This document shows, piece after piece, positions 1-64,000 of a DNA stretch of 64,000 nt. The number at the start of each line of letters is the position of its first letter. Positions within the stretch are counted from its first letter, which is position 1. The notes under the pieces were generated by a model, which saw only the letters and a program-made list of their open reading frames with translations, did not search any database and was not told where the DNA came from. The stretch spans positions 960,001-1,024,000 of the forward strand of contig OZ219785.1 in the NCBI GenBank assembly GCA_964291285.2, read 5' to 3'. Source of the stretch: Alphaproteobacteria bacterium (lineage in GTDB: Bacteria > Pseudomonadota > Alphaproteobacteria > Bin95). The translations under genes and the position numbers were made by a program.

Positions 1-318
1 GTGTTCCGTCTCGCCGGGGCGGAGCGCGACATCGTGTTCACGGGCGACGCCGCCAAGAACCGCGCGGAGCTCGTCTCCGGCGATGTGGACATGACCTGCG
101 ACGCCGCCGTCTCGCGCGCCTCCATCGGGATGATCCACGGCCTCTGGCGCGCGCGGCCCGGCACGGTGCTGATTCCGGGCCACGACCTGCCGATGGTGCT
201 GGACCGGGACGGCAGGCCCGCCTATCTCGGCCGGCGCGAGGCCGCCATCGACGCCTGGTTCGGCGACGGCATGGACGAGGTGACCCGCTTCCAGCTGACC
301 CTTCAGGAGACGCCATGA
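1..318 (+). CDS. Metallo-beta-lactamase-fold hydrolase (AHL-lactonase-like), 5'-truncated by window edge
   Basis: C-terminal MBL motifs FTGDA and IPGHD; stop overlaps next start. Confidence 0.65.
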   Translation: MFRLAGAERDIVFTGDAAKNRAELVSGDVDMTCDAAVSRASIGMIHGLWRARPGTVLIPGHDLPMVLDRDGRPAYLGRREAAIDAWFGDGMDEVTRFQLTLQETP

Positions 319-1157
319 CCCCGCTCCACCCCGAATTCGGCGTGCGGCTCGAAAGCCGTCCGATCAGCGCTCTCGATATCGACGAGGTGCGCGCGGCCAT
401 CGACCGCTATTCCTTCGTGCATGTGCCGGGCGCGGCGGAGGGAGATGACGCGCATCTCGCCTTCACCCGGAAGCTGGGCGAGCCGGAGCCGAACCATGTC
501 ACGCTCGGCCGGGAGGGGCGGATCGAGTATTTCGGCACCATCGGCAATGTGCTCCCCGACGGCACCGTTGCGGGCAACAGCCACAAGCGCACGATCTTCC
601 AGACCGGCAACAATATGTGGCACTCCGATTCTTCCTTTCGCGCCGTGCCGTCCTTCGTCTCGATCATGTGCGCCTACGAGACCCCGGAGGAGGGCGGGGA
701 GACGCTGTTCGTCAGCCAGCGCGCCGCGTGGGACAGGCTGGAGGAGGACGAGCAGGAACGGCTCGCCCCGCAGGTCTGCATCCACGACTATGTGTTCTCG
801 CGTTCCAAGGTCGCGCCCGACGCGGTGACGCCCTCGCATGCCGCCTCGCTGCCGCCCGTGCGCCAGCGGCTGGTGCGCCGCAACCCGGCGAACGGCGCGC
901 GCAACCTCTATGTCGGCTCGCATGCCCGCGAGATCGAAGGCTGGGCGTTCGAGGACAGCCGGGCGCTGCTGGACGGGCTGGTGGAGGAGATGACGGCCGG
1001 CGAGCATGTGCTGAGCCACCGCTGGCAGCCCGGCGACCTCGTGATCTGGGACAATCGCTGCCTGCTGCACCGGGGCGCGGGCTACGACGCCGACCGCTTC
1101 CGCCGCCGCATGCGCCAGACCCGTGTCACCGGCGCCGGCCCGACGCTGGAGGAGTAG
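315..1157 (+). CDS. TauD/TfdA family Fe(II)/2-oxoglutarate dioxygenase
   Basis: WHSDSSF (HxD) and WDNRCLLHRG motifs; GGAG RBS. Confidence 0.9.
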   Translation: MTPLHPEFGVRLESRPISALDIDEVRAAIDRYSFVHVPGAAEGDDAHLAFTRKLGEPEPNHVTLGREGRIEYFGTIGNVLPDGTVAGNSHKRTIFQTGNNMWHSDSSFRAVPSFVSIMCAYETPEEGGETLFVSQRAAWDRLEEDEQERLAPQVCIHDYVFSRSKVAPDAVTPSHAASLPPVRQRLVRRNPANGARNLYVGSHAREIEGWAFEDSRALLDGLVEEMTAGEHVLSHRWQPGDLVIWDNRCLLHRGAGYDADRFRRRMRQTRVTGAGPTLEE

Positions 1158-1160
1158 CCG

Positions 1161-1664
1161 CTAGCCGGCTCCGTTCCGGTCCTGCCGGGTTCTCGCGAGC
1201 TTTTTCGCGACCTGCCGCTTCTCCCAGCCGTCGCCGAACAGGTTGACGACCTCGAACACGCCCAGGCCGTGGACGGCGAGCCCGACGCCCCAGCCGAACG
1301 CGGCCCATAGGAACCAGAGATAGTCCGGGCCGGTGAAGAGGTTGACGACGGCCAGTCCCGTTATGACGACGGCATACTGGATGGCGTGGGTGTAGAAGGA
1401 CCGGATATCCCGGACATACTCCATGGCCTTCTGTTCGTTTTCGGAGAGGTCCGGGAGGGGGTTGTCGGCGGCGCTTGTCATGTCTTGCCCGTTCCTGAGT
1501 GCGGAGAAGTCGGTTTCCAGAACGGCGGCGAGGCATTTGAGCGTCTCGGCGCTCGCATTCGCGCCGCGCTCGATACGCTGCAGGGTGCGCACGCTGACGC
1601 CCGCCATCGACGCCAGCTGCTCCTGGGAGAGCCCCCGTTCGATGCGCAGCTTCCGGACGATCAT
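1161..1664 (-). CDS. XRE-family HTH regulator fused to a 2TM membrane domain
   Basis: N-terminal LRIERGLSQEQLA..VRTLQRIERG HTH; two hydrophobic helices with W..WG.GLA.H. Confidence 0.85.
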   Translation of the reverse strand: MIVRKLRIERGLSQEQLASMAGVSVRTLQRIERGANASAETLKCLAAVLETDFSALRNGQDMTSAADNPLPDLSENEQKAMEYVRDIRSFYTHAIQYAVVITGLAVVNLFTGPDYLWFLWAAFGWGVGLAVHGLGVFEVVNLFGDGWEKRQVAKKLARTRQDRNGAG

Positions 1665-1722
1665 GGACGTCCCTCCCGCCGTTCGTGAGGACTGCTATGG
1701 CCTTTCCGCGCGCCGATGGCCA

Positions 1723-1749
1723 CGACAGGAACCCGACATTTCCGCGACA
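1723..1749. promoter_or_regulatory. Three CGACA direct repeats at 11-bp period upstream of the XRE-2TM gene (candidate operator)
   Basis: cgaca at 1723, 1734 and 1745. Confidence 0.35.
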
Positions 1750-1783
1750 GGGAGGCCCGCGCCCGCGAAACCCGGGAGCGGGG

Positions 1784-2617
1784 TTACGCCGGCGGGGCCG
1801 CCCAGGCGACGCCTTCGTGGCCCGGCACGAAGGCGTTGTTGGTGACCGCCGGGTTGCGGTTGACCAGCGGGCGCCCGTAGATCGGGTGGGTCATCGAGCG
1901 CACCTCATGCTCGATGCGGAACACCGGCTCGGCCGTTCCCGGATCGACGATGTCGAGGAAGCGGTACTGCCATTGGTTGCTTTCCTCGGACACCAGGCCG
2001 CGCTCGTCGAGCCAGCGGTGCGGGCCGGAAAAGTCGGCGACATAGATCGCGATATGGTGGCCGTCATAGTCGGGCTGCGCCTCGGCGGTCTCGACGAAGC
2101 GCAACTCCTGTCCGCGCCCCACCGAGGCATGGGCCACGCCGTCCCCGTCCACCCAGGCCGGCGTTCCCCAGACTTCCCGGTAGAAGGCGGCCGCGGCTTC
2201 CGCAGCGCCCTCGGGCACGTCGAAGGCGACATAGTCCATGGCGAGCGTCCGCCCCGAGCGCGGCCCGTGGATGCGGATGCGGTTGCCCCAGGGGCAGGCC
2301 GTGTCGATATGCCCGCCCTCCCGCTCGCCGGGCACGCCGGCGGCGTCGAGACGGGCCTCCAGCGCATCGAGGTCCGGCATGACCAGGCCTGTCCGGCCCC
2401 GGAGGCGCTGCGGCTCGCCGACCGGCAGGTGGAACTGGCTCTGCCCGACATTGATCCACATATTGTTCGTGCCGGTGACCAGGTAGGGGTCGCGCGTCAG
2501 CCCGAGCGCGGTGACGTAGAAGTCCGTCGCGCGCACCTGGTCCGGCACCCGGACATTGACATGCTCCAGCGCGACGATATTGCCGACATCCTCGCCGGCG
2601 CGGTCGAATTGCCTCAT
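1784..2617 (-). CDS. VOC/glyoxalase-like protein (two-domain)
   Basis: LEHVNVRVPD..FY..LGL and GHHIAIY motifs; start set at MRQFD within the longer ORF. Confidence 0.75.
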   Translation of the reverse strand: MRQFDRAGEDVGNIVALEHVNVRVPDQVRATDFYVTALGLTRDPYLVTGTNNMWINVGQSQFHLPVGEPQRLRGRTGLVMPDLDALEARLDAAGVPGEREGGHIDTACPWGNRIRIHGPRSGRTLAMDYVAFDVPEGAAEAAAAFYREVWGTPAWVDGDGVAHASVGRGQELRFVETAEAQPDYDGHHIAIYVADFSGPHRWLDERGLVSEESNQWQYRFLDIVDPGTAEPVFRIEHEVRSMTHPIYGRPLVNRNPAVTNNAFVPGHEGVAWAAPPA

Positions 2618-2697
2618 GGCGCGGGCCCTTTCCCGGTCGGTTGCAATGCGGGCGCCGGCCTGCACGGCGAGGCCCGCTTCAGCGAGGCGGGACGGCC

Positions 2698-4395
2698 TCA
2701 GCCGTTTCCGCCCGCCGCCTCGCGCTTTGCTGCCTCTTCGGCGACCAGCTCCTTCTTGGAGAGCTTGCCGATCATCGTCTTGGGCAGCTCGTCGCGGAAC
2801 TCGATGTGCTTCGGCTGCTCGTGGCGGCCGAGCTTGTCGCCGAGGAACTCCCGCAGCCCGTCCGCGTCCAGCGCCTGGCCCTCGCCGAGCTTGACGAACG
2901 CCTTGACCGCCTCGCCCGTATAGTCGTCCGGCACGCCGATGACGGTGACCTCCTCGACCGCGGGATGGCGGTAGATCGCCTCCTCGACATTGCGCGGGAA
3001 GACGTTGTAGCCGCTCACCAGCACGAGGTCCTTCTTGCGGTCGATGATGAACAGGTAGCCGTCCTCGTCCAGGTGCCCGACATCGCCCGTGCGCAGCCGG
3101 CCTTCGACAATGGTCTCGGCGGTCGCATCCTCGCGGCGCCAGTAGCCCTTCATCACCTGCGGGCCGGAGATGCAGATCTCCCCGTCCTCGCCCTGCGCCA
3201 GCACCTTCAGCGGGTCCTCCTTGTCGACGATGGTGATCGTCGTGCCGGGCACGGGCAGGCCGACCGAGCTTTCCTTGTTGACGCCGTCGAAGGGGTTGGA
3301 CGCGGCGATCGGCGCGGACTCCGTCAGCCCGTAGCCCTCGACCAGCTTGCACCCCGAGAGCTCCTCGAAGCGCCGCTTGATCTCCAGCGGCAGCGGCGCG
3401 CCGCCCGACATGCAGGTCTTGATCGAGGTGAGGTCGAAGCTGTCGAGCTTCGGGTGGTTGACGATGGCGGTGTACATGGTCGGCACGCCGGGAAAGAGCG
3501 TCGGCTTCTTCTTCGTCACGTCCTGCAGGACGGGATCGAGCTCGAAGCGCGGGCGCATGACGATCGAGCCGCCGACGGCGATGGTGAAGTTCATCACCAC
3601 CGACATCGCGAACACGTGGAAGAAGGGCAGCACGCCCATCATGCGCTCGCGGCCGTGCTCCACGTCCGGGTTCCAGAGCAGCGCCTGGTGGATGTTGGCG
3701 TGCAGGTTGGCGTGGGTGAGCATCGCGCCCTTCGGCACCCCGGTCGTGCCGCCGGTATATTGGAAGACGGCGACGTCCTCGCGCGGGTCGATTGCCGGCG
3801 GCTCGCCGCCGCCGTCATTGTCGAGCAGCCCCCGGAAGGCCATATGCTCCCCGTCGTCCGGCACCTTCGCAAGCTCGCTGCGCTTCAGCAGCGGGAAGAG
3901 CAGGTTCTTCGGGAAGGGCAGCACGTCCTGGAGCTGGCCGACGACCAGCCTGCGGATGCGCGTCTTCTTCAGCAGCGCCGCCATCTTGGGATAGAGCGCC
4001 GCGAGGCCGAGCGTCACCATGATGTCGGTCTCGGAGTCCTCGATCTGGTAGGCGAGTTCCTCCTCCGAATAGAGCGGGCTGTAGTTCACCACCGTGCCGC
4101 CCGCCTTGAGGATGCCGAAGAAGGCGACGACGAATTGCGGGCAGTTCGGCAGGAAGAGGCCGACCTTGACGCCCTTCTCCACGCCCAGCGCGCGGAACCC
4201 GGCGGCGGCGCGGTCCACCATCGCCCCGAGTTCGGCGTAGCTGTACGTCTTGCCGAGGAAGTCCATCGCCTCGTTCTGCGGGAAGCGCCGGACGGATCCG
4301 TCCAGGATCGCGAAGAGCGGCCCTTCCGGGATCTCCGCGTCCCACTTCACATGGTCGGGGTAGCTCGCGAGCCACGGATGCCGGTCGCCTGCCAT
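2698..4395 (-). CDS. Long-chain fatty acid-CoA ligase
   Basis: YTGGTTGVPKG, EGYGLTE, TGDVG, DRKKD motifs. Confidence 0.92.
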   Translation of the reverse strand: MAGDRHPWLASYPDHVKWDAEIPEGPLFAILDGSVRRFPQNEAMDFLGKTYSYAELGAMVDRAAAGFRALGVEKGVKVGLFLPNCPQFVVAFFGILKAGGTVVNYSPLYSEEELAYQIEDSETDIMVTLGLAALYPKMAALLKKTRIRRLVVGQLQDVLPFPKNLLFPLLKRSELAKVPDDGEHMAFRGLLDNDGGGEPPAIDPREDVAVFQYTGGTTGVPKGAMLTHANLHANIHQALLWNPDVEHGRERMMGVLPFFHVFAMSVVMNFTIAVGGSIVMRPRFELDPVLQDVTKKKPTLFPGVPTMYTAIVNHPKLDSFDLTSIKTCMSGGAPLPLEIKRRFEELSGCKLVEGYGLTESAPIAASNPFDGVNKESSVGLPVPGTTITIVDKEDPLKVLAQGEDGEICISGPQVMKGYWRREDATAETIVEGRLRTGDVGHLDEDGYLFIIDRKKDLVLVSGYNVFPRNVEEAIYRHPAVEEVTVIGVPDDYTGEAVKAFVKLGEGQALDADGLREFLGDKLGRHEQPKHIEFRDELPKTMIGKLSKKELVAEEAAKREAAGGNG

Positions 4396-4476
4396 GTTCT
4401 CTCTCCCCGGCGGCTGTGGAAAAGGCTCCGCGATGTTAGCCCGGTGCCCGCCGCTTGTCATGCCGCCCAGCCGGGA

Positions 4477-5310
4477 TCACCGCCGCATGTAGCCGGCGAC
4501 CTCCGGGGACGACATGACCTCGTCGACATAGGAGAAAGTGCCCTTCTCCGTCACCTCGGCAACCGCCGCGACGACGCCGCTCATCGCCGCCCGGTACAAC
4601 GACGTCGCGAGGCTGATGCGCCGCACGCCTGCCGCCGCGAGATCGGCCACGGGGAAGGACCTGCCGGCAACGCCCACCATGAAATTGACCGGCTTCGACA
4701 CGGCGCGGCACACCGCGTCGACCGCCGCGATGTCCGGCAATGCCGGCGCCATCAGGACATCGGCCCCGGCGCGCTCGTAGGCCTGCAGCCGGGCGATGAC
4801 CTCGTCGAGGTCCGGAAGGCCGCGGATGAAACATTCGCTCCGCGCCGTCAGCACGAATCGGAAGCCGGCCGACCGGGCGGCCTCGGCCGCCGCGGCGATG
4901 CGTTCCGCGGCCAGGGCGCGGTCGTAGAACGGGTTGGCCATGTCGCCGGTGAAATCCTCGATCGTGCATCCGGCCAGACCCGCTTCGGCCGCCAGCGCCA
5001 CGGTTTTCGCCGCCTCCTCCGGTTCGTGGCCGAAACCGTTCTCCAGATCGGCTGAAACCGGCAGGTCGACCGCCTCAACGACGGCGCGCGCATGGTCCAG
5101 CGCCTCGTCGCGGGTGACCTCGCCGTCGCACCGGCCGAGGGTGCCTGCGAATCCGCCGCTCGTCGTTCCCAGCGCCTCGAATCCCAGGCCGGCCAGGATG
5201 CGGGCCGAGCCGGCATCGAACGCGTTTGCAAGGATGAAGGGCTCTGCGCCCCGGTGCAGGGCGTGGAAGCGCTCGGCCTTTTCGGCCTGGGTGGGCGTGA
5301 CCTCGGGCAT
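4477..5310 (-). CDS. Isocitrate lyase/PEP mutase family protein
   Basis: NAFDAGSAR, PVSADLENGFG, TIED motifs. Confidence 0.88.
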   Translation of the reverse strand: MPEVTPTQAEKAERFHALHRGAEPFILANAFDAGSARILAGLGFEALGTTSGGFAGTLGRCDGEVTRDEALDHARAVVEAVDLPVSADLENGFGHEPEEAAKTVALAAEAGLAGCTIEDFTGDMANPFYDRALAAERIAAAAEAARSAGFRFVLTARSECFIRGLPDLDEVIARLQAYERAGADVLMAPALPDIAAVDAVCRAVSKPVNFMVGVAGRSFPVADLAAAGVRRISLATSLYRAAMSGVVAAVAEVTEKGTFSYVDEVMSSPEVAGYMRR

Positions 5311-5371
5311 GGATGCGGCACTCCCAGCAGAAAACCGGCCCCGGCGATGCTGGGGGTCCGATACCCCTCTG

Positions 5372-7084
<1,713 letters not shown>

Positions 7085-7246
7085 ATCATGTGCTCCGGCA
7101 TGTGCTCCGGTCCGGGGGCCGGTTGCCCGGCGAGTGTATCCCCGCGCCGGCGAAAATGCTGCCGCATTCATCGGGCCGGCTGGGGATGGCGGCCGCCCGC
7201 ATTTCGGCCTCGCGCCGGCCGCCGGGACAGGAACACCGGTCGAACA

Positions 7247-7710
7247 TGTCATGGGATGTCATGTTTTGTCATGCGGGCCCGGCAGGACCCCCCTGCGATA
7301 TGTCATGAGATGTCATGATCCGCATGCGCAGGGCGCATACCCTGCATCCCGTTCGGGCATGGGCTCCGGATATTCCATCCGGTTTCCCCGGCTTCGCGTC
7401 GTCGGCATGGGCCTGTCCTTTCGATCCGTCTCCATTCCATTCTTCCCGCCTTCCGGTTGCCGGAGCGGCGGGACCCTGTTTCGCGCGTATCGCGGGCGGG
7501 CGCGGGCGCGCGTCGGCGCCGGCGCGGTTCGCGCGCCTGATTGCGCGCGCGAGGCAGAGGGCGCACTTCTCCCGTGCGTTTCACAGGGGTTTTCGAAAAT
7601 GGCGCCGTCCGGCCGCGCGGCGCCGGAGAAACGGCTCCGGACACCGCTTCTCCCGGCTTCATATAAGCTTATTTTCCCCGATGTCAAGCGATTTCAGAAA
7701 CAAAAAGTAA
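7247..7710. repeat. Dispersed intergenic element, copy 1 (TGTCATG 10-bp-period repeats plus conserved blocks)
   Basis: Colinear sequence blocks shared with 29789-30245; boundaries approximate. Confidence 0.75.
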
Positions 7711-7806
7711 AAACACCAGAAATTTTTCATGCCGCCAGGACGCTCGACCGAGGACCCGTACCGGCGGTCGTCGATCGGAACCCGTGCCGATTACCTCCGG
7801 GCCGCC

Positions 7807-7850
7807 CTCAGAAGCGGTAGAACAGGGCATCCAGTTCCTCCGGGCCCTTT
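7807..7850. repeat. Duplicate of the asparaginase 3' end flanking the PIN island (22-bp exact core)
   Basis: ctcagaagcggtagaacagggc at 7807-7828 and 9222-9243, with degenerate extension to about 44 bp. Confidence 0.8.
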
Positions 7851-7853
7851 GGT

Positions 7854-9044
7854 TCACTCGACCAGCGGTCCCTCGTCATAGGGCCAGTAATCTTCCGGTT
7901 CAAAGACGTCGATCTCGCCAAGATCAATGTCATAGTCTTTGGTGCTAATCTCAACATCTACAAATGTAATATTTTCCTCTTCGGCTCCCTGATCTTGGAC
8001 ATAAACGGTGATAATTGCCTCAGTATCTATCTCTTCGCTAATCTCTATTGTCCGCCCTCCCATAGATACGTATTCCTTATCAACGCTATCCCAGAACAAA
8101 AAATTTATTTCAATTGGAATTTTCACAATTAGGACTAACGGCAAGCTCACGACCAGTCTAAGGTCTTCCTTTTCCGCCCGAGATTCGAATTCGATAATGT
8201 CTATCTGGTCTTCAAGTGGCAAAGCGACGCTCTCAAGCTCCCCTGCCCACACATGCAACTCGCATTCACCGATGGACGGGATGGCATTTGCTCTGATTTC
8301 GATTAACTCCACACTGCTGGCCAAATGCGATCTTAACTTCAAGGGTTCGTTGGCTTCATCCTCGAGCCAACCAAGAATGGACTTCCTCAAAACCGGCGGT
8401 GCATTAGCTACAAGGGCGAGTGCTCGTTCAATGTCTCGTACGAGATAAAGTCGCTCTGAACTGCTACAAAATTTACTCCAATCACCATCCTTTGAGACCA
8501 CTAAAATCCCGAGACTGTGGTCCATTGCTGTGCGTTCAAGAGCCTTGAGAGCAAGCGCATCAGGAAATTCGTTCTTCTTCTTACCGGTCCCGAATGGAGG
8601 TTGCCCCGAAAAGTAATCTTCGAAGAGCGTTGCGGTATCTACAAGCTCTCTATCGTTCAATATCTCGCAATTTGCATCTTTTATATAATTGTCAAACTGC
8701 TCCTGCGCTGCTTGTTCTGGAGTACGACCTTTTGTTATCGTGTCCAAGATTTCATCTCTAGTAGGCTCCTTGGCTTCAAATGCTCGAAGCGCGAGATCGA
8801 CTCCATTATTTGCCGACTTCAATGCTTGAAAAACAGCATCCCTCAGGTGGTTAACCACCTCTATAGCGACAGTATCGGATAGCATAAAGCGGAATCCACG
8901 ATCACTTAGACGAGTGAGTGCTTGAAGCGTTCCAGAGTTAAGTTGCAGCTTCTTTTCATCAAATATGCATGTGTCTATCGTAAGGACATTAATGTTGCCT
9001 GCGGCGAGTCTAGTGCGAAGTTCGTTCTCACTAAGTATTGGCAT
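7854..9044 (-). CDS. PIN-domain protein (DUF4935/PIN_12-like), horizontally acquired
   Basis: IDTCIF, KKNEFPDA, VVSKDGDW motifs; much lower GC than its surroundings; acidic C-terminus. Confidence 0.8.
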   Translation of the reverse strand: MPILSENELRTRLAAGNINVLTIDTCIFDEKKLQLNSGTLQALTRLSDRGFRFMLSDTVAIEVVNHLRDAVFQALKSANNGVDLALRAFEAKEPTRDEILDTITKGRTPEQAAQEQFDNYIKDANCEILNDRELVDTATLFEDYFSGQPPFGTGKKKNEFPDALALKALERTAMDHSLGILVVSKDGDWSKFCSSSERLYLVRDIERALALVANAPPVLRKSILGWLEDEANEPLKLRSHLASSVELIEIRANAIPSIGECELHVWAGELESVALPLEDQIDIIEFESRAEKEDLRLVVSLPLVLIVKIPIEINFLFWDSVDKEYVSMGGRTIEISEEIDTEAIITVYVQDQGAEEENITFVDVEISTKDYDIDLGEIDVFEPEDYWPYDEGPLVE

Positions 9045-9222
9045 GTGTATGGCCCATCAATTGAAGTTGGGTGGCCAACTAAGATACGAAGGCCGTTTGA
9101 AGGTAATGCAACTTAAACTCTCTTTGGTCGCCGGCCGAATGTCTGCCGGTTCATTCATCCTCGTTCGCACTGTCCGTCTTAGCAACAAGTCGGTGTTCCC
9201 GGTGCAAGGCGGTGCGCCGCGC

Positions 9223-10218
9223 TCAGAAGCGGTAGAACAGGGCCTGCAGTTCTTCGGGGTCCTTCGTCTTCGCGAGGCCGAGCATGAGGAGGATGCGGGC
9301 CTTCTGGACGGTGAGGTTGTCGGCCAGCACCGTGCCCTTCGGCCGGCGGCGCTCCAGCGGCACGAGGCGCCCGGCGCCGGCGCGGGTGCCCATGACGAAG
9401 ACCACGCCGCGCGCCATCACCTCTTCCATGACCTCGTGTTCCTCGGGCGTCGGGTTGCCGGGGGCGAGCGCCGCCATGACGATGCCCTCCGCGCCGAGAT
9501 CGGCCATGGCGCGCAGCACCGCGCCGTCCGAGCCGCCGTAGGAATAGGCGACCTCGACGCGCGGGAAGCGCGCCGGCAGGCCGAGTTCGCGCGCGGCCGC
9601 CGGCGCATGGACGCGCACCGGCCGGCGGTAGATCGCGACCCGGTCCTCGTCGGCATGGCCGAGCACGCCGAAATCGGGCGCCTTGAAGGTCTGCGCGCGG
9701 GCGCTGTGCGTCTTGGTGACCTCGCGCGCGGCGTGGATCTCGTCGTTGAGCACCGTCAGCACGCCCATGCCGCGCGCTTCCGGCGCGCCGGCGACGCGCA
9801 CCGCGTTCAGGAGGTTGAGGAAGGCGTCGGTCGAGAGCCCCGAGGCCGGGCGCTGCGCCCCCACCAGCACCACCGTCTTCTCCGTCTCGACCGTGAGGTT
9901 GAGGAAATAGGCGGTCTCTTCCAGCGTCGCCGTGCCGTGGGTGATGGCGATGCCGTCCACTTCCGGGCGGGCGGCGGTCTCGTGGACGATGGCGAGCAGC
10001 TCCGGCCAGACGGCGGGGCCCATCGCGGTCGAAGGAATGGCGCGGAACGGCACCGGCACGATCTCCGCCACCCGGTCGAGTTCCGGCACCCTGGCGATCA
10101 GGTCCCCGACCTCCATCACCGTGGCATGGTCCACATAGGTGGCGAGTTCGAGGCTGTGGTGCCCCAGCGAGGAAATCGTGCCGCCGGTGCCGATCACCGC
10201 GACGGTCGGGCGCGCCAT
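9223..10218 (-). CDS. L-asparaginase family protein
   Basis: GTGGTIS, ITHGTATLEETA, GAQRP motifs. Confidence 0.92.
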   Translation of the reverse strand: MARPTVAVIGTGGTISSLGHHSLELATYVDHATVMEVGDLIARVPELDRVAEIVPVPFRAIPSTAMGPAVWPELLAIVHETAARPEVDGIAITHGTATLEETAYFLNLTVETEKTVVLVGAQRPASGLSTDAFLNLLNAVRVAGAPEARGMGVLTVLNDEIHAAREVTKTHSARAQTFKAPDFGVLGHADEDRVAIYRRPVRVHAPAAARELGLPARFPRVEVAYSYGGSDGAVLRAMADLGAEGIVMAALAPGNPTPEEHEVMEEVMARGVVFVMGTRAGAGRLVPLERRRPKGTVLADNLTVQKARILLMLGLAKTKDPEELQALFYRF

Positions 10219-10238
10219 GTGCTTGCCTCCCTGTCAGG

Positions 10239-12908
<2,670 letters not shown>

Positions 12909-13042
12909 GATGCGAAAGCCTCCAGACTGCCGAAATCCACGCAGGCCGGGGTTTACACCCGAATGCGGGGGCAAGCAAAGGGCCGGGGGGCAAAGCGGGT
13001 TCGGGCGGGACGGCGCTTGCAGGCGGCGCATCCTGTTGGCGA

Positions 13043-13060
13043 TATAGCAAACATGCTATA
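13043..13060. promoter_or_regulatory. Palindromic operator of the TA operon
   Basis: Perfect inverted repeat tatagca-aaca-tgctata just upstream of the toxin start. Confidence 0.65.
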
Positions 13061-13071
13061 AAGGACGTGCC

Positions 13072-13398
13072 ATGGAATGGACCGTGGAAACCCTCAACGG
13101 GACCGTGGACGACGAATTGCGCGCGTTGCCCGCCGACATGCGCGCGCGGTTCGTCCGAATCTGCGGGCTGATTACCGCCGTCGGCCTCGAACGCATGGGC
13201 GCGCCGCATGTCAGGCATCTCACAGGGCCGCTTTGGGAGATGCGAATGACCGGCCGGGACGGGATATCGAGGGCGCTCTATGTCACGGTTCGGGACAGAC
13301 GGGTGGTGGTCGTGCGGGTATTCGTGAAGAAGACCCGGCGAACGCCGGACCGGGAGATTGCATTGGCGCTGCGGCGCGCCGGGGAGATACTGGAATGA
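13072..13398 (+). CDS. Type II TA toxin, RelE/ParE superfamily (HigB/Gp49-like)
   Basis: PHVRHL.G.LWEMR, RALY, FVKKTRRTP motifs. Confidence 0.88.
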   Translation: MEWTVETLNGTVDDELRALPADMRARFVRICGLITAVGLERMGAPHVRHLTGPLWEMRMTGRDGISRALYVTVRDRRVVVVRVFVKKTRRTPDREIALALRRAGEILE

Positions 13399-13688
13399 CC
13401 GAGATATCGGAACTCCACAGGGAGTGGAGCGCGGACCCGGAATACCGGGAAGCGTATGAGCGTCTCGCCCCGGAGTTTGCGTTGGCGCGCACGCTCATCG
13501 AGGCCCGCCGGGATGCGGGACTGACCCAGGCCCAATTGGCCGACCGCATGGAAACGACCCAGTCGGTTGTAGCCCGCCTTGAGAGCGGGCGCATCAACCC
13601 GTCCACCCGGACGCTGGAAAAGGTCGCCATGGCGACGGGCACCCGGCTGCGAATCAGTTTCGAGCGGATAAAAATGCAGGCCGGCTGA
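13395..13688 (+). CDS. Type II TA antitoxin, XRE HTH (HigA-like)
   Basis: GLTQAQLA..TTQSVVARLESG..PS..TL; ATGA overlap with toxin. Confidence 0.88.
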   Translation: MTEISELHREWSADPEYREAYERLAPEFALARTLIEARRDAGLTQAQLADRMETTQSVVARLESGRINPSTRTLEKVAMATGTRLRISFERIKMQAG

Positions 13689-13837
13689 TGGCCTTCCCCG
13701 GCACCTACACCCCGCCTGCCAAACGAGGCCCCACCTCCAAGCCGCCGACACCCCGGAATGCAATTGCGTCCCGCCGATTGCGGTTGGGTCTTGGCAGCCG
13801 TTTGACATGCAGTCTGTGCCGATAGGAGTATCTATCC

Positions 13838-14269
13838 GTGATGAAGCAAGCCTTTCTGATCGGCCCGGCGTTGGCGGCGTGTCTCTTGGCCGGCAGTTGC
13901 GTAAGCAACGATGTGGGCGGGAACATTCGTAATGCGGATGGAAACGAGGTCTGGAGTTGTAACGACCGGTTTTCGTCGGTCGATACCATCGTCTTGACGC
14001 GCCATCTGCAGGACGGTCGCGATGTCGGCACCGGCGCGGTGCAAACGGCCGGCGTGACGCGCTCGGCGCGGTTCCACATAGACGGCATAGAGCGGCGGTG
14101 GGATTGGGGCTCAGGAGGCGGCTCTGAGGGTACCGGCTACCTGTACAGTTTTACGATTGACGCCAGTGGTGAAGGCAAGTTCTATAAGTTTGGAAGCGAG
14201 GACCGAGTCAAGCCGAGCGGCTTCTATGAATGTCACACCGGATCAATCTTGGAGCAATTATTGAAATAG
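13838..14269 (+). CDS. Hypothetical exported lipoprotein
   Basis: Signal peptide with lipobox-like LAGSC; AGGAG RBS; lower GC. Confidence 0.6.
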   Translation: MMKQAFLIGPALAACLLAGSCVSNDVGGNIRNADGNEVWSCNDRFSSVDTIVLTRHLQDGRDVGTGAVQTAGVTRSARFHIDGIERRWDWGSGGGSEGTGYLYSFTIDASGEGKFYKFGSEDRVKPSGFYECHTGSILEQLLK

Positions 14270-14314
14270 CGGCCATTGACTCGCGGCTCGTATCGGTGGG
14301 AGTATCTGTCCGCC

Positions 14315-14482
14315 ATGACGCGAAAAGGTAAGTGCGCGGCGTGCAAACAGCCGCTTAGCGATTTTCCGACCAAAAAATGTGTTCGGCGGCGCTGGCGCGG
14401 TCGGTGGCTGCACCTCTGCCCGCATTGCGCGCCGGCGAGAGACTATATTCGCAGGCGAATGAGAAGCGCGGGCGCGGACTGA
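14315..14482 (+). CDS. Small basic zinc-ribbon-like hypothetical protein
   Basis: CAAC...CPHC pairs; GGGAG upstream. Confidence 0.35.
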   Translation: MTRKGKCAACKQPLSDFPTKKCVRRRWRGRWLHLCPHCAPARDYIRRRMRSAGAD

Positions 14483-14611
14483 TTTTCAGTAGATTGGCCG
14501 GGGCGACCGGAAAGCCGCAAATTCGTAAGCGCCGCTGAACCGCCGCCGGCCCCGCATTTGCAGCAATTGCGCCGCCTTGCTATCTCCCTCGGGCATCGGG
14601 GGAGCGAATTC

Positions 14612-15835
14612 TTGCGCATCGAAGTGATCTGCACCGGGGACGAAGTGCTGACCGGCAAGACCGTCAACACCAATTTCAGCCGGCTCAGCCGGCGCCTGAC
14701 CGAGCTCGGCATGCCGGTGGTGCGCGAGACCACGGTGGGCGACGACCGGGCGGAGCTCCGGGCCGCTTTCGACACCGCCGCCGGGCGGGCGGATGCGGTG
14801 ATCGTGAACGGCGGGCTCGGCCCGACCGTGGACGACCTCAGCCAGGAGGTGGCGGCGGAAGCGGCGGGCGTGGCCCTCGGACTCCGGCCCGAATGGCTTG
14901 AAAACATTCAGGCCTTCTACCGCCGGCGCAACCGCGAGATGCCGCCCAACAACCGCAAGCAGGCCATGCTGCCGGAGGGCGCGGAGCTGATCGACAACCC
15001 GGTCGGCACGGCCTGCGGCTTCGCGCTCGACATCGGCGCGGCACGCTTCTTCTTCACCCCCGGCGTGCCCTCGGAACTCGACCGCATGGCCGAGCACGAA
15101 CTGATCCCCCGCCTGCGCGCGATGAGCGGCATCGACGCCGTCATCCACCTCAAGCGCTTCCACTCCTTCGGGATCGGCGAGTCGCGCGCCGACCACCTGC
15201 TTGCCGGGATCGAGGCGATGGACGCGCAAGGCAGGGTCAAGCTCGGCTTCCAGTCGCACTACCCGCAGCTGGAGACGAAGCTCGCCGTCGCTGCGCCGAC
15301 GACAGAAGCGGCGGCGGCGCTGCTGGAGCCCATCGAGGCGGAAGTGCGCGCGCGGCTCGGCCACTTCATCGTCGCCGAGGACGACGGCACGCTGGAGGGC
15401 GCGGTCCTCGACCTGCTGCGCGCCTCGGGCGGCACGCTCAGCGCGGTCGAGACCGGCTCGCAGGGCGGCCTCGCCGCGCGCCTGGCGGCGGCCGACGAGG
15501 AGGGCGGGGTCTTCCTGCGCGCGTCCTCGGGCAACAGCGCGGCCGCCGTGGCGCGGCCGCTGGGCCTGCCGGAGGACGCCTCGCCGGTCGAGCTCGCCGA
15601 GGGGGTGCGCCGGGCCGACGGGGCGACGCACGGCCTCGCCGCCGCTGTCGATCCGGGGACCGGGGAGGTGCGGATCGCGCTCGCCGGACCGGACGACGGC
15701 TTCGAGCGCCGCGCGCTGCTGATCGGCGGCCCGAGGCGGGCGCGTGAGGGCGGCGTCGAGCTCGCGCTCGACTGCCTGCGCCGCCGCCTGTCCGGAGCGC
15801 CGGCGGACCAACGGATCGATTTCGAGAAGGCCTGA
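14612..15835 (+). CDS. cinA: CinA-like competence/damage-inducible protein (MoCF-binding N-domain, degenerate C-domain)
   Basis: TGDEVL.G..VNTN, GGLGPTVDDLS, N..GTACG, PGVPSE. Confidence 0.82.
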   Translation: MRIEVICTGDEVLTGKTVNTNFSRLSRRLTELGMPVVRETTVGDDRAELRAAFDTAAGRADAVIVNGGLGPTVDDLSQEVAAEAAGVALGLRPEWLENIQAFYRRRNREMPPNNRKQAMLPEGAELIDNPVGTACGFALDIGAARFFFTPGVPSELDRMAEHELIPRLRAMSGIDAVIHLKRFHSFGIGESRADHLLAGIEAMDAQGRVKLGFQSHYPQLETKLAVAAPTTEAAAALLEPIEAEVRARLGHFIVAEDDGTLEGAVLDLLRASGGTLSAVETGSQGGLAARLAAADEEGGVFLRASSGNSAAAVARPLGLPEDASPVELAEGVRRADGATHGLAAAVDPGTGEVRIALAGPDDGFERRALLIGGPRRAREGGVELALDCLRRRLSGAPADQRIDFEKA

Positions 15836-15875
15836 GCGCGGGCCGCGCGCGGGACCCTCCGAGGGAGCGAGTTCG

Positions 15876-16592
15876 ATGAGCCTGGTGCTGTTTCTCCACG
15901 GCGAGCATTTCACCGCCATGGGCCGGCCGTTCCTCGACCGGCTGGGCGCGGGCCGCGAGCTCCATGCGCCGCTTCATCCCGGCTATGACGGCGCGCCGCC
16001 CGACCCGGACTTCCGCACCGTGGACGACCTCGCCTACCGCTATCTCGACCTGCTGGAGGAGCTCGACGCGCGCGACGCGACCGTCGTCGGCGCTTCGCTC
16101 GGCGGCTGGATCGCGCTCGAAATGGCAGTGCGCGACCGCTCGCGCATCGCCCGCATGGCGCTGCTCGCCCCGGTCGGCGTCAAGCTCTCGGGGCGCGAGG
16201 AGCGGGACTTCGCCGACCTTCCCTTCATGCGGGAGGCGGAGGCGGCCCGCGCGCTCTTCCACGATCCCGCCCGCTGGGCGCCCGACCATGCCGCACTCGA
16301 CGAGGCGGCGGTGGAGGCGCTTGCGCTGGAGCGCCAGTGGGCGGCCTGGTACGGCTGGAAGCCCTACATGCACAATCCCGTGCTCGGGAACTGGCTGCAC
16401 AGGGTTGCGGTGCCGACGCTCCTGCTCTGGGGCGGGAGCGACGGCTTCGCGGCGCCCGAATACGGCCGCAGGCTGGCGGCGCGGCTGCCGGACGCCCGGT
16501 TCGAGACGATCCCGGACGCCGGCCATTACCCCCATATCGAACGCGCCGATGCGGCCGCTGATGCGGTTCTGGCCTTTATGGAGAACGCATGA
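15876..16592 (+). CDS. Alpha/beta fold hydrolase
   Basis: GASLGG nucleophile elbow; AGHYPH. Confidence 0.85.
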   Translation: MSLVLFLHGEHFTAMGRPFLDRLGAGRELHAPLHPGYDGAPPDPDFRTVDDLAYRYLDLLEELDARDATVVGASLGGWIALEMAVRDRSRIARMALLAPVGVKLSGREERDFADLPFMREAEAARALFHDPARWAPDHAALDEAAVEALALERQWAAWYGWKPYMHNPVLGNWLHRVAVPTLLLWGGSDGFAAPEYGRRLAARLPDARFETIPDAGHYPHIERADAAADAVLAFMENA

Positions 16593-17743
16593 TGCAGGTC
16601 TGGCATTTCAGCGAGATGGCCTACCACCCGGGCTGGGAGTTCCTGAACGAAGGCCTGCGCAACGTGATCCCGAGCCGGGTCTACGACCCGGAGGTCGGCG
16701 CCGACCTCTACCACCGCTATCTCGACGAATGGGCGCTCTGCGACCGGCTCGGCCTCAACATCATGGTGAACGAGCACCACGCGACGGCGACCTGCACCAC
16801 CTCGGTCTGCACCATCCCGATGGCGATCCTGGCGCGCGAGACCGAGAAGGCGCGGCTGCTCTGCCTCGGCATGCCGATCGGCAACCGCATGGACGCGGTC
16901 CGGGTGGCCGAGGAATACGCCATGCTGGACGTGATCAGCCGCGGCCGGGTGGAGATGGGCTTCGTGAAGGGCGCGCCGTTCGAGATCAACCCCGCCAACT
17001 CCAATCCGGCGGAGCTGGAGGAGCGCTTCTGGGAGGCGCACGACCTCATCGTCAAGGCGATGACGACCCATGACGGGCCATTCAACTGGGAAGGCCGGCA
17101 CTACCACTACCGGGAGGTCAATGTCTGGCCGCGCCCCTGGCAGCAGCCGCACCCGCCGATCTGGATGACGGTGGCGAGCCCCGGCTCGGCAGCGCGGATC
17201 GGCCGCAAGGGCTATGTCATTGCCGCGCTGAACACCGGCTATATCCACACGCCCGTGGTCTATGGCGCCTACCGGGAGAGCGCCGCCGAAGCCGGCATCG
17301 CCGCCGGTCCGGACCGCTTCGCCTATCTCTGTATTATCGGCGTCGGCGAGACGGAGGCCGAAGGCAGGCGGCGCGCCCACCAGATCCTCGATTACAGCCG
17401 CACGACCCCGCGCGTGCAGCCGCAGTTCTTCTATCCGCCCGGCTACTCGCCCGCCGGCCCGACTGCAGCCATGATCCGCAGCGCCGAACGCCTCATCCAG
17501 CGCCGCGACGGGTCGAGCTTCCTGATGCAGGACGGCACGGTGGAGGACTTCATGGCCGCCGGCGTCGCCTTCGCCGGCACGCCGGCGCAGGTGGTCGAGC
17601 AGGTCGAGGAATTCGCTGCGGCCGTCGGCGGCTTCGAGCACCTGCTGATGATGGGGCAGGGCGGCTTCATCAGCCACGAGGACACGGTCGCCAACCTCAC
17701 CCTGTTCTCCGAAGAGGCGCTCCCCGCCATCGCCGGGCTCTGA
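16589..17743 (+). CDS. LLM-class flavin-dependent oxidoreductase
   Basis: NEHH, AEEYAMLD..SRGR, PRPWQQPHPPIW. Confidence 0.9.
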   Translation: MMQVWHFSEMAYHPGWEFLNEGLRNVIPSRVYDPEVGADLYHRYLDEWALCDRLGLNIMVNEHHATATCTTSVCTIPMAILARETEKARLLCLGMPIGNRMDAVRVAEEYAMLDVISRGRVEMGFVKGAPFEINPANSNPAELEERFWEAHDLIVKAMTTHDGPFNWEGRHYHYREVNVWPRPWQQPHPPIWMTVASPGSAARIGRKGYVIAALNTGYIHTPVVYGAYRESAAEAGIAAGPDRFAYLCIIGVGETEAEGRRRAHQILDYSRTTPRVQPQFFYPPGYSPAGPTAAMIRSAERLIQRRDGSSFLMQDGTVEDFMAAGVAFAGTPAQVVEQVEEFAAAVGGFEHLLMMGQGGFISHEDTVANLTLFSEEALPAIAGL

Positions 17744-17817
17744 GCCGCCTTCCCGCTTGCCGCACGGGGGCTGGCGGAGGACAATCCCGGCTCCTGCGAG
17801 AGGGAGGAGACGAGGCC

Positions 17818-18777
17818 ATGTCGGTCATTCTGGGCAGCGGCGAGCACCGTTACCGGGTCGTGGAGGACTGGGCGAAGCTGCCCGAGGGCTGGGAGTTCCG
17901 CGATGTCGCCGCGGTCGCGGTGGACGGCAAGGACCAGGTCTATGTGTTCAACCGCGGCGAGCACCCGATGATCGTCTTCGACCGCGACGGCAATTTCCTG
18001 CGCTCATGGGGCGAGGGGGAGTATCCGCGCGCCCACGGCATCCATGTCGGCCCGGACGAGACGCTCTACCTCACCGATGACGGCAACCACACCGTCCGGC
18101 GCTGCACGCCGGAGGGCAAGGTGCTGATGACGCTCGGCGTGCCCGGAACGCCTGCGCCCTTCATGAGCAACGAGCCGTTCCACCGCTGCACCCACACCGC
18201 GATCTCACCGGACGGATACCTGTTCGTCACCGACGGCTACGGCAATGCCTGCGTCCACAAATACACGCCCGACGGCAGGCTGGTGAAAAGCTGGGGCGAG
18301 AGCGGCTCCGGCCCCGGACAGTTCAACATCGTCCACAACATCACCGCCGACGACGACGGCTGGCTCTATGTCGCCGACCGCGAGAACCACCGCGTCCAGG
18401 TGTTCGACACGGAGGGGCGCTACGAGGCGCAGTGGAACAATCTCCACCGGCCCTGCGGCCTCTACATGCCGCGCGGCTCCTGCCCGCACTGCTTCATCGG
18501 CGAGCTCGGGCCGGGCATGGCCGTCAACCGCCACCATCCGAATCTGGGCCCCCGCCTTTCCATCGTCACGAACGAGGGCGAGCTTGTCGCCCGGCTCGGC
18601 GGCGAGGACGGGCCGGGGCTGGAGCCGGGCAAATTCCTCGCCCCGCACGGCGTCGCCGTGGACAGCCGGGGCGACATCTATGTCGGCGAGGTCGCCTACA
18701 CCAACTGGCCGGCGAGCTTCGGGGACGAGCCCCGGCCCCGCTGGCTGCGCACGCTGCAGAAGCTCGAAAAGGTCTGA
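17818..18777 (+). CDS. NHL-repeat beta-propeller protein (peptidyl-alpha-hydroxyglycine amidating lyase-like)
   Basis: NHL repeats: AHGIHV, DGYGN, VADRENHRVQVF, PHGVAVD. Confidence 0.85.
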   Translation: MSVILGSGEHRYRVVEDWAKLPEGWEFRDVAAVAVDGKDQVYVFNRGEHPMIVFDRDGNFLRSWGEGEYPRAHGIHVGPDETLYLTDDGNHTVRRCTPEGKVLMTLGVPGTPAPFMSNEPFHRCTHTAISPDGYLFVTDGYGNACVHKYTPDGRLVKSWGESGSGPGQFNIVHNITADDDGWLYVADRENHRVQVFDTEGRYEAQWNNLHRPCGLYMPRGSCPHCFIGELGPGMAVNRHHPNLGPRLSIVTNEGELVARLGGEDGPGLEPGKFLAPHGVAVDSRGDIYVGEVAYTNWPASFGDEPRPRWLRTLQKLEKV

Positions 18778-18784
18778 GGCGCGC

Positions 18785-19702
18785 ATGGTCCCCGAACCGC
18801 AACTCATCGAGACCCGCATCCACGCCGCCCTGCCGGACGAGCTCCGGATTACGGACCGCGAGAGCGCCTTCACCCGCGAGATCTTCCGCGGCCACCGGGT
18901 CGGCTCCTTCCTGGAAGGCCCGGCCTTCGACGGCGCCGGCAACCTCTACATGGTGGACATCGCCTTCGGGCGCATCCTGAAGCTCGCTCCCGACGGCGGC
19001 TGGTCGGTGACGGCCGAATATGACGGCCATCCCAACGGCATGAAGCTGCACCGGGACGGGCGTCTGTTCGTCGCCGACCGGCAGAACGGCGTCATGGTGG
19101 TCGATCCCGTGAGCGGCAAGGTCGAGACCTTTTTCGGGCGCGACCGCCTGCCCGGCTACAAGGGGCTGAACGACCTCTTCTTCGCGTCCAGCGGCGACCT
19201 CTACTTCACCGACCAGGGAACGAGCGGCCTCCACGACCCGACCGGGCGCGTCTTCCGGCTGTCCGCCGCCGGCAAGCTCGACTGCCTGGTATCCAACGCG
19301 CCGAGCCCGAACGGCCTCGTCATGAACCCGGCCGAGACGGAGCTCTATGTGGCCGTGACCCGCGACAACGCCGTCTGGCGGGTGCCCTTCCGCGAGGACG
19401 GCACGGTGCATCGTGTGGGCCTGTTCTGCCGGCTCATCGGCGGCATGGGGCCGGACGGCATGGCCGTGGACCGGGCCGGCAATCTCGCCGTCGCCCATGC
19501 GGGCGGCGGGCAGGTCTGGCTCTGGTCGGCGGCCGGCCTGCCGACGCACCGGGCGGTCGCCTGCGACGGCGGCGCGCTCACCACCAACGTGGCCTATGGC
19601 GGGCCGGAGGGGCGCACGCTGTTCATCACCAACTCGCTCAGCGAGAATGTGCTGACGGCGGAGATGCCGGAGCCGGGCGAGCCGATGTTCGGGCCGGGCT
19701 GA
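18785..19702 (+). CDS. SMP-30/gluconolactonase/LRE family protein
   Basis: LEGPAFD, NDL, SPNGL, GPDGMAVD. Confidence 0.88.
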   Translation: MVPEPQLIETRIHAALPDELRITDRESAFTREIFRGHRVGSFLEGPAFDGAGNLYMVDIAFGRILKLAPDGGWSVTAEYDGHPNGMKLHRDGRLFVADRQNGVMVVDPVSGKVETFFGRDRLPGYKGLNDLFFASSGDLYFTDQGTSGLHDPTGRVFRLSAAGKLDCLVSNAPSPNGLVMNPAETELYVAVTRDNAVWRVPFREDGTVHRVGLFCRLIGGMGPDGMAVDRAGNLAVAHAGGGQVWLWSAAGLPTHRAVACDGGALTTNVAYGGPEGRTLFITNSLSENVLTAEMPEPGEPMFGPG

Positions 19703-19733
19703 CGGCGGCACACGGGAAAACGGAGGCGGAACA

Positions 19734-20183
19734 ATGACGGGCAAGGCGGTACCGGTCGGCATCAACCATGTCGCGCTGGAGGTGGGCGACATCCAGGAGG
19801 CGCTGGACTTTTACGGCAGCTTCCTTGAACTCGAGATTGCGCGGCAGAGCGAGAAGGCCGCCTTCGTCTATTTCGGCGACCAGTTCATCAACTTCTCGCG
19901 GGGCCGGCGGCAGGGGCCCGACGACAACCGCCATTTCGGCATCGCCGTGGACGACAAGGAGCTCGCCATCCGCCGGCTGGAGGAGATGGGCGTGGCGTTC
20001 CTCGAAGGGCCGTTCACCGATTTCCTCGACCCCTGGGGCAACCGGGTGGAGCTCACCACTTACACGAAGATCCAGTACACCAAGGCCGACCATGTGCTGC
20101 GGGGCATGGGCCTCGGCCATCTCGAAAAGGCGCCTGAGGCGCTGGAGGAGCTTGCCGCCAAGGGCATGGGCCCCGGCAAATGA
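19734..20183 (+). CDS. VOC family (glyoxalase/bleomycin resistance) protein
   Basis: INHVALEV, HFGIAV, DPWGNRVE. Confidence 0.85.
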   Translation: MTGKAVPVGINHVALEVGDIQEALDFYGSFLELEIARQSEKAAFVYFGDQFINFSRGRRQGPDDNRHFGIAVDDKELAIRRLEEMGVAFLEGPFTDFLDPWGNRVELTTYTKIQYTKADHVLRGMGLGHLEKAPEALEELAAKGMGPGK

Positions 20184-20211
20184 CGGCAATCCGGCGACAA
20201 GGAGGACAGCG

Positions 20212-21144
20212 ATGAGCGGGCGTTTCGGGTTCGCACCGGCGGAGGACCGGCCGATCCCCTATCTGGACCGTATCCGCACCTATTACCAGACGCTGGGCTA
20301 CGGCAAGCCCTATGAATGGGCGCATTATGTCGAGACGCCCTTCGCGGCGCTCGCGAAGCCGCTGGCGGAGTCGCGGGTCGCACTGGTCACGACGGCGGCG
20401 CCCTACCGGCCGGACAAGGGCGACCAGGGACCGGGCGCGCCCTACAATGCGGCGGCCAAGTTCTACAGCGTCTATTCCGGCGACAGCGCCTCGGACCCGG
20501 ACCTGCGCATCTCGCACATCGCCATCGACCGCGACCACACCACGGCCGAGGATATCGGCTCCTGGTTCCCGCTTCGCGAGCTCCGGCGGGCAGCGGCGGA
20601 GGGCCGGATCGGGGAGGTGGCGCCGCGCTTCCACGGCGCGCCCACAAATCGCAGCCATGCCGCGACCATCGAGGTGGATGCGCCGGAACTGCTGGCGCGC
20701 TGCCGCGAGGACGGGGCCGACGCGGTCGTTCTCGCCGCCAACTGACCGGTGTGCCACCAGACCGTGAGTCTGGCCGCACGCACACTGGAAGCCGCCGGCA
20801 TTCCGACCGTCGTCATGGGCTGCGCCCGGGACATCGTGGAACATGCGGGCGTGCCGCGCTTCCTGTTCAGTGATTTCCCGCTCGGCAATCCCGCCGGGCG
20901 CCCGCACGACCCGGACTCGCAGCGCGAAACGCTCGCGCTCGCGCTCAGGCTGCTGGAGAACGCGCCGGGCCCGAACACGACGGTGCGCAACCCCCTCCGC
21001 TGGTCTGAGGACCCGGCCTGGAAGCGCGACTACTCCAACATCGACCTCGTGCCGCCGGAGGAGATCGCGCGGCGCCGGGCGGAGTTCGACCGCATCAAGG
21101 ACGTGGCGAAAACCCGGCGCGAAGAGGATGCGGCCGCCGGCTGA
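20212..21144 (+). CDS. GrdB/PrdB-like reductase selenoprotein B family protein; in-frame UGA (20743-20745) read as selenocysteine
   Basis: Two in-frame ORFs joined by ...LAAN-UGA-PVCHQTVSL (UxxC); KPLAESRVALVTTA motif; hairpin 11 nt after the UGA. Confidence 0.85.
20746..20780 (+). promoter_or_regulatory. Putative bacterial SECIS element
   Basis: ccagac-cgtga-gtctgg stem-loop at 20757-20773, with further pairing possible below. Confidence 0.7.
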
Positions 21145-21186
21145 CCGGGTTATACCCGGCGGAACCCGCAGGCGAGGAGCGCCGGA

Positions 21187-21981
21187 ATGGAATATGCCGA
21201 CGGCAGGATGCTGGCCGACAAGGACTCCGGTATCGGCTGGATGACCTTCAACAACCCGGCCCGGCGCAACGCCATGACGATGGAGATGTGGCAGGGCGCG
21301 GACGCTATCCTCGCCGATTTCGAGGCCGACCCGGAGGTGCGCGTCATCGTGCTGAAGGGCGCGGGCGACAAGGCGTTCGTCTCGGGAGCGGACATCTCGC
21401 AATTCGAGAAGAACCGCGCCGACGCCGCGGCCGCTGCGCGCTACAGCGCCGCGACCGACGCCGGCCGCCAGCGTCTGGCGACGGCGGAGAAGCCCGTGAT
21501 CGCCATGATCCGCGGCTTCTGCATGGGCGGCGGCCTCGGCATCGCCATGACCTGTGATCTGCGCTTCGCCGCGGAGGGCTCCGAGTTCGGCATCCCCGCT
21601 GCCCGGCTCGGCATCGCCTATAATTTCGAGAATGTGCGCAGCCTAGTGGGGCTGGTGGGGCCGGCGCGCGCCAAGGACATCCTGTTCTCCGGCAGGCGGC
21701 TGCCGGCGGAGGAGGCCTATGCCGTCGGGCTGATCGACCGCGTGCTGCCGGCGGCGGAGCTGGAAGGGCATGTGCGCGACTATGCGGCCGGGCTCGCGGT
21801 CAACGCGCCGCTCTCGATCCGCGCCTCCAAGCTCACCATCCGCGAGGTGGTGGCCGACCGGCAGGAGCGCGAGGCCGGCCTCGTCGAGGCGCTCGCCAAG
21901 GCCTGCTTCGACAGCGCCGACTAACGCGAGGGCCGCACCGCCTTCATGGAAAAGCGCCGCCCGGTCTTCACCGGCAGTTGA
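21187..21981 (+). pseudogene. Enoyl-CoA hydratase/isomerase with premature TAA at 21922-21924
   Basis: FVSGADI, CMGGG, PAARLG; after the stop the frame continues REGRTAFMEKRRPVFTGS*, the canonical crotonase C-terminus. Confidence 0.8.
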
Positions 21982-22045
21982 GGCCGCGCGAGCCTGCTCC
22001 CGTCCGGCCGACGGCTTGCACGCTTGCCTGGGAAGGACAGAATCG

Positions 22046-23974
22046 ATGGCGAACACCAGCAGCAACACCCCGGCGACCGAGCGCGGCGTCCATCCGCTGA
22101 ATGCGCTGACGCCGGCCGAGATCGAGGCAGCGGGCAGTATCGTCCGGGCGTGGGACGGGTGGACCGGATCGACGAAGTTCGAAACGATCCGGTTGCACTA
22201 TCCCGACAAGGCCGAGTGCCGGGCGGAGATCGCGGCCGGCAGGGCCGGCGGCAGCCGCAAGGCCTATGTCAGCATCTACGACACGGCCGCCGACAGCGTA
22301 AGCGAGCTCATCGTCGATCTCGCGGGCGGTGCGGTGGAATCGGCGACCGATGCGCCGGGCGCCCGGCCGGCGATCAATGTCGACGAGTTCCTGGTCTGCG
22401 CCGAGACGGTGCCGCAGCATCCCGACTTCATCGCGGCGATGGCCCGGCGCGGCGTGACCGACCTCTCGAACATCCAGGTCGATCCCTTCTCGGCCGGCAA
22501 TTTCGGCTTCGAGGACGAAGAGGGCCGGCGGCTGGTGCATTGCCTGGTCTATCTGCGCTCCGATCCGGCGGACAATGGCTACGCCCATCCGGTCGAGGGC
22601 CTGAATGTGCTCTTCGATCTGAACCGGGTCGAGGTCATGCGGGTCATCGACCAGGCGGTCCACAAGGTTCCAAAGGCGTCCTCGAACTACCAGGCCGCGC
22701 GGCCGGAAATCGCGGACATCCTGCGCAGCGACCTGAAGCCCATCGACATCTCCCAGCCCGAGGGCGCCTCTTTCACCGTGGAGGACCGGGTCGTCACCTG
22801 GGCCAACTGGCGCTTCCATGTGGAGTTCCATCCGCGCGAGGGGCTTGTGCTCAACGACATCCAGGTGCGCGGCGGCGAGAAGGCGCCGTGGCGCCCGCTG
22901 ATCTGGCGCGCCTCGATCGCGGAAATGGTCGTGCCCTATGGCGACCCCTCCTTCAACAACTACCGCAAGAACGCTTTCGACGTGGGCGAATACGGCCTCG
23001 GGCAGGTCGCCAACCCGCTGAAGCTCGGCTGCGACTGCCGCGGCCACATCCACTATTTCGACGGCGTGTACACGGTGACGTCGGGCGAGCCGGTTGTGGT
23101 CGAGAACGCCATCTGCCTCCATGAGGAAGACGACGGGATGCTCTGGAAGCATACCGACTACATGACCGACGAGATGGAGCACCGGCGGGCGCGCCGGCTT
23201 CTGGTCTCCATGATCGCGACGGTAGGCAACTACGAATACGGCTTCTACTGGGTCTTCCACATGGACGGGACGCTGGAACTGGACGTGAAGGCGACCGGCA
23301 TCATGAACACCCAGGGCCTGAACGCGGTTTCGGGAACGGACTACGGCACCGAGGTCATGCCCGGCGTGACCGCCCCCAACCACCAGCACCTGTTCTGCGC
23401 CCGCCTCGACATGGCGGTGGACGGCGACGCCAACCGGCTGGTCGAGATGAATGTCGTGCAGCCGCCGATGGGCGAGGAGAACCCGAACGGCAATGCCTTC
23501 CGGGCGGAGCGGACGGTGCTGAAGACCGAGACCGGCCGGACGCGCAATGCCGACACCGAACGGTTCTGGAAGGTGGAGAGCGCCACGGCGACCAACGCGC
23601 TCGGCCGGCCGACGGCCTACCGCCTGCATTCGAACGGCATGCTCCGGCCCTGGTTCCATGCCGGGACGATGATGTCGAAGCGCGCGGCCTTCATCTTCAA
23701 GCATATGTGGTGCACGCCATACGACGCGGGCGAGCGGTTCCCGGCCGGGCGTTTCGTCAACCAGAGCGACGGCTCCGAGACCATCGCAAGCTGGGTCGGG
23801 CAGGGCCGGTCGATCGAGGATGCGGACATCGTGCTGTGGCACACCTTCGGCCTGCTGCACCTGCCGCGCCTCGAGGACTGGCCGGTGCAGCCGGTCGCCC
23901 GCACCGGCTTCCGGCTCGAGGCCGACGGCTTCTTCGACCGCAATCCGACGCTCGACGTGCCACCGGGCGCGTGA
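22046..23974 (+). CDS. Copper-containing primary amine oxidase (TPQ)
   Basis: TVGNYEY (TPQ precursor), HQH copper ligands, HLPRLEDWPV. Confidence 0.93.
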   Translation: MANTSSNTPATERGVHPLNALTPAEIEAAGSIVRAWDGWTGSTKFETIRLHYPDKAECRAEIAAGRAGGSRKAYVSIYDTAADSVSELIVDLAGGAVESATDAPGARPAINVDEFLVCAETVPQHPDFIAAMARRGVTDLSNIQVDPFSAGNFGFEDEEGRRLVHCLVYLRSDPADNGYAHPVEGLNVLFDLNRVEVMRVIDQAVHKVPKASSNYQAARPEIADILRSDLKPIDISQPEGASFTVEDRVVTWANWRFHVEFHPREGLVLNDIQVRGGEKAPWRPLIWRASIAEMVVPYGDPSFNNYRKNAFDVGEYGLGQVANPLKLGCDCRGHIHYFDGVYTVTSGEPVVVENAICLHEEDDGMLWKHTDYMTDEMEHRRARRLLVSMIATVGNYEYGFYWVFHMDGTLELDVKATGIMNTQGLNAVSGTDYGTEVMPGVTAPNHQHLFCARLDMAVDGDANRLVEMNVVQPPMGEENPNGNAFRAERTVLKTETGRTRNADTERFWKVESATATNALGRPTAYRLHSNGMLRPWFHAGTMMSKRAAFIFKHMWCTPYDAGERFPAGRFVNQSDGSETIASWVGQGRSIEDADIVLWHTFGLLHLPRLEDWPVQPVARTGFRLEADGFFDRNPTLDVPPGA

Positions 23975-24046
23975 CGCGCCGGGCTCCGGCCCCTATCCTG
24001 CCCCGCCCGGCGCCCGCACGGCCGGAAAGGACGAGGTATCGCCGCT

Positions 24047-24856
24047 TTGTTCGCCGCCTTGCGCATAGCCAGCCGCCTGCCGCTCGCCTGCCTTTATCTC
24101 ATCGGGCGCTTGCTGCTGCCGCTCGCCCGCGCGGCCGTGCCGAGCCGGCGCCGCGTGGCGGAGCGCAACCTCGCCTCCGCCTTTCCCGCCGCGGAACTCC
24201 CGGGCCTTATGCGCCGCTTCTATGCCGCCAGCGCCGATCTGGCGATGGAGTCGATCCGGCTCATGTCCATTCCCAAGGCAGAGCTCGGCGCCCGTGTCCG
24301 GCTGGAGGGCGCGGAAGCGCTGGACGAGGGCGGCGCCCTGGTGCTGGCGGCCCATCACGGCAATATGCTCTGGGCCGTCGGCGCGCTGGCCGACGCTGTG
24401 CCTGCGCCGGTCTTCGTGGTCTACAAGCCGCCGCACGGAGACGTCCTGCACCGCATGCTGGAGGCCATCGGGGCGCGCTTCGACGGAACGCTGGTGCCGC
24501 TCAGGGAGGTGCGCCGGACCGTGCTTCGCTGCCGGCAGGAAAGCGGCGTGCTCGTTCTGGTGGCGGACCAGCGGCCAGGGGGCGCCGAGCGCCGCGAGGT
24601 CATGTTCTGCGGCCGGCGGACGGCCTTCTTCGCCGGGCCGGACCGCATCGGCCGCGCGCTCGATTGGCCGGTCTATTACCTGTCCTGCCGGCGCACGGGG
24701 CGGGGCCGCTATCTGTGCCGGGTCGAGAAACTCTGCGAACCGCCTTATGAAGAGGAGGACGCCGGCATCGTGCGGCGCTACGCGGCGCGGCTGGAGGCCG
24801 ATATCCGCAGCGCGCCGGAGGACTGGCTCTGGTTCCACAAGCGCTGGAAGGACTGA
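24047..24856 (+). CDS. Lipid A acyltransferase-like (lysophospholipid acyltransferase family)
   Basis: HHGN, LVADQ, PEDWLWFHKRWK. Confidence 0.78.
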   Translation: MFAALRIASRLPLACLYLIGRLLLPLARAAVPSRRRVAERNLASAFPAAELPGLMRRFYAASADLAMESIRLMSIPKAELGARVRLEGAEALDEGGALVLAAHHGNMLWAVGALADAVPAPVFVVYKPPHGDVLHRMLEAIGARFDGTLVPLREVRRTVLRCRQESGVLVLVADQRPGGAERREVMFCGRRTAFFAGPDRIGRALDWPVYYLSCRRTGRGRYLCRVEKLCEPPYEEEDAGIVRRYAARLEADIRSAPEDWLWFHKRWKD

Positions 24857-24874
24857 GAGGGGGAGCGGAAGGCG

Positions 24875-26329
24875 ATGACAGACGGCTGGGTGAGGCTGGA
24901 CGACAGCGTGATCGACGGCGCGGACATGGCGGAGAGGGCCGCGCGCGCGGCGACCGGTTTCGCCCGCCTCGGCGTCGGCCCCGGCGATGCGGTCGCCTGG
25001 CTGCTCCACAACGACGCCGCGGTGTTCACGGTCACCGACGCGGCCGGCTTGCTCGGGGCCTATGCCGTGCCGGTCAACTGGCACCTCGCGCCCGACGAGG
25101 TCCGCTACATCCTCGCCGACAGCGGCGCCAAGGCGCTGGTCGGGCACCCGCGATTGCTGGCGCCGCTGGGCGAACTGGACATACCGGCAATCCCGCTCTC
25201 GGACTGGCCGGACTGGCTCGCCGCCCATGAGCCCCATGCCGGGCCGGCGCTCGATCCGCCGGGTTCGATGATGTACACCTCCGGCACGACGGGCCGGCCC
25301 AAGGGCGTGCGCCGCCGGCCGGCCACGCAGGCGCAGCGCGACACCATTGCGGGCTTCCTCGCCGAGATCTACGGCCTGTATCCGGGCATGGTCTCGGCCG
25401 TCACCGCCCCGCTCTACCATGCCGCGCCCAACAACCACGCCATGATGACCCGGCTCGCCGGCGGCCATCTGGTGCTCATGGGGCGCTTCGACGCCGAGCG
25501 GTTCCTGGCGCTGGTCGAGGAGCACCGGATCGGCCACGCCTTCATGGCGCCGATCATGTTCGTGCGCCTCCTCAAGCTGCCGGAAGCGGTGCGGGCGCGC
25601 TACGACCTCTCCTCGCTGCGGCGCGTCATCCATGCGGGCGCGCCCTGCGCCCCGGACGTCAAGCGGGCGATGATCGAGTGGTGGGGGCCGGTGCTGGTCG
25701 AGTATTACGGCTCGACCGAGACCGGCATGGTGACCTGGTGCGATTCCGAAGAGTGGCTCCGGCGGCCGGGCACGGTCGGCCCGGTGATGCGGAACGCCGA
25801 GATCGTGATCTTCGACGAGGACAAGCGCCGCCTCGGCCCCGGCGAGACCGGCGAGATCTACTGCCTGCACCGGGACCTCATGCCCTTCACCTACCACAAC
25901 GACCCGGAAAAGCGCGCCGGCGTCGAGCATGAGGGTCTCGTGACCAACGGCGACATGGGCTATCTGGACGAGGCGGGCTACCTGTTCCTGAACGACCGCC
26001 GCCGCGACATGATCATCTCCGGCGGCGTCAACATCTACCCGGCCGAGATCGAGGCGGCGCTGATCGAGTGCCCCGGCGTCAGCGACTGCGCGGTGTTCGG
26101 CGTGCCGGACGAGGAATATGGCGAGCGGGTCGCCGCCGCCATCGAGCGCGAGCCCGGCAGCGACACGGACGAGGCGGCAGTGGCTGCCTTCCTCACCGGG
26201 CGCATTGCGGGCTATAAGCACCCCCGCCTGGTCGTCTTCCACGACTCGCTGCCGCGCGAGGACACCGGCAAGATTTTCAAGCGCATGCTCCGCGAGCCCT
26301 ATTGGGAAGCGGCCGGCCGGCGCATCTGA
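24875..26329 (+). CDS. Acyl-CoA synthetase (AMP-forming)
   Basis: YTSGTTGRPKG, YYGSTE, GDMGY, ISGGVNIYP. Confidence 0.92.
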   Translation: MTDGWVRLDDSVIDGADMAERAARAATGFARLGVGPGDAVAWLLHNDAAVFTVTDAAGLLGAYAVPVNWHLAPDEVRYILADSGAKALVGHPRLLAPLGELDIPAIPLSDWPDWLAAHEPHAGPALDPPGSMMYTSGTTGRPKGVRRRPATQAQRDTIAGFLAEIYGLYPGMVSAVTAPLYHAAPNNHAMMTRLAGGHLVLMGRFDAERFLALVEEHRIGHAFMAPIMFVRLLKLPEAVRARYDLSSLRRVIHAGAPCAPDVKRAMIEWWGPVLVEYYGSTETGMVTWCDSEEWLRRPGTVGPVMRNAEIVIFDEDKRRLGPGETGEIYCLHRDLMPFTYHNDPEKRAGVEHEGLVTNGDMGYLDEAGYLFLNDRRRDMIISGGVNIYPAEIEAALIECPGVSDCAVFGVPDEEYGERVAAAIEREPGSDTDEAAVAAFLTGRIAGYKHPRLVVFHDSLPREDTGKIFKRMLREPYWEAAGRRI

Positions 26330-26349
26330 GAAAAGGACGCCCGAACCCC

Positions 26350-27009
26350 ATGTTCTATGCCGACCACCGCAAGCACGGCCTCCGCCACAGCCCCTTCAAG
26401 GCTCTGGTGGCGCCGCGCCCCATCGCCTGGGTCTCGTCGCTCAGCACCGGGGGCGTGGTCAATCTCGCGCCCTACAGCTTCTTCAACGCGATGGCGGACT
26501 CACCGCCGATCATCGTCTTCGCGCCCAACAATCCGCGCCTCGGCGGCGGGCGCAAGGACACGCTGGAGAACATCGAGCAGACCGGCGAGTTCGTGGTGAA
26601 CCTTTGCAACTGGGACCTGCGGGTGGCGATGAACGAAAGCTCCGCGCATGTGCCGCCGGACGTGGACGAGATCGAGCTTGCGGGCCTGACGGCCGCCCCC
26701 TCGGAGATCGTGAAGCCGCCGCGCGTCGCGGAAGCCCCGGCCGCGCTCGAATGCGAGTTCCTGTTCCGCGTGCGCCTGCCGGGGTCGCACCCGAAGGTCG
26801 AGAACAATGCCTGCTTCGGCAGGGTGGTCGGCGTCCATATCTCGGACGACATCATCTTGGACGGCATGGTGGACATGACCCGCTACCGCCCGATCGCGCG
26901 CTGCGGCTACATGGACTATGCGCTGGTCGAAAGCGTCTTCTCCATGGACCGCCCCGACGACAATCTCGAAGCCTACGAAGCCCGCAGACGCCAGGAAGCG
27001 GCGGAGTAA
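26350..27009 (+). CDS. Flavin reductase-like protein
   Basis: PRPIAWVS, NLAPYSFFN, KDTL.NI..TGEFVVN. Confidence 0.88.
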   Translation: MFYADHRKHGLRHSPFKALVAPRPIAWVSSLSTGGVVNLAPYSFFNAMADSPPIIVFAPNNPRLGGGRKDTLENIEQTGEFVVNLCNWDLRVAMNESSAHVPPDVDEIELAGLTAAPSEIVKPPRVAEAPAALECEFLFRVRLPGSHPKVENNACFGRVVGVHISDDIILDGMVDMTRYRPIARCGYMDYALVESVFSMDRPDDNLEAYEARRRQEAAE

Positions 27010-27019
27010 CCGGGAACCC

Positions 27020-29662
<2,643 letters not shown>

Positions 29663-29788
29663 GCGTCGCAATCCTCCGGGCGGATGCGGGGAAGACGGGT
29701 TTGTATCGGCAGGGCCGGCGGCTGTCCACAGGCGGCGGCGGTCGCCCGCCCGCCCGGCGCGCCTGCGGAGGGGCCCGCTCCGGCGATG

Positions 29789-30245
29789 TGTCATGAAGTG
29801 TCATGAAGTGTCATGCGATGTCATGATCTGCATGCTCAGGCGTCATATCCTGTGTCCGTTTCGGGCATGGAGTCGGTCGCTTCGGGCGGAGGCTCCCGGT
29901 ATTCGGCCCGGTTTTCCGGTCCATGCGTCTTCGGCATGGGTTTCCCGCCTATAATCCCGGTTCGTTCCATCTCGCCGGCGCGCCGCCGCCCCGAGCGGCG
30001 GGACCCTAATTCGCGCGTATCCTGCGCGGGCGCCTGCGCCTGCCTGCGCGCGTCTCGCGGCGGCGCGAATCGCGCGCCTGATTGCCCGCGCGCGGGCGCG
30101 CGCGGGGACCCGGCAGAGGCCCGTCGCGCCCGGGAAGCCTTCCCCCGACGCGAAGCAGGGGACGAAGCCGTTTCCTTCCATCCGCTCTATATTGGTGCGG
30201 ACCTCTCATATTCAACTCGTGTGAAAGAATTATTTCATATTTCTT
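29789..30245. repeat. Dispersed intergenic element, copy 2
   Basis: tgtcatg at 29789, 29799, 29809 and 29819; blocks gagcggcgggaccct..ttcgcgcgtatc and tcgcgcgcctgattgc shared with 7247-7710. Confidence 0.75.
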
Positions 30246-30317
30246 GAACAGGGCGCTGTTGCCGGGCCGCGGCGGCGGGGGTCGCGGGCTACAGCCCCGG
30301 TCCCGGCTATGCCGCCG

Positions 30318-31619
30318 TCACGGCCGCGCGAAGCGGTCCGTAGCGAAGGGGGCCGGGTCGGCGGCCGGCTCCCGTCCCGCGGCAAGCTGGGCGGCGAGGA
30401 GGCCCGCGCCCGGCCCGAAGCCGAAGCCGTGGCCGGAAAGCCCGGTGGCGAGCGTCAGCCCGTCCAGCCCGGCGACCGGCCCGATCAGCGGCACCTCGTC
30501 CGGCGTCACGTCGATCATCCCGCCCCAGTCCTCGACTGCCGGCACGCCGCGAAGCTGCGGATAGGCGCGCCCTGCTGCGCGCAAGAGGGCGGCCGACAGC
30601 TTCTCGTCCGGAGCGGGGTCGAGCATGCGGGCCTGTTCCATCGGGCTGAACTGGTCCGCCCGCCAGTGCCGCCGGCCGAGCGCGCCGAAGAACTCGCGGC
30701 CGAGGCGGATCCGCGTCGCCCGCCAGCTTTCGCCGAGCAGCGGCAGGAAGGCCCGGAAATGGGCGAAGGCGGCGGGGATGAGGTCGAAGCGCGCCGTCCC
30801 GACCCGCCCGACCGTATAGCCGCCGTCGAGCCGCGGGCGCACCGAGGCCGAACGCATCCCCACCGGCCCGGGCGTGAAGGCGGGCGCGGGCGCGGTGCGC
30901 AGCGCCTGGGCGCTGACGGCGAGCTGCGGCAGCACGAGCCCCATGTTTTCGAGGAACGGCCGGGACCACGCGCCGCCCGCCAGGATGACGGCGCGGCAGG
31001 CCACGGCCCCGTGCTCGGTGACGACACCGGCGACCCTGCCGCCGGAAAGCTCCAGCGCGCGCACGGCCGTGTGCTCGAAGACCGCCGCGCCCGCCTCGGC
31101 CGCCAGGCGCGCCAGCGCCGGCACGGCGAGCGCGGGCTCGGCATGCATGTCGGTCGGCGTCAGCAGCCCGCCGGCGAAGCCCCCGGCGTCCTGGCCGACC
31201 AGCGCGCCCGCCTCGGCGGCGGAGAGCATGCGCGAGGAAAGCTGGAAGGGCCGCGCGGAGGCGAGCCACGCCTCCTGCCGGCCAAGCTCCTCCCCGTCCT
31301 CGGCGATATAGGCGATGCCCTGCTGGCGCAGGCCGAAATCCATCGGGCTGCGCTCGCCGAAGCGCCGCCAGAGCGCCTGCGATTCCAGCATCAGCGGAAT
31401 CTCGCGCAGGTCGCGCCCCTGGATGCGGATCCAGCCCCAATTGCGGGAGGACTGCTCGCCCGCGACCCGGCCCTTCTCGCAGAGCAGCACCGGCACGCCC
31501 CATTCCGCCAGGATGAGCGCGGCCGTTACGCCCACCACGCCGGCGCCGATGACGACGACCTCGACGGCCCCGGGCAGCGGGCGGTCCGGTCCGGGCGGGA
31601 ATTCCGGCGCTTCGTTCAT
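30318..31619 (-). CDS. FAD-dependent oxidoreductase (DAO family)
   Basis: VIGAGVVG, EQSSRNWGW, SGHGFG. Confidence 0.9.
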   Translation of the reverse strand: MNEAPEFPPGPDRPLPGAVEVVVIGAGVVGVTAALILAEWGVPVLLCEKGRVAGEQSSRNWGWIRIQGRDLREIPLMLESQALWRRFGERSPMDFGLRQQGIAYIAEDGEELGRQEAWLASARPFQLSSRMLSAAEAGALVGQDAGGFAGGLLTPTDMHAEPALAVPALARLAAEAGAAVFEHTAVRALELSGGRVAGVVTEHGAVACRAVILAGGAWSRPFLENMGLVLPQLAVSAQALRTAPAPAFTPGPVGMRSASVRPRLDGGYTVGRVGTARFDLIPAAFAHFRAFLPLLGESWRATRIRLGREFFGALGRRHWRADQFSPMEQARMLDPAPDEKLSAALLRAAGRAYPQLRGVPAVEDWGGMIDVTPDEVPLIGPVAGLDGLTLATGLSGHGFGFGPGAGLLAAQLAAGREPAADPAPFATDRFARP

Positions 31620-31736
31620 GGCCGCGCAGCATGCGCCCGCGCCGCCCCGCCGCGCAACCGGAGGCGGACGCGCGGGTCCGGCGGCCCGCAAGCAGGGGGC
31701 AGAACGAACGAGAGAGAGGCCCGGAAGGGGCTGCTG

Positions 31737-32366
31737 CTACTGGCTGGCCCAGACGATGCGGGCGATCCAGTCGAGGTCGCTCCGGGCGAGGACGTAGTCC
31801 TCATGGTCGGGATTGAAGGAGCGCAGCTCGACGCGCCGCGCGCTCAGCCGGCCGAGCCATTTGGCCAGCACCTCGCCCTCGCGGGTGCGCGCCACCACGC
31901 GGTCCCCGCGCCGGAGGCTCGCAGCCGGGGAGACCACCACGATGTCCCCGTCGCGATAGACCGGCTCCATGCTGTCGCCCGCGATCTCCAGCGCATAGGC
32001 GTTGGGGTCGCCCAGGCCCGGGAAGGCGACCTCGTCCCATCCCGCGCCGACCGCGTAGCCGGCATCGTCGAAATAGCCGTGGACGCCCGCCTGGGCATGG
32101 CCGATCACCGGAATGGTGCTCGCCGGCGCCCCCTCGCGCCGCAATTGCTCGCCGAACAGCCCCGAAACGCCGCAGCCGGTCGCTGCCATCGCCTTGGAAA
32201 TGCTCTCCGTACTGGGCCAGCGCGGCCGCCCGCCCCTGGTGGTCCGCTTGCTGCGGTTGAAGGTGGTGGCATCCAGCCCCGAGCGTTTGGCGAGTCCGGA
32301 TACCGACAGGCCGTGACGGTCCGCCAGCGCGTCGATCGCGGCCCAGACTTCGGAATGGGTCAGCAT
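31737..32366 (-). CDS. HTH + S24 peptidase (CI/LexA-like) repressor, divergent from the phage-like cluster
   Basis: N-terminal GL..SGLA..SGLD.TTFN.SKR...RWPSTES; A-G cleavage-type site (AQAG); GDSMEP catalytic Ser and downstream Lys (LAK). Confidence 0.88.
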   Translation of the reverse strand: MLTHSEVWAAIDALADRHGLSVSGLAKRSGLDATTFNRSKRTTRGGRPRWPSTESISKAMAATGCGVSGLFGEQLRREGAPASTIPVIGHAQAGVHGYFDDAGYAVGAGWDEVAFPGLGDPNAYALEIAGDSMEPVYRDGDIVVVSPAASLRRGDRVVARTREGEVLAKWLGRLSARRVELRSFNPDHEDYVLARSDLDWIARIVWASQ

Positions 32367-32392
32367 GGAATTCATCATAGGCACAAATCCGC

Positions 32393-32421
32393 TTGACATG
32401 CACTAGGAATTTGACCACATA
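32393..32421 (+). promoter_or_regulatory. Putative sigma70 promoter of the cluster's first gene
   Basis: TTGACA at 32393-32398; -10 element is weak. Confidence 0.45.
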
Positions 32422-32431
32422 CGGAAAATCG

Positions 32432-32446
32432 GAACATTCAAAGAAC
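32432..32446 (+). promoter_or_regulatory. Alphaproteobacterial LexA (SOS) box
   Basis: GAAC-attcaaa-GAAC, an exact GAAC-N7-GAAC, 13 bp upstream of ATG 32460. Confidence 0.7.
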
Positions 32447-32459
32447 CAAGGGGGGATTC

Positions 32460-32828
32460 ATGCCTGTTCCCGATTTTTCGCGGAGCACCCGCGACGAAAG
32501 ACCGTTCAGGAACGCCGAAGAGGCGTGGTTCTGGTTCATGTCCTGGCGCCTCGTGGTCGAGGATGGCGGCGTGCCGGGCCTTGAAGGCCGGGGCCGGCCC
32601 TGCACACCGCTCGACATGCTGGCCTGCCTGCGCCGGTTGGTAAAGCCCGGTGTGCTCACCCGGCGGCACCTGCAGGTGCTGACCGGGTTCGGCCGCCGCC
32701 TCGAAGCCCCGGCGCACGGGCCGCTGGCCCGGCTCTGGGAGGAGGGCATGGCGCGGCTGGAGGACCTGTTGCGCGCCAAGGGGATCGTTGCCGGCAGAGG
32801 CCCGGGACGCCCGGGGATCGCGGCATGA
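32460..32828 (+). CDS. Hypothetical protein, first gene of the phage-like cluster (candidate activator/antiterminator)
   Basis: Good RBS; helical basic protein PF..AEEAWFWF...RPC.P.D...LW.E...L.....KGIV; function is inference only. Confidence 0.65.
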   Translation: MPVPDFSRSTRDERPFRNAEEAWFWFMSWRLVVEDGGVPGLEGRGRPCTPLDMLACLRRLVKPGVLTRRHLQVLTGFGRRLEAPAHGPLARLWEEGMARLEDLLRAKGIVAGRGPGRPGIAA

Positions 32829-33217
32829 CGGGCGGTTCCGGGGATGGAGGCGGTTTCGGCGGACCGGCGCTTGCGGTGTTTTCCGGCAAGGCTGACCTCG
32901 GCTGGCTCCGGCTGCTCCGGCCGGGATTCCGCCACTGCTTCGTCGCGCTGGAGGAAGCCGGCCGCTGGATCACGGTCGATCCGCTGGCCGGCTATACCGA
33001 CGTCGCGGTGCAGCCCGTGCCGGCGGCTTTCGACCTTGCCGGGTTCTACCGCGAGCGGGGCTTCACCGTGGTCGAGACACGGCGACGGCGGCGCTTCCGG
33101 CCCGCGCCGCTCCTGCCCGCCACCTGCGTCGAAGTGGCCAAGCGGGTGCTCGGCATCGCCTCCTGGCGGGTGCTCACGCCGGGCCAGTTACACGATTTTC
33201 TCCTAAAATATGGGTAA
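32825..33217 (+). CDS. Hypothetical protein, possible permuted papain-like peptidase
   Basis: ATGA overlap; His (GFRHCF) precedes Cys (TCVE). Confidence 0.6.
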   Translation: MTGGSGDGGGFGGPALAVFSGKADLGWLRLLRPGFRHCFVALEEAGRWITVDPLAGYTDVAVQPVPAAFDLAGFYRERGFTVVETRRRRRFRPAPLLPATCVEVAKRVLGIASWRVLTPGQLHDFLLKYG

Positions 33218-33233
33218 TGTTTCTCTTATATAC

Positions 33234-33261
33234 TTGACAAATGAAAAACATGGGGTAGTAT
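33234..33261 (+). promoter_or_regulatory. Putative sigma70 promoter for the structural operon
   Basis: TTGACA-16 nt-TAGTAT within an AT-rich patch. Confidence 0.6.
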
Positions 33262-33286
33262 GCAGGTGAACATGAGGGAAACACAC

Positions 33287-34819
33287 ATGATTGCCGAAAC
33301 ACCGGATCCGGAAGCGCTGCTGGCGGGATACCGCCGCGGCGAGGCCCGGCGGCGTCCCTGGGAGGCGCTCTGGCGCGACTGCGCGACCCATGCCCTGCCT
33401 TACGGCGCGGACGGGGCGGTCAATGGCGATGGCGGCGCCGCCAGGCGCATCTATGACGCAACGGCCGCCGATGCCGCGGAGCAGCTTGCCGCCAGCCTGC
33501 TCGCCGAACTCACCCCGCCCTTCGAGCGCTGGGTCGGCTTCGAGCCGGGGATCGGGGCCGGTCCCGAGGCCGCCGATGCACTGGAAGCCGCCGCCGGCAC
33601 CGTGCAGGGCCATCTCGACCGCTCCGCCTTCGCAGTCGAGATGCACCAGGCGCTGCTGGACCTCGTGGTGCTCGGCACGGGCTGCCTGCTGTTCGAGGAG
33701 AGCGCGGTCGGCGCGGCCTCGGCCTTCCGGTTCACCGCCGTGCCGCTCCGCGAGGCGGTGCTGGAAGAGGGGCCGGAAGGGCGGCTCGACCGGGTGTGGC
33801 GTCGGCGCGAGTTCGGCCCCGCCGCGCTCCGCGCCCGCTTTCCCCGCGCGCCCGTCCCGAGCGGCGAGGGGCCCTTCGGCGTCGTCGAGCGCGTCGCGCC
33901 GGAGCCCAGCGGCGGCGCCGACGCCGCCAATTCGACGAATCGCCGCGTTCCGCGCGGCGGCGGCGCTGACGCCGCCAATTCGACGAATCGCCGCGTTCCG
34001 CGCGGCGGCGGCTACCGTTACCTCGCCGTGCTGGAAGGCGGCGGCGGGCAGGCGGCGCAGTTGCTGGCCGAGGGCCGCTTCGCGGTCTCGCCCTTCATCT
34101 GCTTCCGCTGGCTGAAGGCGCCGGGCGAGGTCTATGGGCGCTCGCCGGTGATGAAGGCGCTGCCCGACATCAAGACCGCCGACAAGGTGGTGGAGCTCGT
34201 CCTGAAAAACGCCTCGATCGCCGCGACCGGCATCTGGCAGGCGGACGATGACGGCGTGCTCGACCCGACGGCGGTGGAGCTGGTGCCGGGCGCGGTCATG
34301 CCGAAGGCGGTGGGCTCGGCGGGGCTGACGCCGCTCGCCGCGCCGGGGCGCTTCGACGTGTCGCAGATCGTGCTGGAGGACCTACGCAAGCGCATCCGCC
34401 ACGCGCTGCTCGCCGACCGGCTGGCCGAGCCCGCGAGCCCGGCCATGACCGCGACCGAGGTGCTGGAGCGCGCGGCGGAGACGGCGAGGCTGCTGGGCGC
34501 AACCTACGGGCGGCTGGAGGCCGAACTGCTGACGCCGCTCATCGGGCGCGCGCTCGCCATACTCGCCCGGCGCGGCGAGGTGCCGGCCTTTGCGCTGGAC
34601 GGGCGGGACGCGGGGCTCCGGCTGCGCTCGCCGCTGGCGCAGGCGGCCGGGCGGCGCGAAGCCGGGGCGGCGCTCACCTGGCTCGGCGCGGTGGCGGGGC
34701 TCGGGCCCGAGGCGCTGGCCGCCGTCGATACCGGCCGCGCCGCGCGCTGGCTCGGCGCCCGCCTCGGCGTGCCGCCCGCCCTGCTGGAGCCGCCGGACCT
34801 GCTGCCCGGCGCGGCCTGA
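33287..34819 (+). CDS. Podovirus-type portal (head-to-tail connecting) protein
   Basis: IYDATA, DLVVLGTG, RW....GEVYGRSP...ALPDIK, MTATEV.ER motifs of T7 gp8-like portals. Confidence 0.88.
   Translation: MIAETPDPEALLAGYRRGEARRRPWEALWRDCATHALPYGADGAVNGDGGAARRIYDATAADAAEQLAASLLAELTPPFERWVGFEPGIGAGPEAADALEAAAGTVQGHLDRSAFAVEMHQALLDLVVLGTGCLLFEESAVGAASAFRFTAVPLREAVLEEGPEGRLDRVWRRREFGPAALRARFPRAPVPSGEGPFGVVERVAPEPSGGADAANSTNRRVPRGGGADAANSTNRRVPRGGGYRYLAVLEGGGGQAAQLLAEGRFAVSPFICFRWLKAPGEVYGRSPVMKALPDIKTADKVVELVLKNASIAATGIWQADDDGVLDPTAVELVPGAVMPKAVGSAGLTPLAAPGRFDVSQIVLEDLRKRIRHALLADRLAEPASPAMTATEVLERAAETARLLGATYGRLEAELLTPLIGRALAILARRGEVPAFALDGRDAGLRLRSPLAQAAGRREAGAALTWLGAVAGLGPEALAAVDTGRAARWLGARLGVPPALLEPPDLLPGAA
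33911..34012 (+). repeat. In-frame 48-bp tandem repeat (2 copies) inside the portal gene
   Basis: Encodes (GGADAANSTNRRVPRG)x2; shares tcgccgcgttccgcgcggcggcggc with the repeat at 45744-45904. Confidence 0.9.
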
Positions 34820-34847
34820 CGAGGCGAACCGCACCGCAGTTTTCAGG

Positions 34848-34881
34848 CGGGCGGCTCCTCCGGGGGCCGCCCGTTTTCTTT
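34848..34881 (+). terminator. Intrinsic terminator between portal and scaffold genes
   Basis: GC hairpin cgggcggctcc/gggggccgcccg followed by ttttcttt. Confidence 0.7.
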
Positions 34882-34917
34882 CGACCCCTGACGACAATCC
34901 AAAGGAGACACGACCCC

Positions 34918-35598
34918 GTGGAAACGGACATCGAAACCGAAATGGAGACGCCGGTTCGCCCGGACGGCCTGCCGGACGAGTTCTGGGACGCCGACGCCGG
35001 CCAGGTGCGCCTCGGCGAGCTGGTCGGCGCTTACGGGGCCCTGGCCTCGGCAGAACGCCCGCCCGCGAGCCCGGAGGACTACCGGCTCGAGCTGGACGGG
35101 CTGATCGGCGGGCCTGACGCCGAGGCCAACCGGCGGATGCACGAGGCCGGCTTCACCAACGCCCAGGTCCAGCTCGTCTACGACATGGCGTCCTCGCTGC
35201 TGCTGCCGCTGGCGGGCGAGGTCGCGGGCGAACTGGAGCGGGCCGAGCGCGAGGCCCGGCTCGCGGACCGCTATGGCGGCGAGGACGGCTGGCGGCGCGC
35301 GAAAGGCCAGATGGAGGCCTGGGCGGCGGCCAACCTGCCGGCAGGCGTCGGCGCGGCGCTCACCGGCTCGGTCGAGGGCGCGGCGGCGCTGGAGCGGCTG
35401 ATGGATGCGGGCGAGCCCGGCCTCGGCGGCAGCGGCGGCGAACGGCCGGGCGGGGCGGTGACGCTCGACGGCCTGCGCCGCCTCCAGGGCGACCCGCGCT
35501 ACTGGCGCGACCGCGACCCCGCCCTCGTCCGGCAGGTGATGGAGGGCTACCGGCGCCTCTATCCGGGCGAAACCGAAACCGATCCCGGCGAGTCCTGA
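34918..35598 (+). CDS. Capsid assembly/scaffolding protein
   Basis: Position between portal and capsid; acidic; RPDGLPDEFWD and DPRYWRDRDP ends; AAGGAG RBS. Confidence 0.72.
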   Translation: METDIETEMETPVRPDGLPDEFWDADAGQVRLGELVGAYGALASAERPPASPEDYRLELDGLIGGPDAEANRRMHEAGFTNAQVQLVYDMASSLLLPLAGEVAGELERAEREARLADRYGGEDGWRRAKGQMEAWAAANLPAGVGAALTGSVEGAAALERLMDAGEPGLGGSGGERPGGAVTLDGLRRLQGDPRYWRDRDPALVRQVMEGYRRLYPGETETDPGES

Positions 35599-35624
35599 CG
35601 CGGGCTCGACACACCAACCCTGAA

Positions 35625-37320
35625 CCTAAATCCGGCAGTTGACGAGCTTGATCGCTGTCTCGGGGTAGTGTGAACGGTCGGATTTGGGCGTGGATTTCAG
35701 CACGTGGTCGCGGCCCTGGGTGGCGGCAGCCAGGGTTGACGCCCCGGTTCGCGGCCATGGAGGTATTTCCTGAGCGCCTCGGCGAGGATGCGGCGCCAGC
35801 GATCCCCGGCGCTCAACTGCTCCGCAGTTTGCGTCAGCGACCGGAAGAAGCCGGCGATCCGGCGCAGCGCCGCCATCACCGTCTTGCGACGCCCGTGATG
35901 GGAGGTCACCGTCAGCCGGGTCTGGCCGGCGTGGTGGGTCTGGCGGGCAACCCCGTGCAGGAGCAGCGGCCGGCTGGTGATCGCCTCGCGGTGATGGTCG
36001 GGGTCGGCGAGGCGCACGAACAGGCTCCACCAGTTGTAGATGAGCGCGATCAGCCGGGCCATGTGCCGGCAGCGCGTCAGGTCGCGCGTGGTGAAGCCGC
36101 CCCAACCCCACTGGTTCTTCAACTCGTCGAAGCCGTTCTCCGCGTCCGCCCGGTCGCGGTAGAGCTGGGCCAGCGAGCGTATCTCCAGGTCCAGCGAGGT
36201 CGCCAGCACCGCGAACTCCCACACCCCGGTGCCGGGCTGCGCCTCGGTCCAGAACAGCTCGCCCTGGGCCTTGTCGCCACGCGTCAGCGCCAGCGTCGCA
36301 GGAAGCCGCCGACGCAGCACCACAACCCGGCGCGTCCGGCTCCAGCCCTGCAGACGCAGATCGGCCCCGATCCCCGACCAGCCCTGGCCTGCATCCTCCC
36401 AGCCGTCCCGCACCATCAGCCGCTCGGCAAGCCGGCGCGCCCCCTTCGTCAGGCGCAGCTTGAACAAATAGTCCAGACCCGCAGCCTCGCACGACGCCAT
36501 GTTGGCCTCGCTGCCCCAGTCCTTATCGCCCCGCACCAGACGCGGCCAGCGATCCCGACCGAGACGGTCGAGCAACGCCCACAAGGACGGCGCCGCGCGC
36601 CTCGAATGGTGATGGTTGCCCGGCGCCACCTCGACATCCAGAACAAGCCGCGTGCCCGCCATCAGGAACGCATGGCAGGCATGCGAGGGGCGGCCCGGCT
36701 TCTTCGGGTTGTAGCTCACAACCGCCCCCTCCTGACGACCGTAAAGCGCCTTGATCGTCGTGTCGCAGTCCAGAACCCACGGCTCCCTCAGCAGCGGACG
36801 GACCACCTCGTCCAGATGGCCCTGAAGCCACGATGTGCCGACATCCGCACCGATCCGCTCCAGACCGCGCCGCACCGAATCCTCGCTCGCAACCTTGTCC
36901 ATACCCAGCAGCGCAGGGTTCACCCCGTCGCCGCGCAGCGACGTGATGTGCGCATAGCGAGACTGCCCCGCCAGAACCGACAGAAGAACCGTCCCCAGGA
37001 CATCCCGCTTCGACGGCGCGTTCGGGCTCGTGTAGTGCAGCGGGCAGTCCGCAACCAAAGCGTCAAAGCGACCGCTTACCTTCAGGTATTCCGAGAAAAA
37101 CGCCAGATGCCCCAGCGGCGTCACCGCCGCATCAGGGTCCCATTCCACATGAACCGCGCCGCCGAAGGTGTCCACCTTCACCGACGCTCGGGCGACATCC
37201 CGCACAGCGCCAGGATAATCACCCAAAGGGTGAGCCTCTTCGGCCCCTGAAAAGCCGCTCATACCCGCAGACTACAAGGGATTCGGCAAGGCCAAGCCAT
37301 CCTCAACTGCCGGATTTAGG
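35625..37320 (-). mobile_element. IS1380-like insertion sequence (1696 bp)
   Basis: 18-bp perfect TIRs cctaaatccggcagttga (35625-35642 / 37303-37320); 5-bp TSD ctgaa (35620-35624 / 37321-37325). Confidence 0.88.
35697..37262 (-). CDS. DDE transposase (IS1380-like)
   Basis: LDCDTT, VRGD, YRDRADAEN.FDELK (Y-R-E-K signature); true start uncertain. Confidence 0.88.
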   Translation of the reverse strand: MSGFSGAEEAHPLGDYPGAVRDVARASVKVDTFGGAVHVEWDPDAAVTPLGHLAFFSEYLKVSGRFDALVADCPLHYTSPNAPSKRDVLGTVLLSVLAGQSRYAHITSLRGDGVNPALLGMDKVASEDSVRRGLERIGADVGTSWLQGHLDEVVRPLLREPWVLDCDTTIKALYGRQEGAVVSYNPKKPGRPSHACHAFLMAGTRLVLDVEVAPGNHHHSRRAAPSLWALLDRLGRDRWPRLVRGDKDWGSEANMASCEAAGLDYLFKLRLTKGARRLAERLMVRDGWEDAGQGWSGIGADLRLQGWSRTRRVVVLRRRLPATLALTRGDKAQGELFWTEAQPGTGVWEFAVLATSLDLEIRSLAQLYRDRADAENGFDELKNQWGWGGFTTRDLTRCRHMARLIALIYNWWSLFVRLADPDHHREAITSRPLLLHGVARQTHHAGQTRLTVTSHHGRRKTVMAALRRIAGFFRSLTQTAEQLSAGDRWRRILAEALRKYLHGREPGRQPWLPPPRAATTC

Positions 37321-37348
37321 CTGAAACCACGACAGGAGGACAGGCAAC

Positions 37349-38167
37349 ATGCCCGTCGATCTTTCCCCTTCCTTCATCAAGGCGTTCGAAGGCGAAGTCC
37401 ACAACGCCTATCAGCGCCAGGGCTCCAAGCTCCGCGACACGGTGCGCACGCGCCGCGGCGTGATGGGCTCCAGCGTGACCTTCCGCAAGGTCGGGCGCGG
37501 CGCCGCCGCCACCAAGGCCCGGCACGGCCAGATCCCGGTGATGAACGTCGATCACAGCGCGGTCGAGTGCAATCTCCGCGACTACTATGCCGGCGAGTGG
37601 GTGGACCGGCTCGACGACCTCAAGATCGGCGGCGGCGAGCGCGACACGGTCGCCAAGGCGGGCGCCTATGCGCTCGGCCGCAAGACCGACCAGCTCATCG
37701 CCGCCGCGCTCGACGGCTCGACCAACCATGCCGGCGCCGACACGGACGGGCTGACCAAGGCCAAGGTGCTCACCGCCTTCGAGATGCTCGGCCAGGCCGA
37801 CGTGCCGGACGACGGCGAACGCACCGCCGTCATCGGCTGGAAGCAGTGGTCGGACCTCATGAAGATCGAGGAGTTCGCCAATGCCGACTATGTGGGCGCG
37901 GACGACCTGCCCTGGCGGGGCACCCAGGCCAAGCGCTGGCTCGGCACCCTCTGGCTGCCGCATTCGGGGCTGACGCTCAAGGACTCGGTCCGGCTCTGCC
38001 ACTGGTACCACAAGAGCGCGGTCGGCCACGCCGCCGGCGCGGAAGTCACCACCGACATCACCTGGCACGGCGACCGCGCCGCCTGGTTCGTCGCCAACTG
38101 GATGAGCCAGGGCGCGGCGCTGATCGACGCCGAGGGCGTCGTGACCATGCGCTGCCTCGAAACCTGA
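37349..38167 (+). CDS. Major capsid protein
   Basis: F..EVH.AYQRQGSKLR.TVR, ALGRKTD, WLG..W..H pattern of podovirus-like capsids; AGGAGG RBS; gene order. Confidence 0.82.
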   Translation: MPVDLSPSFIKAFEGEVHNAYQRQGSKLRDTVRTRRGVMGSSVTFRKVGRGAAATKARHGQIPVMNVDHSAVECNLRDYYAGEWVDRLDDLKIGGGERDTVAKAGAYALGRKTDQLIAAALDGSTNHAGADTDGLTKAKVLTAFEMLGQADVPDDGERTAVIGWKQWSDLMKIEEFANADYVGADDLPWRGTQAKRWLGTLWLPHSGLTLKDSVRLCHWYHKSAVGHAAGAEVTTDITWHGDRAAWFVANWMSQGAALIDAEGVVTMRCLET

Positions 38168-38195
38168 CCGGAACGAAAAGGAGACAACAGAAGCA

Positions 38196-38555
38196 ATGGC
38201 GTCCAAATCCGCGAACCTCTCCGTCCTGGCCTATGCCAACGGCTTCACCTTCTGGCACTACAAGTCCGCCGAGGACGCCGACGGCGACATGGTGGCGGCC
38301 GGCTATTTCGACGCGGCCGCCGACCTGCTCCGCCCCGGCGACATGCTGGCGCTGAACGGCGCGGGCGACAGCGCGGCGCTGGTCCGCGTGTCGTCCAGCC
38401 GCAATGGCAGCGTCGGCGTCGGCTTCACCACCGACTGGGAGACCCAGGCGGCGGTCGCCGACGCGGCCGGCGGGGCGACCGTCGATGCCCAGGCGCGCGC
38501 GGCCGTCAACGCGGTCATCCGCGCGCTCGAACGGGTCGGCGTCCTCGCCGCCTGA
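38196..38555 (+). CDS. Putative head decoration/fibre protein
   Basis: Follows capsid; LSVLAYANGFT.WHY..GYF; C-terminal AVAD.AGGATVD.QAR.A.N.....L...G resembles head-fibre tails. Confidence 0.55.
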   Translation: MASKSANLSVLAYANGFTFWHYKSAEDADGDMVAAGYFDAAADLLRPGDMLALNGAGDSAALVRVSSSRNGSVGVGFTTDWETQAAVADAAGGATVDAQARAAVNAVIRALERVGVLAA

Positions 38556-38561
38556 CGGACC

Positions 38562-38594
38562 GGCGGCCGGTGGACGGCATGTCCGCCGGCCGCC
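38562..38594 (+). other. 14-bp stem hairpin after the head genes (attenuator or mRNA stabiliser)
   Basis: ggcggccggtggac-ggcat-gtccgccggccgcc; no U tract. Confidence 0.4.
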
Positions 38595-38633
38595 ACCCGC
38601 CATTCCCCTTCCCCTGCCGAAAGGAGGCCGCCC

Positions 38634-39194
38634 ATGGCGTTGACCGCCGTCCAGATTGCGAGCCAGGCGCTCGTCCGGCTCGGTGCGCTGCCGATTTCCG
38701 ATTTCGCGGAGCCGACCCTCGAGGCGCGCACCGCCGCCGCGCTCTATCCCACGCTCCGCGATACGCTGCTTGCGGGCCATGCCTGGCGTTTCGCCACGGC
38801 CGAGGCGGCGCTTTCACCTGCGGAAGAGCCGCCGCTCGACGGCTTCGCGCATGCCTTCCGGCTGCCGGCCGGTTTCCTGAATGCGCTGGCGGTGGAGGAC
38901 GGGCGCGAGACCGGCTGGCGCATCGCCGGCGGAAGGCTTCACGCGCACACGGCCCGGCTCCGGCTCGCCTATATCTTCCGCGCCGGCGAGGCGGAGTTCC
39001 CGCCCTGGTTCGCGGATGCGCTCGCCGCCCATCTCGCCGCCGCCTTCTGCCTGCCGGTGACGGAGAACACGTCCCGCGCGGAGGCGCTCCAGCGGCTGGC
39101 GGACGCAGCCCTCCGCCGCGCCCGGCGCACGGACGCGCTCCAGGACCCGGCGCGCGCGCCGCTCCGCTTCCCGCTGATCGAGGCCAGGGCATGA
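38634..39194 (+). CDS. Tail tubular protein A (T7 gp11-like adaptor)
   Basis: I...AL..LGA.PI..F, RD.LL..H.W.FA, F.LP..FL motifs. Confidence 0.78.
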   Translation: MALTAVQIASQALVRLGALPISDFAEPTLEARTAAALYPTLRDTLLAGHAWRFATAEAALSPAEEPPLDGFAHAFRLPAGFLNALAVEDGRETGWRIAGGRLHAHTARLRLAYIFRAGEAEFPPWFADALAAHLAAAFCLPVTENTSRAEALQRLADAALRRARRTDALQDPARAPLRFPLIEARA

Positions 39195-41068
39195 CCCGGA
39201 TCAACACCCTCAAGACCAATTTCAGCGCGGGCGAGCTCACCCCGCGCCTCGCCGGCCGGCCCGACCTCGCGGCCTATCGCGACGGCGCGCGCCGGCTGCG
39301 CAATGTCACCGTCCACCCGACGGGCGGGCTGTCGCGGCGGCCGGGGCTCGCCTTCGTCGAGGCCGCGCCCGGCCCCGGCCGGCTGGCCGCCTTCGAATTC
39401 AACACGGAGGAAAGCTACCTGCTGCTGTTCACCGACCGGGCGCTGCGCATCTACCGGGCGGGCCGGCGGGTCGCGCTCGTCGCCGCGCCCTGGCGGGAAG
39501 CGGACCTGGCCGGGCTCAACTGGACGCAGACCGCCGACACGCTGCTGGTCGTCCATCCCGACTATCCGCCGCAGACCCTGACGCGCCGGGGGCAGGACGA
39601 CTGGCGGATCGCGCCCTGGGAATGGGCCGAGCGGGCCGGACGGTCGATGCGGCCCTACCACCGCTATGCCGCGCCGTCGGTGACGCTGGCGGCCTCGGCG
39701 GCTTCGGGCCGCGTCCGGCTCACCGCCTCGGCCGGCGTCTTCGCGCCGGAGCATGCGGGCCAGCCCTTCCGGATCGGCAGGGACGAGGTCCGGATCCACC
39801 GGTTCGTCTCCGCCACCCAGGCCGAGGCGGACGTCACGGGCGCGCTTGCAGGCGGCACGGCGGCGACCGCGAACTGGCGGGAGCCCGCCTTTTCGGCCCG
39901 GCGCGGCTGGCCGGTCTCGGTCGTGTTCCACCAGGACAGGCTGGTGATCGGCGGGTCGCGCTCGCTGCCGGACCGGCTCTGGCTCTCGCGCTCGGGCGCC
40001 TTTTTCGACTTCGACCCCGGCGAGGGGCTCGATGACGAGGCCATCGCCTTCCCGCTGCTTTCGGACCAGGCGAACGCGGTGCGCGCGGTCGTCTCCGGGC
40101 GGCATCTGCAGGTCTTCACCTCGGGCGCGGAATGGACCGTCTCCGGCGACCCGCTGACCCCCGCCTCTATCCAGCTCCGCCGCCAGACGCGCATCGGCTC
40201 GCCCGCCGACCGCGCCGTCCGGCCGGTGGATGTCGAGGGAGCGGTGATGTTCCTCGCCCGCAACGGGCGCGAGCTGCGCGAATTCCTGTTCGCGGACGCC
40301 GAGCTTGCCTACCGCGCGCAGGACCTGGCGCTGCTTGCCGGCCACCTGTTCGCCGCGCCGGTCGAGGCCGTCTGGGACGAGGCGGCCCGGCGGCTGCTGG
40401 TCGTCATGGGCGACGGGTCCATCGCCGCGCTCACGCTCTGGCGGGCCGAGGGCGTCCATGCCTGGACGCGGCTGGAGACCGAGGGAGCCTTCCGGTCGGC
40501 GGCGGTGGCGGGCGGCGCGGCCTGGGCGCTGGTCGAGCGCGAGGGGCGGTATTCGGTCGAGCGCTTCGACGAGGCGATCGGCGTGGACGCCGCGGTCTCC
40601 GGAACGGCCGCCCGCCCGACCCGCTCCTGGGGCGGCCTCGCCCATCTCGAAGGCCGGGAGGTCGCCGCCGTCGCGGGCGGCAGGCCGCTCTCCGGGCTCC
40701 GGGTGACGGGCGGACGCATCCTGCTCGACGCCCCGGCCCGGAACGTGCAGGCGGGGCTGCCCTTCGCGCACGAGATCGAGCCGCTCGCCCCCGGCGTCCA
40801 GCTTGCGCGGGGCGCGATGCAGGGCGTGGCCCACCGGGCGGTGCGGCTGGTGCTGCGCCTTGCCGGCGCGCGGGCGCTGCGCTGCGACACGGGCTTCGGC
40901 TTCCGCCGGGCCGCGCTCGGCGCGGATGCCTTCACCGGCGACATCTCGCTCGGCGCGGGCGGCTGGCGGCGCGACGGCGCGGCCCCGCTCTGGCGCATCG
41001 AGGACGAGACCCCGCTTCCCTTCCACCTCCTTTCCGCTGCAACCGAACTCAAGGTGACCGACATATGA
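39191..41068 (+). CDS. Tail tubular protein B (T7 gp12-like nozzle)
   Basis: TNFSAGEL.P.L.GR.DL, GG..RRPG, WTQ.AD, GWP..V.F.Q.RL; 625 aa. Confidence 0.82.
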   Translation: MTRINTLKTNFSAGELTPRLAGRPDLAAYRDGARRLRNVTVHPTGGLSRRPGLAFVEAAPGPGRLAAFEFNTEESYLLLFTDRALRIYRAGRRVALVAAPWREADLAGLNWTQTADTLLVVHPDYPPQTLTRRGQDDWRIAPWEWAERAGRSMRPYHRYAAPSVTLAASAASGRVRLTASAGVFAPEHAGQPFRIGRDEVRIHRFVSATQAEADVTGALAGGTAATANWREPAFSARRGWPVSVVFHQDRLVIGGSRSLPDRLWLSRSGAFFDFDPGEGLDDEAIAFPLLSDQANAVRAVVSGRHLQVFTSGAEWTVSGDPLTPASIQLRRQTRIGSPADRAVRPVDVEGAVMFLARNGRELREFLFADAELAYRAQDLALLAGHLFAAPVEAVWDEAARRLLVVMGDGSIAALTLWRAEGVHAWTRLETEGAFRSAAVAGGAAWALVEREGRYSVERFDEAIGVDAAVSGTAARPTRSWGGLAHLEGREVAAVAGGRPLSGLRVTGGRILLDAPARNVQAGLPFAHEIEPLAPGVQLARGAMQGVAHRAVRLVLRLAGARALRCDTGFGFRRAALGADAFTGDISLGAGGWRRDGAAPLWRIEDETPLPFHLLSAATELKVTDI

Positions 41069-41481
41069 GCGCACTCCTCCCCGTAGCCCTGGCGGCGGGC
41101 AACGCCCTGCTCGCCGAAACCTCCGCCGCCGAGGCGGCCTCCCGGCGCCGCGCCGCCGCGAACGCGCAGGCCGCCGATGTCCGCGCCGGCGCCGCCGAGC
41201 GCGAACGCCTGCGCCGCCGCCGGCTGAAGCAGGCGCTGGCCCGCGCCCGCGCCCGGTTCGGCGCGGCCGGCACCGGCTCCGCCGCCGGTTCGGCCGCCGC
41301 GCTGCTGGGCGGGCTTGCCGCCGAAAGCGAGCGGGAGGGCCGCCATGCGGGCGACGCCGCCTCGCGGCGCCTCGCCTCGCTCCGGGCCGACAGCACCCAT
41401 GCGGGCCGGCTCGAACGGCTGGGCCTCCTCAGCCGGACGGGCGGGCTGCTCGCGCTGCGCGGGCCGCGGCGAAACGGCTGA
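41065..41481 (+). CDS. Putative internal virion/ejection protein (gp14-like)
   Basis: Ala/Arg-rich helical; RARFGAAG...GS motif; ATGA overlap; position after tail tube genes. Confidence 0.5.
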   Translation: MSALLPVALAAGNALLAETSAAEAASRRRAAANAQAADVRAGAAERERLRRRRLKQALARARARFGAAGTGSAAGSAAALLGGLAAESEREGRHAGDAASRRLASLRADSTHAGRLERLGLLSRTGGLLALRGPRRNG

Positions 41482-41492
41482 CGGGCGGTCCC

Positions 41493-41672
41493 GTGGACAC
41501 GCTCGCGCTCCGGGTCTTCGCCGAATACGGGCCGCTCGCCCTTGGCTGGGGCCTTGCCGGCTGGCTGCTGCACCGGGATTCGCGCGGCCGCCAGCAGGTG
41601 CTCGACGTCATCGTCGCCAACACGCGCGCGCTCGCCGTGCTGGCGGAGAAGATCGACGCGCTCCGGCGGTAG
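41493..41672 (+). CDS. Small single-TM + coiled-coil protein (holin-like), absent from the ORF track
   Basis: GTG..TAG, 59 aa: MDTLALRVFAEYGPLALGWGLAGWLLHRD...NTRALAVLAEKIDALRR. Confidence 0.55.
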   Translation: MDTLALRVFAEYGPLALGWGLAGWLLHRDSRGRQQVLDVIVANTRALAVLAEKIDALRR

Positions 41673-41731
41673 CGGGCGCCCGGCCACCGACCGCTGCCAC
41701 TATCCACTACCCACTATTCAAAGGAGGTTCG

Positions 41732-43198
41732 ATGAACCCCACCTTCACCTCTTTCCTCGACGCCTGGAACCGCAGCCAGACTCTGGCAACGCCCGCGCTT
41801 CACCGGAACATCGCCGGCTGGTTCGACGAGCGGATCGCCAAGGGCACGCGGCGCATGCTGCTGCTGGCCTTCCGGGGCTCGGGCAAATCGACCCTGCTCG
41901 GCCTGCTGTCCGCCTGGCTGCTCAAATGCAACCCGGACCGGCGCATCCTGGTGCTGGCGGCGGAGTCGGCGCTGGCATCCAAGACGGTGCGCACCGTGCG
42001 CCGCATCCTGGAGCGCCATCCCGACACGGAAGCGCTCCGCCCCGACAAGCCCGAGGAATGGGCGGCCGACCGGCTGACCGTGCCGCGCCGCCTCGTCTCG
42101 CGCGACCCCTCGCTGCTGGCGCGCGGCATCGGGGCCAACATTACCGGGGCGCATGCCGATGTCGTGATCTGCGACGATGTCGAAGTGCCGAACACCTGCG
42201 GCACGCCGGCGAAGCGGGCCGACCTGCGCGCGCGCCTCTCCGAGGCCGACTATGTGCTGAGCCCCGGCGGCTTCCAGATCTACAGCGGCACGCCGCACAG
42301 CTACTACTCGATCTACACCAAGGACCCGCGGCCGGAGGAAGGCGACAAGCGCCCGTTCCTGCACGATTTCCGCCGGTTGACGAAGAAACTCACGGCGAGA
42401 GCTTGGCCGGAGCGCTTCCCGCCGAAGGTCATCAAGGAAATCCGCAAGCGCGCGGGCCCGGCGCGCTTCGCCAGCCAGATGCTGCTCGAACCCATGCAGG
42501 CGGTGGACGGCCGGCTGAACGCGGAGTGGCTGCGCCGCTACGAGGAGCCGCTCGACTACAGCGAGGTGAACGGCAGGCCGGTGCTGCGGCTGGCCGGCCG
42601 GCGGCTGCTCTCCGCCTCGGCCTGGCTGGACCCCTCCTTCGGCAGGCGGGACAAGGGCGATGCCTGCGTGCTGGCCGCGGTGTTCACCGACGAGGACGGC
42701 CGGCGCCTGCTGCACCGGGTGGCCTACCTCTACTACGACCCGAAGAACGACCGCGACGGCGCGGCGAAGCAGTTGTGCCGGCAGGCGGCCGCCCATGCGC
42801 GCAAGCTGGCGCTGCCGGCCGTCCATGTGGAGTCCAACGGCGTCGGGGCGTTCATCCCGAAAATCCTGCAGCGGGAACTCGCGCGCGAGGGCCACGGCGC
42901 CACGGTCATCGGCATCCCCAACAGCCGCCCGAAGCACGAGCGCATCCTGGAGGCGTTCGACGCGCCGCTCGCCGCCAATGCGCTCTGGGCCCATGCCAGC
43001 GTATTCAAGTCGCCCTTCCTGCGAGAACTGAGGGAATGGCGGCCGGAAAACCGCAGCGGCCCGGACGACGGACTGGACGCGGCCGCCTGCGCGCTGCTGA
43101 TGGAGCCGGTCCGCATCCGCCCGGTCGGCCGCGCGCCGCGCCTGGAGTGGCGGAAGCACGCAAGCCCCGGTCGCGCCCGCACCGATTTCGGCATCTGA
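41732..43198 (+). CDS. Terminase large subunit
   Basis: Walker A AFRGSGKST, Walker B VICDDVE, GTP coupling motif, nuclease LDPSFG / VESNG / DDGLDA; AAGGAGG RBS. Confidence 0.92.
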   Translation: MNPTFTSFLDAWNRSQTLATPALHRNIAGWFDERIAKGTRRMLLLAFRGSGKSTLLGLLSAWLLKCNPDRRILVLAAESALASKTVRTVRRILERHPDTEALRPDKPEEWAADRLTVPRRLVSRDPSLLARGIGANITGAHADVVICDDVEVPNTCGTPAKRADLRARLSEADYVLSPGGFQIYSGTPHSYYSIYTKDPRPEEGDKRPFLHDFRRLTKKLTARAWPERFPPKVIKEIRKRAGPARFASQMLLEPMQAVDGRLNAEWLRRYEEPLDYSEVNGRPVLRLAGRRLLSASAWLDPSFGRRDKGDACVLAAVFTDEDGRRLLHRVAYLYYDPKNDRDGAAKQLCRQAAAHARKLALPAVHVESNGVGAFIPKILQRELAREGHGATVIGIPNSRPKHERILEAFDAPLAANALWAHASVFKSPFLRELREWRPENRSGPDDGLDAAACALLMEPVRIRPVGRAPRLEWRKHASPGRARTDFGI

Positions 43199-43209
43199 GG
43201 CGGGGGCCG

Positions 43210-43280
43210 CCCTTCGATACGCCCGCCGGAGGCGGGCTACTCAGGGTGAGGGAAGAGCCTGCCCTGGGCCTGTCGAAGGG
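43210..43280. repeat. REP-like inverted repeat pair
   Basis: cccttcga...ctcagggtgagg / cctgccctgggcctgtcgaaggg. Confidence 0.55.
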
Positions 43281-43337
43281 GACGGCCTCCATGACAGGCT
43301 CGACCCATCCACCAACCACCATCCACGGGAGGAACCC

Positions 43338-43907
43338 ATGATTCCTGCACTTCTCGCCCAGATCGGCCTGCCGCTCATCGCGCGCCTCGCGGGCGCCGGG
43401 CTGGAGGCGCTCGACAACCCGGCCGCCGACACCGCCGCCAGGGCGCTCCGCGAGGTGGACGGCGTGCTGCGGACCGGCGGCGTCGCCCCGGAGGCGCTCG
43501 ACGCCGCGAACCGGCGCATCGAGGCCGAGGCGCGCTCGCGCGAGGCCGAGACCGCCTGGCGCGAGGTCAACGCCACCATGCGCGCCGAGACCCGCGCCGG
43601 GGACGCCTATGTGCGCCGCTGGCGGCCGACCTTCGGCTATGCCGTGACGGCGGCGTGGGCCATGCAGATGGGCGCCATCGCCTGGGCGGTGGTGGCGCAC
43701 CCGACCGACGCGCCGGCGATCCTGGCGGCGGCCGCCTCGCTCAGCGCCATGTGGGGCGTGGCGCTCGCCGTGCTCGGGGTCGCGGTGCATGAACGCTCGC
43801 GCGACAAGGCGCTCGCCGCAGGCCAGCCCGCCTCCGGCCTGGCGTCGCTGGCCGCCGCGCTGCTGGACCGCAGGAAGGCGGAACGGCCCGCCGCGCCCGC
43901 CGGGTAG
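43338..43907 (+). CDS. 3TM-type holin (GTA holin family-like)
   Basis: N.TMRAE....D.YVRRWRPTFGY followed by two TM helices and LGV....RS.DK. Confidence 0.75.
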   Translation: MIPALLAQIGLPLIARLAGAGLEALDNPAADTAARALREVDGVLRTGGVAPEALDAANRRIEAEARSREAETAWREVNATMRAETRAGDAYVRRWRPTFGYAVTAAWAMQMGAIAWAVVAHPTDAPAILAAAASLSAMWGVALAVLGVAVHERSRDKALAAGQPASGLASLAAALLDRRKAERPAAPAG

Positions 43908-43928
43908 CGGGCGCGGCCAGGCCCCGGC

Positions 43929-44723
43929 TCAGTAGGGGCTGCCGGAGATGTTGCTGTCGGCCATCTTGCCCTTGAGGGCTGCGACCGCGGCCATGGCGCC
44001 CTGGGCCATCAGCCGGCTGTCGTTTGCGATGGTCGCGAGCTGGAAGCCCTTCTCGAACATCCGCGCGGCATATTCGGGCGAGCCGCAATGCAGGCCCGCC
44101 GGCACGCCGTGCTTCTTCGCCCCGGCGAGGATGGTGTCGATGGCCGCCACCACCTCCGGCACCTCGGTGTCGAGCTGCGGGGCGTGGCCGAGCGAGAGCG
44201 AGAGGTCCGAGGGGCCGACATAGATGCCGTCCAGCCCCGGCGTGGACAGGATGTCGTCCAGATTGTCGATCGCCTGCTGGGTCTCGATCATGGCGATGGC
44301 GAGCACCGTGTCATTGGCGCGCTCGCCATAGTCCGCGCCGGCATACATGACGGCGCGGATCGGCCCGAAGCTGCGCGAGCCCTTGGGCGCGTAATTGCAG
44401 CAGGCGACGAGCGTCTCGCATTCCGCCCGGGTGTTGATCATCGGGCAGATGATGCCGTAGCTGCCGGCGTCCAGAAGCTTCTGGATGATGCCCGGCTCCA
44501 GCCACGGCACCCGGGCCATCGGCGTGGCGTCGGAGAGCGAGATTCCCTGCAGCATCGGCACCGCGGCGGTGTAATCGACCATGCCGTGCTGGAGGTCGAT
44601 GGTGACGCTGTCCCAGCCGCAGCCGGCCATGACCTCGGCGGAAAAACCGCTCGGGATCGCGAGCCAGCCGTTGACGACCGCGCCGCCGGCCTTCCAGGTT
44701 TCGAGGACGTTGTTCTTGCGCAT
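43929..44723 (-). CDS. HpcH/HpaI aldolase family protein
   Basis: IDLQHG, LDAG..GIICPM, MIET, VGPSDLS. Confidence 0.92.
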   Translation of the reverse strand: MRKNNVLETWKAGGAVVNGWLAIPSGFSAEVMAGCGWDSVTIDLQHGMVDYTAAVPMLQGISLSDATPMARVPWLEPGIIQKLLDAGSYGIICPMINTRAECETLVACCNYAPKGSRSFGPIRAVMYAGADYGERANDTVLAIAMIETQQAIDNLDDILSTPGLDGIYVGPSDLSLSLGHAPQLDTEVPEVVAAIDTILAGAKKHGVPAGLHCGSPEYAARMFEKGFQLATIANDSRLMAQGAMAAVAALKGKMADSNISGSPY

Positions 44724-44737
44724 GTTCCTTGCGTTCC

Positions 44738-45718
44738 TTAGCCGAGGACTTCCTTGTTGACCACATGGGCGGGGACGGGCCTGCCGTCGAAGACGTCGAT
44801 CACGTTCTGGCAGGTGACCATCGCCATGCGGTCCATCGATTCGCGGGTCACGCCCGCCGAATGGGGTGAGAGCAGCACATTGTCCATGGTGAAGAGCGGG
44901 TTGCCGGGAAGCGGCGGCTCCGGGTCGAACACGTCGATGCCGGCCGCCAGGATGGTCCGGTTCTTCAGCGCCTCGATCAGCGCGGCCTCGTTGACGATGC
45001 CGCCGCGCGCCGTGGTGACGATGATCGCGGTGGGCTTCATCCGCGCGAGCCGGTCCGCGCCGATCAGGCCGTAGGTCTCCTCGTTGCGCGGGCAGTGGAT
45101 GGTTACGAAATCCGCCTCCGCCAGCGCCGCATCGAGGTCGTCCACGAGCGCCGCGCCCGCTGCATGCACGGCCGCCGGGTCCGCATAGGGGTCGTAGACC
45201 TGCACATCCATCTCGAAAGCGACGGCGCGCTTCACCGTGCGCGAGCCGATGCGCCCGAAACCGACCGACAGCAGCCGCTTCTCGTAGAGGTCGAGGGCCG
45301 AATACTCGTTGCGCACACCGAAGTTCCCGGCCGCCACGCCGGCATGGTACTGGCGCGCCATCTTGGCGAGGTCGAGCATCATGAACATGGCGTGCTCGGC
45401 CACGGTGACCGAATTGGCGGTGCCGGCGACCATGAGCGGCACGCCGCGCTCGGTGAGCGCCGCCACGTCCACGGAGTCGAAGCCGACGCCGAAGCGCGAA
45501 CAGACTTCCAGATTGGGCGTGGCCGCGATCAGTTCGCGGGTGTAGCGCGTGCCGAACAGCGTGATCCCGTGGATGTCGGCCAGATGCGCCTTCAGGTCCA
45601 GGTCCGGGCCTTCGTGGACGATCTCGACCTCGATATCGTCGCGGGCCGCGAACAGGTCGAGCCCCGCCTTCGGCATGCCCTGCACGCAGAGCACCTTGCG
45701 CATGTTGGTCGCATTCAT
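44738..45718 (-). CDS. D-isomer-specific 2-hydroxyacid dehydrogenase
   Basis: GVGFDSVD, VAEH, GFGRIG, ARGGIV, SPHSAG. Confidence 0.92.
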   Translation of the reverse strand: MNATNMRKVLCVQGMPKAGLDLFAARDDIEVEIVHEGPDLDLKAHLADIHGITLFGTRYTRELIAATPNLEVCSRFGVGFDSVDVAALTERGVPLMVAGTANSVTVAEHAMFMMLDLAKMARQYHAGVAAGNFGVRNEYSALDLYEKRLLSVGFGRIGSRTVKRAVAFEMDVQVYDPYADPAAVHAAGAALVDDLDAALAEADFVTIHCPRNEETYGLIGADRLARMKPTAIIVTTARGGIVNEAALIEALKNRTILAAGIDVFDPEPPLPGNPLFTMDNVLLSPHSAGVTRESMDRMAMVTCQNVIDVFDGRPVPAHVVNKEVLG

Positions 45719-45743
45719 GGGGAAGCGCCCCCTCCCGTTCCCT

Positions 45744-45904
45744 CGGCGGCGCGGAACGCCGCCATTCGTAATGGTCCGGCGCGGAACGCCGCCCTCCTTA
45801 CAGTTCGCCGCGTTCCGCGCGGCGGCGGCGCGGAACGCCGCCATTCGTAATGGTCCGGCGCGGAACGCCGCCCTCCTTACAGTTCGCCGCGTTCCGCGCG
45901 GCGG
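45744..45904. repeat. 79-bp tandem repeat (2 copies) of GCGGAACGC/GCGTTCCGC palindromic units
   Basis: ccattcgtaatgg at 45762 and 45841; internal inverted gcgcggaacgc / gcgttccgcgc. Confidence 0.88.
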
Positions 45905-46017
45905 AAGCCCCTGCCATAATCCAGCCGGCCGTGAAATGCAAAGGCGCGCGGGCACGGGCGGCCTCTTGCCGGCGCGCTCCGTTGGGGGCACACTCCGCGC
46001 CGAAGGAAAGGTCGTCC

Positions 46018-46407
46018 ATGCCGCTGGAACTGTCCGCCTGGCTTACGCCCGCCATCCTCATCGCCGTCGCGGCGCTGCTGCTGCGCAGCCACGCGCGGCT
46101 CGAGGAGCGTCTCGGTGCGCGCATCGACGAGACCAACAAGCGCATCGACGAGACCAACAAGAGCCTCGGCGCGCGCATCGACGAGACCAACGGGAGCCTC
46201 GGCGCGCGCATCGACGAGGTCAACAAGAGCCTCGGCGCGCGCATCGACGAGACCAACAGGCGCATCGACGAGATGAACAGGAGCCTCGGCGCGCGCATAG
46301 ACGTGATCGACGACCGGCTGCGGGCGGTCGAACACGGGCAGGCACGGCTCGAAGGCCTGCTCGACGGCCTCCGCGAGGCGATCGCCGGCCGCCGCCCCGC
46401 CGCCTGA
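46018..46407 (+). CDS. Membrane-anchored coiled-coil repeat protein
   Basis: N-terminal TM; mixed 11-aa (LGARIDETNKS) and 7-aa (RIDETNK) repeats; C-terminal ARLEGLL. Confidence 0.75.
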   Translation: MPLELSAWLTPAILIAVAALLLRSHARLEERLGARIDETNKRIDETNKSLGARIDETNGSLGARIDEVNKSLGARIDETNRRIDEMNRSLGARIDVIDDRLRAVEHGQARLEGLLDGLREAIAGRRPAA

Positions 46408-46455
46408 CGGCGGCGGAAGCTTCCGGGCAAAGGCGATAGCGAAAGTGACGGCAGG

Positions 46456-47517
46456 GTGAAATTCGGCTGGCTGACGCTTTCTGCCTCGCCGGCGCCGGAG
46501 ACGGACCGCGAGCGCATCGCCGACCAGATCGCGCTGGCCGAGGCCGCGGAGGCCGCGGGCTTCTCCGACGTCTGGCTGACGGAGCACTACTTCACCGGCG
46601 AGAGCGTCTATTGCGATGCGCTCACCTTCGCCGCCGCGCTCGCCATGCGCACGACGCGGCTCAGGATCGGCTTCGCCGTGGTGCAGGCGCCGTTCCACCA
46701 CCCGGTGCGGCTGGCGACGCAGCTCTCCCTGCTCGACAACCTCTCCGGCGGGCGCATCGACATCGGCGTCGGCAAGGGCACGGTCTACAACGAATACGAG
46801 TTCGTCGGCTACGGCCTGAGGAGCGGCGATTCCCGCGCGCGGATGGCCGAGACCGTCTCCATCCTGGAGCGGGTCTGGACCGAGGCGCCGTTCCGCCACA
46901 AGGGCGCCTTCCACGAGTTCGAGATGCCGGAAATCCGCCCGCGGCCGGTGCAGCGGCCGGGGCCGCCGCTCTGGCGCTCGGCGATCTCGCCCGCCTCCTT
47001 CCGCGAATGCGGCGAGGCCGGGCTGCCGCTGCTCACGACGCGCCTGCCGCTGGAGGCCATCCCGGCGCGCTGGAAGCTCTATGCCGAGGGGCTGGAGGCC
47101 GGCGGCCACACCCCCGGCAAGCGCGCCCGGCTGCTAGGCGACGCGGCCGTCTGGCGCAACGTCTATGTGGCGGACTCGGACGCCGGGGCGGAAGACCGGC
47201 TGCACGGGCACCTGGTCGCCACCCGCGCCCATATCATGCATTTGCGCACGACGCTCAACCCGCCGGATTTCGAGATCGACCCCGCCATGCTGAACGCGAT
47301 GAGCGACCCTTCGGTCCCGGACGAAGAGGCCGTCCGGCAGGCGATGGAAACCGGCTCGATCTGGGGCTCGCCCGCCCGGGTGCGCGAGCAGGTGGCGGCC
47401 CTCGGCGATGCCGGCGTCGGCCACCTCCTCTGCCAGACCGCCTTCGGCGCGATGGAGCGCGAAGAGGCGCTCGCCAACATGCGCCGCTTCTCCGAGGCGG
47501 TGATCCGGCGGCCCTGA
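46456..47517 (+). CDS. LLM-class flavin-dependent oxidoreductase
   Basis: WLTEHYF, HPVRLA, LDNLSGGR, PRPVQ.P.PPLW. Confidence 0.9.
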   Translation: MKFGWLTLSASPAPETDRERIADQIALAEAAEAAGFSDVWLTEHYFTGESVYCDALTFAAALAMRTTRLRIGFAVVQAPFHHPVRLATQLSLLDNLSGGRIDIGVGKGTVYNEYEFVGYGLRSGDSRARMAETVSILERVWTEAPFRHKGAFHEFEMPEIRPRPVQRPGPPLWRSAISPASFRECGEAGLPLLTTRLPLEAIPARWKLYAEGLEAGGHTPGKRARLLGDAAVWRNVYVADSDAGAEDRLHGHLVATRAHIMHLRTTLNPPDFEIDPAMLNAMSDPSVPDEEAVRQAMETGSIWGSPARVREQVAALGDAGVGHLLCQTAFGAMEREEALANMRRFSEAVIRRP

Positions 47518-47532
47518 GGCGGGCGGGAAGGC

Positions 47533-48774
47533 CTACTCCGCTGCGGCGGCCGGCGCTTTCAGGTCGGTGGAGTATCTGATCGAGACGGGGGCTTCGGCCT
47601 CGAAGGGGCTCTTCAGGTCGAGCTCCTTCGCGATCTCGCGGATCGCCGGGAAAACCTCCGTGCCGATCATCCTGATGCAGGTCATCGAGTCCTCCTGGCT
47701 CACGGTCCCGTCATTGCCCCAGAGCGCCAGGATGCCGGGCCGCGTCTCCTCCAGGATGCGGCGCAGCTTCGGCACCACCGTGTCCGGCGTGCCGGCGATG
47801 ATGCGCAGATCCTCCATCTGCTGCTCGAAGCTCGTCTGCCCGCGCGGGTTGGCCCGGCGCCCGGCGGCGAACTCGACGAAGGCGCGGCGGTTGCGCGGCG
47901 AGGAATAGCCGGACGGCGTGGACCAGACGGGGTGCGCCAGGCCCGTGAACTCGCCCTGCATCCAGCGGAACTGGCGCGCGTTCTCGATCGCCTTCTCCTC
48001 ATTGTCGGAGACGTGGACCTGGATCAGGTAGCCCCGGTTCTCCGGCCCGGCCTCGTAGCCGGCCTCGAGCGCCACATCGTCATAGACCTGCCAGATCTTC
48101 TTGGTGTCGGCGATGGAGGTGTTGAGCGCGATATAGGGATAGCGCTGCTGCGCGGCCCACACGATGGTCTCGCGGCTGATGACGCCCGGCACCCAGACGC
48201 GCGGATAGGGCTTCTGCAGCGGCACCGCCCAGGGATTGACCACCCGGTTCTGGTAGTGCCTGCCCTCGAAGCGGAAGGGACCGGTCTCGGTCCAGGCGCG
48301 GACGACGAGGTCGTGCGCCTCCTCGAAGCGCTCGCGGTTGTAGGCGGGGTTGACGCCGGCGGCGAGCTGCTCCTGGCCGCCGCCGCGCACGAAGCCGGAG
48401 ACCAGGCGGCCCTTGGAGATCATGTCGATCATCGCCAGCTCTTCGGCGAGCCGGACCGGGTTCTCCGCCAGCGGCAGCGGGTTGCCGAGCATGACGATCT
48501 TCACCTTCTCGGTCATGCCGGCCAGGATCGCCGCGAAGATGTTGGCCTTGGCCTGCATGCAGAACGGCGCATTGTGGTGCTCGTTCAGCATGATGCCGTC
48601 TATGCCGACTTCCTCGGCGTAGAGATACTGCTCCAGGAACTCGTTGTAGAGGCGGCTGCCGTCCACCGGGTCGAAATAGCGGTTGGAGAACATCAGCGCC
48701 GTCGCGCCGAACTCCAGGCCCTTGTCCGCCGGGTAAGTGGACATGGGCTGCTCGGTGAAATACATGAGATGCAT
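47533..48774 (-). CDS. LLM-class flavin-dependent oxidoreductase
   Basis: NEHH, PVRLAEELAMID.ISKGR, PLQKPYP. Confidence 0.9.
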   Translation of the reverse strand: MHLMYFTEQPMSTYPADKGLEFGATALMFSNRYFDPVDGSRLYNEFLEQYLYAEEVGIDGIMLNEHHNAPFCMQAKANIFAAILAGMTEKVKIVMLGNPLPLAENPVRLAEELAMIDMISKGRLVSGFVRGGGQEQLAAGVNPAYNRERFEEAHDLVVRAWTETGPFRFEGRHYQNRVVNPWAVPLQKPYPRVWVPGVISRETIVWAAQQRYPYIALNTSIADTKKIWQVYDDVALEAGYEAGPENRGYLIQVHVSDNEEKAIENARQFRWMQGEFTGLAHPVWSTPSGYSSPRNRRAFVEFAAGRRANPRGQTSFEQQMEDLRIIAGTPDTVVPKLRRILEETRPGILALWGNDGTVSQEDSMTCIRMIGTEVFPAIREIAKELDLKSPFEAEAPVSIRYSTDLKAPAAAAE

Positions 48775-48780
48775 CGGCCG

Positions 48781-49569
48781 TTACTCCGCGATGAAGTCCA
48801 GGACGAGCCGCGCCAGCGCCTCCGGGCGCTCCAGCGCGACGGCGTGGCCGCAATCCGCGACGGTTTCCAGGCGGGCGTTCGGCAGGGCGGCGGCATATTG
48901 CGCCGCGCAGTCCGCCGGCACCACCCCGTCGTCGGCCCCGTGCACCACCAGCGCCGGCGCGGTGACGCTGCCCAGCAGCGGCGCCAGGGTCTGGCTGTAC
49001 ATGTAGGGCTTCCAGGCGATGCGGAAGCACATTTCGCGGCAGATGTCCCAGGCTTCGAGCTGGTCGTTCGTGGGCTCGCGCCCATAGACCGCGTCGAAGG
49101 CGGCGGGGTCCTTGAAGAAGGCCTCGGCATAGTCGATATAGCCGACCAGCGCCTGGTCGAGGATAAAGCCCTCGCGCGGCTGGAGGCCCATCGCGCCGAC
49201 CAGCACCAGCCGGTCCACATCGGCGGGCGCCATGCTCGCCATCTCGGCCGCCACCCAGCCGCCGAAGCCGAGCCCGACCAGGGTCGCGCGTCCGACGCCG
49301 AGCCCCGCCAGCAGGCCGCGATAGAGCACCGCCAGGTCGCGCACGCTGCGCATCCACTCCGCCCGCTCGCTGCCGAGGCCGAAACCGGGATGGACCGGCA
49401 TCAGCACATCGCGGGAGCCCGAAAGCGCCTCTGCGAACACCGCGCGGTCCGGACAGCCGATATCGTGGTGCAGGATCAGCACCGGGCTGCCGGTGCCGCA
49501 GCGGCAATAGCGCACCGGCACTCCCGCCACCTTCGTCTCCTGCCAATAACCGTCGCAACCCCCGGCCAT
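48781..49569 (-). CDS. Alpha/beta hydrolase-fold protein lacking the nucleophile Ser
   Basis: HPGFG, GLGFGG (no Ser), CGH. Confidence 0.8.
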   Translation of the reverse strand: MAGGCDGYWQETKVAGVPVRYCRCGTGSPVLILHHDIGCPDRAVFAEALSGSRDVLMPVHPGFGLGSERAEWMRSVRDLAVLYRGLLAGLGVGRATLVGLGFGGWVAAEMASMAPADVDRLVLVGAMGLQPREGFILDQALVGYIDYAEAFFKDPAAFDAVYGREPTNDQLEAWDICREMCFRIAWKPYMYSQTLAPLLGSVTAPALVVHGADDGVVPADCAAQYAAALPNARLETVADCGHAVALERPEALARLVLDFIAE

Positions 49570-49642
49570 CCGGCTGTCCCCTCTCCTTCGCTTCGGGCAC
49601 AAAGCTAACACGCCCGACGGGGCCAGCAACCGGCAACGGCCG

Positions 49643-50713
49643 TCACATGCCCGCGGACTGCAATCGCTCGAGGGCGATGCCCAACACGCGGTCGTCGAAT
49701 ATCCGGCGCTTGCGCCGCCCCCATTCGGGTCCGGCCGGCCATGCCTCGACGCCGCCGGCGATGGCGGCAACCTCCGGTGCGCAGCCTTCCCGTGTCAGGA
49801 GCCAATCGACCGTTGCCAGCAATTCCAAGCCGAAAGGCGACTGGAAGCCGTCGATCAGGTCTTCCACCTTCTCGACGACGGCGCCGTAACCGTCTGCATC
49901 GGATGTCTTGAGAAATGCCTCAACCCGGTCGCTGCGGTCGTAACGGCACCGTACGACATCGAAGGGCTTCGCGTCGGGGATGCGGATGTCCGCGTGGAGA
50001 TAGCTGCCGTCCAGCCCGTCGAGCAGATGGGTCAGCCGGTGCGAATAGGGGCCATAGCGCTCGGCTTCGAACCGCAACTCCAGCCGGTCCGGCAATCCCA
50101 GCTTCGCCGCGACCCGCTCCGCGAACCAGGCGAGCTTGTGCATTTCAAGCAATGTGCATTCGAAGCCCAGCACCTCGTACCGGCGCAGCAGGCCGGCCAT
50201 CGCGGCTCGCGCCGGGGTGAGCGTTTCGACACCGGCGCGCTTGCTCACATTGCGGTATTCGTCCGTCGGCTCGAAGACAATGACCCGGACGCCCTCAAGC
50301 CCGCCAAGATGCTGGTCGATGCGCGGCCGCACCTCGTTCCAGTCCAGGCCGCCATTGCCGGCCCCGAGCGGCGGCAATGCAACGGAACGGATGCCTTCCC
50401 CCCGCACCAGCGCCGCCAATTCTGAAAGGCCGCTCTCGATCCACTCCATGCGCGATTTGCCGCGCCAGTGGTCCTTGGTCGCGAAGTTCACGATCAGCCG
50501 GGGGCCGACCAGATCGTTTGTGCGATGAACGAACAGGCCGCCGGGCCGGAGGTCGCCGGCCTTGCACGCAGCCCGGTACGAGCGGTAGTTCTCCGGGAAT
50601 GCCTCGCGGAACATGAGCGCGACGCCCTTGCCCATCACACCGACGCAATTGACGGTGTTGACCAACGCCTCCGCTTCGGCGTCGAGGAGATTCCCCGTCC
50701 CGGTTTCGATCAC
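49643..50713 (-). CDS. darG: DarG antitoxin (macrodomain ADP-ribosylglycohydrolase + DarG C-terminal domain)
   Basis: LVNTVNCVGVMGKG, NFATK.HW, PPLGAGNGGL, YGPY, GLELLATV; coupled to the darT stop. Confidence 0.9.
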   Translation of the reverse strand: MIETGTGNLLDAEAEALVNTVNCVGVMGKGVALMFREAFPENYRSYRAACKAGDLRPGGLFVHRTNDLVGPRLIVNFATKDHWRGKSRMEWIESGLSELAALVRGEGIRSVALPPLGAGNGGLDWNEVRPRIDQHLGGLEGVRVIVFEPTDEYRNVSKRAGVETLTPARAAMAGLLRRYEVLGFECTLLEMHKLAWFAERVAAKLGLPDRLELRFEAERYGPYSHRLTHLLDGLDGSYLHADIRIPDAKPFDVVRCRYDRSDRVEAFLKTSDADGYGAVVEKVEDLIDGFQSPFGLELLATVDWLLTREGCAPEVAAIAGGVEAWPAGPEWGRRKRRIFDDRVLGIALERLQSAGM

Positions 50714-51225
50714 CGGAAATACCATTTCGGTCGCTCCGCTACTAGAAGTATAACACCTGCGTCCTCAATGAGCAATTCGATTTTTCGTGCATCTGAGGCC
50801 GTTTTTGTCGCTAACCCAAGCAGAGCGTTCGTAGGCACATGCATGTGAACTAGCGCCTCCGCCTGATAGCGCCCGATCTTATCTGGATCATTTCGATCAC
50901 GCTTAAAGTCTCTTCGTCGCAGTAGCTCCCAGTCGATCAAGTCGAGACCCGACTGAGGTGTGGAGAATTTCGCTGCCCCCAAATACGCATGAGAGTCAGT
51001 CACGAGGCATCGGGCACCAGCTTCCTCCAGACGGGCGATCGATGTGACAACAAATACGATTTCACCGGGTTTTCTCTGCTGCGCGCCGACTCGGCCAGAA
51101 AGGATATTTAGCTGCATCGGTGAATAGGGAGTGAAATAAAACGGCACATAGTCATTCAGAGTGCCGCCAGGTGGAGTGGGGACCAATCGTCGTTCGCGTT
51201 TTCCAATGAGATCTGGATTTCCGAT
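50710..51225 (-). pseudogene. darT: DarT toxin (DNA ADP-ribosyltransferase), 3' part; gene interrupted by IS1595 transposon
   Basis: IGNPDLI.KR, L.DYVPFYF...SPM, RYQAEALV (catalytic Glu), WYF. Confidence 0.88.
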
Positions 51226-51290
51226 GGGAACTATATACTTGACGATCCTAAATGAGCGGGGTATGATGGTCTCAATCGAAGGAGATCGTC

Positions 51291-52202
51291 ATGGACAGCC
51301 TCATTCAGTTCACGCAGCGGTTCGCAACGGTTGAAGCCTGCTTGGACCACCTTCGGGCGGTGCGGTGGGCCGATGGGGCTTATTGCCCGCACTGCGGCGG
51401 CGCGGATCGCATCTACCACTACAGCGACGGCCTCCGGCACAAGTGCGGCGAGTGCCGGCGCACTTTCCGCCTGATCACCGGCACCATCTTCGCGGACAGC
51501 CCGATCAAGCTGCTGCCGAAGTGGTTTGCGGCAATCTGGCTCGATACATGCCATGCGAAGGGCATTTCGAGCGTCCAGCTTGCGAAGGATATAGGGGTCA
51601 CTCAGAAGACGGCTTGGCATATGCTTCACCGTATCCGCCATGCGGCCGGCAACGATACGACCGGGATGCTGGGCGGGACCGTTGAAGTCGATGAGACCTA
51701 CATCGGCGGCAAAGAGAAGAACAAGCACAAGAGCAAGCGGACCGAGGGAACGCGGGGTCGCAGCACCAAGACGAAATCGGTGGCATTCGGCATTGCCGAG
51801 CGCGGCGGCGAAACAAGGGCCTTCGCGGTGGAAGGCGCGGCGACTCGCCATATCATGCCCCATGTGCTCCGCAATGTGGCGCTCGGATCGACGGTCAACG
51901 CGGACGAACACCGGCCCTATTCGTCGCTCGACAGCTACTACGCGCTGGAGCGCGTCAATCATGGTCGCGGCGAGTATGTGCGCGGGAAAGCCCATACGAA
52001 CACCGTGGAAGGCTTCTGGGCGCTGGTGAAGCGGGCCTATGTCGGCATTCACCACCATTGGAGCCGGAAGCACTCGCAACGCTACCTCGACGGATGCACC
52101 TATCGCCTGAATTGCCGGAAGATGGGCCGGGCGGACAGAGTGACGCGCTTGCTCGGCCGCGGGATCGGAGTCAGGCTCCCCTACAAGGTGCTGACACAAT
52201 GA
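51291..52202 (+). CDS. IS1595 family transposase
   Basis: Zn ribbon CPHC..CGEC, HTH, VEVDETYIGG, ADE, HTNTVEGFW. Confidence 0.93.
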   Translation: MDSLIQFTQRFATVEACLDHLRAVRWADGAYCPHCGGADRIYHYSDGLRHKCGECRRTFRLITGTIFADSPIKLLPKWFAAIWLDTCHAKGISSVQLAKDIGVTQKTAWHMLHRIRHAAGNDTTGMLGGTVEVDETYIGGKEKNKHKSKRTEGTRGRSTKTKSVAFGIAERGGETRAFAVEGAATRHIMPHVLRNVALGSTVNADEHRPYSSLDSYYALERVNHGRGEYVRGKAHTNTVEGFWALVKRAYVGIHHHWSRKHSQRYLDGCTYRLNCRKMGRADRVTRLLGRGIGVRLPYKVLTQ

Positions 52203-53076
52203 CCGCCGCAGAGATTGTCCCCTTCGAGAATGTGCTACGGCGCACCCGCCGCCCCTATCTCGACAAGGCCCCGGCAACGCCCTTCGTGAAATGGGCGGGC
52301 GGCAAGCGAGCGCTCATCCCCGACATTGCCAAGCATCTTCCCGAACGAATCGGCAACTATTGGGAGCCGTTCATCGGAGGCGGCGCCGTCTTCTTCACCT
52401 TCGCGGATCGCATGGACCGGGCGATCCTGTCGGACCGCAACGAGGAATTGGTCATCGCCTATCAGATCGTGAAGGACAATGTGGACGATCTGATTGAAGC
52501 CCTTCGCGCCCATGAGCGCGGCCACAAGGACGACCGCTACTATCTCCGCGTTCGAGCGCAAGAGCCAACGGATGCGCTCGCCATCGCCGCGCGGTTCATC
52601 TACCTGAACAAGACCTGCTTCAACGGCCTTTACCGCGTGAACAAGCAGGGCAAGTTCAACGTCCCGAAGGGTCGCTACAAGAACCCGGACATTTGCAACC
52701 CGGAAAAGCTGCGCGCCGCCAGCAAGGTTCTGGCGAAGGCGACTATCCGGCTGGGTGACTTCGAGAAGGTTGTGCGGCCGGGACCGGAAGACTTCATCTA
52801 CTGCGACCCGCCTTACGACGATTGTTTCACCGGCTACCAGCCTGGCGGCTTCACTGGAGACGACCAGGAGCGGCTTCGCAACTCCGTGAACACTTGGGCC
52901 GACGCGGGCGCGGCGGTGCTGCTGTCGAACAGCGATACGCCGCTCATTCGTCGCCTGTATCGGGGGGGGGGGGAGGTAGATTCTCCGTCCATGAGGCCGA
53001 AGCCCCGCGCCTCATAAACAGTCGCGCCGAAGGGCGCGGGGCCGTTGCCGAGCTGATCATCACCACCTATGGCTAG
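52199..53076 (+). CDS. Dam/D12-class DNA adenine methyltransferase, frameshifted at G12 tract 52962-52973
   Basis: KWAGGK, EPFIGGGA, FNGLYRVN..G.FNVP, DPPY, LSNS; natural C-terminus RLINS...RG.V.ELII..Y lies in another frame. Confidence 0.88.
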
Positions 53077-53111
53077 AGGCGCACGGGCAAACAGGCGCGG
53101 GCGCACGCTAG

Positions 53112-55125
53112 CCCGACTTCCGCAACTCGGCTTGAGAATCGACTGATTTGACGGTTTTCCGGCGCGAGAAGTGTCGGATTTCGGTGCAGTACCTCTCGGG
53201 ACCGGCTTGTAGTGCCGACCTACCCCCTTGATCGGGCTGGCGAAGATCCGGACGCTGCGCTGATGTTCGTGCGCTGCAAGAGACGCTTCAAGGACGGCAA
53301 GGAGCACCGCTACTGGAGCGTTGTGGAGAACGTCCGGGTCCACGGCGGTCGGGTTGTTCAGCGTCAGGTGCTCTATCTCGGGGAGATCAACGACAGCCAG
53401 CGAGCGGCGTGGTGCCGCTCGATCGAGGTGGTGGAGGGCAAGTCGCGATCACGGCAGATGGCGCTGTTTCCCGAGGACCGGGAGGCGCCGGCGCTGACTT
53501 GCGAAGTGGTGAAGATCGACCTCTCGCAGGTGGCGCTTCACGACCCGCGCCAGTGGGGGGCGTGCTGGCTGGCGCTGTCCTTGTGGGACCGCCTGGACCT
53601 GGACCGCTTCTGGGAAGAGCGGCTGCCGGCGAGCCGGCAAGGCACGCGGTGGCTGGACATCCTGAAGATCCAGGTCTGCTACCGGCTGATCGACCCGGGC
53701 AGCGAGTGGCGCCTTCACCGTCACTGGTATGAGCACAGCGCGCTTCGCGATCTTCTGGGTGGCGAGCGGGCGATCGCCGACGACACACTCTATCGCTGTC
53801 TCGACAAGCTGCTGGCGCACAAGCAGGGCTTCTTCTCGTTTCTGCGCGACCGCTGGGCGACGCTGTTCGAGGCGCGCTTCGACGTGCTGCTCTACGACCT
53901 GACCTCGACCTACTTCGAGAGCGATCCGCCGTTCGATGACAAGCGCCGCTTCGGCTACAGCCGGGACAAGCGGCCCGACTGCGTGCAGGTGGTGATCGCC
54001 CTGATCGTTACGCCGCAGGGCTTTCCGCTGGCCTATGAGGTGATGCCGGGCAACACCTCCGACGACACCACGCTGGCGGCGTTCCTCAAGAAGATCGAGG
54101 ATCAGTATGGCCGCTCCGAGCGGGTGTGGATCATGGACCGCGGCATCCCCACCGAGGAGACGCTGGCCGCGATGCGCGAGGGCGAGGCGCCGGTGCGCTA
54201 CCTGGTGGGCACGCCCAAGGGCCGGCTGACGCGGCTCGAGAAGGTGTTCCTGGGCCTGCCCTGGCAGGAGGTGCGCCAGTCCGTGACTGTCAAGCTTCTG
54301 GTCGAGGATGGCGAGCTCTACGTCCTGGTGCGCAGCGAGGGGCGGCAGGTGAAGGAACGCGGCATGCGCCGGCGCCGGCTGAAGAGGCTGTGGCGTCGAT
54401 TGGCCGAGTTGCAAGGGCAGTCGAACAGCCGGGATCAGTTGTTGCTCAAGCTCGGCGCCGCCAGGAAGGAGGCCGGCCGGGCCTGGAGCCTGGTCGACAT
54501 CACCGTGCCCGGGACCGACAGCGAACTCGCCGCCAACGGCTTCTCATTCCGCCTGCAGCGCGACCGGCTGCGCCAGGTCCGCCGCCGCGAGGGCCGTTAC
54601 CTGCTGCGATCCAACATGGTCGCCGAAGACCCCGCCACGCTGTGGCATCTGTACATGCAGCTCGTCGAGATCGAGCAGGCGTTCAAGGAACTCAAGCACG
54701 ACCTCGCGATCCGCCCCATCTTCCATCAGCGCCAAGAGCGCATCGAGGCGCATATCTTCGTCTCGTTCATCGCCTACTGCCTGCTGGTGACCCTGAAGAA
54801 CCTCGCCCGGCCGCGCGCCCCGGGCCTCACCCCACGCGCCATCCTTGAGGCCTTCGCCACCATCCAGATGGTGGACGTCCATCTGCCAACCACCGACGGC
54901 CGGCACCTCGTCCTGCCGCGCCACACCCGGCCGAACAAGGAGCACGAGCTACTGCTGCAACAGCTCGGCATGACCTGGCCGCAGCAACCCGCACCCCGGA
55001 TCTCCGCCTGACGGCACACGGCGCCGCCTCTCCGTTCGCCGCCTTGTAGTGCCGACCCTCGGGGAGACGATCAAGGCTATTCAATGAGTTAGCATCCTCA
55101 TGACCCCCGAGTTGCGGAAGTCGGG
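53112..55125 (+). mobile_element. IS1634-family insertion sequence
   Basis: 19-bp perfect TIRs cccgacttccgcaactcgg; flanks ctag/gtag; internal direct repeat cttgtagtgccgacc at 53206 and 55043. Confidence 0.85.
53263..55011 (+). CDS. IS1634 family transposase
   Basis: LYDLTSTYFE, GYSRDKRPD, MDRG, IEQAFKELK..L.IRPIFH. Confidence 0.92.
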   Translation: MFVRCKRRFKDGKEHRYWSVVENVRVHGGRVVQRQVLYLGEINDSQRAAWCRSIEVVEGKSRSRQMALFPEDREAPALTCEVVKIDLSQVALHDPRQWGACWLALSLWDRLDLDRFWEERLPASRQGTRWLDILKIQVCYRLIDPGSEWRLHRHWYEHSALRDLLGGERAIADDTLYRCLDKLLAHKQGFFSFLRDRWATLFEARFDVLLYDLTSTYFESDPPFDDKRRFGYSRDKRPDCVQVVIALIVTPQGFPLAYEVMPGNTSDDTTLAAFLKKIEDQYGRSERVWIMDRGIPTEETLAAMREGEAPVRYLVGTPKGRLTRLEKVFLGLPWQEVRQSVTVKLLVEDGELYVLVRSEGRQVKERGMRRRRLKRLWRRLAELQGQSNSRDQLLLKLGAARKEAGRAWSLVDITVPGTDSELAANGFSFRLQRDRLRQVRRREGRYLLRSNMVAEDPATLWHLYMQLVEIEQAFKELKHDLAIRPIFHQRQERIEAHIFVSFIAYCLLVTLKNLARPRAPGLTPRAILEAFATIQMVDVHLPTTDGRHLVLPRHTRPNKEHELLLQQLGMTWPQQPAPRISA

Positions 55126-55565
55126 GTAGAGAACGCCATCAACGACCTGCTGTCGGAAGAATATGAGCAGGTTTCGCCGGCCCGGTTCTTCGCCATGCGT
55201 TCGCTCCGCCAGCCCATCTTCGCCGAGCAATGCACCATAGGGCGCGACATCTACGGCAAGCAGCGCCGCGTCGATTTCATCCTCTACCATCCGCAGCGCT
55301 GGGCGGAGTGCTTGGTCATTCAGTGCAAGTGGCAGGCTTCATCCGGCAGCGTCGATGAGAAGTTCCCCTTCGAGGTGCTGTCGATCCAACTCAACGAATT
55401 CGATACAATCCTCGTGCTGGACGGTGGTGGCTACAGTGCCGGCGCGGAACAGTGGCTTCGCGGACAGGCTGGCAAGAACAAGCTCCGCCATGTCCTAAGC
55501 CTTGGAGAGATCAGCAAGTTTCAAAGTCAGGGGCGACTATAGGGATCGTCTTGTATATAAGTCCC

Positions 55566-55711
55566 TTTCCGATTGACACGAAATCAGGATCTTGGAGGCC
55601 GGAGGCTGCATGAAGGCCATTGCGCAGCAACCACGGAAGGTTCCGAACATGCGTGATGCGGAACAACCATGCGCGGTCGCGGGATATCAGTTGGTTGGGT
55701 GCCACTCTCAC
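55566..55711 (-). pseudogene. darT: DarT toxin, 5' part
   Basis: LFRITHVRNLPWLLRNGL...FVSIG; removing the transposon and one TSD restores a 654-nt in-frame gene. Confidence 0.85.
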
Positions 55712-57441
55712 GCGATCCTGTCGCCCTGCTCGATTTTCGGGGCGGTGCGGTTGTCCATGCCGGGAAGCATCTGGGCCGGGTCGCGGGTGACGACGACATC
55801 GACGACGCTTGGGCGGCCCTGCTCGGCGATGGCCTCGGCGAAGGCGGCGTCGAGGTCGGCCGGGTCCTCGACGCGCACGCCGTGGCAGCCGAGCGCGCGG
55901 GCGGCGTCGGCATAGTTGGTCTCGGAGAGGTCGGAGGACTGGTAGCGGCCTCCGTACATGGCGTGCTGGAGTGCCTTCACATAGCCCGACGCGGCGTTGT
56001 TGACGACCGCCACCGTGACGCCGAGGCCGAGGCGGCGCGCGGTCTCGATCTCGCCCAAGGTCATGTTGAAGCCGCCGTCGCCGGAGAGCGCCACCACCGG
56101 CCGGTCGCCGGCGGCCAGCGCCGCGCCCATGCCGCCCGGCAGGCCGTAGCCGATGGAGGCGAAGCCGCGGTCGGCGATATAGGTGCGGCCGGCCTGCCGC
56201 GTGTCGTAGAGGAGGCCCGTCCAGTGGCCGGCGAAGCCGCCGTCGGCCACCAGTATGCCGTCGTCGGGGAGCGCCGTGCGGATGGCGTGGACCAGCCGCG
56301 CCATGTTGACCGGGACCTCCGCGCTCTCGTAGCGGGCGCGGGCCTCCTCGCGCCAGGCGGCATGGCGGCGGGCGGCCTCGCCGGTCCAGGCGCTGCGGTC
56401 GATGCGCGCGTCGCAGGCCGCCGCCAGGTCGTCGAGGCCGGCCGCGGCGTCGCCCCAGAGGCCGACATGGGCGCGCACGGCGCGGCCGATCTCGCCCGCC
56501 TCGATTTCCAGGTGGATGAGCGGGATATGCGCCGGCGGCAGCGTGTAGCGCTTCGTCGCGATCTCGCCGAGCTTGCAGCCGACCGCGATCAGCGCGTCCG
56601 CCTCCTCGATCAGCCCGTTGGCGATGCGGTCGTAGCGCCCGAACAGGCCGACGGACAGCGGGTGCGTGCAGGCGATGGCGCCCTTGCCGGACATGGTGTG
56701 CGCGACCGGCACGCCATGCGTCTCGGCGAAACGGCGCAGCGCCTCCCAGGCTTCGGAGAGGTGGATGCCGCCGCCGGCGAGCAGCAGCGGGCGCTCGGCG
56801 CGGTCGAGGAGGGCCGCCGCCCGCTCCACCGCCGCCGCATCGGGCCGGCAGCGGAGCGAGGGGATGCGCTTGCACGCCTCGTCCACATAGAGCGCTTCCT
56901 CGCTGAAATCGAACTCGCCATGCGCGATGTCCTCCGGCACGTCGAGGATAACGGGGCCGGGCCGCCCGCCGGTCGCCACCGCGAAGGCGCGGCGCACATG
57001 CTCCGGGATGCGCTCGCCGACCTCGACCCGGATCACCTCCTTCACCGCCGGCGCCAGCATCTCGATCTGGCGGGTCTCCTGGGTCATGTTCTTCCAGGCA
57101 TGCGCCCGGTTGGCGTCGCCCACCACGGCGATCATCGGCACGCCGGCGTTCAGCGACTCCACGAGCGCGGTCAGCAGGTTGGTGGCGCCCGGGCCGAGGG
57201 TCGCATCGACCACGCCCGGCCGCCCGGTCACGCGCGCCCAGGCGTCGGCGGCGAAGGCCCCGCAGCGCTCGTCATTGATGAGCGTGTGGGTCATGCCGAG
57301 CGCGCGCACGCCGTCATAGAAGGGCAGGAGCTGGAAGCCCGCCATGCCCCAGACCGGCGCGCCGCCATAGGCGTTCAGCATTTCGGCGACGGCGCGGCCG
57401 CCATTCATCCGCCGCGTCGGGTCGTTGCGCCGGTCGGTCAT
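55708..57441 (-). CDS. Thiamine pyrophosphate-binding enzyme (acetolactate synthase-like)
   Basis: GPGATN, GRPGPV, GDGGF...NN ThDP motif. Confidence 0.9.
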   Translation of the reverse strand: MTDRRNDPTRRMNGGRAVAEMLNAYGGAPVWGMAGFQLLPFYDGVRALGMTHTLINDERCGAFAADAWARVTGRPGVVDATLGPGATNLLTALVESLNAGVPMIAVVGDANRAHAWKNMTQETRQIEMLAPAVKEVIRVEVGERIPEHVRRAFAVATGGRPGPVILDVPEDIAHGEFDFSEEALYVDEACKRIPSLRCRPDAAAVERAAALLDRAERPLLLAGGGIHLSEAWEALRRFAETHGVPVAHTMSGKGAIACTHPLSVGLFGRYDRIANGLIEEADALIAVGCKLGEIATKRYTLPPAHIPLIHLEIEAGEIGRAVRAHVGLWGDAAAGLDDLAAACDARIDRSAWTGEAARRHAAWREEARARYESAEVPVNMARLVHAIRTALPDDGILVADGGFAGHWTGLLYDTRQAGRTYIADRGFASIGYGLPGGMGAALAAGDRPVVALSGDGGFNMTLGEIETARRLGLGVTVAVVNNAASGYVKALQHAMYGGRYQSSDLSETNYADAARALGCHGVRVEDPADLDAAFAEAIAEQGRPSVVDVVVTRDPAQMLPGMDNRTAPKIEQGDRIA

Positions 57442-58208
57442 GCGAAAAGCTCCGCGAATTGGGGGACGGTCATGCCGGGCGCGGCACCCGCCGCGCGGGC
57501 CAGGCTGTTGACGGCGGAAAGCCGCCCGGTGTTCCAGAGCGAGCGGGCGTCGCCGATGCGCGCGGTCGCGCCCGCAACCGCCGCGGCCGGCACGCCCATG
57601 CCGGCGCAGGGCTCCAGCCGGCCGATTCCCGCTCCGTCGCAGCCCATGCCGGCATCGTGGCAGACGACGGCGCGCACGACATGGTGGATGACATAGCCCG
57701 GATTGGCCGGCAGCAGGGCGCCGTGGCTGCCGGAAACGACCGCCTTGTCACCGTCCGAGGCTTCGAGCAGCGAGAGCGAGTCGAGGCCGACCACGCCCGG
57801 CGCGAGTTCCATGCGGGCCTCTTCCAGCGGCGGCAGGACACCCGATGGGTCCGGCGCTTCGGCAAGCAGTGCGCCGGCTTCCGCCGCGCCCATGCCGATG
57901 CGGCAACCGGCGCGGGCGGCGGCCTCGTTGATGGCGGAGAGCACGCCCCGCCGGGCCATGTCGGCGCCGTCGCCGATGCGCGCGCTCATATGGTCGATGG
58001 CGGCGGCGCCCATGCCGATCCTGTCCAGCAGGGCAAGCGCGCCGGCGCCCGCCCGGTCGAGCCCGAAGCCGGCGTCGTTCAGCATCACGGCGCGCAGGCC
58101 CGCCTTCGCGGCCACGCCGGCGCAATAGGCCCCGCCATGGCTGCCTGCCAGTACCACGCGGCCGCGATGGCCGGGTTCGACATGGGTAATCGAGTCGATG
58201 ACGATCAT
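57438..58208 (-). CDS. Conserved hypothetical protein with internal duplication
   Basis: Two repeats of DS....SHG...DAG.G...AG....L...G..AAA......RIGD; coupled to the ThDP gene. Confidence 0.7.
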   Translation of the reverse strand: MIVIDSITHVEPGHRGRVVLAGSHGGAYCAGVAAKAGLRAVMLNDAGFGLDRAGAGALALLDRIGMGAAAIDHMSARIGDGADMARRGVLSAINEAAARAGCRIGMGAAEAGALLAEAPDPSGVLPPLEEARMELAPGVVGLDSLSLLEASDGDKAVVSGSHGALLPANPGYVIHHVVRAVVCHDAGMGCDGAGIGRLEPCAGMGVPAAAVAGATARIGDARSLWNTGRLSAVNSLARAAGAAPGMTVPQFAELFA

Positions 58209-58230
58209 GGGGTCTCCCGCGGGCTGGCGG

Positions 58231-59655
58231 TCAGGCGGTGAAGACGGGCTTGTCGCCGGGGGCGGGGGTGCCGGAGAAGGCGCCGGCCTGCATCACGGCC
58301 ATGCGGCCGCCATGGGCCTCGACCAGCGCATTCTGGCTTGCCCGCGCGCGCCGGTGGACCTCGTCCGGGTCGCAGACCTCGCGCATCGCCGCCGTGAGCC
58401 GGGCGGCCGTCTCCGGCTCGCTCGCAGCCAGATTCCGGCGCTCCCCGGGGTCGGCTTCGAGGTCGAACAGCTCCGGTTCGAAACCGGTGTAGCGGATGAG
58501 CTTCCACCTGCCCTGCCGCAGCATGAAGCAGCCCGAGACGGCCCCGGCCGCGTGATATTCGCTGAACACGGCGCGCGCCGGCTCGTCGCCGAGCGTCCAG
58601 AGCGAGCGGCCGGGGAGCGCGGGGTCGGTTTCGAGGCCCGCGCATTCGAGGATCGCCGGGTGGCAGTCCAGCAGCGAGGCCGGCGTTTCCGAGACCCGCC
58701 CCTCCGGCACGCCCGGCCCGGCGGCGATGAGCGGCACGCGGACCGCCTCCTCATACATGTTCGACTTGCCCCAGAGCCCCCGCACGCCGAGATTCTCGCC
58801 GTGGTCGCTGCTGTAGATCACGCGCGTATCCCCGGCGAGCCCGGTGTCGGCCAGCGCGGCCAGCACGCGGCCGATATTGTCGTCGAGGAAGGAGCAGAGG
58901 CCGTAATAGGAGGCGATGGCGACCCGGCGCGCCTCGTCGTTGAAGAAGCTGTCATAGGGCTGGGCCTCGGCATAGGCCTCGATCCAGGGGTGGCGCGGCC
59001 GGCGGCGGTAGTCCCTCGGCAGCGGCATGTCGGCCGGGTCGTAGAGGGCGAAGAAGGGCTCGGGCGCAATCAGCGGGAAATGCGGGCAGACGAAGGAGAC
59101 GAACAGCATCCACGGGCCCTCCGCCGCCGGGGCCTCTTCGCCCAGCCAGCGCACCGCCTCGTCCGCGATCGCCCGGTCGTAGCGCGTATAGCCGCTCTCG
59201 CCGGGGCCGATCTCGCGCGAGAATTTGGCCCCGCCGAAGCGGATCGGCATCGGGTCCTTGATCGCGCCATACACATCGCCCTTGCCGTCCACGACATGCA
59301 TCGGGCGGATCTGGGTGTCGAAGCCGGTCGGGTCCGCCTCGTCGCGGTAATGCAGCTTGCCGATGGACAGCACAGGGCGGCCCGCCGCCTGCAGCGCATG
59401 GCCCCAGCCGGGAACGCTGCCGTCATAGGGGTGGCCATTGTCCCAGGCGCCGATCTCGTGGACATGGCGCCCGGTGGCGAAGGCGGCGCGGGCCGGCACG
59501 CAGATCGGCGAGGGCGTGTAGGCGCTGGAAAAGAGCGTGCCCCGCGCCGCCAGCGTGTCCAGGTTCGGCGTCTTCACGAAGGGATGGCCGGCGACCCCCA
59601 TGGCATTGGCGCTATGCTCGTCGGACATGATGAAAAGCAGATTTTGCGGCTGCAT
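58231..59655 (-). CDS. Sulfatase family hydrolase (choline-sulfatase-like)
   Basis: SDEH, CVPAR (CxPxR), GKLH, SDHGE, KSNMYE. Confidence 0.9.
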   Translation of the reverse strand: MQPQNLLFIMSDEHSANAMGVAGHPFVKTPNLDTLAARGTLFSSAYTPSPICVPARAAFATGRHVHEIGAWDNGHPYDGSVPGWGHALQAAGRPVLSIGKLHYRDEADPTGFDTQIRPMHVVDGKGDVYGAIKDPMPIRFGGAKFSREIGPGESGYTRYDRAIADEAVRWLGEEAPAAEGPWMLFVSFVCPHFPLIAPEPFFALYDPADMPLPRDYRRRPRHPWIEAYAEAQPYDSFFNDEARRVAIASYYGLCSFLDDNIGRVLAALADTGLAGDTRVIYSSDHGENLGVRGLWGKSNMYEEAVRVPLIAAGPGVPEGRVSETPASLLDCHPAILECAGLETDPALPGRSLWTLGDEPARAVFSEYHAAGAVSGCFMLRQGRWKLIRYTGFEPELFDLEADPGERRNLAASEPETAARLTAAMREVCDPDEVHRRARASQNALVEAHGGRMAVMQAGAFSGTPAPGDKPVFTA

Positions 59656-59795
59656 GGCGCGACGTCTCTCCGCCCGGAGCGGGCAGGCGGGATTGAAGCC
59701 GATTGCCCCGCACTTTCCAAGCCGGCCCGGCTGCGAAACCTTGTGCGGCGCCGGCGGCCGGCCGCGAACGGATCTGCGATGAGGCGAGGAACGCC

Positions 59796-61040
59796 ATGAA
59801 CCACACGACCGCAGAGGCTTCCGCATCCGGGCCGTTGCAGGGGCTGCGGGTCATCGAGCTCGGCTCGACCGTGGCCGCTCCCTTTTGCGCGCGCCTGTTC
59901 GCCGATTTCGGCGCCGATGTCATCAAGGTGGAGCAGGCCGACGGCGATGCCGTGCGCTCCATGGGCCGGCGGAAGGACGGCCGCTCCCTCTATGCGGCCT
60001 CGATCCTACGGGGCAAGCGGCTGGTCTCCATCGACCTCAGGAGCGAAGCCGGCCGGGACCTCGCCCGCCGCCTCTGCCAGGGCGCGGACATCCTGGTCGA
60101 GAACTTCCGCCCCGGCACGCTGGAGCGCTGGGGGCTCGGCTACGAGGCGTTGAGCGCGGGCAATCCGGGGCTGGTCATGGTCCGGATCAGCGGCTTCGGC
60201 CAGACCGGCCCGGCCAGCGGCCGGAGCGGCTACGGGGTGGTGTGCGAGGCCGTGAGCGGGCTCAGGGACCTGACCGGCGAGCCCGATGCGCCGCCGCCGC
60301 GCATGAACACCTCGCTTACCGACTATATCGCCGGGCTCTACGCCGCCTTCGGCGCCTTGACGGCCCTGCAGGAGCGCGCCCGCACCGGCCGCGGGCAGGT
60401 GGTGGATGCGGCGCTCCATGAAGCGGCGTTCACCTTCATGGAGCCGCATGTGCCGGCCTTCGACAAGCTAGGCGCGGTCGCCGCCCGGGCTGGCCACCGC
60501 CTGCCCGGCAACACCCCCAACTCGCTCTACGAAACGCGGGACGGCCGCCATGTCGTCATCGCCGCGGCGGCCGACGCTGTCTGGCGGCGGCTCGCGCATG
60601 CGATGGGCCGTCCCGGCCTCGGGGCCGACCCGCGCTTCGCCACCGCCCGGGACCGCGCCGCGAACGCCGATGCCTGCGAGGAGCTGGTGGCCGGCTGGGC
60701 GGGAACGCTCGACCTCGACGCCCTGCTGGCGGCGCTGGAGGCCGGGGGCGTGCCGGCGGCCCCGATCTACAATGTGGCCGACATCTTCGCCGACCCCCAC
60801 TACCGGGCGCGGGACATGCTGGCGGAGGCGCCCGATCCGGAATGGGGGAGCGTGACCGTGACGGGCGTGGTGCCGAAGCTCTCGGCCACACCGGGCCGCA
60901 TCTGCTGGGCCGGCCGCGAAACGGGCGCCGACACGGCGTCCGTGCTGCAGGGCGAACTGGGTCTGGACGATGAGGAACTCGCCAGCCTCGCAACCGACGG
61001 TGCCGTGGCGGGCGCGGGCCTGCCCCGGGTGAAGCGGTAG
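59796..61040 (+). CDS. CaiB/BaiF family III CoA transferase
   Basis: FGADVIKVE, ENFRPG, SGFGQTGP, catalytic Asp in TDYIAG. Confidence 0.92.
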   Translation: MNHTTAEASASGPLQGLRVIELGSTVAAPFCARLFADFGADVIKVEQADGDAVRSMGRRKDGRSLYAASILRGKRLVSIDLRSEAGRDLARRLCQGADILVENFRPGTLERWGLGYEALSAGNPGLVMVRISGFGQTGPASGRSGYGVVCEAVSGLRDLTGEPDAPPPRMNTSLTDYIAGLYAAFGALTALQERARTGRGQVVDAALHEAAFTFMEPHVPAFDKLGAVAARAGHRLPGNTPNSLYETRDGRHVVIAAAADAVWRRLAHAMGRPGLGADPRFATARDRAANADACEELVAGWAGTLDLDALLAALEAGGVPAAPIYNVADIFADPHYRARDMLAEAPDPEWGSVTVTGVVPKLSATPGRICWAGRETGADTASVLQGELGLDDEELASLATDGAVAGAGLPRVKR

Positions 61041-61064
61041 CCTTACCCCGTGTCCAGCCCACAA

Positions 61065-61171
61065 TCGTCACCCCGGCCGGAGCGAAGCGGAGAGCCGGGG
61101 TCCATCTCCCGCCGGTCCTGCCATATTCGGACGATCGAGGCTGGGCCCCGGATCGGGGTCCGGGGCGACGA
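61065..61171. repeat. REP-like palindromic element
   Basis: Terminal inverted tcgtcaccccgg / ccggggcgacga with internal hairpins. Confidence 0.6.
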
Positions 61172-61201
61172 ACCCGAGGCGCGGCCGGGTCGATTTCTGT
61201 C

Positions 61202-61400
61202 CTATTCCCCGATAAATCGCGGCGGGCGTTTCTCGACCCACGCGGTATAGCCTTCCCGGCTGTCATGCGTGTCGTCCAGCGGGTCCCGGAGCGCCCGCGA
61301 AAGCGCCGTCGCCGAGGACAGGTCCATATCGACGCTCTGCCGGATCAGCCGCTCACGATGTCCCGCGCGACGGCCATGGTCTCCTCCGCTGGCCTGTCTT
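61202..61400 (-). pseudogene. 3' remnant of an enoyl-CoA hydratase gene
   Basis: ..THDSREGYTAWVEKRPPRFIGE* crotonase C-terminus with no upstream body. Confidence 0.6.
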
Positions 61401-61453
61401 CCTCTCCGGCCAGAGGATAGTGTGGCACGGACCGGGGCGGGCGGGGGCGGCCA

Positions 61454-62236
61454 ATGGCGATAATCGGCAAGATCCTGGGCGGGGTGCTGGGCTTTGCGGT
61501 CGGCGGGCCGCTCGGCGCGCTGATCGGCGCGGCCGCCGGCCACGGCCTCATCGACCGGGGCCGCAGCCGCGCGGCCTTGGAAGGCAACGGGGCGGACGAG
61601 GAGCAGGCCGGCGTGATGTTCGCGCTCGGCGTCATCGCCCTTTCGGCAAAGGTCGCAAAGGCCGACGGCACGGTCACGCGCGATGAAATCCGGACCTTCC
61701 AGCGCATCTTCCCGTTCGACCCGGACGAACGGGGCCGGATCGCCGACCTTTACAACGAGGCGCGCCGGAGCCCGGAGGGTTTCGAGGCCTATGCCGCGCA
61801 GGTGCGGGACGCGCTCGCGGCGAAGCCGGAACTGCTGGCCGAGGTGGTGGATGCGCTCTACGCCATTGCCGCGGCGGACGGGGAGCTGCACGCGGCGGAA
61901 GAGCGGATGATTGCCGAGATCGGCGCGATCTTCGGCCTCGGCGGTTACGAGATGGCCTCGCTCCGCGCCCGCCATGCCTCCGGCCCGGGCGCCGGGGCAG
62001 GCGCCGCGAGCGACGGGGGCAGGGGCGCTGCGGACGCCTATGCCGTGCTCGGCGTGGAGCCGGGCGCCTCGGACGATGAGCTGCGCGCCGCACACCGCAA
62101 GCTCGTGCTGACCTACCACCCCGACAAGCTGGCTTCGAAGGGCCTGCCGGAGGAGTTCATGGAGCTTGCCAACGACCGGCTCGCCGCCATCAACGCCGCC
62201 TATGAAACCGTGACGAAGGAGCGCCGGGCACGCTGA
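61454..62236 (+). CDS. djlA: DjlA-like co-chaperone (TerB-like + J domain)
   Basis: GKILGG..G...GGPLGA.IG, KADG.V..DE, YHPDK, INAAYE. Confidence 0.82.
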   Translation: MAIIGKILGGVLGFAVGGPLGALIGAAAGHGLIDRGRSRAALEGNGADEEQAGVMFALGVIALSAKVAKADGTVTRDEIRTFQRIFPFDPDERGRIADLYNEARRSPEGFEAYAAQVRDALAAKPELLAEVVDALYAIAAADGELHAAEERMIAEIGAIFGLGGYEMASLRARHASGPGAGAGAASDGGRGAADAYAVLGVEPGASDDELRAAHRKLVLTYHPDKLASKGLPEEFMELANDRLAAINAAYETVTKERRAR

Positions 62237-62373
62237 CTCCTGCCGCCGGCGCGGTCCCCGGAAGCTCCCGATTTCGCTTTGTTTTTCCGGGCCGGTCTGG
62301 CAGGGTTGCCGTCCTGCACTGCCGTCGATCCGAGCGGAGCGCGATACTCGACATGTAACGGAGGAGGCTGCCG

Positions 62374-63630
62374 ATGACCCGCCTGAAACAACCAACCCGG
62401 CGCGATTTCATGAGAACCGCCGCCGCGGGAGCCGGCGCCGCCGCATTTTCCACCGTGTTCCCGGCCATCTCGGCCGATGCCGACGATGCGATCCTGGTCG
62501 GCGGCCTGCACGACCTCTCCGGCTTCATCGATTTCGCTGGCATCCCGATGAACCAGATCATGCTGATGGCCATCGAGGAGATCAACGCGCAGGGCGGCCT
62601 GCTCGGCCGCGAGGTCAAGGGCGTCGTTTACGATCCCCAGTCCAACATGTCGCTCTATTCGCAATACGCCACGCAGCTTGCGCTGAAGGACAAGGTCGCG
62701 GTCGTCATGGGGGGCATCACCAGCGCCAGCCGCGAGACCATCCGCCCGATCTTCCACCGCTTCAAGACGCTCTATTTCTACAACACGCTCTATGAGGGCG
62801 GCGTTTGCGACCGCAACGAGATCACGCTCGGCACGACGCCCGCGCAGACCGTCGAGCAGCTTGTGCCGCACACCATGAATCTGTGGGGCAAGAAGGTCTA
62901 TACCATCGCGGCGGACTACAATTACGGCCAGATCACCGCCGCCTGGGTGAAACGCTATGTCGAGCAGAACGGCGGCGAGGTGCTGTCCACCGACTTCTTC
63001 CCGCTGGACGTGACCAATTTCGGCCCGACGATCTCCAAGATCCAGGAAGCGAAGCCGGACATGGTGATGTCGGTCCTGGTCGGCACCGGCCATCTCGGCT
63101 TCTACAACCAGTGGGCCGCGGGCGGCATGAAGGACGAGATCCCGATCGCGTCCACGACCTTCGGGGCGGCGGGCGCGGAGATCGAGATCATCGCGCCGGA
63201 AGTCGCCAACGGCATCATCACCTGCTACGGCTACTACCCGCAGATCGACTCGCCGATGAACAATGCCTGGGTCGAGTCGGTCAGGACGCGCTATCCGGAC
63301 GACACGCCCTTCCTGACGGAGCTCTCGGCGTTCACCTGGGAAGGCATGATGATCTGGGCAGACGCGGTGCGGACCGCGGGCAGCCTCGACCGCATGGCGC
63401 TCATCGAGGTGATGGAGTCGGGCAAGGAATACGAGTTCCCGTCCGGCAAGGTCACCATCGACCGCAAGACCCACCATGCGATCCGGGACGTCTATGTGGC
63501 GGACCTCCAGGACAAGAAGTTCGTCATCAAGGAGAAGTTCTCCCAGGTCCAGCCCGTGGACACCCAGACCGTCTGTGACCTCGAGAAGGATCCGAACGCC
63601 AACAAGCACTACGAAATCTCGCTGAATTAG
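62374..63630 (+). CDS. ABC transporter substrate-binding protein (urea/amide UrtA/AmiC-like), Tat-exported
   Basis: TRRDF Tat motif; EINAQGGLLGR, TSASRE, YEGG, DYNYG. Confidence 0.85.
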   Translation: MTRLKQPTRRDFMRTAAAGAGAAAFSTVFPAISADADDAILVGGLHDLSGFIDFAGIPMNQIMLMAIEEINAQGGLLGREVKGVVYDPQSNMSLYSQYATQLALKDKVAVVMGGITSASRETIRPIFHRFKTLYFYNTLYEGGVCDRNEITLGTTPAQTVEQLVPHTMNLWGKKVYTIAADYNYGQITAAWVKRYVEQNGGEVLSTDFFPLDVTNFGPTISKIQEAKPDMVMSVLVGTGHLGFYNQWAAGGMKDEIPIASTTFGAAGAEIEIIAPEVANGIITCYGYYPQIDSPMNNAWVESVRTRYPDDTPFLTELSAFTWEGMMIWADAVRTAGSLDRMALIEVMESGKEYEFPSGKVTIDRKTHHAIRDVYVADLQDKKFVIKEKFSQVQPVDTQTVCDLEKDPNANKHYEISLN

Positions 63631-63688
63631 AAGACCTTGCCGCTTGTCCGTCGCCCCGCCGGCCGGGGCGGCGGCGCGGGGTTCGTTC

Positions 63689-64000
63689 ATGGATTACGCC
63701 CTTATCGTCCTCATAGAGCTCCTGCGCGCCGTGGCGGGGCTGGTGCTCATCGCGGCCGGGCTCGCGATCATCTTCGGCATGATGCGGGTCATCAACATCG
63801 CCCATGGCGAGTTCCTGATGCTGGGCGGCTACACCGTGGTGCTGACAACCAAGCTGGGCGTGAACCTCTGGGTCGCGATCCTGGTGCTGGCGCCGCTGTT
63901 CGTGGGCGTGTTCGGCATTATCGTCGAGCGCTGCATCATCCAGTTCCTCTACAACCGCCTGCTGGATTCCATCCTCGCGACCTGGGGGTTGAGCCTGCTC
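63689..64000 (+). CDS. Branched-chain/urea ABC transporter permease, 3'-truncated by window edge
   Basis: GLAIIFGMMRVINIAHGEFLMLGGY, ATWGLSL. Confidence 0.85.
   Translation, partial: MDYALIVLIELLRAVAGLVLIAAGLAIIFGMMRVINIAHGEFLMLGGYTVVLTTKLGVNLWVAILVLAPLFVGVFGIIVERCIIQFLYNRLLDSILATWGLSLL

Follow-up and report, generated by a model that had tools for sequence, protein, structure and literature searches.

A candidate gene transfer agent-like cluster of T7-like podovirus ancestry in alphaproteobacterial chromosomes

The window analysed here, a stretch of 64,000 nucleotides (C1:960001-1024000), carries at positions 31737-43907 a T7-type module of genes in one orientation, with an HTH-S24 repressor divergent to it (Table 1). 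Gene calls from GC3 frame analysis and protein family searches confirmed the gene order and coordinates of the original prediction, which had overlooked orfA and orfB, two conserved ORFs that lie between the repressor and portal genes. Without the IS element and one target duplication (1,701 bases), the cluster measures ~10.5 kb, as had been estimated, and its flanks are indeed metabolic, with a DAO oxidoreductase and alaS on the left and an HpcH aldolase and a 2-hydroxyacid dehydrogenase on the right. Its composition, which had been called host-like, is not identical to that of the host, as GC is 72-73.5% in the cluster and somewhat lower, 68.1%, in the genome.

Table 1. Features of the cluster and its control region, with positions in the window.
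Feature	Position	Strand	Basis
rep, HTH + Peptidase_S24 repressor	31737-32399	-	PF00717 8.2e-22; phrog_4 2.9e-27
Divergent control region	32393-32459	+	conserved TTGACA + SOS box
orfA, conserved 122-aa four-helix protein	32460-32828	+	syntenic in most lineages
orfB, candidate permuted NlpC/P60 (YiiX/TseH-like) cysteine hydrolase	32825-33217	+	invariant residues, AF2 fold
T7-type portal	33260-34819	+	PF12236 E 6.5e-117
Scaffold	34918-35598	+	position only
IS element	35620-37325 incl. target duplications	-	PF13701 + PF01609
Major capsid protein	37349-38167	+	PF19821 1.3e-80; phrog_3437
119-aa virion-module ORF	38196-38555	+	phrog_18004 2e-9 (function unknown)
Tail tubular protein A (adaptor)	38634-39194	+	phrog_394 1.3e-41; phrog_9239
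Tail tubular protein B (nozzle)	39191-41068	+	phrog_376 2.3e-131
gp14-like internal virion protein, weak assignment	41065-41481	+	phrog_418 2e-5
59-aa ORF, one hydrophobic stretch, just before TerL	41493-41672	+	holin-like by position
T7-type large terminase (TerL)	41732-43198	+	NCBIfam NF033889 termin_lrg_T7
Three-TM holin	43338-43907	+	PF11351 GTA_holin_3TM 1.8e-11; phrog_3427 holin

The podovirus (T7-like) ancestry proposed for the structural module is supported by the portal, capsid, adaptor, nozzle and TerL matches. The portal, whose gene carries an in-frame 2x48-nt tandem repeat (33904-33999), matches solved portals including the T7 gp8 entries 6r21 and 3j4a at ~4e-10, while the capsid matches PDB 9eg4_A (4.7e-27), the adaptor PDB 9efk_T (1e-3) and the nozzle PDB 8ck1_A, entitled 'Tail Nozzle' (4.7e-55), the score of the nozzle against PF25675 lying under that family's cut-off. 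TerL, the gene for which has an RBS and encodes a GSGKST Walker A motif, scores 356 bits on termin_lrg_T7 (cut-off 150) and matches phrog_38 at 9.4e-70. The scaffold ORF has no match in protein family searches; its position between portal and capsid is kept in all lineages, with a dN/dS of 0.19. A homologue of the gp14-like protein in locus L020 matches PF24072 (T7_gp14) at 5.5e-5, which is below cut-off. The predicted three-TM holin was recovered by both of the holin families in Table 1, and the 59-aa ORF, which gave no match in family searches, is 85-97% identical across the genus (dN/dS 0.13). The 119-aa ORF, which is syntenic (dN/dS 0.25), had been predicted to be a decoration protein, a label that our searches do not support. 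The solved capsid entry nearest to ours has 7 chains; should these point to a phage-sized T=7 shell, the capsid would have room for more than the ~10.5-kb cluster, unlike the capsids of classical GTAs (gene transfer agents).

Of the two additional ORFs, orfA (dN/dS 0.31; AF2 pLDDT 79) has no fold or family match in structure and family searches and is a candidate regulator or small terminase. In orfB, residues H37, C38 and C101 are invariant in 15 sequences and dN/dS is 0.12; the top three VIA matches of its AF2 model (pLDDT 84) are TseH (6v98, Z 7.4), YiiX (2if6, Z 6.6) and a cysteine peptidase (3kw0, Z 5.9), and it is a candidate cell-wall hydrolase of the permuted NlpC/P60 cysteine type.

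The original prediction reported no integrase, att repeats or replication genes, and our searches agree. The window has no tyrosine recombinase match (the genome has 115, the nearest at C1:815519 and C1:1146904), no att-like direct repeats were found flanking the cluster, and no polymerase, helicase or primase is among the family-search matches of its proteins. No small terminase was recognised. Gene order from portal through scaffold, capsid, adaptor and nozzle to the gp14-like protein is the same as in T7-like podoviruses and the pelagiphage-vibriophage PF19821 group, and TerL fits the NCBIfam T7 terminase equivalog; however, the cluster lacks the RNA and DNA polymerases, early and middle genes and gp15/gp16-like proteins of these phages, and is chromosomally fixed and non-mobile. 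Close hits in complete phages had been named as telling against the original prediction, and the nearest complete phage, the 34-kb Pelagibacter phage EXVC031P, shows just 45% capsid identity, the best to any complete phage. Its TerL is of another type, and homologues of its 783-aa and 1,247-aa proteins, which are large ejection proteins, were not found. The relatives in IMG/VR, 37 in all, lie on contigs of 4.1-15.9 kb. One could suppose that orfA and three small ORFs without assigned function supply unrecognised replication or integration functions to an autonomous minimal temperate phage, but we give almost no weight to this, as the cluster spans ~10.5 kb and contains neither a polymerase nor a helicase, primase or recombinase, nothing matched in a search for T7-type RNA polymerase (whose control was silent too), there is a single copy at one conserved site, and a full-length phage relative is absent from three collections.

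That the cluster is host-maintained, as originally claimed, is borne out by its presence as a single syntenic copy in the window's genus and by several further lines of evidence. A portal match is present in 16/16 congeners (in G001 merely a 46-residue fragment) and a capsid match in 12/16, the four misses being assemblies of 250-730 contigs. The 18 fetched loci all share one gene order over the parts that their contigs cover, and the right flank is shared in six of the nine congener loci that reach beyond the holin. Within the window's genus, where capsid identity is 91-99%, all 13 cluster genes show dN/dS of 0.12-0.40 (capsid 0.14; TerL, the least constrained, 0.40), far under the value near 1 that had been named as counting against the prediction. 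Median dS is 0.22-0.48 for the cluster against 0.19-0.33 for five host genes, and cluster dS correlates with that of alaS (Spearman 0.63-0.90), a support overstated by the kinship, and hence non-independence, of the loci. For ten Roseomonadaceae loci, dN/dS is 0.08-0.27 and dS 0.38-0.75, against 0.46 for lysK. A concatenated tree of 48 loci follows taxonomy, with six labelled groups needing 5 changes, the minimum possible, and the Roseomonadaceae (10 rows) as a single starred clade. TerL has two divergent types that do not track the other cluster genes. The cluster has long been vertically inherited with its host under purifying selection.

Among 401 evenly sampled Alphaproteobacteria from 294 genera, the capsid was found in 69 genomes and 55 genera, with one match per positive genome except for G104, which has two; positive genomes include sizes of 0.9-1.4 Mb. 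The order lysK, rep, cluster, DUF952-pyrD holds in Roseomonadaceae, Algihabitans, Humitalea, the sister genus and Azospirillaceae, and in lineages without the cluster rep directly adjoins DUF952-pyrD. In Azospirillum and Niveispirillum the cluster lies in two loci, broken exactly at the scaffold-capsid junction and ~317 kb apart in one Azospirillaceae genome. A helper-dependent satellite or capsid-forming island, relying on another phage, co-resident or infecting, to replicate, obtain fibres and spread, could account for a head, packaging enzyme and repressor without replication genes, for the absence of a fibre in the genus and for the flagging of such regions by the virus callers of IMG/VR. 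We nevertheless regard it as quite improbable, given no integrase, primase or att repeats, a chromosomal site fixed across families, a tree that follows taxonomy with dS equal to that of the host, two distant Azospirillaceae loci that are still conserved, and the cluster's own adaptor and nozzle.

The cluster carries recent damage in this genome and in several congeners. Here, the IS element proper (35625-37320; DDE transposase at 35697-37262, minus strand) is bounded by the 5-bp target duplication CTGAA (35620-35624 and 37321-37325) and sits in the spacer between the scaffold and capsid genes, at a distance of 23 bp from the ATG of the latter. The genome has 29 more full-length copies, 5 of them identical. 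Run X3 shows an allele without the IS, as does X4 for a relative; the insertion is recent and still polymorphic. It lies between the upstream promoter and the capsid gene with all genes beyond it, so that this copy of the cluster may be silenced. Among congeners, TerL is interrupted by an IS-like insertion in G016, the closest relative (G006) has internal deletions, G008 a portal split by ~29 kb and an adaptor-nozzle deletion, and G014 one stop codon in the portal. In addition, sister genus g3 has a capsid match in none of 10 genomes. Such lesions and the empty genus would suit a cryptic prophage remnant in neutral decay, conserved for want of time. This is very improbable, however, because at dS 0.2-0.75 every gene has kept an open frame and shows purifying selection in two independent clades, the capsids of 64 of the 69 matching class-sample genomes have retained 53-72% identity, and insertion-site synteny holds across families. 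A weak hint of transcription comes from RNA library X24, of a 90-95% identical relative, whose contigs cover portal, capsid, adaptor and nozzle and may include carried-over DNA.

Sister lineages encode a tail fibre and a Hydrolase_2 lysin, and most lineages retain a fibre or tailspike. No homologue of the sister-lineage fibre or lysin was detected anywhere in this genome by tblastn (E <= 1e-5). The original prediction had fibre and endolysin either encoded elsewhere or lost; the fibre has been lost in the window's genus. With no fibre homologue in the genome, the cluster has no recognised means of attaching to recipients.

Regulation had been ascribed to the repressor alone, but the promoter region also contains a host-type SOS box. 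In an alignment of 11 same-genus loci, a conserved TTGACA (32393-32398) is followed by the box GAACATTCAAAGAAC at 32432-32446, 13 bp ahead of the start codon of orfA. Of 64 loci, 22 have an exact GAAC-N7-GAAC or GTTC-N7-GTTC box, where 0.72 would be expected by chance. Host lexA is preceded by this motif as well, and there are 111 exact sites in the 6.1-Mb genome. The repressor probably starts at Met8 (32378), giving 213 aa, as relatives align from residue 9-12; it keeps the GDSM Ser, the Lys and an Ala-Gly site, and it and LexA are the genome's only S24 proteins. The original prediction had drawn a parallel with RogA, which is described as a repressor of the Caulobacter GTA activators that lacks catalytic residues and has homologues widespread in Alphaproteobacteria, including Rhodospirillales (PMC9632790). 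By description, the two share a length of ~213 aa, an HTH at the N-terminus and an S24-like domain at the C-terminus; however, the Ser and Lys of the window's repressor, absent from RogA by its description, are also kept in each of 80 fetched relatives of a Parvibaculaceae member, Caulobacteraceae and Phenylobacterium records among them. RogA is thus an analogy and not a shown homologue.

We think it reasonably likely that the cluster is an ancient domesticated remnant of a T7-like podovirus, kept by its hosts as a particle-making system that is probably GTA-like, and hence a strong candidate for a gene transfer agent of a new kind. We propose that in undamaged cells the rightward operon would be off at its promoter region, kept there by both host LexA, at the GAAC-N7-GAAC box (the canonical alphaproteobacterial LexA box), and the adjacent cleavable HTH-S24 repressor, or by one of the two. 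DNA damage (RecA*) would remove both, and a subpopulation would build proheads from portal, scaffold and capsid, which the T7-type TerL would fill with any available DNA; with no replication module and no excision, this DNA would be chromosomal. The adaptor, nozzle and gp14-like protein would close the particle, the holins, probably with the orfB cysteine hydrolase, would lyse the cell, and the particles would carry DNA to kin in GTA fashion. Particle formation, packaging of host DNA, transfer and regulator binding are steps that we infer.

Several observations weigh against the GTA reading, namely the lack of a tail fibre in the genus, of large ejection proteins and of a recognised small terminase, the decay in the genus, the loss in g3, the constraint on TerL, which is lower than on the other genes, with its two divergent types, and the possibly large capsid capacity. 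The cluster could instead be domesticated for another host function, such as SOS-triggered altruistic lysis with DNA release, a particle that kills competitors, or interference with related infecting phages; selection for such a role would then maintain the capsid, tail and lysis genes. Purifying selection that persists after fibre loss, and without recognisable ejection proteins, fits DNA delivery poorly, TerL is the least constrained gene, and SOS control suits a damage-triggered lysis programme. Yet hundreds of genomes retain portal and T7-type TerL in intact form, at dN/dS values well under 1, which argues that DNA packaging matters, and a fibre or tailspike is kept in most lineages; moreover, we know of no short-tailed killing particle. 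A role other than transfer is unlikely in our view, though the likeliest of the alternatives.

Like RcGTA and CcGTA, the cluster that we read as GTA-like is a chromosomal, phage-derived head-tail-terminase cluster without replication or integration genes, and it shares with them vertical inheritance, purifying selection, GC above the genome mean, a PF11351 holin, host-level regulation and, in some lineages (here Azospirillaceae), a multi-locus arrangement. Their ancestry is unrelated, however, as RcGTA-type agents consist of an HK97-type siphovirus module that includes a prohead protease and a long tail, whereas portal, TerL, adaptor and nozzle are T7-type in the cluster, where an adjacent cleavable repressor and an SOS box take the place of GafA/GafYZ. 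The predicted distinctness from RcGTA also agrees with the absence of a GTA_TIM match in this genome and of any co-occurrence of the capsid with the RcGTA marker PF13547 (34/401 genomes), an exclusivity whose support kinship overstates. As described, FpGTA of Faecalibacterium is a ~10.5-kb operon with genus-wide conservation and proposed podovirus-like GTA particles, experimentally found to package host DNA of 8.4-8.9 kb, and is called there the first GTA-like element of podovirus-like morphology (PMC12946183). Packaged DNA is thus shown for FpGTA, which is from Firmicutes, whereas for the alphaproteobacterial cluster a GTA-like function is a proposal. By description, not by sequence, the cluster resembles FpGTA in being ~10.5 kb long, podovirus-type and genus-conserved (PMC12946183).

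Since the window has a GC content of ~70%, reading frames were picked by third-position GC, and genes were named using Pfam, PHROGs and NCBIfam. The T7-type head, tail, terminase and holin genes of the original prediction were confirmed in content and order by this analysis, save that two ORFs between the repressor and portal genes (orfA and orfB) had been overlooked and that the 'decoration' label of the 119-aa ORF is unsupported. NCBIfam names a single cluster gene, the large terminase (TerL), and the repressor probably starts at Met8, giving a protein of 213 aa, because its relatives align only from residue 9-12. The portal gene carries an in-frame 2x48-nt tandem repeat (window 33904-33999); contigs of relatives (sequencing runs X4 and X24) skip ~96 nt at this repeat, and thus the insert is lineage-specific.

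Features of the cluster and of a related locus (window coordinates unless a locus is named)
Feature	Position	Strand	Basis or remark
Repressor	31737-32399	-	220-aa ORF; Peptidase_S24 domain and repressor-like N-terminal region
orfA	32460-32828	+	divergent from repressor
orfB	32825-33217	+	divergent from repressor
Portal, T7-type		+	PF12236, 6.5e-117
Scaffold, 226 aa		+	position only
IS element, between scaffold and capsid	35625-37320 (35620-37325 with duplication)	-	transposase on opposite strand to cluster; 5-bp target duplication CTGAA
Capsid		+	PF19821, 1.3e-80
119-aa ORF, after capsid		+	no assigned role
Tail tubular A (adaptor)		+	phrog_394
Nozzle		+	phrog_376, 2.3e-131; PDB 8ck1_A 'Tail Nozzle', 4.7e-55
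gp14-like protein		+	weak assignment
59-aa ORF		+	single hydrophobic stretch
Large terminase (TerL)	41732-43198	+	NCBIfam NF033889 T7 equivalog, 356 bits (cut-off 150)
Three-TM holin, last cluster gene	end 43907	+	PF11351
Tailspike-like gene, Geminicoccaceae	L082 3053-5584	-	also in loci L098 and L101

The cluster is present as one copy in the genome of the window (G000), where spacers of 21-45 bp separate both of its ends from metabolic genes and all 10 flanking ORFs scanned are metabolic. Its predicted lack of an integrase, att repeats and replication genes was upheld, as no tyrosine recombinase was matched within the window, no flanking direct (att-like) repeats were found around the cluster, and no replication, polymerase or recombinase families were found among the 10 cluster proteins and 10 flanking ORFs scanned. 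The T7 RNA polymerase family (PF00940) had no match in G000, which is a weak negative since the control genomes gave no signal either. The cluster resembles a T7-like podovirus (Autographiviridae-type) in its portal, adaptor, nozzle and large terminase, but differs from one in that no single-subunit RNA polymerase, DNA replication module or large internal core/ejection proteins (gp15/gp16-like) were found in it. It is also unlike a phage satellite (PICI or capsid-forming PICI), as no integrase, replication initiator/primase, att sites or mobility were found. What it does share with a gene transfer agent (GTA) is the presence of phage-derived particle genes (portal, capsid, adaptor, nozzle, TerL and holin) in a host chromosome, with several small ORFs of no assigned role and no replication, integration or excision genes recognised.

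A scan of the genome collection returned 114 capsid relatives, the best 80 of which are 56-72% identical and include Tagaea, Roseospirillum, Caenispirillum, Magnetospirillum and its allies and Terasakiella, together with many Geminicoccaceae, Roseomonas, Muricoccus and Humitalea. Nearly all share one gene order (repressor, orfA, orfB, portal, small ORF, scaffold, capsid, adaptor, nozzle, gp14-like protein, TerL), orfA being missing in Geminicoccaceae, and a tree built from the joined portal, capsid, nozzle and TerL sequences of 48 loci tracks taxonomy. The nearest complete phage is a 34-kb pelagiphage with a capsid identity of 45%, and all 37 relatives in IMG/VR lie on contigs of 4.1-15.9 kb. 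A locus from a Ferrovibrio terrae MAG (L049) has the capsid, a divergent portal and tail, and homologues of the pelagiphage 1,247-aa protein and TerL; judged by these genes it looks like a true prophage of a related phage group and is a possible outgroup.

When 401 alphaproteobacterial genomes were sampled evenly, the capsid was found in 69 (64 at an identity of at least 53%), representing 55 of 294 genera, with one match per positive genome except for one genome with two (G104). Carriers include genomes of 0.9-1.4 Mb, and some of the smallest retain the full syntenic cluster. The marker of the siphovirus-derived RcGTA family, GTA_TIM (PF13547), occurs in 34 of the 401 genomes and in none of the 69 capsid-positive ones, a contrast that is confounded by phylogeny. 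PF13547 also has no match in G000 and, unlike the RcGTA type, the cluster lacks HK97-type head-tail genes.

Within the genus of the window a portal match is present in all 16 congeners, that of G001 being a 46-residue fragment only, and a capsid match in 12, the four misses being assemblies of 250-730 contigs. Gene order is identical in 18 of 18 fetched loci, as far as contigs extend, and the right flank of the window (HpcH, 2-hydroxyacid dehydrogenase and two luciferase-like genes) is common to six of the nine congener loci that reach past the holin. The left flank is variable and consists of host genes with orthologues elsewhere in the IS-rich G000. Pairwise Nei-Gojobori estimates gave a dN/dS of 0.12-0.40 across all 13 cluster genes and a median dS of 0.22-0.48, against 0.19-0.33 for the flanking host genes (alaS, HpcH, the dehydrogenase and the luciferase-like pair). 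Cluster dS follows that of alaS (Spearman 0.63-0.90, 36-45 genome pairs), a correlation to which no probability is attached since the pairs are kin and not independent. In 10 Roseomonadaceae loci dN/dS is 0.08-0.27, and dS is 0.38-0.75 compared with 0.46 for the flanking lysK. The cluster has therefore co-evolved vertically with its host under purifying selection, as is expected of a GTA. The least constrained gene is TerL, which counts against the GTA reading and within the genus comes in two types, 87-91% and 65-78% identical to that of the window, that do not follow the other genes; in G007, the closest relative in repressor, adaptor and nozzle, TerL is only 73% identical. This pattern suggests recombination at the TerL gene. 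These expectations of the original prediction were borne out: conserved synteny with a tree that follows taxonomy, no close complete phage, dN/dS well below 1 and distinctness from RcGTA.

Further evidence comes from the position of the cluster in host chromosomes. Full-length repressor homologues are present in 105 of the 401 genomes (including the sampled genome G070), that is in 48 of the 69 capsid-positive genomes, within 20 kb of the capsid in 30 of them, in 18 of the 34 with the RcGTA marker and in 39 of the 298 others. In genomes without the cluster (loci L279-L286, L205, L219 and L249), for example those of Parvibaculaceae and Xanthobacter, a solo repressor lies beside lysK, divergent from DUF952-pyrD; such lineages include the 18 genomes with the RcGTA marker. 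Where the cluster is present, DUF952 or pyrD comes next after TerL or the lysin (Roseomonadaceae, Algihabitans, Humitalea, the sister genus), DUF952-pyrD adjoins the capsid-to-TerL module in Azospirillum and Niveispirillum, and 13 loci have lysK next to the repressor end. Within the DNA fetched, one or more of these flanks were found in 24 of 108 loci. The left flank in Roseomonadaceae (aspartate-semialdehyde dehydrogenase, class-I lysyl-tRNA synthetase and an MprF-like gene) occurs in ~10 of 13 loci, and G000 keeps the order lysK, cluster, pyrD on one contig, at distances of 135 and 175 kb. The structural genes thus occupy one site of a syntenic block common to several orders. A single shared site points either to one ancient acquisition, with losses leaving the solo repressor, or to one insertion beside a resident repressor.

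Azospirillaceae have a divided cluster: 11 named loci hold a first module of repressor, orfA, orfB, portal, small ORF and scaffold with none of the other genes. In Azospirillum sp. TSH64 (locus pair L267/L276) the second module, from capsid to TerL, is ~317 kb away on the same contig, and in A. oryzae and Niveispirillum irakense it lies apart from the first within the DNA fetched (the remaining locus pairs being L264/L277 and L227/L278). The split point is the scaffold-capsid junction, and full-length matches for all genes were obtained in the three capsid-to-TerL modules and the 11 repressor-side loci. Such a split is not survivable for a phage and is feasible for host-controlled genes acting in trans. 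We consider it very probable that the cluster is domesticated.

The control region between the repressor and orfA is an AT-rich segment of 81 bp that is conserved across the genus and holds a TTGACA hexamer and, 13 bp upstream of the orfA start, a GAAC-N7-GAAC direct repeat, which we take to be the alphaproteobacterial LexA box. The same motif lies upstream of the host lexA, and there are 111 exact sites in G000. Of 64 loci examined, 22 carry an exact box in this region, compared with 0.72 expected, these being 13 of 14 Roseomonadaceae loci, five of nine congener loci and four others. The S24 proteins of G000 are one LexA and this repressor, which retains the GDSM Ser, the Lys and the Ala-Gly site. 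Amongst 63 cluster-linked repressor homologues the Ser is kept in 37 and the Lys in 31, with both lost in L082 (Geminicoccaceae) and L050 (Algihabitans). Frames of 213-214 aa are open in many of the repressor homologues found. On the genomic evidence, the cluster is a vertically inherited, selected and replication-less set of T7-like particle genes under putative SOS-type control.

The Caulobacter repressor of GTA activators, RogA, is described as having the same architecture and length as the repressor of the window (HTH and S24-like, about 213 aa) and as being catalytically dead (PMC9632790). The two differ in that the repressor of the window has the S24 catalytic Ser and Lys that RogA is described as lacking. 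Moreover, this dyad is kept in 80 of 80 fetched relatives of a Parvibaculaceae repressor, Caulobacteraceae records among them, and thus we do not equate the repressor with RogA. Contigs from an RNA library (X24) cover portal to nozzle, with thin cover over the TerL region; cover alone is not proof of transcription and was rejected as such.

The copy in G000 has a fresh IS insertion and no fibre. The IS interrupts the spacer between scaffold and capsid 23 bp before the capsid ATG, immediately in front of the capsid ribosome-binding site, and all cluster coding frames are intact. Twenty-nine other full-length copies of this IS family in G000 are 97.2-100% identical, five of them identical, and the element is absent from every relative's locus fetched. 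Contigs of run X3, labelled with the same organism as X1, show 0-1 letter differences from the window and pass straight from 35619 to 37321, with five shared letters, and the same IS-less join is found in a 95% identical relative (X4). The insertion is therefore recent and polymorphic, and in the G000 copy it separates the capsid and every downstream gene from the upstream promoter. Recent decay, which counts against the GTA reading, is also seen in other members of the genus: TerL of G016 has an IS-like insertion, the closest relative (G006) has internal deletions, the portal of G014 has one stop codon, and in G008 (loci L026 and L027) a ~29-kb insertion breaks the portal gene, with ~40 codons present on both sides, and a deletion fuses adaptor and nozzle. 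The capsid was matched in none of 10 genomes of a sister genus (g3). It is also the case that G000 is very rich in mobile elements, with 30 full-length copies of the IS family and 115 tyrosine-recombinase matches, all of the latter outside the window, and that congeners differ by rearrangement at the left end of the cluster.

In this genus the 0.65 kb between nozzle and TerL holds no genes other than the gp14-like one and the 59-aa ORF. Most other lineages have a fibre, in which a T7 gp17-like N-terminus is joined to an SGNH/GDSL or pectate-lyase-like body, and a lysin, which is a Hydrolase_2 protein. No homologues of the fibres or lysin of sister lineages were found anywhere in G000 (tblastn, 1e-5). 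In Geminicoccaceae an 843-aa tailspike-like protein with a pectate-lyase-like domain is encoded beyond the repressor and not between nozzle and TerL. In congeners, the sizeable ORFs to the left of the repressor were considered as fibre or lysin and rejected, being ordinary host genes with orthologues elsewhere in G000. The missing fibre would be a concern for DNA transfer to recipient cells in this genus. The 783-aa and 1,247-aa internal proteins of the pelagiphage have no match in G000 or in any locus except the prophage-like Ferrovibrio one, and the cluster leaves no room for gp15/gp16-like ejection proteins, even as divergent homologues. No small terminase was recognised.

Regarding the two overlooked ORFs, orfA had no match by PDB sequence profile or by Foldseek on its AF2 model, and the protein atlas gave only unnamed clusters. 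The orfB protein has invariant His37, Cys38 and Cys101, and its model (pLDDT 84) has as its top three structural matches permuted NlpC/P60 hydrolases (TseH, Z 7.4; YiiX, Z 6.6; 3kw0, Z 5.9; next match 4.7). No match was found by PDB sequence profile, by Pfam (15 members) or by Foldseek at E <= 0.001. We propose with moderate confidence that orfB is a predicted hydrolase and a candidate lysis or wall-piercing enzyme, the grade reflecting a coherent top three that comes from the VIA wide search alone, with all Z < 8. Seven chains are given for the capsid entry that comes closest among solved structures; they may represent a full-size shell able to hold more than the cluster, which would count against a GTA, whose head is expected to be too small for its own genes.

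On balance we lean towards the view that, in lineages with an intact copy, the cluster would make DNA-filled particles that act like a GTA. A broader theory, which we put forward tentatively and think rather unlikely as a whole, is that of an ancient, class-wide second GTA family derived from a T7-like podovirus, which would have entered a single time, between the repressor gene and DUF952-pyrD and ahead of the split of the major orders, and been inherited vertically since, complementary to RcGTA and with the orphan repressor kept at emptied sites. To our knowledge, only a handful of independent domestications of GTAs are known. According to a 2024 review, the discovery of new GTAs is an open problem, and they are hard to find because they resemble defective prophages (PMC11841831). 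The FpGTA of Faecalibacterium is termed the first podovirus-like GTA-like element (PMC12946183). The endosymbiont GTAs of George et al. (2022) were considered as the same element and rejected, as they are RcGTA-like and so different. Full-text literature searches, with supplements and subscription journals outside their reach, turned up nothing that describes a T7-like GTA or the conserved cluster.

An Azospirillum genome paper reports that two strains, A. lipoferum 4B and Azospirillum sp. B510, release particles on mitomycin C treatment that hold random pieces of host DNA of ~10 kb and whose genetic basis is unsettled (PMC3899980); if the broader theory is correct the cluster would be a candidate for these particles, its split form being known from other Azospirillum. 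A GTA role for the cluster would mean that a T7-like short-tailed GTA family is present in ~1/6 of evenly sampled alphaproteobacterial genomes, in lineages without the RcGTA type. A siphovirus-like morphology, which the Azospirillum particles reportedly have (Boyer et al. 2008), would count against the Azospirillum link. Since carriers include genera that are in culture and tractable (Roseomonas, Azospirillum, Magnetospirillum and Skermanella), the frequency of phage domestication into transfer devices, the question of whether the two GTA families are functional alternatives and DNA delivery by a podovirus particle without ejection proteins are directly testable. The conserved insertion site and solo repressors also preserve a rare, dated account of how a prophage was domesticated and lost.

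Two other regions of the window stand out in composition. A low-GC islet (54-57%) at 7300-9100 encodes a PIN_12-domain protein of 396 aa and has an ORF of 131 aa that matches no family, and the one other exact GAAC-N7-GAAC box in the window, at 7231, lies by it. A lower-GC stretch (60-65%) at 49600-55000, which encodes a Macro-domain protein, a 348-aa ORF without matches, a D12-class N6-adenine DNA methyltransferase and a further DDE transposase, may be a defence or restriction-modification islet.
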